DNA of 64,000 nt from positions 20,691,700 through 20,755,699 of the forward strand of contig OZ037768.1 in assembly GCA_964035545.1 (NCBI GenBank), written 5' to 3'. Source of the DNA: Bugula neritina. Lineage: Eukaryota; Animalia; Bryozoa. The position numbers and the translations under genes were made by a program. Positions 1-64,000 of the stretch are shown piece by piece. The first letter of the stretch is position 1. Each line of letters opens with the position of its first letter. The notes beneath the pieces are model-generated. The model was not told the DNA's origin. It ran no database searches and saw only the letters and a program-made list of their open reading frames with translations.

Positions 1-213
1 ATAAATAATCAGTTCTTAATAATTGGGTGAATGAACTACTAGGGTAATTATATTTTATACTGAAAATACTATGTATGGCTGATGTAATGATGCACACAAG
101 TTTTTAATCTAGGGTTTGTTTAAGTTTAGCCAACATGTAGTTCACAGCTCTAGGTTAGAAGCTGCTGCTTTTCACTTAATTTCATTGACCTCAAGCTAAT
201 TATTGCCTTGTAG

Positions 214-2346
214 AACTGATGAGCTGAAGCAAGGTGAACTGGTAGGAGAGGATAAGTATGGCAACAAGTACTACAGAAATGATGAGCATATCATGGGTCA
301 GTAAGCCCCTCCTTCTAAATTTTAAAAAGTAATTTTGTGAAACTTCTGGTTTATCAGTTTTAATTCAGTACCTAAAAGCTAAAATTGTTATTATCAAATA
401 ATATTTAATTACTCTAGCAATTGTGATTTTTGTTTAAAATGCAAAAAGCTTGAATCAGCAACAATATGCTCAATTACAGAATTTCTACCATCCACTTGAT
501 AATGTAATGTGGGAGTATTTTAACTCATTTTGTGTAGGACAGCTGTTTTAGGATTTGTCTTCTCATTAGCACAAAACGTATTTGCAAACATCTTTTGTGC
601 TGTTTACTATAATCTACACTCTCGCAGGAGATGCATTTAAAATGTTGGAAATAGAGACTTGACTAACTCATAGCTTTGTGGTAGGATTTAAAGTTGATAG
701 AATCTTTTTTAGGCAATGCAATTTTACAACTATTCTTTCTTAATTAGTTATCTATACAGTGAGTGTAGGCGGTGCTTGGCTTACTAGTACTTTGTCGTAT
801 ATTACTGTAAACTCACAAAATAGTAACAATACATGGTACACTTTTGAGAAAGAAGACAACTTCAAACATTATTACTTGCTTTAAAATTTTCAGTAGAAGA
901 AAATTAAGCAATTATTTTGAAAATTAAAATTATAATAAATATATAATGTATACTCTAGAGCAGGGCTGTCCAACAGGCGATCCCGGGGCCGGATGTGGCC
1001 CCCCAGCTTACATTTATGTGGCCCTCAAAGGCATAAAACTAATTTTTTTTTCACAGTATACAATTACATGAATTAAAGGGAAAAATCACTTTTCAAATGT
1101 TTCATTTATACACATGCTACAAAACATATAGCTTGCAATAACTATTGAGATTTTATTGTGTAATGATTCATTAGAATTTGTAATAAAATAATTTGAAAAA
1201 TACTGACATTGTGGCCCCCAGTTCAAGGTAAAGTTTACAATGTGGCCCCCCCCCCCCGCCACGAAATATTCCCTTTCAGTGGCCCTCGATCTAAAAAGGT
1301 TGGACACTCTAGACTCTAGAGTATTGTTTGACTGTGAATTATGCGTTAGTAAGTGTGTTGATAATCATTACGGACTGGGAATTTTTCAATCAATTTTATC
1401 TCACAGTTCTTTTAAACCCCTTTGTGCAAAATCAGCTAATATATTTCCAATGCTAATAGATCTTTTAGTCATCTAGCTTATTGGTTGAATGTTTTAAATA
1501 TTTCATAATGTTCAACTCTTTTATACCTAAAGCTTTATGAGCCAAGTAAAATTGCCAATTTGTATTCAACTATTTGAGTGTTTTCTCTATACTCATAGCG
1601 TTTTTACTCCCCTAAACTCTCTGGTATATATTGTTTATCTAGGTAGGAATAAATGGGTGGTGTATAGCGAGAAAGTAGGCATGAACTACGATGGATCCCA
1701 GGTGCCTGCTGAATGGTAAGTAGCTGTTTCTTTGTGTTCAATATGCCTCACCGAGTTTGACAATACACTCTGTACATATTTTTTCAATAGCAGAAGAGTT
1801 TTAGCATTGCTGAATATTCATTTGGATATTTAATTACCTGGCCACTTTATTAAATATTTATTATTATAAATCAACTGGCAACAATTTCTTAGATTATTAG
1901 AGTAAGTGTTGTTGATTCAATAGCGCAGAATTTAAAACCATTCCAACAGCCAATCTAAATTAGATTTTATAAAAGTGTTTTTTTTTAAATTTGGATTCAT
2001 CACTATAAAGGTTTGTAGTTTTATAGCTATTTATCAAAAAATATATCACTTGAGCAATTTGATCTTTGATAAATGTAATTTGTGACAAGTTTTTGTTCTA
2101 CAAATGTATATACTGTTGATTATTTTATTTGATTCAGTAAAATATAACGCATCAAGTTATTTTGATATCAGGCATAGATGGTTGAGTGACATGACGGACA
2201 CGCCCCCTACTGTCAAACCTCCCCTACAGCACAGCTGGATGATTGATCACATTGAGAATAAGACGGGAACTCAGCAGAGATACGTGCCTTACAGCACAAC
2301 CAGAGCTAAGATACAGTCGTGGCAGCCTCCCGCACCCTCCAAATAA
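214..2346 (+). CDS. NDUFA12: NADH dehydrogenase (ubiquinone) 1 alpha subcomplex subunit 12 (B17.2), 3' part; exons 214-296, 1643-1715, 2172-2346; the N-terminal exon(s) lie upstream of the window
   Basis: Spliced translation [64 protein letters not shown]...NKTGTQQRYVPYSTTRAKIQSWQPP carries the family motifs G.[20 protein letters not shown].WL and YVPYSTT. GT-AG junctions and phases are consistent. Confidence 0.95.
961..1313. mobile_element. Short non-autonomous hAT (Charlie-like) MITE in an NDUFA12 intron
   Basis: Left end CAGGGCTGTCCAAC, decayed right end ...AAAAAGGTTGGACA, repeated TGTGGCCC subterminal motifs, and 8-bp flanking duplication CTCTAGAG (953-960 and 1314-1321). Same termini as the 23386-28629 element. 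Confidence 0.8.
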
Positions 2347-3276
2347 ACCAACATTTGCTAGGAATTATGCTATATTTTTATGTACTTGGTATATGTTGTC
2401 GTATTTTATCTTTTTGGTTTTACTGCTAAATTCACGTCTTTTTCTGTCACAAGTAATATTTATGTGGAATTTTTGAAAGATTTGGTATAAATAAAGTTGT
2501 GGAGTTTTGACTGTCCCCTTTATTGATCTCCAGAAGTGATGGATTAGATATAGTATAGAATTATTTGGGGAGAACAATGCAGGTGTTTGCAAACAGATGC
2601 TTGCCATCTAATCAATATATACTACTTGCTTTGCTGAGTAGTTTTTTGTTAACTGTGATATAATATTACAGTGTTGTATTATTATAAAATATTCATGACC
2701 TATTTATTCCAAAGCTGGTGTAAAAATATTAAATCTATTTTCATTAACATAATTCTGAATTGTTATTCAATACTGTAAGGAGAGGTGGGGCCATAGAAAA
2801 TACATGGATGAAGAAAGGTACATGCAGTATTTAATGCTTTGCAGGAGATAATCCCTTGTGGATAAAAAAATTGCATGTCTTGAGACAACCATTTTATATA
2901 TGCAAATAAGTTATCGCTGTGTATTCATTCATGGTTTAACCGACAAATTATTAATGCATGTGTTTGTAATTAATACAACTTTATTCATAACTGGAAAATA
3001 TATATCTGATTTCTGCATTTTGAGGCCAGCTCTATAGACTGGCAGAAGAGGTAAGAAAACATTAATATAGATCATCTACATTAATGTAGATTAGCTTGCA
3101 TTATTTTTTTTGCAGTTTTTACAACTAGCAAAATAGTTGGCTGAACCTGAGCTTGACATTGTATAAAATTTCAGCAAATAATTTTAATTTCTTTCTTTTT
3201 ACCCACGCATATCGAGTCACGATACATTTATTTTTGAAATAGGTATAGAGCAAGTTATTATTCTCATGCAGAGAAG

Positions 3277-3421
3277 ATGAAGTGCAGAATACATCAGAAT
3301 ATTCTCATTTTGTTTATCTTAACATTCAACTCAGCTGAATGTGATGACCTTCACTCTGAAGGTTTCAATAAAACTACCAACAGCTCCGTAGTAGAGGTGG
3401 AAGCTATAGGTAATAAAACAG
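3277..3421 (+). CDS. Candidate signal-peptide-like coding exon (alternative 5' exon of the Ly6 gene, or a separate small secreted peptide gene)
   Basis: Acceptor TGCAG ends at 3271, ATG at 3277, MKCRIHQNILILFILTFNSAEC-DDLHSEGFNKTTNSSVVEVEAIGNKT, then a phase-1 donor G|GTAAG at 3421/3422. An upstream donor GAG|GTAAG is at 3050/3051. Confidence 0.35.
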
Positions 3422-4159
3422 GTAAGAAAAAACCACAAGGAAGTATGCATAGCCAAAACAGAAGCTTCGGGTTACAGGCATGTTGTCTTCGCAAAGCAAT
3501 AATTTGTTACACAAGCAGCTGTGTCCTGTTCTTGAATTAGACCATACACATAAAAATTAAACGCCTAAGCAAAACCCACAACTTTACAGCAAGTTAATGA
3601 GAATCTTCTATATTTTATATAAATAAAAGTATTGGACATTTACAATGTTAACAAGTGTTATTGGAGATAAATCTTTTTTTAGTACTGATAGGGAGCTGTA
3701 CTACATGCTTGTTTTAATGTTATGAAGGATTATAAGATAGTTTTTAGTGACAAGGTAATAAATAACCCTAATATAATAGTCAGTATTTTGATAACATTAA
3801 TTAATAATACTTTATTATTTATTGTTTATATGTTGCACACAGCATATAGGGTGGTATGGAGCCTATGGAATATGATGTCATTCTAATGTACAGGACGCAT
3901 CTCATATCTATACTATATGACTACTTAATTTACTTATCTGTTTGTCCTATCTGTTAATCTGTTTATCCTATCTGCCCATCCATTCATCTGCACATCTAAT
4001 ACTTCTGCACTTTACTGTCTTCTTTTTACCTGCATACATGTATGAGTATGAGTGCATGGGAGAATGCAAATGTTTGAGACAGAAAAATGTGTCAGAATAG
4101 TCAAATCATAATGCCTCAGAGCATTTTCACCATGCGTTGGGGTACTGTCACTATGTGTC

Positions 4160-4272
4160 GGACTACCTGCTACCACATGCCAGAGTACCTGTCACAACAT
4201 GCCCGTGTACCTGTCACAACATGTCAGAGTACCTGTCACAACATGTCAGAGTACCTGTCACAACATGTCAAA
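4160..4272. repeat. 22-bp tandem repeat (GAGTACCTGTCACAACATGTCA, about 5 copies)
   Basis: Repeat units are directly visible. Confidence 0.85.
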
Positions 4273-5686
4273 GTACTCAGAAGTCAGAATATTGAGAGTG
4301 TTATATGGCCTGCAGATTTATAACTGGAGTCCGAGGATATAATGCCGATTATAACTTGTACAAGGTTAGTGTTTAATTTTTTTTATATATTCGCCAGTTA
4401 CATGAACAAAATATATATGGAATATTTACATGATTGCTAATTCTAACAAATATATAAACATAATTTATGTGAATTTCACAGCAATAGCACAACCTTTGCA
4501 TTAATTTGACCATGAAATATTTCAAAAAGCACTTGAAGAAATTATAAAAGCATATAGGGTGATATGTACCCTGTAAAGAAAATGGAAATATATCCCTTTA
4601 TGACAAATCATTTTTGCACCCTTCTTTTAAAAAATATCTGTTTTTCAAAAAGTTATATAGTGGTCTAATAATATGTACAAGCTTTTAGGAAAATGAATTT
4701 TTAGCATATTTAAAGTTGAATCTTTTCTGAATCTCACAAATAAATAGAAAATGCACACACAAAGTGTTTTTATCTCCTTCATTTTTTAATAAACTGACAG
4801 TTAGAGGTAGTATTTATGTTGTTTATACTGTTCCCAAATGTTTACTGTTTCAAACTTGTAGTTGAAGTAAATTTTACATAAAATTTTTATAACACTTTGA
4901 TTTTGACTTTTCTGTGTTTTAGACATTATTGTATGATGACGTGTAACCCAATTTATAACGTTATAGGTATGGCTTACTAAAATAAATTTCTATTATATTG
5001 AACACATTTCATTGTAGTACCCTTAAATAATTTTTAAATGTTTTACTGTATATCTATATACAATTTTTTTCAAAATAAATGTAACTGAAGCTCCCTCTTA
5101 AATATGACTTATATTGCTGCATGTGCTTCAATAGATTGTGTATTGTTTGTTGTGGTTCTTTTTGCTGGTAAGTTTATGAAAATCAGCTTAAAATTTTAAT
5201 TTTGTAGAACTAAGAAGCTTCCTTTGTTTTCTAATAAAAGTATAAATTGAAGTCCTAGTGGCTGCTTCATGATAAAAAGTTTTTTAATATTTTTTAATAT
5301 TATGTAATTATCAACCGAGCTCGAAATGCAACATTATATTTAGAATTGTCTTTTCTCTTTTTTAAGGTATTTTCATCGACTTGTTATTAAAGACTTAATA
5401 AATCAAATTAATTTTATTTTTAGTTTTAAAGTTAAACTTAAACTAATAAAGTAAAAAAAATCACACAAATACTGCTGTGTGATAAGTAGAGCAGAAAGCA
5501 CACCAATGAGCAGACGATAAATATCCGCTAGTTTCATTTTCTGGTCTCGGCATTGCAGAATGTACTTTATTTGAATCTGTAAAAGTTTGCACCATAATTA
5601 ACATAATTTTAAAATAGCTGTGACCAAGAAGTTAGATATTGTATTTGTGTTTTAGACGCCAAATCAAGTACTGATTTCTTTTTGTG

Positions 5687-7353
5687 ATGTACTTTTCCTT
5701 GCAAGTAACTGTAGCTTTAATAGTATTTGGCCTTGGATTAGGTAAGACACTCGTGCTGACTCTTAGACTTAGTCTCACTATCACTATGAGTTTGACTATT
5801 CATTATAATTTATTATTTATAACTATACAAAAAACTTACTCATACTAAGATAACTAAGTTATGGAGCCTTTTAATGATAGTAAATCATCATAGGATTCAA
5901 TCTATTACCATAACAATATATTAATTGTTGTGAAAATAAATACAATAATATAAATTATTAAATAATTATAATACTATTAGTGTTACTATTGCAACATAAA
6001 CATGTTATTATTATAATTATTGAATTTTATATACTGATAGTTATAGTTATCATATACTTATAGAGTTATAGTAGGTAATGGTATTAATTATCTATATAAT
6101 ACATAATTATAATAGTACTCCTATGCTATAAATATAAATATAATGATAATGATACTATTAAACTAGTGGTAATACTGTATTAGTATTACTATATAATAAG
6201 CTGAGCATCATTGCTTTAAAGTACTTTAATATTTATTGAATAGGAAAAAAGAATTTAGTTTTACTGCGTAAAGTTCAAATCTAACATTATGATTAACTTC
6301 AAGTGAGCCAATATTAATTATATTCAACGTTTATGTACAATTGCTATCCTTTGGAATAATAAAGAGAATATAAAGCTAATTAATTAAAGTTGTTTTTTCG
6401 AAGCATTTATTTTTTTTCAACACAAAAACTAATCAATTTCATTTCTTGCGTGATTCTAAGCCCTATCTGATTACAGCTGATGGCCAGTGCCGACAATGCT
6501 ATAGTTGCAATAGTGTGGTTGATCCAAAATGTGCTGACAAAAACAATTTGGAGTCATTCATAGTAGATTGTTGTAATGATGCATCATGCCGTTATACATA
6601 CCAAACAAGTAAGCCTTTATTTTGTGTGATACACAAGTATAATTATATCTTTTTATTTTGTTTTATGGTTTAATTGCCCTTCCCATGCTTGCTTGTAATC
6701 AACATAGTATTTACAGAGTTATTCAAAGGTGCCAAACATGCAGTAAAAATATATAAATTTCATTGTGGTAAAGTTTTATTTATGTTTTGAGTGTAGCAAT
6801 AAATTTATTTGAGCACCTTAATTTTCATAGGTTACAAAAGAGTTTGATATTTTAGTAAGTCAAGTTCATGATTGAAATTTACTGAAGGTATAGAACTAAA
6901 AAAACTTCTTTAACAAATCTGAAAGCTAATTTAAAAAGTTGTTGTTGTAATTTTTGTATACTGGATTAGCAGCAAATGCACCCAGTAGTTGCCCAATTGC
7001 TAACTAAATTTGCTTTCTCTACAAACTTTATTTTTCTTAATACTCTTTTTCTAAATTCTTTTAGAAAAATAAGCTTGATAAAACTATTTGCAATGATTAT
7101 TTAGTGATGCAGCAGATCTGTTGTATTTGCAGTAGCCAATGAATATGCTAAAGGGAAAACCACTCGGTATATACGCGAATGTTCAAGTGCAGTGGAGGAA
7201 GATTGCACTTTATTTTCTGGTGAAGATAGAAGACAAAACTTCATTGGTCGTAGCTGCACTTGCAAAACAGACTTATGCAACACAGCTTGGCAAAATGCAA
7301 CAACCGTTTTGAAAATAATGTTTGTTTACATAGTTCTAACGTTTGCCGGCTAA
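5687..7353 (+). CDS. Ly6/uPAR three-finger, probably GPI-anchored protein (quiver/sleepless-like); exons 5687-5741, 6477-6608, 7133-7353; alternative first exon 5104-5167
   Basis: Spliced product MYFSLQVTVALIVFGLGL-ADGQCRQCYSCNSVVDPKC...DCCNDASCRYTYQT-IANEY...RYIRECSSAVEEDC...SCTCKTDLCN-TAWQNATTVLKIMFVYIVLTFAG*. It has a signal peptide, a CYxC start, a terminal C.C..DLCN motif and a hydrophobic GPI-type tail. Phase-1 GT-AG junctions; AATAAA at 7394. Confidence 0.85.
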
Positions 7354-7635
7354 TGTAAATAGCCGACATTTTACATTTGTGTTAGACTTCATTAATAAAA
7401 AATCAACAGCATTGTTCTTTATGTTTACAGTTTTAGCAAAATATACTGCATGATTTGTGTTCTAAAATGTCTCCCTATTTACAACATATATGCAACTATA
7501 CAAAAATCATATGATCAAAAGTCATGAAAAATGCTATAAAATATACAAAGTTTCTGCTTCAGTTTTGTGAAAGTTAATATAAGTAACAATCATGAATTTG
7601 AATGCAACAGTATGCCTACTATACATCTTAGGACA

Positions 7636-19871
<12,236 letters not shown>

Positions 19872-22073
19872 TATGAAACCTTTAGTCAGGAGTAAAATTG
19901 AAGCAAGGTACATTGAATTGCCTAACAGAACATAGAAGCATAACTATAAAAAGAAAAGATAACCACTTTAAGTTTATTTAATGAATTGTTTTTAACATTT
20001 TTCAATTTGTAATATTACTAACTCAGCCTCAGGGCAGCACCAACATGAACATGTATTTGATTTTGTAGCGTTACCAAAATTATTACTATAAGTTTTGCTG
20101 TATTAGTGTATAGTCACTTAGTGTATAAGAAGTAGAAAGTGCTGAAGTAAAATATTTAAATTATAGTTAATATTATTATTATTAATATTATTATCACCAT
20201 GATTGTGATGATCATAATAAATTTGAAATGATAAATATAATGATAGTAATACTAATACTAATACTAATACTAATAGTAATACTAATAGTAATAGTAACAC
20301 TAATAGTAATACTAATACTGTAATACTAATAGTAAGTGTTATAAAATTAAAAAAATAAATTCAGTAACCACGTTTCAATAATACAACTGCAAAATAATAA
20401 TTTAAAAATACGCATAAATTAGCTCTTCTCAGTTTATATAAATTTAAAAAAACATAAATGTGTAATAGTAATACTATAAGTACAAGTATAAGTAATACTA
20501 ATTTGAAAATTCAAAGGTGAAATAATCAGATAATAAATCGTTTAGGAAATCGTAAAGAAACACAAAATAGTGTAAACGCGACAATAGTAATTCAGCCGTC
20601 GTAAAAATATCTCGTGACATTTAAGCTTACTGTAGCGAAGATAACTTCTATATGTAACTTGTACTTCCAAGTTCCACTGTTTAGCTGATAAGGGCCATTT
20701 ATTAAATCAAAATAATATTATATGTTTTTTCATAGGCAAGTTACCCAATAAGAGAATATAATCAGTTTTTATTACCTTAGCCAAGCAGTAGCAGTCTTAT
20801 GGTACCTATGAGCTGTGGTTGGCGTGCACTAGATCTCACCTGGGTTCTGCTTGACATGTTATAAAAGATTATAAAAAATAGATGAATTATGCTGCACTTT
20901 AATCTCTCAGCAAAATATGTGCTATATAAATTATAATAGAATTCAAAGCACATAATGCATCATTTTTGCCTAAATAATTTTAGGTTATAAATAGAGTTTT
21001 GAACTATAATATATGCATATTTATAGCACAAAATCTAGATAGCAAAGCTATATGGTGTATGGGGAAGGAATTTCGCAGCTTGTAGAAATTAATTGCTCCA
21101 GCTAATATAAATAACATTATGTGAAAATATTTTTATACCTAGCAACTATAACATTGTTATAGTTTAAATTTCTTAAATATGAGTCATATCTGGCATATTA
21201 TGAGTCATTGCCTGATTATATGACAACATTCAACTACGGTGTTGTCATCCAATAAGGCTGGGATCAAATATTTTTTCAGAGAGGAGACAACTATTTTTAC
21301 GGTAAGCAGACAAATGAATCCAAATATAAATTTTATAATAGACTTTGTTTGAAAAATGTACATAACTTTATACTTTATTTTCAAGTGGTATTACCTATTA
21401 CCCTTATTACATAATATTGTATAAAAGAAGATTACTTGTCTACTGACTGCCTTATCTGTGTAACTAATATTGATTTATATAAAATTCTGCATTGTTTACT
21501 CCTATTATTAGTTCACCATGGAGCCTCAGTACTTCATAATTCAATGGAACAATTCATTCTATTGTAGGAAGAGGTCAATTTACATTACATTTAGCACAGC
21601 TATTACAGTCTATCTTTTATATTGCTCCAACTAATTGCATAGCTAATTCATTTCATATCAACACGCCAAGTTATCTCATTTAGAGTAAAGATCTTAGAGT
21701 GAGCATCTAATAAGAGGTATTTATAAATATGCAGCATACGCTAATATATAACCATGCTTACAGCATGAAATGTTGACATTTTTTTAGTAAGTTATAACTA
21801 TTTTTATGTGAGAATGCTAATTAAGTGCCTGACGTGCCATTTTCTGTGATTGAATAAAATATTACTATTAAAAGCTCAAGTATTATAGTTATAGGTTATA
21901 TTTGTAGAGTACTAATTGTTACTGTAGGGGTTAAAAAATGTTCATCTATACTTAGAATTTCAATCTACTCAATAGAGATGGAGTTGGTATTTAGATACTA
22001 CATGCAAATTCTAGCGAAACGCATGCTAGTAACTTCCTTTTTAATTGCTACAGGTGAGCCGACAGCATATCTC

Positions 22074-22940
22074 ATGGCTGACGCTTTGGCAAACATTGCT
22101 TGCTGTTTCGATGCTTCGAAAGACCTTGGTGAGACTTCAGTTGAGCTGGTTATATGTAACTGCTCAGTCACTAAGAGATGCTGCATTAAATGGGAGACTT
22201 TCACCTTTGTGGCAGCATTAGTATTCAGTTCAGTTGACTTCATAGCAGACGTGTTTGGGTACAAGAGTTTTGTGGACACAGTAACAGACAAACAAAAGAT
22301 TCAGGTGTACATAGACGTGTGGCTTGCGTTAATGATCATCAGTGGGGTCATTATCTTGAGTGAGATTTCCTTGCCCCTTTACAGTCTCATCAACATAACT
22401 GGTTGCTGTACCAAGGCCACTATGGAGGAAGAAGATGTTGATAAATATCGAGAAAAAACGAAATATTGGAGTCGAGCAAACAACATAGCTGTGGTTCTAA
22501 CTGAAGATGGAGTGGTTGCTTTGATTAAAGTACTGATAGCCTTTCGATCAGTTGATGCTGTTCAAGACTTACAAGAGACTGCTGGAGTCGTAAACTCTTG
22601 TATTGCATTTGCAGTTACATTTCTGAGACACTGTTTATTAATGATGCAAATAATCACCAAGTTAAGCAGAAATAACGTCCTGTTTTCAAAGCGCCCAGCT
22701 TGGGAATCTGGTTACTGTGTAAAGGCAACGCTGGGACTTTACTGCTTGTTTTTTCTCACTCTGTTCTTTTCTTGCTGTTCCATTGGTTTAACAGGGATGT
22801 CTATGGCGATATCTCTGAAACAGTTTGTCGTCCATCATGATGACATTGAAGACTTCATACTGAACATTACCTTACTGTGTGTTATTGTTCCTTGTATGAT
22901 GATATTGTCTGTTTTCATAATCATTCAGGCAAGATGGTAG
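22074..22940 (+). CDS. Uncharacterised 288-aa Cys-rich multi-pass (about 6 TM) membrane protein, copy A; single coding exon
   Basis: Open 320-codon frame. A polypyrimidine acceptor (TTTTTAATTGCTACAG, about 22053) is conserved in the paralog, so the likely start is MADALAN at 22074. Six hydrophobic segments. The intact paralog at 59978-60844 has the same length. Confidence 0.85.
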   Translation: MADALANIACCFDASKDLGETSVELVICNCSVTKRCCIKWETFTFVAALVFSSVDFIADVFGYKSFVDTVTDKQKIQVYIDVWLALMIISGVIILSEISLPLYSLINITGCCTKATMEEEDVDKYREKTKYWSRANNIAVVLTEDGVVALIKVLIAFRSVDAVQDLQETAGVVNSCIAFAVTFLRHCLLMMQIITKLSRNNVLFSKRPAWESGYCVKATLGLYCLFFLTLFFSCCSIGLTGMSMAISLKQFVVHHDDIEDFILNITLLCVIVPCMMILSVFIIIQARW

Positions 22941-23764
22941 GCAGGCAAAATTTTTTGGAAACTTTTTTCAAATCGATGTCTTTTACAATTTAAACTTCTT
23001 TTTAGCTTCTAGATGTTTATTTAATCTATTCTAAATTTGCTATGCTAAACAAAAAACCTGTAAATTATATAATGATATGCGGCAGATATTTGTTCTAAGG
23101 TATTATATTATTATCATTATTATTATAATGCAACTATACTTCATTATATGAATTATATTTTCATCCTGTTATTGATAATAATGTATTAATGATGTTTCTA
23201 CAATATACTACTTAGAATTTCTTGGTGATCTGTCTTGTATATATACTTTTTAGTGGATCGATTAAAAAACTAGATAGCATCTTGTCACTCTTGCAGAATT
23301 TAGAAAATGAGCTGTGTAGGAAACACAACTTCTCCAATTGTTCGTTTTTAGAAGGCACTGTAATCAAACTTTCAATACTCTAGATCAGGGCTGTCCAACA
23401 GGCGGCCCGGGGGCCGGATCCGGCCCCCCAGCTATATTTGTGTGACCCCCCAAGGTATAGCAAGTTACAAATTTTTGTTTATCAAATTTGCTAACTAGCC
23501 TGAAACAGCATCCCACTAAGAATTTCTATTGAAATTTAGTTTAAGTTCTTGTACAATATTGATCTGTGGGTGGCATGCGTGTTGCCTACTTGACATTGTT
23601 TAGCCTGAGATCAAACTACAACCAATAACAGCAAACTAGTCATTATAACCTGTTAGCTAGCAAGGCTGTAACTAGTAATGTAGACGCCTATATTATATAC
23701 TCATCTCTGCGCGTTCACTGAAGCGCAAAGTGATGCACAGTGCTTTTACTTAAAAAGAAATATA

Positions 23765-26700
23765 TAGTCTAGAAGTAACCTCCCAAAAAGTGCTCAAAAA
23801 ATTGGCTTATTACACTTTACTAGGTGGCCACTCAAAAAAAGTTGTTTCTAGATCAAAATTTTGTGCTGATTCTGAATCTACAAACTCTAGAATTCTATCT
23901 CTACCCAAACTCAAGATATTGCAAAAAACAAATCGGCATTTGTGAATTGTGCAAAATAGTATCCAATTTTATCAAGCTATCTTGAAGAAAAAATATTTGT
24001 TGAAATACCAAAAATAATTGCCTCTTACTTAGAATTCTATGCTGATACTGAATTTAAAGACTGCAAGAGACTATCTCAAATTATAACCAAGTTGTTTATA
24101 TAAACATATATAGTCTAGAAGTAACCTCCCAAAAAGTGCTCAAAAAATTGGCTTATTACACTTTACTAAATGGCCACTCAAAAGAAGTTGTTTTTAGATC
24201 AGAATTTTGTGCTGATTCTGAATCTACAAACTTTAGAACTCTATCTCTACCCAAACTCAAATTATTGCAAAAAACAAATCAACATTTTAGATGAGTGATA
24301 AAAAGAAATGTGGATTGTGCAAAATAGTATCCAATTTTATCAAGCTATCTTGAAGAAAAAATATTTGCTGAAATATCAAAAATAATTGCCTCTTACTTAG
24401 AATTCTATGCTGATATTGAATTTAAAGACTGCAAGACGCTATCCCAAATTAAAACCAAGTTGTTTATAAAAACATGTATGTTTGTTATGAATCGACGTAT
24501 TATATTGCATGAGGCATAAGCATGCAGAATAATCATGTATGACCAAGCTATTTATGCAAAAATAAAAACAAAGTCATGCTGATGTGTGAAAAAACTATAT
24601 TTATAAAATTATAGTACAAAATAAATGTTGAAATGAATAAACATTGAAATCTTTTGAGCTCAGCCCAAGTGAACCATTTGCTATATAGTCTGTGGGTAGC
24701 CGTTAAACGTCTGCAAAAATCAACAAGATTTTGTAAAATTATTTAGAGGAACAGAAGCATGAGAGATTATCAAAATCAAATTGGTTGCAGCAAAATATAT
24801 AACAAATGTCTAAAAATAGTGCTTTATTATGAAAAAGTATTCTCGTCACCATTGTCACTGCCGTCAGTCTCATTAGCTTCTTCCCCAATATAGAGCTTCT
24901 TCTCAGACAATCCTTACATTGACAAACATCAGTGCATGCACTGCATTTGAGATTTCTGACATCCACATCTTGATATGTTGCAGCTGGTCTTACAGGAGCA
25001 GTTTAAACTTTGCAATATACATGTTCAGGTACAGAAGCTTGAATCATCCACTTTATATTTATGTTGCCATGATCCTCAACAATCTTTTCATAGTGTTCTG
25101 GGGGTAGTGCATCAATACAGGCTGTTGTAACTCTTCTCCAAATGGCTGCCTGATAATTTGCTCTTTTTACATGCAAATTTAATTCATCTTTTGTTGGAGG
25201 CAAACTGTATTGAGTTATTTTAGACGGTGAACGAAATACAGTGTATCAGACATTATCTATATATGGATTTCCTGCTCCATAAAGCTTATAGACAAATTGT
25301 TCTACTTCAGCCGCTGTAATGGGTTACAGCTTAAAATACTTCCCAAGGTGTTCAAAGTTTCCCATACATTATGGATATTTTCTCAAAAGAGAGTAGGCTG
25401 TGCGCTATCCTTTTCCATAAAAAGCACTATAGTCGAATAAAAACCTGTTAAAGCATGAAATCTACCAAGTGCTGCACACAACTGCGGTTTGGATTTATTT
25501 GCTGCAATGTTGACATCCAAATATCTAATATGATTATGGTTTCTTCCCAGATAGACGCTATTTTTATTTTGTTACCATATATATTAATATTACCTATATA
25601 ACTGATGAATTGATTGCTAATATGCTAATAGCTATATGTAGCTAATACATATACTAATACTAATACTAATACTAATACTAATATAGTAATACATTAATAA
25701 TAGACGCTATCTTTAATGGATACTTATTAGCAAAATATATTTTCAAACAACAGACAAGATATATAAAATAATATACAAAATTAATAAGTTAATGCAAATC
25801 AAAAGAATTTATTTATGTGCTAAATAACAAGCAATTGATCCAAGTTTATTTAAATATACATATATTTCAATAATATTAAAATAAGTTGCACATGAAAATA
25901 CATTTTACCAAAATAAATAACTAGCGTCTAAGTAGGAAATTTAGTCTAGCCTCTATCTGGCATGACACCATGATTACCACACAAGTGAAAAAAAATAATT
26001 GGTAAGAAGGTAATGTTTTGCAAATAGCGAGACTTAGGATGAAAGATTGAGATTTGATTATTACACGCGAGATTATGATGTTCATAAGATATTTTGCATG
26101 TAACAAAGTTTGTGTATCTGCTTCCTCGTGTTTGGTAAAATTGTAGCAAACGCAATTTTTTTGGTATGCATCAACTATAATAACAATATTGTTCTCTAAA
26201 ATATTTTTACTCCACGTTTCACACAAAAATGCACCAGTCTCAAACTCAGCTTATTTTATTTGCTGATAAGAAATTATTATTTTTGTAACAAATGGCACAC
26301 ATGAAAAAAGTACATGCCTATGATCTTTGAATGAGGCAGCCCAAGATCATTTTTCTAATGGGTGGTCTAAATATAACCATATATATATTAAACATTATAG
26401 GAAAGCTTTAGGGTATTTCTTCTGTAATTATAACTGAGATAAATTGGCTCTATAGTCATTATATCAAGATAGTATAAAAATATGCATTTTAACCAATAGC
26501 ATTGTTTTAAAAACCAAATTGCTTATGTATAGATAGTTCAGCCTAAATTTATTAGCAAAGCTCAATTGTACACATTCAAAATATTATCTTCCGGAGTCCA
26601 GATCAACCAGCTCATGCTTCTCATTACTTTTTTGTAAAAGTAGTTATTATATAATAAAATGGTGAAGAAAATCATTAGCAGACACAGCTTTACTTATAAT

Positions 26701-27312
26701 TCGCCTTTTTTATAGCTGATCAATAATAATGTTTGCCTTATAACTAATAAACCCATTCCTTTGCTAGTTTTCGTCCAAATAATCCACTTTTTTCAGATTT
26801 TTTCACAAGAAAATCACTAGAAATAAACTCAGAGAAGTGAAAAACACATCTATGATTATCTGCAAAAGTTTTTGCTTGTATATATAATAAACTAGCTTCA
26901 ATAATTTCAAGATTATATTCAATGGATTTGGACAAAGTTGTGGGAAGACAACTCCTGTAACATTTAAAAGAGCTTTTGTGACTAACTGGGTGGACAGAAA
27001 AATTTGGAGTTTTTATAAAAGAAAAGTGAAAAAAGTATCTATAATTATTAGCAAATTTATTTTGCTTATATAAAATAAATTAGCTTGAATAATTCCAAAA
27101 TATTTAGCTGATTCACAAAAACGTTAAGAGAAAACAACTCCTGTTTAATTTTAAAAGTTTGAAGCGCTTTTGTGGCTAACTGGGTGCACAGAACAGTCTA
27201 GAGTTTTCACAGATTAATTAGGACCCTTCAAACTTTCTATTTTTAAAAAAATTGCGTGGCCACCTCTCGAAGTGTAATGAGTGAAAGATAATTGGAGGTT
27301 ACTTCTAGACTA
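23765..27312 (-). mobile_element. Internally deleted Academ (AcademX-like) DNA transposon with decayed XPG-like nuclease and Cys-rich finger; left end tandemly duplicated
   Basis: TIR TAGTCTAGAAGTAACCTCC (23765, again at 24111) and GGAGGTTACTTCTAGACTA (ending 27312), with 3-bp ATA on both sides. Minus-strand remnants HEEADTQTLLHA, LCAALGRFHALTG..SAFYGKG, LPPTKDELNLHVKRANYQAAIW and CSACTDVCQCKDC. Confidence 0.8.
25537..25970. mobile_element. 434-bp TIR element inserted in the Academ XPG-like coding region
   Basis: Imperfect 24-bp TIR TGGTTTCTTCCCAGATAGACGCTA / TAGCCTCTATCTGGCATGACACCA, flanked by TGATTA on both sides (25531-25536 and 25971-25976). Internal TAGACGCTA copies and a (TAATAC)n core. 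Confidence 0.65.
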
Positions 27313-30300
27313 ATACCATTTCCAGTGTATAAATCCATAATCTATATAAAATATAAAAGTCATTCCTTTTTTACTCAGATATCATGTTTTCTTGCTAAGA
27401 TATTTTACTGGTACTAAAAGATCAACTTTTCAGGCGAAAATATAGCCGAAATTGTGCAGTTTTTTTCTATAACTTTACAAAAGAATGAAAAAGTCCAAAA
27501 AAGTTGCATTGGTAAAAATAAGATTCACAACATAGTTTTTAAATTTTGATCTATAGTGGCCTACAATTAAATGAGATTTTTTTACTGGTAGCCTACTGAA
27601 TTTTTACACAGTTACAATGCAAACCTCAGCAAGGCCGTTGCAGCTAAAGATTTGCCTTTAGCTATCCTGTGCAGACAAATATTTCAAAGACATTTAATCG
27701 GGACCGGCCATATAGAGACAAGACTTTTTTGAAAGTATAACTATAAGATCTCATTTTTATTGACTGTATTGTGAAAGATAAGTAATTGAAGAATCTCTGG
27801 CACACTTCACTTATGCATGCAGTACTAAAATATTCTTATATACGTTAGTTTTCATTTACCTACTGTTTTAAGGTTAGATGCCTAAACAATTTTGCTTTAT
27901 AATGAATTTTGTGCGAGTATGTACTGAAATGATTTGGGATTTATGATCGCCTTGACCTTTGACTGCTTGTTAGATGCTGCACAGCATTAGCACTGAGATA
28001 GCTTGAAGGTTTGAACTTTCAATTTTCAGTCAAATGAAATACACAAAAATAAATACTACACTTCACTCACTAGTCAGCACTTAGTCCAGCAACTAAGGGT
28101 TATATGTTCTGATATAACGAAACCAGATATTAAGAGAATTGTTCAAGGCAAACAATACTCACTGTGTACTCACAAGTGTCTCACTGATGCTTGTAAAATA
28201 TAACTATACTGGTATGAGTACAGACTCTTAGCACTGGCACATCTTGTTTAAATTTGCATGTGCAATCATGAATATATACTTTGTATGTATATATGTATTA
28301 TTTTTTATGCACAAACATAAATGCATATAATATAATTATTGATTATTAAAGTAATAAAAATGAAATGTTTCTTGTTTACCTATTTTAATTAAATGCATAT
28401 ATATATATATACACACATACACGTATAAATAATATATATCTATTTAAATATGTTATGATTTTAATAAACATGCAAAGCCTAGCCATCGCTTATAATTATA
28501 ATACATATAGCCTGCAGATGTTTTATGGATCTTGAAAATTGATTTTAAAAACAGAAAAAAAAATGTGGCCCTCGGCCCAAGCTGAAATTTGCAGACTGGC
28601 CCTCGGTCTGAAAAGGTTGGACACCCCTGCTCTAGATATTTGATACAGTAGATGTAAGAGAAAAACTTCCATATTGGCCTATGCTGTGCACCAACAGTCC
28701 AAAGATTAGCTCATTTATAGTTAATATCGGATGCTCTCAAGCTTTATAGTACCTGCACTCTACAGCCTGCTAGATATGTATTACTTGATATTTGCTATTA
28801 TTTTTTATCGCCTTATATCTTTTCATTATTTTCATTGGTTTATTATGCTATGCTAATTAAACTTTTTCTTTTAGCTTTATTATGTACTGTCATACCTTTA
28901 TTATCTACTTTGTCCTATGTCATTTAAATTCATTGTCTTATGGCTTATCCCACTTCTCACTACACTAATTACTTCTTTCTATAACTCAGATATCTATTTT
29001 CTACAGGACTTTATAGGTTCTATTATGCAGGGATTGAACAGGTACATTATGCCTGAAATAAATCATTGCACAAGCATGCATTGTGCATGTGTGTGTTTAA
29101 AAACAATTCTAGACTCACTTCAATGTAGTTTTTTAGGTGATTTGCAATTACAATTAAAATATAATATGTTGGCAGCTACTAAGAATAAAGCAAACTGCTA
29201 TTGTGACTAGGATCTACATTTAAGAGCAACAGCAGTTTTACAAGTATTAAGAGTTATCTCACTATTTTTTTCATCAACAGATATAATGTAGGCTCATAGA
29301 AAGAAGACAATTTAGGCTGCGGATATACCATTGGCACTAAAAAATAATAGCAATATAATATGAATAAATTTTAATTAGATGCTAATGAACTGTTATTATA
29401 TTCATGATTATATATCTAACAATTTTATTTAGACATTAATCAACACTTTTTCAAGTCTCAAGGTCCCCATCTTTATTCAAACTATAACTCTTACAGGGTT
29501 TTAGTTCAATGATTATAACCCTCTGAAAATGTTGACAGAAACACTATTAGAAAATTATTTCCAACATTCTGGTATATTGTGTATATGTTGACAACTTTAT
29601 TGTTTAAAAATTAAGAGCAAAAATTAAAAAGAATGAATGCTACTAAAAACATGTGTAACCCAATGAAGACATATTTGTCAAAGTTAATGTGACGAATAAG
29701 TATAGAAAAGTGTAAATAAGAGCTGGTGATAATTAGTAAGCTGCATTGACAATTTAACTAGCCCAACACTTGAAAGCTATAATTTTGATGTGTTACAGTT
29801 GATTCAAAACAGAAATACATTGCTTGATAGCTTTTTAATTAAATAAATAAAAAAATAATTCTAACTGTCTGCGAGCAGCTAAGCTAATAATACAAAATAA
29901 TATTGTAAAAAGTTGAGCAATTTTGATCTAAAGCTGGACATTAGCAGTAAGCGTGACACTTTGAATATCTAAGTTTTCCATTAAGCTTAATTTGAAATGT
30001 AGGTCTAGGTAATGTAGGCCTAGGTCCAACTGACAGTTATAAGATTATCAGTGCAAATGTTATTAAATTCATTCTACTAGGTATTTTTCTCAGAACTTCA
30101 CTTTCAAACTTTAAAGCCTTTTTTCCCCTTATGGTAAGGTGGTGATTACCTGCTAAAAAACAACATCAGTGACTAAAAACAAACAAAATATAGGCACATG
30201 CCTAAATGATTTGTACTAAAATAAAATAGTTTCAGAAAAATATTACTCGATAATTATATTGTTCTCAAGTGCTATTTATAGTAAAAATGGCAATTTATTG

Positions 30301-30348
30301 TTTGCATAGAACGTACCTCACCTTGAGTTAAGCCAGTTGATGTCGGAG

Positions 30349-33133
30349 TAGAGCTGAGGCCGTTTTAATAGATTCACCAGTACACAGCAAAGAAGTCCTT
30401 CAGCTCTGGTAATATCTAGTCACTCTTGTGTGACAATGCCACCTCACTACATCTCCCCTGTAGTCAGACAAAAAAAGAAGCAGTATGAAGTCATGATCAA
30501 TTCTAACAAAAACAAAGAAGCAAACAAACTGTTTATGGTAGCATTTACATATTGTTGTGGAATTATACCTCCGGGAACATGCATTCCGGAGTTGTCTTCT
30601 TTTACCTTTATTTTATTTTCACTTTTTTGCAAGAATGTTGAAGCTGGAAATTTGTTATCCGAAATTCGGGGTTTCCAAAGTTCGGCACCAACGATTTTCG
30701 GACAACAAAGGATCTGTTGTGTGTGTGTCTTTTGTTCTGCATGTATAAAAGCAGGCGAGCTCCAGTGGAGATTTAGTCTACCACTGGAGCTCGCTTGTGA
30801 AGGACCTATTTTTCTACGCTATAATAAAGACTGATTCTACCTACTACTTCATCACTCTTTTTGTTCTTGCACTAAGTTACATTCCACCCACAAGTTTATC
30901 ACATTGGTGGCAGCGGTGGGATTCCGAATAACTAAGTGCTAAGGAGAACAGGATGGCTCCAGGGGAGGAAGGGAGGACGACCCCTGGAGAATCAGACACC
31001 AACCCTCACTGTTGAGGCTTGGTTACAGCCCTCCGGAAATTGCAGGGGACGAGTTAGGCGCCACCTGGCGACAGGTACCGCTTCAAGCCCCCGATTTTCA
31101 GAAGTGAAGGGGATGCCGAGCAGTTCATCCGTGAGTTTGAAGATGTGGCTACCATTGCTGAATGGCCAGCTCGGGTGCGCATCCTTTAACCCCAGGGCTG
31201 TTTGACAGGCTGGGCCAAAAGTTTCGCTCTTGGACCCAATGAGGCTCACGCCCTACGAGCCCTCAGGACCTGGTTTGGCCTGACAGCCGAGGAAGCTTCG
31301 GATCGCCTACAGGCCATGAGGAGATATTGAAGGAGGCCTCTGGAGGACCACGCGAATGCGGTGGAACGTCTGGCTCAGACTGCTTTCAGTCATGCATCCA
31401 GCGCCGACAGGAAGCACCTGGTCTACAACGCGTTCTTCGAGAGTATAAACGACCCAGACTTACATCGCTATTGGCTAGCCGTCAAGGTCAGCAGTTTGGA
31501 AGAAGCCTTAGAGATAGGAAAAGCCTATATCCAGGGAGAGGCATTGAGGGGCGAGCTTCACCGCCCGCCAGGTGGTCAAAGACGATGAAAAAACCGCCAT
31601 GCTCCCAGCCCCGCAAGTGTCGGCAGCAACGACAAAGTCACCTGAGCAAACGCAGCTCACCGTGTTGATGGACATGGTGAAGGGCCTGCAGGCTACGATG
31701 ACTGAGTTGCAACAAAGCCAGGTAGATAGGCGAGCTCCCCGATCGCGGGACGACCCTGTCTACCCCTTTTAGCCTAACTGCTGGAGATGCGGGACGCCGG
31801 GGCATGTAAGGAGAAACTGCCCGAAAGGCCACCGGCCTTTAAACACCTGAGGCTCACGGTAATTTCCGCCGACCGTGGGCCCCAAGCCAATCCCATCCAG
31901 AATAGGGCTCAGAAGGAGCCGAGAGGACCTCCACAGAGCCTGCTGATACTGAGTGACAGGCACCACGGAGACCGAAATGTCTGCCGATCCTGCTGCCATG
32001 CCACTCGAGGCCCTGATGGAGTCAGAAGACGCAGGATGGCAGGCACCTCGAAGGCCGCAAGGTCTACCTGATTCTCCGGGCTGGCTACTCCGTAACGTAT
32101 TTTTCGCAGGTGGCGAATATTACACAAAAAACTATTAGCAAAACACATTGAGCAGTGTGCATCTAACATAGAAACAGTTATAAGCAAAAATAGCAATAGA
32201 GGCCTGGCAATATTAGGCCATTTCACCAGTCACCACAACCGGTGACGAGCAAAATTTGGCAGTATGTGAGTGGAGTGAGTGAGACTCCAGCAAATCCAAA
32301 TCATTGCTTACTGAAAATACTGTTAAAATAGATCATTAAAAAACCAGGCTAAAGGTGTTTTTACACCTTTATGATTTTGAGTCATCAATTAAATTTGGAA
32401 AAAAATATTGTATAGACCAACATGATTTAATCCAAATAGCTACCAGGATATCAAGTATGGATTAATTACTTAGAAACAGGCTCATGTAGTATTTCAAAAA
32501 AGTATCAAAGTGCCGACTAGCTGATTATTGCTAATGCGCAATAAAAAGATGCCCTAACTGCAAGCACATCATAGCAACAAATGCTACCAAGTGCTTCAAC
32601 TGTGATGAGTAAATTCCCACATATTAATAAAGTAAATATCATTGTACTTCATATTTGTTGAAGCATAGTTTTAAGTTGCCCTGCATGCATGTAGTAAGGA
32701 AGCAAGTTTCTGTAGCAATGGATCCCTCTGTTTCAGTAATATTTGTGAAGTATATGCTATCAATTTGAATTAATTTTCTTGCTTGGTATCACATTGCACA
32801 GCATTATTTATAATTAGCTTTTCTTCCAAGTGTTCCCCTTTGCCATTCAAAGAGGGGATTTCTCAAGTTGCTTTGCAAACATGTCCATAAAATAAACTAA
32901 TTGAGCAAAAAAGTGAATAATTTTCTATAACACCTGCTCAGTTGTGCTTGCAATTATATGTGTACACTCTAAGGTATTTTAAAGCACTTGACATTATAGA
33001 GCCAACAAATCACAATGACTAAGCTATTTGAACAGGGAGTACACTATGAAAAAGGAAACGGATACACAAGGCAAAGAATGTGTAACATGGTAAGCGATTT
33101 TGATCATGTTGCTGTAGCTTGTTTCATTACTTT
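30349..33133 (+). mobile_element. Decayed piggyBac-like transposase 3' region, copy 1 (30349-30552 plus about 32146-33133), split by an LTR retrotransposon
   Basis: Remnant KEVL.L.., K..VMI..NKNK..AFTY (the I.DYN..K region) and a Cys-rich tail KRCPNCKHIIATNATKCFNC..H..CPAC. Colinear with 40563-41744. Confidence 0.55.
30553..32110 (+). mobile_element. 3'-truncated Ty3/Gypsy-type LTR retrotransposon: 5' LTR 30553-30903, tRNA-Leu PBS 30905-30923, disrupted gag about 30953-31850
   Basis: TGT...ACA LTR with TATAAAA (about 30744) and AATAAA (about 30823). PBS TGGTGGCAGCGGTGGGATT. Gag motif FKPPIF..EGDAEQFIREFEDVA..AEW and zinc knuckle CWRCGTPGHVRRNC (about 31778). The left boundary is defined by comparison with the uninterrupted duplicate at about 40763. 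Confidence 0.88.
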
Positions 33134-33403
33134 ACTATTTTAATTATACCATGTTATTATACTAAGGGGTTATATTGTTATATTGAGTTTTGTTACCATT
33201 TGATCCATATAGTGAGTCAAACAAAACGGATCTCGGAGATGACCCTGCCCATGACTTCTTGTTAGATAAAGACGTGGGCTCGGTTACACTCTGTGACTTA
33301 TCTCGGCCCCCAGTTTATAACATGGCTCTTTATAAGCGCATGCCGAATTTCAGCGATAGCGAGACCGGCTTGTCAGCCTCTCCTATCTGTTTTAGGATGT
33401 AAC

Positions 33404-33960
33404 ATGGATGTCGAGGAGGTTGGACCGAGTCGTATCGACTCTCCTCCTCCACCGGCCCCTGTTCCGGCTCCTAGAAGCCAGCAGCGCACCGCTTCTCCAT
33501 CAGAGGTGCCTTCCACCAGCACCAGTGGCCCTGATTCCAACCTGGTTGAGCTTCATCTCTCCGTCGGGGAAGAGCAGGGCATACTGCTCGGTGAGGACCC
33601 CACGGATAAAGGTGAAGACAACTCCCATTTACTCCGCCAGTATTGGGTCTCTAGAGATACCAACCTCAAGATCGGCCAGACGTGCGGTGAGCCGAGCAAC
33701 TGTATCTGCTAACAGTGTCGGAGGAAGTTCTCCACACGGCGGCTGCGGGTTCACGCCCCTCAGCACTATATAAATGTGTTCTGCCCGTGTGGCGAATTTT
33801 CATATCAGCGCGACTAAGTGGCGAGACATAAGCGCATCTCGCGCTGCCACATGGGCTACACATTCGCGGTAGACCAGGCGAGCTTTCCAGAATTTCGGGA
33901 CCTGGTGCCGCCACACTAGCGGATCCTTGCAAACGGGCTGCTCTGGCTTCAAATTTGGAG
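33404..33960 (+). pseudogene. GC-rich disrupted ORF with Pro/Ser-rich N-terminus and two zinc-finger-like motifs; probably a mobile-element accessory ORF
   Basis: One frame with in-frame stops: MDVEEVGPS...NCIC*QCRRKFSTRRLRVHAPQHYINVFCPCGEFSYQRD*VARHKRISRCH. Base composition is sharply different from the flanks. Confidence 0.5.
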
Positions 33961-34379
33961 CTTCTGTTGGGCTTAGAGAAATCTTGCTGTGTAGGACATA
34001 TTACCCTTTTTTCTTTAGTAAGACCTATGATCAATTGCTTACGTTTTGATTGATTAATACATATATGTATATTTACCCTCTAAGCTTTTAGATTATTGCT
34101 ACATTGTCTGCAAATCATATATCTTGTGAACCAATTAATGCTAATATACTAAAATATTCAACGTAACAATTATAATTAGTTTAGAGTTACCTTACCTTAT
34201 ATTGGCTATTATTAAAACTGGTATGATACACATAATATAGTGCTATTTAACAATATTTCTACACACAGCTATATGAAATTGTCTTATCTTTAACTACTTT
34301 ACTCTATCATAATTTAGTATTTAGCTTTATTGTGCATTGTGTTTGTGTTATTAAGTACATTTGCAGCATATAAAAAAAA

Positions 34380-35670
34380 TGAGTAAACCTGGCAGAGGAG
34401 TATCAAACCTGCTTTGCCGTATCACCGGACTCCTAGAAAAGCCCCAGAAACAAAAGCAACCCCTACCAGCTTTCAAAGCTTAGCCAGGGACACTGCAGCA
34501 CACCGCCATGCCTATAGGGAGCCACAACATGACACTAATGTACCATCCCCACCGCAACTACCACCCGCACAACTACCTGACTTGGAACATGACCGACAAT
34601 ATGAGGATGATGAAGGATTCCTGACCGTAGATGAATAGAACTGTGAAACATCCCCATCTCCCAGGAGAAAGCAACACCGATCAGAAGCCAACTCCCCTGA
34701 TCTATTCCGGGACAATTCCCCTGAACCAGATGTCAGGCCCAAAACTATAAAGAGGAATTTCCAATACCCAGAAGCAATGAATCATCCATCAAGGTCATCT
34801 CACTTCCTTGACAAGGAAGAGCCAGAATATCATCAATCCAAAAGGAAAAGACCATCTATCTTGAAACATAGAAGTGGAGGAGACGAATATAGCCATATGC
34901 TGGCCCAGCCTTCAAAGAGGAGAGATTATTATAAAACACAACTACATGAATGTCCTCCAGACAACTCTGAGGATGAATGGCTACCCCTTAATCCTAGTAA
35001 AAACAGAAGCTCACAACCTGATGAGAGAAGACAACCTTTACCTGACATGGAGTTATTTCCCCAATCCCAACATTATCTCCCTTCACAAGAAGATGACCGG
35101 TATTTGACAAGAAAGGAAAACCTCCACCGCTCAAGATTCTTGTTAGAAGACGACAGCTACCAATACAGGAAGAATATGGATTGTAAACACAAACCTATTA
35201 CCCCAATTACCCAAGCACCAGTCAGACAAGTCATTGCGGTGACTAATAAACTACCAGATATAGAAAAATGGGCAAACAGTCCTTTTGATGAGCTAACTTG
35301 GAATGAGTTCAAAGAAAGCTTCATCATGCACTCCAGAGCCCTCTCTATCCCAGAAGAATCCTGGCCCAAAATCCTAGCACTATATCTTAAAGATGGTGCT
35401 AAGATAACTTACACTAAAATAATTAACAAATATCCTAGCCTCAATGAAGACTTCTACGGACTATTACAGGAGATGGATCAAAAATTCATCAACTCCGGAG
35501 GAGTTGTGCCAAGCTTTGACTTGAATAGCAGGAAGAAGCTGGATACGGAGTCAGTTGGAAAGTTCTACTCCACTATATGTGCAATGGCGAAGCGAGCTTA
35601 TCCTAACATTGATGAACATGCCAGGGACCAAATTATATTGGCCCAATTTATAAAAGGGCTCCCTTTTACA
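34380..35670 (+). mobile_element. Second LTR-retrotransposon gag (capsid) fragment, truncated at about 35670
   Basis: ORF 34777-35736: TWNEFKESF..., LALYLKDGAKITY, RKKLDTESVGKFYSTICAMAKRAYP, ILAQFIKGLP match the gag capsid pattern. The tail after about 35667 is an unrelated segment duplicated at 41867. Confidence 0.75.
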
Positions 35671-36999
35671 GTGAGAGAACTCCACTCCCTGGTGCATACC
35701 AACTCTGTTTGCTACCAAGAGATAAACAATTGTTGAAATTCAGAAGTTCTATTTGGAAAGAATATTACATGCTGTGAAAAAAAACAACTTGTAGCAATAA
35801 AATTATGATGTGATGGGCTTTAAGTAATAATTCTGATACACTTTTGTAGAACTATTAGTATAATACGGCACAACAACCCTCAACTTTTATGCATTGGATG
35901 AAGTCTGGAAGTTTACAGCTATTAAACAATTAATGCATTCTTAGTGGCGCTATTGCATCAGCTTTTTAGGAAACCAATTACAATCCTAAACAAATACATA
36001 GCAACTAGTTGAATTCAGGCTGTAAAAATCGTCTTGTATTGATATATTGTTGAAGTAAATTAGCACTTGGGCAATTTGATTTGCCAAAAGTGTTGGCCTG
36101 AGCAACATTTAGGGAAATAACTCCTGGACAGTTTTTATGGATGCTTGGAATGTGCAAAAAAGCACCAGAAAATCTGGACCAAGAAAAGAGGAGGGAAATC
36201 TTGTCCAGCTATCTTGGCAAAAACAAATGATGTATTGAAATCGTTGAAAGCTGCATTAGAAAAAAACACCGACAAAAGGTTTAATGGTAGGCAACTTTGT
36301 TGAAAATATAATGAAACCAGTGAAAGAGATGAAACAACTTCCAGTTTCATACAAGTCAAAGTGAAAAACCATAATAAAGAATTATATCCAAGAAGGAGAA
36401 AAGAGCAATCGCCCAATCTGCCAACGATGAAAGATGTGATGGTACTACTGCCAAGAACTTTATCTGACTGTATACATCAAAACCATCTCAATTTTAGTGA
36501 GATAGTTATCTGGAAACTTAGGAACAGAAAAAATTCACATACCTGCAGGGTCAAGGACTACTTTTGTTAAGTGTTAAATTAGCTTGAAAATGAAGCAAAC
36601 CTAAAAAATGCTAAAGGTTTAACTCTCAGAAACTAAGGCCAGTCAAGAACCACTGAGATTGGGAATGCTGCTCTTATTCAAACTGACATTCGCTACCTCT
36701 TACATTTAAACATGTGTATAGTTGAAAAAATATGAAAATACTGTTTTATTTTTGTTCCTGTTTACAAAGCTATATTAATTCTCAAGAAATGTATTCAGCT
36801 GTAGATGTTAAGAATCTCTGTGGGCTATAAATATGCTGATCATACCAAAAAATTATAAAGCTGATGAGATATTTTTTAGAAGGTGACGACTTGTATGATT
36901 TAACCCCTGATTATGTTCAACTCAGTACTAATTGCCTGCCTATAATATGGTGTATGAGAGTAATCTGAGCTTCGGATTCATACATAATTGCTGAAGTTG

Positions 37000-39490
37000 C
37001 CTGTGCTACCAACGGAACAGTGTAGTAATTAAAGGATTAGAAGCTCATGCTCCTTATCATGTTGTTCGTAAATCATGACCGATGTTTGACAAATCTAAGC
37101 AGTGTGAATCAAATGTTCAAAAAGAACTTTATGAGAGGCCAAATGCCCAGGCTCAATGGCACGCTTAGTCAGTGCCGACAAATGCCTACGTTGGTTAAAT
37201 ATCTGATAGCTTCGACGTTAGCACTATCAACTCAGATCTCCAAGTACCCCTACAAGATGCAAATGTGGTGTCAGATATTGTCAAGTCTCCAGACACACTT
37301 TTCAGCAAAAAAAATCACGTGTACTTAGAATGCCGATAGTGTAGATGTAGCTTACCGCTGTAGAGTAATAAAACAAAAGATCAGCAGGAAAAACTCCTTG
37401 CTTTACATTTTTGATGGCTCCTCTATAGAAGATGCCCAAGAGCATGTCTTTGCTTTGCAAGATATGCATTAAAGACATTTCTTGATTTGGATATTATATA
37501 TGTTACAACAGAACAGCACTTTCCCTCTCTGTATTCACAACCTCCATCATCTGTTTCAAGTTCTTTTAGCTCCCAGGTGACGCAAGGACACAGCATGCTG
37601 CGGCAAATTGTTTTATTTAGGAAAAATGTAAACTTTCATGCTACAGACGTGAAAGAAAAGTTGGCAAATGCAAAAAGTATACCGAGAAATTTAGGAGTAT
37701 ATGTTTTAGGTGCAGCAATATCTTGAAAAACTCAAGAGTTTGTAAAGCAATTAAATACAGATAACTGGGTCGAAAAAATATAGTGTCAGTACTGGTAGTC
37801 AATATATGCAGCAAGCCCATTTTTTGCAAGCAGCTCAAATTGTTAATCAGAAACAAAAACAAAACAAAATGACTCTTAAATTTTGGAGATAAAATTTTTA
37901 ACATGGGACCCTCTCTCATTCTCTGAGATAGTTGTTAGTGCATGTTCAGATATATCACCAGGAGGAGTTGATGCGATCTTAGAAATCCAACTAATGTTGC
38001 TATAACAAAGGTTGTGTATACGGAACGGTGATGGTAGCAATACTTGTTATTAGAGCTGTTGGCAGCGCGAGTACAGTCTACAAGCATCATGGAAAGCCAG
38101 TTTGTAGAAATTTTTTCCCTAAACTGCATGGTATAGGTCATCATAGGCTTGATTGTTCAGTAGCTCACCTTAAAAAGAATGGCTTGTCAATACGGCAGAA
38201 AAACTGAGGTGGCAGAAAAAGCAATACAAGAAGCATGAATTTTCTATCTACCAAAATTGTTTTTCATCAAACTTTGCTGAGGCGCATGCCATCAAGCTCC
38301 CTGGATGAATGCCTGGTTCCAAGGCTTACAATATATCTCTCCTACCATAAGAGAGGACATAGAGTTTGGTTTACACTTAGCATGTTTCAAATGTTGGAAT
38401 GGTTGTTGGCTTCACTACCTCTAGTAACTTGTGGCACTCTTAACTACCTTTCGTCATTTCTAGCAGATCAGCTAATCATCTTTGTTGGGTTTGTTAATCA
38501 AACAACACCTTTATTAACGAGTGAGTATATTCTAAATGGTGAAATAGCATTTAATCTTATGTTTTTCAACTAGTGGGGTCTGCAATGAAGGTGATAATCA
38601 TCAGCTGACCTATCTTATTGACGAAGAGCGACAAGTGATTTCACTTATTCACGATTACTTAGAGCGTCTCAATGTCAACCATGACACACCTCTCATACTG
38701 CATGCAGATTACTGCTGGTATGTGTATTAATTTCGATTTTTTTTCCATAATGTTTTTCTTTTAAAAACTTTTTCTTCTCAAAAATTTTTAATGTGTAATA
38801 ATTTCAGCATTTTCTTTTCAGTGGACAAAACAAAAACAGCTACAAGGTGCATTACCTTCTATGGAAAATGCTTACAAAACGAACTAGTCAAAACATCGAG
38901 CTTGACTTCATGATAGCTGAGCACACTAAGCTTGCCCCTGATCAACACTTTGGCAATCTCAAAAGGCGCTTTGTAAGAACTTTTGATTTCATCTTAGCCA
39001 GAGCTATATCAGGCTTGTTGGCCATTATGTATTGGTTATACATTGCTTTGTTTAGAAAATTAACTAAGTGCTTTGTTTGCTAGAACTCTTTGTCATATTG
39101 GCTTTTGCAGGTTGTCAACAACTCTGCAGTAAATAACACAATCGTTGGAGATGGTACAGGAGATACTGAGGAAGTGATCATGTATGACTGAGCTCAGTTT
39201 TTTTGCCGTCTGCCACACAGTCACGTACCATCAGATCGTCCACACTGCAGAGAGTGTGGCTCACTGCAAGATGCTGGTCGGAGAATCTGCGACAACTGAA
39301 ATTCTCCTTAAAAAGTGTTCTGCTGCTGATCGACTTCCAACTGCAATTCCATCAAAAGGTCTTGATCTTCAAAGGCAGAGGTATCTCTATGAGCATATCA
39401 GGGAGTTTTGTAAGCCAGATACTCAAAGATCTTGTTTGCCCTGGACCATATTTTCCTAAGCCTCAAGGGGAGGCTGCTGAGTACTATTAG
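37000..39490 (+). mobile_element. Decayed intron-containing Sola-like DDE transposase, interrupted by a 600-bp segment (37468-38073)
   Basis: Remnants YKHHGKPVCRNFFPKLHGIG, FAEAHAIKLPG, YLIDEE..VISLIHDYLE, LILHADYC|GQNKN (split by an intron at about 38718-38821), FMIAEHTKLAPDQHFGNLK and KGLDLQRQRYLYEHIREFC. Confidence 0.7.
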
Positions 39491-39829
39491 ATTATATTCA
39501 AACTAAAACAGAAGGAAATATGGGAGGTCTCGCGTTCAGATGGTACTGGCATGTAAAAGATCTACCTTCGCCTTTCTTTGAAAGAGTAGCCAGGTATTTG
39601 ATAAAGCATGCGTAACTCTCTGCACACTTTTCTCAGATCAGGACAGAAATGAAAGCAGGTCCTGGGTGTGTGGAGAAACAGGGATGCCAGCAAAAAGCCT
39701 CTACATTTCTGCTACTATGTTATTTGAGTGTTGTAAAGTTGCAATAACTCACTTGTTATTTGGATTAATGAATCCTACGTTATAAATTTTTTCATCTTAT
39801 TCATTATTCATCGATATTTATTTTGTTTG

Positions 39830-40555
39830 AACAATACTTTAGATACCAGAAAGCGAATGGCCAAGCTTGCGGGCCAAAAGGTTGCTTTCTACGTGGTAGG
39901 AGAATGGATCCCTGCCATAGTGGACCACTTGTTCCACGCCGTGATGAACACAATCAAAGGGCCTTTGAGAGTTGCTTGGTGGAAGTCGTTGGTGAACCAC
40001 ATTGCTAACATACATGTCCATGAAACACCTGAATTTCCTGTATGTCTACATGGTGCAGAGTCTCAAATGACTATAGGTGACGATGGCTTTGAATATATAC
40101 CAGCTTATATTCAGAAAGGTGATTATTAGATACTAGATACATTTAGCAGTAACAATAAGTGAATCCAATTAGTGCTAGAAACTCCCTATGATAGCAATAT
40201 GTGCTTCTGCTGTAACTTGGCTGCTCGTGAATTGCCAGTAATTTGATTCGTGACTTTCACTTAAGAAAGCTATAGTAACTAAACTATTCCTTTGACTTTT
40301 ATTACCGATGTAACAGAGTAGGGGTGATTAAAACATCATTCTAGTATGTACATAGCAAAAGTGTTATTGCCTAATAATGCTTGTAGGAAGTGAGTTGCAT
40401 GACGAGATGGAAATCATGGTATTAGAAAGTAAGTTGATCAAAGCTATCAATAATGCTACCAAAGCTACCACAAGTGAGCTTGAAAGCTTCCACAGTTGTC
40501 TCAATCGAAATGCGCCAAAAATGGAGGGGTTTTCCTATTCAGGACAGCTCAGCAG
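39830..40555 (+). mobile_element. Kolobok-like DDE transposase fragment (two exons)
   Basis: EWIPAIVDHLF..WKSLVNHIANIH..CLHG, then an intron (about 40119-40387), then TTSELESFHSCLNRNAPKMEGFSY. This matches the T..LE.FH....PK..F third-catalytic-residue motif. Confidence 0.6.
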
Positions 40556-40562
40556 GTAGGAA

Positions 40563-41744
40563 TAGAGCTGAGGCCGTTTTGATAGATTCACCAGCACACC
40601 GCAAAGAAGTCCTTCTGCTCTAGTAATACCTAGTCACTCTTGTGTGACAATGCCATCTCAATACATCTCCCCCGCAGTCGAACAAAATAAGATGCAAGAT
40701 CAACTCATGATCGACTATAACAAAAACAAAGCCAACAAAGTTTTTACAGTAGCATTTACATATCATCTGAAGCCATCTCGGTGGTCATTTAACATAAAAA
40801 AAGTTTAAGCTAAAGTAGCTACAAAAATAGGCCTGGCAGTATAAAGCCATCTCACCACAACTAGTGAAATCAGCAAAATAGGGCAGAGCTTGAGAGTGGG
40901 CTGAGTGAAACCCATGCAAATCTGAATCATTACTAACAGAAAATATGGTTAAACTTGATAGTTTATTAGCAAGTCAAATTAGGTGTTTTTACACCTTTAT
41001 GATTTTGAGCCATCAATTAAGTTTGACAAATTTTTCTTATTGCATAGATAAACGATATCAAGTATAGATTGATTACTTAGAAACAGGCTTATGTATTTCA
41101 AAAAAGCATCAAAGTGCCGATTAGCTGATTATTGCTAATGCATAATAAAAAGAAGATACCCCAACTGCAAGCACATCATAGCAACAAATGCTACCAAGTG
41201 TTTCAACTGCGGTGAGTAAATTCTCACATATCAATAAAGTAATTGTCATCGTACTTCATATTTGTTGAAGCTTAGTTTTAAGTTGTCCTGCATGCATGCA
41301 GTAGGAAGCAAGTTTCTGTAGCAATGGATCTCTCTGTTTTAGTAATATTTGTGAAGTGCGTATATGCAATTAAATTAAATTAATTTTCTTGCTTGGCATC
41401 ACATTGCACAGCATTATTTATTACTAGTTTTTCTTATAAGTGTTCCCTGTTGCCATTCAAAGAGGAGATCTTTCAAGTTGTTTTGCAAACCTGTCCATAA
41501 AATAAACTAATTAAGCAATAAATGTAAATATTTGTCTTTAACACCTGTTCAGTTGTGCTTGCAATTATATGTGTACACTCTAGGGTATTATAAAGCACTT
41601 GACATTATAGAGCAAACAAATCACAATGACTAAGCTATTTGAACAGGGAGTTCACTATAAAAAAGGTAATAGATACACAAGGCAAAGAATGTGTAACATG
41701 GTAAGCGATTTTGACCATGTTGCTGTAGCTTGTTTCATTACTTT
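40563..41744 (+). mobile_element. Decayed piggyBac-like transposase 3' region, copy 2 (uninterrupted)
   Basis: KEVLLL, QLMIDYNKNK..AFTYHLKPSRW and RRYPNCKHIIATNATKCFNCGE..CPAC. Direct repeat of 30349-33133 without the LTR insert. Confidence 0.55.
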
Positions 41745-42719
41745 CTATGTCACTCGATATAAATGTGTTACGCTCGGACATTTTTTTTTTCAAACTTTAG
41801 TAATAAGTGCTAGAATAACTGTCCAATAATTGCAAAATTAAGTCGTTGGATGTAATTTTTCAAGTATACAGTGAGAAAACTCCAGTCCCTGGTGCATACC
41901 AGCTCTGTTTGCTACCAGGAGATAAACAATTGTTGAAATTCAGAAGTTTTACTTGGAAAGAATATAACACGCTGTGAAAGAAAAACATGTGTTGTAGTAA
42001 TAAAATTCAAAAGTTCGAAACTGCCCGGTAGGGTTATAAAAACTTTCATCAACTTAGAAAGAATGCTGTGCGTTTGCAGTGCTTTTATGTCACTTGTAAA
42101 TTGTATTTTTCATTACAGATTCCATCCAAGGTGTACCAATATCGGTGTAGTTGTGTGTGGTGGTAACAATCTGGGTGGAGAACAGAGTCCAGTCAACTGA
42201 ACTTGCAAGCTGCAACTATTTTATGCATAGAAAGAAAAATACTGCTCAACTCTATTTCATTAATGCTTTAAAAAATAGAAATAAAATACAAGAGAACTGG
42301 AAACAACCTGATAAAACAAACCACAGTGCCCAAAAACATCTAGACACATATCCAAGGTAAAATCTGTAGCCACACCGTTATGAGCATCACCAACAAACCT
42401 CAAAAAAAAAAATTTGCACAACTTTGTAAATACAACACTCAAATAATTATTTTTTATTATTTCATGTCGGTAACCCAATACTGAGATGAAAAAACTACCT
42501 AAATAATGTAGCTCAGCCTACACTGCATGTCACAAATGTTAATAAAACTTGCTTAATTTAATCTGGAAAATCGTTAATTGAAACCAGATTTCCTAACTTG
42601 ACCATATTGTACATAAATATAAAAAGAGGGTCTAGGACAAATTTAAATGGTAAAAAGCGTAACTGAGTTGATTATCTCTAGAAAACAATATACACATTTT
42701 CCTAACTCCACTAAAAATA

Positions 42720-43700
42720 TTAGTGAGGCGGAGGCAGTGGATTTACAAATGCTCAAAACTCTGCACGGTGAAGAGATTTCTGAATTGCACAAAATGATTC
42801 ATCAACTTCAGTGAGTTGGGTGACTGAAGTGCTGGTAGACCAGTTGCAAGAGCAGTTGACAGAAGCCAACCCAGCATATATAAAAACCAAAGATGGCTGT
42901 AGATAGTGGAAAATATAGTGAAAATATAAGCAGATAAATAATATTTCTAGGGTGTTGGAAATGACAACAAAGCTGGTACGTGGGATTGAATGATCTTTCA
43001 TTGTCTGGCTTTTGAATCACTTCAATGATATAGGAAGTGCACACATAGGCCATAAAATCCTAATGGCGTTGAGGCCACTTATGACATTTTGCAGTTTATA
43101 CAACTTTAAAGTGTAGGGGTTTAAAAAATTATAGCCATTTGTTTCTCAGTGAGAACTATATAACTATATATTAATAACTAGATTGGCACCAAAAATTAAT
43201 TTATAAATAGTGCCGCCAATAAATTTAAACTGAAAGCTGTGTTGTTGATACTTGGTATCAACAACTACGCCCCATCAAATAATATATAGCAGCTTTTTCA
43301 GTGCGAAGTAAAGTTAGAATAAAATAAATATAAACATACATCTCTCATAGGCCAAGCAGTAGAAGCTATACTGGAACCCCTGTGTTTTTAATGAGTTAGA
43401 GAAATTTTTAGGGCATGATGTTATAGTTAAATTGCAACATTCTCTCATTAGATGGTTGGCTATTGCGTTTCGAAGAACAGTCAAAGTTGCGAAAGATGAG
43501 TCTCATGCTTCTTCTGAACGGAAACAGTTCAGTAATGTGGAAAGCCATTCTGACTAATATTAAAATTAAATACAAATCATCTGGTGAACCTGTGTGGTTA
43601 CAAGTATTTTTAATAGATGGAGTGCAAGTGGAACTGCTTTCCAGATGTGGAAAATAGGCTTAACGACCCATTTTCACTGTCTGGTAATATTCACTATTTG
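42720..43700 (+). mobile_element. Heavily decayed DDE (hAT-like) transposase remnant; partial second copy at about 45800-46180
   Basis: Plus-strand remnants TKDGRKYSENIR, LPPSSF..M..QAVEAILE, ELEKFLGHDVI..CN.HSLDG and KYKSSGEP..ENRL. Direct repeat 42500-43410 / 45620-46180. Confidence 0.4.
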
Positions 43701-46199
43701 TTACCTTTTTTAAAAAATATTTTGAGCAACGGTGCAGCAGGAAAATATATGCAAATCAGATTTATGCGACACTGATGTTGGATAAGGTTCAAAATTAGTT
43801 GGTGGTAGAAGAATTGTTCGGTAAGAGCAGGACTGTTTGGCAGAGTTCAATTTTAGTTACATCTTGTAGCTAAACAGTTATGAGCACCACCAACAAACAG
43901 TAAAAAATCTTTGCAAAACTTTAAATACAACACTCAAATATTTATTTTACAAAATATTGATTCTGCTCTGTGCTTCTAATAATTAAAAATCAGTTGTTCG
44001 ATTAGCACTAGACCTCGACTGCTTTTATTAAATTTTTTATTATTTCGCACTGTGGTTTAACTGCAGAACTCTTACGCTTCTAATCCTGTTGCTTTCGCTA
44101 ATTTGAGTTCCTTAAAAAATGGTCATATTGATTTTTAGGTCATGAATTTCTCAAAAGTAGCTCAACAAAAGCTAAAGATGCTCTTAAACAGTTGCCCAAT
44201 AAGTTTGCTAGTACGCTACCTGCAGATGATCTTGACTCATCTTGAAAATATTATAAATGCTTAGGATAAAAATGTTGGGTGTTCAGATAAATGTAACGCA
44301 TTTAAGACAATTTTTGATTTGGATATGGTATATGTTACAACAGAGCAGCACTTTCCCTCTGTATTCACAACCTCCATCATCATCTGTTTCAAGTTTTGTT
44401 AGCTCCAAGGTAATGCAAGGACACAGCATGCTGGGGTAAAGTATTTTAGTTAGAAAAAAATGTAAACTTTCATGCTACAGCGGGAGACTTGAAAGAAAAG
44501 TTGGCAAATGCAAACAGTAGACTGAAAAATGTAAGACTAGATCTTCTAGGCACAGCATTATCTTGAAAAACGCAAGAGTTTGTAAAGAAATTAAATGCAT
44601 ATAGCTGGTTTGAAAAAAATATAGCTTCAGTACTGGTAGTCAATATATGCAGCAAGCCCATTCTTTACTAACAATTCAAATTGTTAATCTGAAAAAACAA
44701 AATGGCTACCTTAAATCTTAAAGATTAAGTTCTCAACGGGGGAATCTCTCTAATTCTTTGAACTAGTTACTAGTGCATGTTCAGATATACCACCAGGAAG
44801 AGTTGATGCAATCTTAGAAATTCAATTAATGTTGCTACAACAAAGGTTGTGTGTATATGGAACAATAATGGTAGCAATACTTGTTATTAGAGCTGTTGGC
44901 AGCGTGAGTACCAGCTCTGGTGTGCCTAAGCTCTCAGAACTATAGTTTGTAGATGAGAAAACTGCTGATGAGACAGAAGATCATGAATTCTGTTAGCACG
45001 TATTGTGGCAGATTTTCTGAATTTGTTGAGTAACTTTATAGGATTGTTTTAGATGTAGTTAGCATCTTATTTTTGCTTTCCTTTTTTTTCATTTCATGTT
45101 TGCAGGTCTCTCAACTAAATCTATCACTGATCATTAATAGAATTGGTTAGATCATCTCCATAGCTACTGTTTTTTACTTTTCTACTAGCAATCAACTACT
45201 TTTAATGTCTTAGAGCAGGAATAGAGCGGTCATGATGTGTTATGCACCATACCTTTCCACCTTTTCAGGAACTTCACAACAGCTCTTTTTATTACCACTA
45301 TCTTTAAACTAAAAGTTGTTCTGGGAAATATTGAACCTACAATTCTGATAAATTTTCAGATAGTTATTGAGTTCAATATATTTATTAATATGAATGAATT
45401 TTAAAAACACTAAATTGACCAAGAAACAATTTGTGTAGGCAATTAGTTTGTTGCCTTTCCATAGCTTTAGTGTATTTTGAATGGGACCTAAAATTTAATC
45501 ATTTTATTAAAAATTTAAAAGTTCATGCCAAGCACATTTTCATATACAAGTGTAAAAATTAGAAACAGGTGTATTCCTATTAATAAAGCGCTTGATGTAG
45601 CATTCCAAATGCACTTCTATAAGAAAAAGCCTACGCAGACAGAGATATTGTAGACTAAATTTGGAAAATCATAAATTGAAAGCTAGATGTTGAAACCTGA
45701 CCATACTTGTAAATATATAAAAAAGGTGGACATATTTAAATGTCAAAAAGCATAACATATGTTGAGTATACGCGCCTTCTAAACTCTACTAAACATAGCA
45801 GTGAGGCCGCAGTGGATTTACAAATGCTCAAAACTCTGCATGCTGAAGAGATTTCTGAATTGCACAAAAAGATTTCTTAACTTCAGTGAGTTGGGCGAAT
45901 CTGAAGGGCTGGTAGATTAGTTCCGAGAGCAGTTGACAAAAGCCAAGCCAGCATCTATCGCAACCAAAGATGGCCGCAAATATAGTGAAAATATACGCAA
46001 ATATATATTTCTAGGGTGTTGGAAATGACAACAAAGCTTACATGTGGGATTCGGCGATCTCCCACCGTCTAGCTTTTGCATTTCTTCAATGATATAGAAA
46101 GTTCACACATCAGCCATGGTTCAAGCAGTAGAAGCAATACTGGAACAACTGTGTATTTAAAGAGTTACAGAAATTTTCAAGACAGAATTTAGGACGGAA

Positions 46200-46860
46200 G
46201 TGCTAGCCCTAGTGCGCCACAAAATAAAAACACACTTCACTCTTGACAACAAAGAAACCGAACAAGTTAGTACCTTCAAATATTTAGGAAGCACACTGTC
46301 AGAGACCAGACTAATAGGTCATGAAAACATTGAGAGAATAAGGAAATATTCACAAAATGTAGGATTCCTCTACCGCCTATTAAAAGATAAAGTGCCATGG
46401 AAAGCCAATAAAATCATACACACAGGAATATCAAGACCAATCTTACTTTATGGTAGTGAAAAATGGAATATCAACAAGAATATGAAAAAGATCACTGCAG
46501 CATATATTAAGGTCATAAGGATAATAAATGGCGTAACCAGGATGGATAAGATTAGAAATTTAGGCCTATGCAAACGAATTCATGTACTACCAATGGCAGA
46601 GAAAATTTTAAAACCACCAGATTAGGTGGTATGGCTACATTAGACGAAGACCAGCAGACCATCTAACAATGGAAGCCCTGAATTACACAATACTAGCAAC
46701 AAGAGTTAGTGGCAGACTACAGAAGCAATGGCACCAGTACATTGACGATTATATATAAGAGAGAAATACCAATTTAGAGAGAGTAAACGCAGAAAAAGCA
46801 TTTGAAAACAGACAAGTATGGAGAAGCCTGACTAACTCAAACTGTCTTACCTGACACGCA
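46200..46860 (+). mobile_element. 5'-truncated RTE-clade LINE (RT thumb/C-terminal region)
   Basis: EQVSTFKYLGS, RPILLYGSEKW, IRIINGVTRMDKIRN and, after a frameshift, RLGWYGYIRRR-like and GR.QKQW. Confidence 0.85.
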
Positions 46861-47289
46861 TTATGATTAGCCTAATCTGGAGTGTAGTAAGCAGATAAGC
46901 ATGGGCAAAAATAAAAGCAAAACAATACTAAAATTGATACATAAAAATAACCAAAAAAATTAAAAAATGATGTAGAAAAGTTGCAGTGCTTTGAAAAAGG
47001 AAAGAAAAAAAGGGAAAAGGAAGGGAATGATGAAGAAATCCACGTTGTGTATAACTATAAGTATTAGTATTAGTATATATAAAAAATATTAAACTAAAGA
47101 GTTCCTGTGCAATATCAACACGCATCTGTTAAGATTATTACTATTGAAGTATAACTATAACTGTAAGACTAAGAGTAAGTATTAGATTAAGATATTACTA
47201 TTAGTATTAGACTTGGTCATAAAGATAAGTAATTATTAATTAAAAATTAATAATAATATTACTATTACTATTACTATTAGTATTAGTAT

Positions 47290-47520
47290 TGGTGTTACCC
47301 GTTAGATGAGATATTCGCTCCTTTGTTCCTCAGAGATTGTATAATATAAATATTAAAAAATTTCACAGTGACTAAAACAGAAATAATTTGGTCGATCACA
47401 GAGAATTAGTGTAACGATGTAGAGATACTTATTTTTTTTTCTTTAGTCTCTCGGCGTGACTTCTTCATGTAGGCCGCCATCTCAAGCCTCGCTATTTCTC
47501 GTTAGTCTGTTAAGTCTTTA
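47290..47520 (-). promoter_or_regulatory. Candidate leftward promoter/first exon divergent from VPS53
   Basis: Local CpG-containing island with YY1-like GCCGCCATCT (47473-47482). Minus-strand donor CGG|GTAACA at 47298 is followed at once by a (TAATAC/TAATAG)n tract, as seen after other first exons in the window. Confidence 0.35.
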
Positions 47521-48920
47521 TTTCTTAACAAGTTTAGTTTAGTTTTTCAAGTACAGATACAGCGAGCCTGTTCTACCTGTTTCAACTTGTTACTTCCGAT
47601 TGTTTTAGACAATAGCTTGCCATTAAATTTAACAATAATAATTATTATTATTATTACATAAAACCGGCTTTATATATTGCCCTTTAAACCTTTGCATAAA
47701 AAACAAATGTGTGTAATACTTCTTAATTTTTATGGCAAGCGCAATAGCTGCATCTAATGAATTTTATTTTTTGTCAGCAATATCTTTTTCTCTTGCAGTA
47801 ACAGTTAGACTTACTCTTAGTGTTACACTTACAGTTACTCTTACTGTTAGACTTAGTGTTAGTGTTAGTGAGTTACACCTACTCTTAGTCTTACAATAAC
47901 AGTAGCCGGTAGCATAAGTACAGCCTACAACTAGTACTACAAGTACAAGCACAGCTATAAACTTAGTTAGACTATCATTCTATTAGACTTAGTAAGTGTA
48001 CGTAGTAGCAGTGTGAGTGTATGGTTATACTTGTAGTTGTACTTGTAGATTATCATTATAAGTTTAAGTATAACTATAAGTATAAGATTAAGTATAAGTA
48101 TAGTTAATGTTATAGAAAATATTAATACTATTAGTATTATAATTATTATTACTATTAGTATTACTATTGGTATTATTTTTACTTTTAATTATATTATAAA
48201 CCTAAAGTGATTATTATTATAATGCTGATACTCTAATGTTTATACTAATACTAAGAGATATACTAATAAGAGATATGAGGATCAGCACTGATCACACACA
48301 GACAGGCTAGTTAGCCTGTTAAGTTAATCTGCACAAGAATGTTAACACTTTTTAGATTACTGTCCAAGTACTGACAACTTAGTTTTTTATATGAGGCACA
48401 CCCCTTCTTCCCTCTAGGGAGGTCCAGTGTGGAAATAACATCGACAGGTATCGACAGACTAATAGTAATACTAATACCAATGGTATTACTATTTTGTGGC
48501 TTCTGGTTTTTGTTTCACTGACCAGCTATCACTGCTAGTATAAGTATAACTTTCTCTTTGCCTATTACTATTAGTATTATATTAAAGATAATCTGAGCTT
48601 AAGCTTAAATTTGAGATCACCTGCGACTGCAACATGTGGAAGTTCCACTCCTGAATTTACTTCATGTTTTGAAAATAAAATGATATGCTCTTACTGTCCT
48701 GGTCTGATACTGATGCTAACAGTAGTAGTGTAAATTAATTAATTATGCATTTATTTTTATACTTATAGTTTCAGTAATTTTATATTTACTCAAATGTTAC
48801 AAAGTTTCGTTAAAATATTTACTTAGCTATGTAATTGAATAATAACTAGCAAAAAGAATATTATTTTATGAATTTTGTTTTTAATGTATTGGTATGACTC
48901 ACTATGATTATTCAACTAGA

Positions 48921-51900
48921 ATGGCTACGTTTGATGAAGAAGATTATTTAGAAGCAGAAGATGAACATTTAAATGACATTGTTTCCTTTTCTTCTGACGT
49001 TCAATTCGCTATTGATCAAGTAAGATAATGCAGTTGAACTTTGTGCAACTGTTATTTCTAGCATATTAAAAATTTCTATTTCCTTTTGGATTTTAAAAGT
49101 TACAGTTTGCTCATAATTTTAGCTAGGGCATGCTTAGATTTTGCTTCATATGTTTTGCAAAAGTGTTTGTAATTTTGGAATCACTAAACTGGTCAATGGC
49201 TCTTTATTTGATTACCTAATACAATCCTAAGAACTGTAAGCTTACATTTCATATTTTCTTTGAATAATAAATTTATATTAGCAGTAAAAGAACTAAAGCA
49301 CAAATCACTATTAATTACCTAGAGTTGTGTTTTTGAAATCATAGAATGATAATTTTGCATGTGATTATGTTTGCTGGTGATTACATCATTAGTCTCCCCG
49401 CATTGTTTGACAAATGTTGTTTACCTGCTGTTGTTTTGCAGATACTGATTTCCGATGACCCTCTTGACAAGCCTGATTTCAACGCTGTTGATTATATCAA
49501 TACTTTATTCCCCACGGAACAGTCTCTTGTCAATATTGATGACGTTGTGAACAATATACGAGGCAAAATAAGGTTTCCTTACTGCTATGTTACTAGTACT
49601 TCAACTTCTCATCATTTCCATGTTTGTTGCCAAGTGTGAAATATTCCTTGTTCATGGGAAGAAATTTTTAGAGTTTCTGTCTGCTTATAGAAGTCTTGAT
49701 GGAGAGATCAGGGACGTTGTGAGGGAGCAGAAGACAGCTGGAGAGGATGGTAAAGAGTCTCTGCAGCAAGCTCAGACTGCTATACAAGATCTCTTCACGC
49801 GTATCAAAGACATCAAGACCAGAGCTGAGAAATCTGAGGAAATGGTAAGTTTCTCACACCTTTTATACTTCATGGTGGTCATTTTTGCAATCAAAATTAA
49901 TCAGTTTGAGTATGGGTAATTTCACTTGATGTAGCACACACTTCATGCCTCTAGTTTTTAGTTATTTTTCACAATTTAGCTGCTAATTTATATGATTTTT
50001 TGCCCCAAGTTAATAAAATATTGACGAATACAACTAAATCGTTGTAGGTGAGGGATATAACAAGAGATATTAAACAGCTGGACCATGCTAAAAGGAATCT
50101 TACTATGTCAATCACCACACTTAACCACCTGCACATGCTTGTTGGCGGTGTGGATTCTTTAGCGTAGGTTTCTCTTCTACTTTAGATAAAATTATGATAA
50201 TCAGCAAGTTCTAAAATTTTACAGCTTTAATCATGAGTTAAATAAGGCCCCTTTACATATTTACTTTTTAGGGAATTTTTAAATAATACTTTTGCACTCT
50301 ACACATGTGAATTGAGAGATACTAAACGAAAATCACTTGAAACAGCACGGAGTTGGTTGTCACCCTATATACAAATACTATACTTAGTCACCCCAAATCA
50401 GTGCTGCTTCTAACAACACTCATACTGAACTTGTATTATGTCCTGTTGCAGGAGTATGGCTATACAGAGACAGTACGGGGAGATTGCCCACCTGCTGCAA
50501 GCTGTACTGAATGTTCTGGAACACTTTGAAGATAACTATATGCACATTCCTCAGCTGAAGCAACTTGCTGACAGGTGATACTTTATCTTTCTTATCTCCA
50601 CGTCTTCCTGTGTCTCTCAAATGCTATAATAAACATTTGTATGTGAAGGTTACGCAAAGGTCAACATCTACTGTCAGTAAATGTTTCAAGCAATGTCTCC
50701 TCTTTTACAGGGTCAAGCATATCAAATCAGATTTATCTACGCAAATTATTACAGATTTCAAAGAAGCTTTTGAAGGACCCAATTCTAAGGTAACTCTTGA
50801 ATTTAAGAGGTGATTTTTCATGTTAGTAATGTGTAACTGTTTAATATTTACATTGAATGTATTTCATATACTGTGTACTACGCAATCATAATATCATATA
50901 ATACTCTGTGTGATATAATATTAATATAACACATATTATGTATGATGCCTATTTTATAGTATGGCCCGGGAAACGTTGCCCTGCTAAGTGATGCGTGTAA
51001 AGTGATAGATGTGTTGGACTCTAAGGTGAAGAATGACCTTCTGTCTTGGTTTATAAAACTACAGCTGTCGGAGTACCTGGTGCTGTTTGCTGACAACCAA
51101 GATGTAAGTACTTTTCTATATCTACAATACTACTACTCTATAATACTACTACTCTATATCTACAATATTATTACTCTACAATACTACTACTCTATATCTA
51201 CAGTACTACTACTATATATCTACAATACTACTACTCTATATCTACAATACTACTACTCTATATCTACAATACTACTACTCTATTTCTACAATACTACTAC
51301 TCTACATCTACAATATTACTACTCTATTTCTACGGTATTACTACTCGGCATCTACAATATTACTACTCTATTTCTACAGTATTACTACTCTACATCTACA
51401 ATACTACTACTCTACATCTACAATACTACTACTCTACATCTACAATATTACTACTCTATTTCTACGGTATTACTACTCGGCATCTACAATATTACTACTC
51501 TATTTCTACAGTATTACTACTCTACATCTACAATACTACTACTCTACATCTACAATACTACTACTCTACATCTACAGTACTACTACTCTACATCTACTCT
51601 AGATCTGAACAGATTATTAATGGTGTGTGCAGGTGGCCTGGCTGGATAAAATAGACAGAAGATATGCGTGGATAAAGCGGACGCTGGTTGAATTTGAGGA
51701 AAAACATGGAAAGTTGTTTCCTGAGAGTTGGGAAGTTTCAGAGAGAATCTGTGTCGAGTTCTGCTATTTAACCAGAGATGTAAGTTACTACATGTATATA
51801 ATATAATCAGTATAGTAAGTTACTACATGTATATAATATAATGAGAATAGTAAGTTACCACATGTGTATAATATAATCAGAATAGTAAGTTACCACATGT

Positions 51901-54353
51901 GTATAATATAATCAAAGGAATAAGTTACTAAATATGCATATAATATTATCGAAGAAGTAAGTTTGGCATGTATGCATAATATAACCAAAGATGTAAGTTA
52001 CTGAATGTATTAATGACATCAGAAAGGTAAGTTACTAAATGTGTATAATATGATCAAACAGTTAAATATATGTGATATAACCCGAGAAGTAAGAAGTCAA
52101 GTATATATAATATAACCAGAGAAGTAAGTCACACATACTGTTACAGGAGCTGGCTAAGGTGATGAGCAGACGAGTTCTAGACATTGACGTCAAACTTCTG
52201 CTCTTTGCCATTCAGAGGACTACGGCATTCGAACAGCTCATAGCTAAAAGATATGCTGGAGTAACCATAAACAAGGTAGAGTCAGCACCTGGAGTGTGGC
52301 AGCATTGTCATAATATGATGTTGTACATCACTACGGTGCAATCTAGCTACATAGTAATCTGTATATATAGTGTCTATTCATGTATACTCAATATATTCAT
52401 GTATGTTATGGTATCATGATGAATTATGGTTATGTAATGATTGAGCTCCTATTCATTTATCACATTTTTAGCTATTGACCTTAATGTTGACCTTGAAAGT
52501 TATTGCCTATGTAATACAGTCAGGAAAGCCTATGTTCTGCAGATATATTCCACCAGTCCTAATATATTATATTATATTCTTAATATATTTTTATATATTC
52601 ATAAATATTATATACTCTCGTGTCCTGTAGACTCAACTTGACAGAAAGAAATCTGAACCACAGAAAAAGGATGAAACTGATGCTATGAATCCATTTCTAC
52701 AAGACAACACGGCGGAGGAGGAAGTACCTAAACCCCCTCAAAGCGCGCCATCAGGGACCACCTCTCAGGCTAACCCGTTTGTAGGAATTGTGTCCAAGTG
52801 TTTTGAGACTCACCTCAATATTTACATAGAGTCTCAGGACAGGTACGTTTACTGGCTGCCGAGTTTGTATGTTTGTGTCATAGGCAGCTGAATTACATCA
52901 GTAACTACTTACATGGTACAACCTGTCATCCATAGCGGAGAAAATGTTATGCTGCATGCAAATCTTTATAATACGAAGATATTCAGCTCCAAGCAAGAGC
53001 TATAGCAAACTGTAAAATATTTTCCTGCACTGGGATTCGAACCTCCAACTTGCACCCAATCATTACACCACAGAGGCTACAGTGATCTCAACACTACAAG
53101 CACCACATTATATTTTTGAACTGTAATTTTTTTTCACCGCACGCCATATTGGGTGATTAGACATTGAAATGGGCTTGGTTTTTAAACACACATATATGTA
53201 GTTTCCCCTAATAGCTGCTTGTAGTTTTATGACCAGCTGTCACTTGTGGCCTCATCTATACTTTACATATATATGGCATAATCTACCTGACATGTGTTGG
53301 CAGGAGCTTGGCTGAGCTGATAGACAGGTTTATAAATGACATGAGGTCGTACAAACCTCAGACTGTATCTTCCAGTGAGGAGAGCAACATCCTGCCCAGT
53401 TGCGCTGATCTCTTTGTTTACTATAAGAAATGTATGAAGCAGTGCTCAGAGCTCAGCAACGGGCCGGTGTGTATTATCTGCTACTTATATTCCTTCTACT
53501 GTCTTTCAGTTAAGAGTTATCTTTCCTGTAGATAGGATAACTATTTAGGAGTTATCTCTCCTGTTGATGGGATAACTCTATTCTAATGTTGCACAACATT
53601 TTAAAAAAAATAATTTGCTTGACTCTCTTTGCACTGCTTTCAAGTTGCTGTATCATCAGTTAATACAGGAAGCCAACAAAGTTGGCAGTGTAATGATACA
53701 TAGATGAAGTTTTCTCCTCAGTCTAGTGACAGTACACAACTCCAGCTGCCTTTTTTTATTTTTATTCAATTTCCACCAGTATGAATATTTAATGTCCAAT
53801 GTTGGCTAGAAATATAATTATGGAAGTTCAATATCCATTTTAATTTTACTATATCTAGTGAACAATCATTGTTTATTTGGACAAGCATGTGGTTAACATA
53901 GTCTCTGTAATTGGACTAACTTGTGCAGTATATATTTTATAGACAGGTGATGCATGTTTACTATATTCCATAATAGTAGCTATGTTTTAATATAATATTA
54001 TGTTATGCATCTCATTACACAACTTATATTAAATACTGTATTATGCTCTAAGTTTCTTTTGCCCTTTCTATTACGGCAATATCTTAGTTCTATAACATTA
54101 TTATAGTGTCACATGACTAGTATATACTGCATTGTGTGCTAGTTAAATCTTAATGTTACCCATAAATTACTCAATTCACATTTTTTACCCTGTGAAATTG
54201 CATCATTGCAGCCAATGCTGAGTCTAACTAGAACATTCCAGAAGTACTTGCAGGAGTATGCCAACAAGATCCTACTCAACACATTACCTAAGTAAGTCGG
54301 CCTAATTCCTAATTAGGTCATCATAACATAGTTGTATCTACATGTATGTATGT

Positions 54354-54436
<83 letters not shown>

Positions 54437-57400
54437 CTCAAATTACTTAATTGGTCAAACTGCTTTTTTTCATCCAATAATACCAGCATATTGCAGTTTT
54501 ACAAATATAACTGTTGTTTGCCTGAATGTCTATGTTTTGAATAAACAACAAGACCAGTTGTTTCTATTATTTGATTGGTTTATTTTGTTTAGAGTGTCCA
54601 ATCAGAGTAACCTTAGCACAGCGGGCAGTCTGATACAGTCTATACTAAAGGAGGGGGAAAACTCCAAGTTTAGCGAGCAGGAGCAGAGGTTATGCTGCGT
54701 CGTAATGTGTACATCCGAGTATTGCATGGAAACTTCCCTCCAGCTGCAAGAGAAGCTGAAGGAGAAAACAGACGAGAAACTCTTGCCGCAGATTTCACTC
54801 TCCGCCGAGCAAGATCTATTCCATGGGTGAGTCAAGGTCATTCCAAAGGTCAAGGTCAGCTGATCTGTCCGATAATAGATTCTTACTGATTGGTTCACTT
54901 TTACTATGACTAGTGTACTAGTTAACTGTTACTATGACTAGTGTACTAGTTAACTGTTACTATCACTAGTTCACTTTCACTGTTAATTCTGCATGATATA
55001 TGTTATATCTGTAGAGTGATAACCCACTGTATCCAGCTGTTAGTGCAGGATCTAGAGTCGGCGTGTGAACCAGCCTTACACGCTATGAGTAAGGTAAGAA
55101 ACCAAGCTATGTAGATTTACTGTGTGTCACCTAACCTTTCTATCTCTATCCTATGTGTATAATCTACTGAACTATTCTATATATGCTTTACACTATATAT
55201 AGTTTACTGAGTTTATATATTATGTTCTATGTTTACTTGTAAACTTTATTTTATTCATTTAAATCAATAAGTCATACATTATACTCTACTATGTAAATGC
55301 TTTATTATATATACACTTTGTTTTTATATATACTGTCCTCTAACCTCTATAAACTAATATACACTATAACATGCCATCTATGAACTATATTATAATATAC
55401 TATATCATTACATCTTTAGACTCTGCTATGTACCATAATATACTGTATATAAACTCTACTATATACTGTGTTGCACTGTCTAAACTTTACTATGTGCTAC
55501 ATTATTATTAGTATACTATACTATATCATTCCATCTATAAATTCTACGATATACTATATTATACTGTCTATAAACTCTACTATATATTCTATGTTTAGTT
55601 CTCCTGGAACACATTAGAAACAGTTGGTGACCAGAGTAACTACATCTCCTCCATTATTGTCCACCTCAAGAATAATATTCCTGTGATTAGAGTCAGTCTC
55701 TCCTCCTCTAGGAAGTACTACACGCAGTTCTGTATCAAGTTCGCTAAGTGAGTTAATTCTTCTCTCTGGACCATCTTCTCCCTGTAGCTCTTGTTTATCT
55801 GATCCACTCCCAACTCTCTGCTCAGATGGTGTACAGAGTGTATTTCTCACTTTTCTCGCATAGAAGGCTGTAATCCTGCATGGGTAGCCTAATGGTTGTG
55901 ATGTTATTACTGCGGGTTTATAGTCACCGTCCCTGTGAGAATCCCTGATCGGAGGTTTTTTTTATAAAACAGGCTAAGGACTTATTCATTGTGGCACATG
56001 AGCAATCATGACCTAACATCACTAATGGCCTTTATTGAGATTTGAACTACTGACCTCGTATTTATTAACCCTTAGACCATGGCTGCTCTCTATACAATAT
56101 CTAAATTAGCACCATCAAGTTGTATTCTGCTTTGATAGACCAGCAAAGTGTTATTTTATTTTAACTTGACGCCTGTCACAATTTTTAAATAGCTAAAAGT
56201 CTTGTTAAGAGTTGATATTTCTGAATTATGTGTTATATTGTTGCATGTTGGTGAGAAAGAAATATTTATTTTAATTACAGTGAATTCTGAACATCATCTT
56301 ACAGTATTGTATTCAATGTCATCATTGAGCTAATCCCTTGATTTCTACTTTCTAGTGTGTTTATACCAAAGTTCATCAACAGTCTGTACAAATGTAAGCC
56401 AACTGGAACTGTCGGGGCAGAACAACTCCTACTCGATACTCACTCCCTCAAAACTGTTCTGCTTGACTTGCCTTCTATTGGGTCAAAGGTTAACAGGAAA
56501 GCTCCTGCAAGGTGTGTATGTGTGTTCTTCATGTATGGTGTAGAGTTAGTTTTCAAGTGTATATATACTCTCTTATATTGATATATAATAGTAACTCTAT
56601 AATATATATACTCTTTTACACTGATATATAATATATTAGTAACTCTATATATATACTCTCTTATATTGATATATAATAGTTCATATAGGTTAGGTCCTTG
56701 TAATTGTATATTACATAATTATAGCTTTTAATGTGGAGTAGATACTCATGCCTCTATAAGTTCCCTGCGTTGTATTTGTGTGTCACTTAACCACTTGTGT
56801 GGGAGTTTGGAACAGCTCTGTGTGATAGATACATGCACTGTGTTAGCTCATGACTAGTCTAAACTTTAGAGAGGGTTCTCTGTATTCATTTATTATTATA
56901 TATAATATGGAAGGTTATACGACACATTTATCAAAGCTTAGAATAGAAAATTATCTGTATTTATTAAAATCATTGTAAGCCAAGTTTTTCCAAAGCAATC
57001 TTGAATAAAGAATGTGTGACTCATTTTGTAAATGCTGCTAGATTTATACAAAACTATTTTAGGAAATAAGAAGATATTTAAAAGTATATTTGAAATTTGA
57101 ATATATTATCAATTTCTAAAATATAAATACTTTTTATATAATAAAAAATCTGTTAGTAATACAACATCCCAGTATAACAACTACAACCTCTATAATAACG
57201 GTAGGAAAATGCTAGAAGAAAAAGTATTGTGTGGTATTTCGTCGTACTAACTAATTATGAGTATTCAATTTGTTTAAATACATATCTACAGGCTAGCAAT
57301 TTCATTAGAAATAAATAAACGAGAAACATTATATTTATTGCTTTATTTATAATAATTTGTTTTAATGTAAAAAAAGCAATAATAAAAATGTTTCTAGTTT

Positions 57401-58227
57401 ATTTATTTCTATTCAATAAGTGTATCAGAATTTGTGGCTTTATATATTATATGTATGGCCATAAGTTGTATTGTTGTAGCTATACTAAGATAGTGGTGAA
57501 GGGAATGACAAGAGCGGAGATGATATTGAAGGTAGTTATGTCCCCCCACGACCCCTACCAGGGCTTTGTGGACAACTGCATCAAACTACTCAGTGATACT
57601 GACTTTACTGAGTTCCAGAAAATTCTTGACATGAAGGTAAGGGGGGGGTCTTCGCGTCCTCGTACTGAGTACTAGGGCTATTTTAAACATATAAGTGAGG
57701 GGTAAGTAAACAGAAAGTAAAGGGTAAGTGTTAGTTATCTCCACTAGTATTTGCACATTGTGGCCACTCAACATAACTTTAATTTAGTTGTATGCAGAAT
57801 GTGGAAGTTTTGCTTTTCATTTTATAATACACATCCCGCAGCTTCTAATGTAGTATTAATACTACTGGCCAAAGGTAAACAATTGGGAACTATTAATTGC
57901 TAATAATGAAGTTTATTTCCATATTTAGTTTGATTTATACCATGTTATTGTGGCTAGCTTTAGTTGTGTAGTAGTAGAGTGTTACCTATTGCTCTACAAC
58001 ACACTCTAGTATGCTAATCACTTACACCTGGTGATGAGTATTAGTTTATGCTGCAGGGACTGAAGAGAGGGGAGCAGGCATGTCTTATGGAGATGTTCAA
58101 AGCTCGCTCTCCTCATAACGTGGCTTCTGCTGCCTCTGCCAACTCAGGTGGCTCAGCCAATCAGAACGTAGAACATGACACGAGCAGAATCAGGAAGTTG
58201 GAGCGACTCATTAGAAATAGGATGTAA
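48921..58227 (+). CDS. VPS53: Vacuolar protein sorting 53 (GARP/EARP subunit); exons 48921-49019, 49442-49572, 49691-49844, 50048-50163, 50452-50574, 50711-50789, 50960-51103, 51633-51779, 52147-52275, 52631-52842, 53304-53466, 54212-54291, 54593-54826, 55015-55093, 55599-55747, 56356-56511, 57480-57636, 58057-58227
   Basis: [93 protein letters not shown] and FQKILDMKG. All junctions are GT-AG and in phase. Confidence 0.97.
51112..51600. repeat. Intronic tandem repeat, about 20-bp unit TCTACAATACTACTACTCTA with higher-order duplication
   Basis: Fills almost the whole intron 51104-51632. Confidence 0.9.
51770..52130. repeat. About 35-bp tandem repeat (about 10 units), each carrying the 5' splice site of a VPS53 intron
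   Basis: GTAAGT at 51780 (true donor), 51815, 51850, 51885, 51957, 51993, 52027 and 52124, plus variants at about 51920 and 52089. Confidence 0.88.
52930..53080 (-). repeat. tRNA-derived SINE-like element in a VPS53 intron
   Basis: Minus strand has A-box-like TGGTGTAATGA followed by B box GGTTCGAATCCCA (about 53031-53043). No complete cloverleaf. Confidence 0.5.
54360..54433. repeat. (TA)n microsatellite
   Basis: Directly visible. Confidence 0.98.
55875..56005 (+). repeat. SINE-like repeat with A-box-like head; related to 15795-15886
   Basis: TAGCCTAATGG at about 55885 followed by the shared body. Confidence 0.55.
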
Positions 58228-59977
58228 TGAAGCTTCATTTAATTTGGTGTTTGCTATTTTTCATAAAAAATTATTTTTCAGTCTTGTGTATTTATTGTCT
58301 GATCTATTGGGTCACCTTATTTTATAAAGTCAGCGTATAGTTTGACGTGAATATTAAAATTTTTCTGATGATTTTTAGCATATGCTTTTATTGCATAATT
58401 TAGGAGTTACTTGTTTGACTTAACGCGGGGTTGATGGTGCAGTAAAATATCTATCGTATTATAGGAGTACAAAATGTCCAAAAGAAATGTCATTTGCCTG
58501 TATATAATATTATATTCATGTTTAGTTTTTGCCTTCGAAATCTATTTTATAATGTATGGGCAGAGTTTTATGTTATCTTGTCTTGTGTTATCTAATGGCG
58601 CAAAAAAGGTTTTTTATCCGATTTGTGAGAATATTCCAGTCTTTAAGCACCTAATTATTTAAATTTTCTAATCTATTTCCCCCATTCATTACAAAAAAGT
58701 AACAAAAATATTTTTTAAATTGACCAACTCTGTAAATGTTTAGAATAATAATTGTTTAAGTAAGTATAAGAAACTAGGCATATGTGGTGCTGTAGATGTA
58801 GCATATATATATCATAATAAAATGTCTCTTAATGTAAAAATTCATTTTTTAAAAACTAATGTAGCCTATTCAACTCCCTCACAACACCTTTCTGCTAGAT
58901 AGCAAAGTAGAGCTGATGCACCTTTTGAAACGATAGACAATAAAAAATAAATGGTGCAGCTATTAAAATTTATGAGCAAAGTATTCAGAAGATGTTTCTT
59001 TAAAATTTTCCTATGCAGATTCTGTCACTCCATGTATTTTGTTGCATCATGCAGGAATATTTCCAAAAACAGTAACAAACACTTGGGTTGGCAAACAGGA
59101 AAGCAAAGCCTGTGCTGAATATTGTTTCTTTGTTTTAGTTACATAACTTTAGCTGCATGCTTGTTATATGCTATTCACTTGGAAATATATTAGCTATATC
59201 AACTTCGAAAAGGAACATGGCTGAATGGACAGCTGTTGAACCAGTAGCTGTCTTTGAGCATATGCTTTTGTACATCGCTGACTTTATATAATGGCTGTAG
59301 GCAGCAGCATGATAGACACAATGTTGATTTTACTGGTGAAATGAGTTATTAATTATAAAATAAAAACAAACGGTTTAAAGGCCTGAGTGTTGTTTCAATA
59401 GATTCAATATTTATGCTGACTGCACAACGTTTTCATTTCAAATACTAAAATTTTAACATTGCATTGTTAACTCAATCTCCTTGACCAGAGCAATATTTGC
59501 ACTGCTTGTAATAATAATAGACATTTGATCACAACAGTTACTAAGTTTGTATCTCATGACTAACTTAGTTCTTTTATATTCTATCAAATAGTTTGTTGAA
59601 TGTTTTATTTCAATGTTTGAATGCTGCATAAACACTGGAGACGTTGCATAAAGTCTATATTAGGTCTACCTAAAATGCCCTTGCAACAATACAAGCAGTG
59701 TTAAAAACATAGAAATATATGAGTTTGCAGGTAATTTTTAAATCTAGAGGCATAAATAAATGGTACAGTATGAAATATTTTATTGATGAAATGACAAAGA
59801 ATAATGCCAATGCATAAATTAGTATGATGGTGTACGACTGATATTTGCATAATTGTTGAGATTGTTGCATCTACAGTGTGTCTTTCTTAGCATAGTCAGT
59901 TTTGAAGGCTTTTTAGATACAAAAAGCTATTATTGTTTTTATATAATTGGTTAAAAAAGAAAAGCGTTGAAGCCTGC

Positions 59978-60844
59978 CTACCATCTTGTTTGGATGATTA
60001 TGAATACAGACAATATCATCATACAAGGAACAATAACACTGAGTAAGCTAATGTTCAACATGAAGTCTTCAATGTCGTCGTGATAAATATCGATAAGTTT
60101 CAGAGATATCGCCATAGACATTCCTGTTAAACCAATCGAACAGCAAGAAAGAAACAGAGTGAGAAAAAACAAGCAGTATATGCCCAGTGTTGCCTTTACA
60201 CAGTAACCAGATTCCCAAGCTGGGCGCTTTGAAAACAGGACGTTATTTCTGCTTAACTTGGTGATTATTTGCATCATTAATAAACAGTGTCTCAGAAATG
60301 TAACTGCAAATGCAATACAAGAGTTTACAACTCCAGCAGTCTCTTGTAAGTCTTGAACAGCATCAACTGATTGAAAAGCTATCAATACTTTAATCAAAGC
60401 GATCACTCCATCTTCGGTCAAAATCACAGATATGTTGTTTGCTCGACTCCAATATTTTGTTTTCTCTCGATATTTAATGATTTCCTCATCTGTAAGGCTT
60501 TTGTTGGTACAGCAGCCAGCTATTTTGATGAGACTGTACAGTGGCAAGGAAATCTCACTCAAAATAATGACCCCACTTGTGATAATCAACACAAACCAGA
60601 TGTCTATGTAGACCTGAATATTCTGTTTGTCTGTCACTGTGTCCACAAAACTCTTGTACCCAAACACGTCTGCTATGAAGTCAACTGAACTGAATACTAA
60701 TGCTGCCACAAAGGTGAAGGTCTCCCATTTAATACAGCATTTTTTTGTGGCCGGGCAGTTACATATGACCAGCTCCACTGAAGTCTCACCAAGGTCTTTC
60801 GAAGCATCGAAACAGCAGGCAATGTTTGCCAAAGCGTCAGCCAT
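59978..60844 (-). CDS. Uncharacterised 288-aa Cys-rich multi-pass membrane protein, copy B (inverted paralog of 22074-22940)
   Basis: Intact ORF of the same length, 35 amino-acid differences by manual count (about 88% identity), and a conserved upstream acceptor (CTTTTCTAATTGCTATAG). Confidence 0.85.
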   Translation of the reverse strand: MADALANIACCFDASKDLGETSVELVICNCPATKKCCIKWETFTFVAALVFSSVDFIADVFGYKSFVDTVTDKQNIQVYIDIWFVLIITSGVIILSEISLPLYSLIKIAGCCTNKSLTDEEIIKYREKTKYWSRANNISVILTEDGVIALIKVLIAFQSVDAVQDLQETAGVVNSCIAFAVTFLRHCLLMMQIITKLSRNNVLFSKRPAWESGYCVKATLGIYCLFFLTLFLSCCSIGLTGMSMAISLKLIDIYHDDIEDFMLNISLLSVIVPCMMILSVFIIIQTRW

Positions 60845-60961
60845 GAGATATGCTGTCGGCCTACCTATAGCAATTAGAAAAGAAGTTACTAGCCTGCTTT
60901 TCACTAGAAGCATAAACTCGCATGTAGTATTAGTCTAAAGTTGGTTGTTATATCACCATAA

Positions 60962-61166
60962 AGGCCTAGTTTCAGGCTCGTGAGAATCACACGAAATTGT
61001 TTATTTGACACGAAAACGCAAACATATATGATCAAATTTGAGGGAATTCAAACGAAATCGTCTTTGTTGGGTGCACCCAACAAAAGATGATTTCATTTGA
61101 ATTGTTTCAAATTTGATCGTACCTTTATGTTTCGTGTCAAACAAACGATTTTGTGTGACCAGGCCT
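60962..61166. mobile_element. Palindromic PIF/Harbinger-like MITE (about 205-bp foldback)
   Basis: AGGCCT termini with TCACAC/GTGTGA subterminal motif. The arms are complementary up to the centre TTGTTGGGTG|CACCCAACAA. Flanks TAA/CAA. Confidence 0.75.
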
Positions 61167-63389
61167 CAAGTCAAACTTTGTTAAATTTTGTGGTAAACAT
61201 AATTTTTCGAAGATCTGTCATTTAAAAACAAACCACATTTCAAATAGCACTATTTCAATTTCTTGTTTGACTTTATAAACTAAACATAAATTGAATATTA
61301 TGAAAATAAAAATAAATATATTAAATGCATATGCTAATTCAGAATAAAAGAACTGAGTAAATGTTTCTGGCGAACAATCAGTTTTGAAACTGCAATAAAA
61401 CATATTTAAAGACCTATCAAATAGAAATTCAATGCCTGTTATTTATGGAGCTCTACAATCTCATTTCATCAAAATATAGCATAATATCTAATAGTAAAGT
61501 TTAACTTTTATTATAGAAATAAATTTTAATCGTAGACAGGCATTGTGTGACATTACATACCAACACTCTACTTATATGACCTAAAATACTTGAAGTAACT
61601 CAATGTCTCGAGAACATGAATCAAATACTTATACTGTGAAATGAATGCTCCTTCAGTCATTTGTTCAAATTTTGCACAGATATTTATAGTAAATCTGCAC
61701 AGCTGAATATTTTACCAACAGAAATGATGCCACTGGAATTGGAACTTACAAACTAGCGACTAGAACTAGGACTAACATTTCTGACACTCTGATATCCATT
61801 AACTTTTCAACATATTGTTGGCATCTGATAATAAAAAAATTTCAGTTAGTTTTGAAAATGCATTGTATAGGTACTACCTTGAGCCTATTACTATGAATAT
61901 ATATTATACTTGCGTGTGAAATTATTATATTACATTATATTATTATTATATTATATTAGCTTACCTTTTTCCTGTTACACTCTCTTATAGAAGATGAATT
62001 GTCTTATATCAAAATGTAACATGAAATAAATTGGCCATGCAATCAGTATCAAGTGCTCTTTCAATATAAGAGTATAGAATGCAGTGGTTGTATATTAAGC
62101 AGAGAATTTAGATCTAGCTCTGAATACAAAAGACTTTATTGTCCCCATTGAAATGTGAACTAATGAAGCAGAAGAAGAATTTTGTAGAAAATAATACATT
62201 ATATGTGGTTTATTAATTTTCAGCAACAAAAACTAAGTTTATATGTTTTATTATATATCCATTTTATTAAGCAGACCTCTAAATATCCGTAATGCTTTTA
62301 ATGCAAGCTGTTGTATTTTCATGCAAAATCAGTAAACTTTATATTTCAATTCAAGCATAATGTAAGTGTTTGCCAACATGTCATAATATACAAGATTTGT
62401 CTTCTCCTTACAGAACATTGGGCTTAGCACATAACTTGATTTTCTCTACCTTAAATCAGCCACAGTTATTGCTTTGTGGTAGCCATGCTGAAAGGGTGTG
62501 TATGTGATAATATAACAAGACAGGGAATCATGTCTACTGAGCTTATATTCTAATAAATTATATTAATTATAATGCGGGTGGTCTTTAATAATATAAACTA
62601 TAGTTGTATTGGTATTGTTCAAAAGCTGCTTTCTTTTGTTATGAATTTTTGTGTCATCAGCTATTTTTGCTTTCAGTTTAGCTTTTCTATATTTGCCTCA
62701 CTTACTTTTCTGTTTCATTTTCTGTTAGTCAGCAAGAATAGCTTCAATTTTGTATTTCTTATGAAAAAGAACATATAAACTTATAGACTATCTCAAAGAG
62801 TAAAAGCCTAAAACTCCCAAGTGGGTTATAATTGGTATGTATTTATTATTATATATTATTATTCATTTTCTTTGAATTTTTCTTACTGTACATTTTGTCA
62901 TTATTATTTATATTTTCCGTTTCAGGTTACAATAACTCTTATAATGTTTTCGAATAAACTAATTGAATTAGTACCATAACAGAACCCTTCTCATATTGCC
63001 CATACCTGCACACTAGTCTGCTGCATCTTCTTTAAACCCGAGTTGATCTCCTAAACAACGTTTAATAAAAATTTCAGTTGAAAACTTTCGAGTAATTATA
63101 TAACCAGGAATTATATAACGGGTTTAAAAATAGCCACATAATATAACATAACAACTTTTGTTTAGACTTATGAGCACTATAATAATCATGGCCAAATTAT
63201 CTTGACAAAATTATTTATAAATTAATATTGTAATATTTCATCAGTAAAGAGATTGCTTGTAAATTTTATGTTACAATAAGTATACAATTCATAATGAAAT
63301 GGAGTTAGTACAAGAAATGCCAATTCAGCTTTTATGACAAATTTAGTTATTATTTTTCTCAGCAAATATGTAGATTTTTAACATTTTAG

Positions 63390-64000
63390 TATATGCTAGC
63401 TGATGAAGTCATATTAAATCATGCTGCCCTAATTGACATCTGTTGATGAGCATTATGCTGCAGGGACTAAAGAGAGCTGCACGAACAGGCTTGTCTCTCT
63501 CTTCATCATGTACAACTTTAACTGCATGTTACATGCCCACTTGAAAATTGTAAAGTTCTATTGTCTATGAAAAGGAACATGACTGGATAGACGCTGACTT
63601 TATATAATGGCTGTAGGCAGCTGCATGGTAGACACAATGTTGACTTTACTAATAGAATCAGGAATTAATTAAATAAAAACAAACATTTAAAAGCCTGTGT
63701 GTTGCCTCAACAAATTCAATATTTATGCTGACTGCACAACCTCTTTTATTTTAAATACTAAAAGTTTAACATTGCATTGTTAACACAGTCTCTTTGACCC
63801 AGCAATATTAGCACTGCTTGTAGTACTAATAGATATTTGATCACAACAGTTGTTATAGTTTGTATCATATGACTATAGTTCCTTGTTCTTTTATATTTTA
63901 ATAGCTGATTGTTGTTTGAATGCTGGGTAAACACTATAGAGTATAGACCATCCACACTCTATAGGCCTACTTATTAAAATGTCTTGTAATAATAATGTAA
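63390..64000 (+). pseudogene. Degenerate tandem duplicate of the VPS53 last intron/exon boundary and downstream spacer
   Basis: TTATGCTGCAGGGACTAAAGAGAG (about 63454) matches the VPS53 last acceptor TTATGCTGCAGGGACTGAAGAGAG (about 58046). 63512-64000 is colinear with about 59140-59700. Confidence 0.8.

What the first reader, a model, noticed from the sequence alone, without database searches (positions are those of the whole stretch)
30349..47520. Candidate flamenco-like unistrand piRNA cluster: 17 kb of dead transposon fragments, all co-oriented, next to a divergent promoter
Seen: no host gene between 23 and 48.9 kb. From 30.3 to 46.9 kb, fragments of about eight unrelated families (piggyBac-like, Gypsy LTR+gag, zinc-finger ORF, second gag, Sola-like, Kolobok-like, hAT-like, RTE LINE) abut one another. 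All are truncated, and every one I can orient is coded on the + strand (1 in 128 if eight independent random orientations). At the right edge is a promoter-like island with a minus-strand splice donor pointing into the block. Known: unistrand piRNA clusters such as Drosophila flamenco are long, spliced Pol II transcripts packed with TE fragments antisense to transcription. Inference: a leftward transcript from about 47.5 kb would read all these TEs antisense and act as a TE-silencing memory locus, here rich in DNA-transposon coding pieces. The Academ at 23.8-27.3 kb has the opposite orientation and may lie beyond the cluster boundary.
Basis: partly seen in the sequence, partly recalled or inferred. 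Interest (0 to 1): 0.85.

Follow-up and report, generated by a model that had tools for sequence, protein, structure and literature searches.

The report
Same-direction pile of old transposon fragments
A 17-kb gap next to the VPS53 gene of a bryozoan genome holds old, broken transposon pieces that do all point one way, but local duplications explain part of this, and no RNA data could be obtained, so it is most likely an ordinary transposon graveyard and not a shown piRNA source.

Summary
The block at 30.3-46.9 kb is real. It is a unique mosaic of truncated, old repeat fragments, 66-88% identical to their nearest relatives in the genome. Every piece I could orient is sense on the + strand: a Ty3/Gypsy 5' fragment, a zinc-finger-ORF piece, a gag-like piece, a DUF7869-type piece, two copies of a deleted element and a LINE 3' end.

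The orientations are not eight independent draws. Two 1.45-kb segments (R1) and the two deleted-element copies diverged by the same amount (K2P 0.13 and 0.14). That fits one direct segmental duplication. A third pair (X) is an older local duplicate. This leaves 6-7 independent events, or about 1 in 32 to 1 in 64. The scan covers about 3,370 windows of this genome and has flagged at least ten look-alike loci, so that is unremarkable.

The "promoter island" is a real CpG cluster (47393-47500), 1.4 kb upstream of the VPS53 start codon. Its direction cannot be read from sequence, and the proposed minus-strand donor is weak.

The block is 14-65 times smaller than the Drosophila flamenco-syntenic clusters, is not Gypsy-dominated, and holds no young insertion. 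The scan made the same call on other DNA of this genome.

The parts
30342..30552 (.). R1 copy A, part 1 (local duplicate of 40556-40763)
   Evidence: 86.5% identity, K2P 0.149. R1 has no other full copies in the genome.
30553..32154 (+). 5' fragment (UTR, gag, first codons of pol) of a GC-rich Ty3/Gypsy LTR retrotransposon, inserted in R1-A; frameshifted and 3'-truncated
   Evidence: more than 30 genomic copies at 73-80% identity; gag is 67% aa-identical to the 306-aa gag ORF of L006; the 1236-aa pol ORF of L006 carries protease, RVT_1, RNase H and integrase.
32155..33138 (.). R1 copy A, part 2 (duplicate of 40781-41748)
   Evidence: 946 aligned bases, K2P 0.130 +- 0.013.
33139..33950 (+). CpG- and GC-rich fragment of a zinc-finger-ORF repeat family
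   Evidence: 33228-33820 matches, inverted and at 71% identity, a 261-aa minus-strand ORF 288 kb downstream on the same chromosome; 29% aa match to the L015 ORF. CpG o/e about 1.
33951..35666 (+). Upstream region and N-terminal half (aa 48-480) of a 934-969-aa ORF family with no Pfam domain; a weak lead points to gag/protease-like proteins
   Evidence: 87-88% DNA and 81% aa identity to intact ORFs in L003 and L004; no Pfam match; one public homologue; weak atlas lead to gag/PEG10-like clusters.
35667..35804 (.). R1 copy A, part 3 (duplicate of 41867-42007)
   Evidence: K2P 0.102 +- 0.029.
35805..37465 (.). Unclassified, almost unique sequence; its last 210 bases (37256-37462) belong to a low-copy repeat also found 470 kb upstream
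   Evidence: The minus-strand ORF 36138-36476 has no relatives and no Pfam match.
37466..38072 (+). F_R2a: internally deleted, 3'-truncated copy of a low-copy element
   Evidence: 66-72% identity to L009 and L010, whose ORFs of 150 aa or more lie on the matching strand. It shares the internal deletion of F_R2b. K2P to F_R2b is 0.141 +- 0.017.
38073..39772 (+). E2: 5'-truncated fragment of a DUF7869-type gene, presumably a DNA-transposon transposase of unassigned superfamily
   Evidence: 55-73% aa identity to the L002 ORFs, in N-to-C order on the + strand; weak DUF7869 hit at 38802-39080; over 2000 public relatives, and 8 of 10 long ones carry DUF7869.
39773..40555 (.). Unclassified; a 130-aa open + frame (39737-40126) has one distant relative
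   Evidence: 29% aa identity, E 5e-10, to C8:9094239; that relative has a sub-threshold MULE hit (E 0.008).
40556..42007 (.). R1 copy B, uninterrupted
42357..43415 (.). X1: older local duplicate of X2; not a genome-wide repeat; orientation unknown
   Evidence: K2P 0.20-0.24. Its minus-strand ORFs have no relatives beyond the local copy.
43856..46193 (.). X2, split by F_R2b
   Evidence: 43856-43948, 45658-46117 and 46104-46184 match X1 in the same order.
44061..45550 (+). F_R2b: second copy of the internally deleted element, lying inside X2
46194..46899 (+). 5'-truncated 3' end of a LINE, followed by an A-rich tail
   Evidence: 77% aa identity to the L008 ORF. The adjacent L008 ORF has RVT_1 at E 9e-11. 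AT skew is +0.32.
47393..47500 (.). CpG cluster (7 CpG in 108 bases), unique in the genome; putative promoter, most simply that of VPS53
   Evidence: Clusters of the same kind lie at 18.04-18.28, 20.54-20.64 and 60.98-61.15 kb.
48921..49020 (+). VPS53 first coding exon
   Evidence: sequence. Vps53_N in the next two exon segments. The match of this exon to the N-terminus of human VPS53 rests on my own recollection.
23746..27316 (.).
   Evidence: over 30 full-length copies at 94-96% identity, 2094 candidates; other copies carry only ORFs of 128 aa or less.
48265..48457 (.). Very young 193-bp high-copy repeat between the CpG cluster and the VPS53 ATG, flanked by hexamer microsatellites
   Evidence: 95-100% identity to dozens of scored copies, 1219 candidates.

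Best explanation
The block is an ordinary, decaying transposon graveyard. It fills the spacer between two gene groups that are transcribed away from each other: the DHX38/PRP16-like helicase (minus strand, left) and VPS53 (plus strand, right).

Shown:
- It was built from a few old insertions. These are a Gypsy fragment, a zinc-finger-ORF element, a gag-like element, a DUF7869-type element, an internally deleted low-copy element and a LINE 3' end.
- It also holds at least two rounds of direct local duplication, which by nature keep orientation. Later deletions left truncated pieces abutting one another.
- The CpG cluster at 47.4-47.5 kb is real.

Inferred:
- The shared + orientation of the 6-7 independent pieces is a chance run of the kind expected many times in a 216-Mb, repeat-rich genome.
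- The CpG cluster is the VPS53 promoter.
- The locus has no dedicated function.
For: - The block is unique as a whole; only its pieces recur.
- The R1 pair (K2P 0.130 +- 0.013 over 946 bases) and the F_R2 pair (0.141 +- 0.017) have indistinguishable divergence, lie in the same order, and F_R2a and F_R2b share one internal deletion. That fits one segmental duplication. The X pair is an older one (0.20-0.24).
- Junctions are truncation against truncation. F_R2a is 3'-truncated exactly where a 5'-truncated E2 begins at 38073.
- All pieces are old, at 66-88% identity to their best relatives. 24-mers shared with the two sampled relatives of each family: 16% for the 33.1-35.7 kb insert, 3% for Gypsy and LINE, about 0 for the others.
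- The only young insertions of the region lie outside the block, at 23746-27316 and 48265-48457.
- The young, abundant LINE family returned by the RVT_1 search has no match anywhere in the window.
- Other repeat-rich loci fetched here mix orientations: L007, L009, L010 and L014.
- The CpG cluster resembles those next to the other gene starts in the window, and the AT skew turns to the sign seen over VPS53 at about 47.3 kb.
- At least ten loci with the same description were flagged among about 3,370 windows of this genome.
Against: - Six or seven out of six or seven same-sense pieces is still a 2-3% event for a single pre-specified locus.
- Unclassified segments of the block are also A-rich on the + strand (AT skew +0.05 to +0.17). 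The bias may therefore extend further than I can orient, or a minus-strand transcript may have shaped composition.
- Poly(A)-signal hexamers are as sparse on the block's minus strand (1.65 per kb) as on the sense strands of the two flanking genes (1.6-2.4 per kb). Base composition alone explains this (observed/expected 1.20 against 1.34 on the plus strand).
- I have no genome-wide background for run lengths of co-oriented fragments, and no RNA data.
- An earlier follow-up on another locus of this genome (s1-441661) reported about fifteen co-oriented remnants. If correct, that would be hard to ascribe to chance.
Confidence: 0.62

Rival explanations
1. Small one-strand piRNA source locus. The CpG-cluster promoter at 47.4-47.5 kb also fires leftward. 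The minus-strand transcript reads all oriented fragments antisense and is processed into piRNAs.
For: - All 6-7 orientable pieces are + sense.
- A real CpG cluster sits at the right edge.
- The genome encodes several Piwi-domain genes, and bryozoans are reported to have PIWI1 and PIWI2 (PMC11114477).
- Many look-alike loci were flagged in this genome.
- The minus strand of the block is T-rich and poor in poly(A) hexamers, like the sense strands of the neighbouring genes.
Against: - No RNA evidence of any kind.
- Orientation is partly inherited through direct duplications.
- The fragments are stale and mostly share no 24-mers with the sampled relatives.
- The block holds no young insertion, although very young high-copy elements inserted just outside it.
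- It is 16.6 kb against 227-1,085 kb for the flam-syntenic clusters, and the strand bias there is driven by Gypsy elements (PMC10643416). Here Gypsy is one 1.6-kb piece.
- The proposed donor is weak.
- The poly(A)-hexamer deficit is explained by composition.
Confidence: 0.15
2. The block lies inside a minus-strand transcription unit that is not a piRNA precursor, such as an upstream antisense or long non-coding RNA from the VPS53 promoter, or a long intron of an unannotated gene. Sense-oriented insertions were removed by selection because they bring poly(A) and splice signals. This is the same process that gives antisense bias in introns.
For: - The same co-orientation and composition evidence as above.
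- The scan also flagged an intron with only antisense elements in this genome (s1-449203).
- Antisense bias of transposons in transcribed regions is established knowledge (my own, not tested here).
Against: - No minus-strand exon or conserved ORF was found between 18 and 47 kb.
- Rfam finds nothing.
- The nearest minus-strand gene starts at about 18 kb and runs away from the block.
- 28 poly(A) hexamers remain on the minus strand, which is no fewer than expected.
Confidence: 0.1
3. The whole block is one composite mobile element, or cargo of a Helitron-like carrier, that is repeated elsewhere.
For: None found.
Against: A search of the whole genome with the full 17 kb returned only piecewise matches at unrelated places, never two families side by side in the same arrangement. 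R1 and X exist only here.
Confidence: 0.02

Closest known systems
Drosophila flamenco and flam-like one-strand piRNA clusters (PMC10643416)
   Same: An intergenic pile of truncated transposon fragments pointing one way, with a promoter-like element at one end.
   Different: It is 16.6 kb against 227-1,085 kb. Gypsy is a minor component and not the driver of the bias. The fragments are old, no recent captures are present, and no piRNA or transcript evidence exists. The promoter candidate is shared with, or belongs to, a housekeeping gene.
Mammalian pachytene piRNA clusters with two-way promoters (my own knowledge)
   Same: Tens of kb in size, transcribed by Pol II from a promoter that can be shared with a diverging transcript.
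   Different: Those clusters are transposon-poor and are defined by small-RNA data. Nothing of that kind is available here.
Antisense bias of transposons in introns and transcribed regions (my own knowledge)
   Same: It would give the same one-way arrangement without any piRNA function.
   Different: No transcript covering the block is known, and the flanking genes are both transcribed away from it.
Ordinary nested-insertion and segmental-duplication 'graveyards' in gene-poor spacers
   Same: Truncated old fragments, insertions within insertions, local direct duplicates of equal age, and deletion junctions.
   Different: The complete co-orientation of the orientable pieces is somewhat unusual for a single locus (about 1/32-1/64).

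Membership tests
flamenco-like one-strand piRNA cluster | Abundant 24-32-nt, 1U-biased small RNAs mapping almost only to one strand | not testable with these tools
flamenco-like one-strand piRNA cluster | One Pol II promoter at one end driving a long, often spliced, precursor through the cluster | tested here: inconclusive
   A CpG cluster at 47393-47500 is present and unique. Its direction is unknown. The proposed minus-strand donor TAA|GTATCT is weak. The cluster lies 1.4 kb upstream of the VPS53 ATG.
flamenco-like one-strand piRNA cluster | Transposon fragments strongly biased to one orientation | tested here: met
   All 6-7 independent orientable pieces are + sense. No minus-sense coding remnant was found. 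About half of the block cannot be oriented.
flamenco-like one-strand piRNA cluster | Size of hundreds of kb (227-1,085 kb in the flam-syntenic clusters, PMC10643416) | tested here: not met
   The block spans 30342-46899, or 16.6 kb.
flamenco-like one-strand piRNA cluster | Enrichment of Gypsy/ERV elements, which drive the strand bias | tested here: not met
   There is one 1.6-kb Gypsy 5' fragment, about 10% of the block.
flamenco-like one-strand piRNA cluster | Content close enough to active elements to guide silencing, with captures of recent invaders | tested here: not met
   Pieces are 66-88% identical to relatives. Shared 24-mers are 0-3%, except 16% for one element. Young elements lie outside the block. 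The abundant young LINE family has no match. Only two relatives per family were sampled.
any animal piRNA cluster | PIWI-clade machinery encoded in the genome | tested here: inconclusive
   Several Piwi-domain loci exist. The search does not separate the AGO clade from the PIWI clade. PMC11114477 reports PIWI1 and PIWI2 in bryozoans.
local direct (segmental) duplication | Paired direct repeats in the same order, with equal divergence, absent elsewhere in the genome | tested here: met
   R1 K2P is 0.130 +- 0.013 and F_R2 is 0.141 +- 0.017, in the same order and with a shared internal deletion. R1 has no other full copy.
Ty3/Gypsy LTR retrotransposon (piece at 30553-32154) | gag followed by pol with protease, RT, RNase H and integrase in that order | tested here: met
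   This order is seen in the more intact relative L006. The window piece covers only gag and the first codons of pol.

The most novel reading that the evidence does not exclude
This bryozoan carries many small (15-35 kb) one-strand transposon piles that sit beside ordinary gene promoters. Each is read antisense by divergent transcription from that promoter and supplies piRNAs. That would be a dispersed, promoter-borrowing form of the flamenco principle in a lophotrochozoan, and this locus (VPS53 promoter, 30.3-47.3 kb) would be one of them.
Probability: 0.1. Interest if true: 0.6.

Novelty: already known. Interest (0 to 1): 0.22.

Why it matters
If small RNAs showed that this locus and its look-alikes are piRNA sources, they would be the first piRNA clusters described in a bryozoan. 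They would also show that the one-strand trap layout arose outside arthropods at a much smaller scale. As things stand, the value of this check is cautionary. Counting co-oriented fragments overstates significance when local duplications are present and when thousands of windows are screened. The repeated 'flamenco-like' calls in this genome should be settled together, with one genome-wide orientation test and one small-RNA data set, and not locus by locus.

Tried and rejected
- **RNA evidence.** I did not try again and could not use read laying. No place was reported as human-like.
- **Exact-protein look-ups.** Three window ORFs gave nothing in public assemblies.
- **Pfam on window pieces.** About 30 open segments on both strands gave only a sub-threshold DUF7869 hit.
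- **PDB sequence searches.** These gave nothing.
- **Protein-atlas leads.** These were weak, with scores of 0.78-0.83.
- **A library from the RVT_1 search.** It returned near-identical copies of a few young LINE families and matched nothing in the window.
- **Poly(A)-hexamer depletion on the minus strand.** This is explained by base composition (a first version timed out).
- **Rfam and tRNA scans.** Both were empty.
- **One composite element repeated elsewhere.** Rejected.
- **R1-A and R1-B as LTRs of one element.** Rejected, because R1 has no other copy in the genome.
- **X as the body of the LINE at 46.2-46.9 kb.** Not supported: there is no protein match to the RT of relative L008 upstream of 46194.

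Full report
**Setting**

The window is G000:C4:20,691,700-20,755,699 of a 216-Mb assembly. An earlier follow-up note of this scan calls the organism a bryozoan. I could not check that myself.

The genome is AT-rich, at 29-37% GC outside the block, and CpG-depleted, with CpG o/e 0.2-0.6.

- **Left of the finding.** A DHX38/PRP16-like helicase lies on the minus strand. Its exon-like open segments span about 8.7-16.3 kb, and I recognised the family from my own knowledge of the human protein. A 320-aa ORF follows at 21978-22940 (+). It has a 90% identical inverted copy at 59972-60909.
- **Right of the finding.** VPS53 starts at ATG 48921. The next two exon segments match Vps53_N at E 2e-7 and 6e-12.

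The block therefore lies between genes that are transcribed away from it on both sides.

Largely yes.

A search of the whole genome with the full 17 kb found only piecewise matches at unrelated places. The block is therefore not a composite element repeated elsewhere. Self-comparison, own-genome searches and comparison with fifteen fetched relatives give the anatomy below.

| Coordinates | Piece | Main evidence |
|---|---|---|
| 30342-30552, 32155-33138, 35667-35804 | R1 copy A, split by two inserts | |
| 30553-32154 | First insert: 5' 1.6 kb of a GC-rich Ty3/Gypsy element | gag 67% aa-identical to relative L006, whose 1236-aa pol has protease, RVT_1, RNase H and integrase |
| 33139-33950 | Second insert, part 1: zinc-finger-ORF family piece | inverted 71% match to a 261-aa minus-strand ORF 288 kb away |
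| 33951-35666 | Second insert, part 2: N-terminal half of a 934-969-aa ORF family | 81% aa identity to L003/L004; no Pfam domain |
| 35805-37465 | Almost unique sequence | |
| 37466-38072 | F_R2a, an internally deleted low-copy element | |
| 38073-39772 | E2, a 5'-truncated piece | relatives carry DUF7869: over 2000 public relatives, 8 of 10 long ones with the domain |
| 39773-40555 | Unclassified | one distant + sense relative |
| 40556-42007 | R1 copy B, uninterrupted | |
| 42357-43415 | X1 | |
| 43856-46193 | X2, split by F_R2b | |
| 44061-45550 | F_R2b | |
| 46194-46899 | LINE 3' end with an A-rich tail | 77% aa to L008; RVT_1 in the adjacent L008 ORF |

Every piece that can be oriented from long ORFs in relatives is + sense. 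I found no minus-sense coding remnant. Minus-strand open segments in the unclassified parts have no Pfam match and no relatives beyond a local copy. About half of the block cannot be oriented at all.

- **Family names.** Of the eight names, only Gypsy and LINE are verified. The names piggyBac, Sola, Kolobok and hAT found no support.
- **The 'Academ'.** The element at 23746-27316 is a young (94-96% identity), very abundant 3.55-kb element. Other copies carry only short ORFs, so its orientation is undetermined.
- **Independence.**
  - R1 is not a genome-wide repeat. Its only full copies are the two local ones.
  - F_R2a and F_R2b are far closer to each other (87%) than to any other copy (66-72%), and they share one internal deletion.
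  - The R1 pair has K2P 0.130 +- 0.013 and the F_R2 pair 0.141 +- 0.017, and the two pairs lie in the same order. One direct segmental duplication is the simplest account.
  - X1 and X2 are an older local pair (K2P 0.20-0.24) that exists almost only here.
  - Direct duplication preserves orientation by construction.

I therefore count 6-7 independent oriented events: Gypsy, the zinc-finger piece, the gag-like piece, F_R2 once or twice, E2 and the LINE. All on one strand has a two-sided probability of 1/32 to 1/64, not 1/128.

**Look-elsewhere effect**

The scan has notes on about 3,370 windows of this genome. At least ten of them carry the same 'flamenco-like one-strand' call.

The genome is full of repeats. 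One search gave 2192 RVT_1 candidates, many with intact ORFs of up to about 1,580 aa. A 2-3% event per repeat-rich block is then expected many times over.

Other repeat-rich loci that I fetched mix orientations. L007 has a LINE in each direction. L009 and L014 have an integrase opposite to the matching element. L010 has E2 opposite to F_R2. That sample is small and anecdotal, and I could not compute a proper genome-wide background.

**The promoter**

The CpG cluster is real. There are seven CpGs in 47393-47500, with o/e 1.1-1.3 against a background median of 3 CpGs per 300 bases. The sequence is unique in the genome.

The window holds comparable clusters at 18.04-18.28 kb (beside the 5' end of the helicase gene), at 20.54-20.64 kb and at 60.98-61.15 kb (beside the inverted ORF copy). 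Such clusters therefore seem to mark gene starts here.

This one lies 1.4 kb upstream of the VPS53 ATG. The stretch between is filled by hexamer microsatellites and a 193-bp repeat that is 95-100% identical to its other copies. The + strand turns from A-rich to T-rich at about 47.3 kb, which is the sign seen over VPS53.

The simplest reading is that this is the VPS53 promoter, with a 5'-UTR intron. Whether it also fires leftward cannot be read from sequence. The minus-strand donor is weak, and the plus-strand candidates are no better.

**Does the block look like a working trap?**

Not particularly.

- Its pieces are 66-88% identical to their nearest relatives.
- The fraction of 24-mers shared with the two sampled relatives of each family is 16% for the 33.1-35.7 kb insert, about 3% for Gypsy and LINE, and about zero for the rest.
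- The two young insertions of the region both lie outside it.
- The young, abundant LINE family returned by the RVT_1 search has no match in the window.
- By the criteria of van Lopik et al. (PMC10643416), flam-syntenic clusters span 227-1,085 kb and their strand bias is driven by Gypsy elements. This block is 16.6 kb with one 1.6-kb Gypsy piece.

**Points that keep the idea alive**

- The unclassified segments are also A-rich on the + strand.
- The minus strand is as poor in poly(A) hexamers as the sense strands of the neighbouring genes. The observed/expected ratios show that this follows from composition.
- Piwi-domain genes exist in the genome, and PIWI1 and PIWI2 are reported for bryozoans (PMC11114477).
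- An earlier follow-up (s1-441661) reported about fifteen co-oriented remnants at another locus. I did not check it.

**What could not be done**

I made no further attempt, so there is no evidence for or against a minus-strand transcript or small RNAs. No place was reported as human-like.

**Verdict**

The co-oriented mosaic is real, but it is weaker evidence than claimed.

| Reading | Confidence |
|---|---|
| Ordinary old transposon graveyard shaped by a few insertions, direct local duplications and deletions, next to the VPS53 promoter | about 0.6 |
| One-strand piRNA source driven by leftward transcription from that promoter | about 0.15 |
| Non-piRNA minus-strand transcript that selects for antisense insertions | about 0.1 |

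The scan has made the same call on other DNA of this genome. These calls are best resolved together, by one small-RNA data set and one genome-wide orientation test.

Noticed in passing
window 48265-48457 (with hexamer arrays at about 47160-47300, 47800-48200 and 48470-48590): A 193-bp repeat is 95-100% identical to dozens of scored copies (1219 candidates). It is regularly accompanied by TATTAG/TACTAT-type hexamer microsatellites at its other sites too. It looks like a very young SINE- or MITE-like element. No tRNA or Rfam match was found.
   Followed up: partly
window 23746-27316: A 3.55-kb element is 94-96% identical to more than 30 full-length copies (2094 candidates). It has an internal tandem duplication of about 350 bp (23760-24111 against 24106-24479). 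All copies examined carry only short ORFs, so it is a recently amplified non-autonomous element.
   Followed up: partly
window 21978-22940 (+), 59972-60909 (-), and just beyond the window end (C4:20756026-20756282): This is a local three-copy family of an intact 320-aa ORF with no Pfam domain. One copy is inverted and lies within the span of VPS53. No other copies were listed in the genome-wide search. A CpG cluster lies beside the inverted copy.
   Followed up: partly
L006 (C2:809000-817000), L005 (C4:16627000-16635000): A Ty3/Gypsy family has about 53% GC in a 33% GC genome. It has many copies, including an intact 1236-aa pol ORF and a 306-aa gag ORF. The composition suggests a recent arrival or strong compositional autonomy.
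   Followed up: no
L003 2988-5894 (-), L004 3283-6084 (-): Two intact 934-969-aa ORFs have no Pfam domain and only one public homologue (P0001, 79% identity). A weak atlas lead points to gag/PEG10-like proteins. They could be an active unclassified element or a domesticated gag.
   Followed up: partly
G000:C2:12,874,000-12,917,200: Four tandem loci with Piwi-domain exons lie about 10-20 kb apart. Single loci lie on C4:9.39 Mb, C2:7.08 Mb and contig C216. This looks like a local expansion of an Argonaute/PIWI gene.
   Followed up: no
window 13327-13960 and 51109-51597: Two 66-bp-period tandem arrays lie within the spans of the helicase gene and of VPS53, with units 90-96% alike in the first and about 80-90% in the second. 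Both translate to Tyr/Ser/Ile/Leu-rich open frames on both strands.
   Followed up: no
window 33150-34100: The zinc-finger-ORF piece keeps CpG o/e of about 1.0 at 50-57% GC (up to 24 CpG per 300 bases). This is unlike the rest of the CpG-depleted block. It may have escaped methylation or be younger than its neighbours.
   Followed up: no
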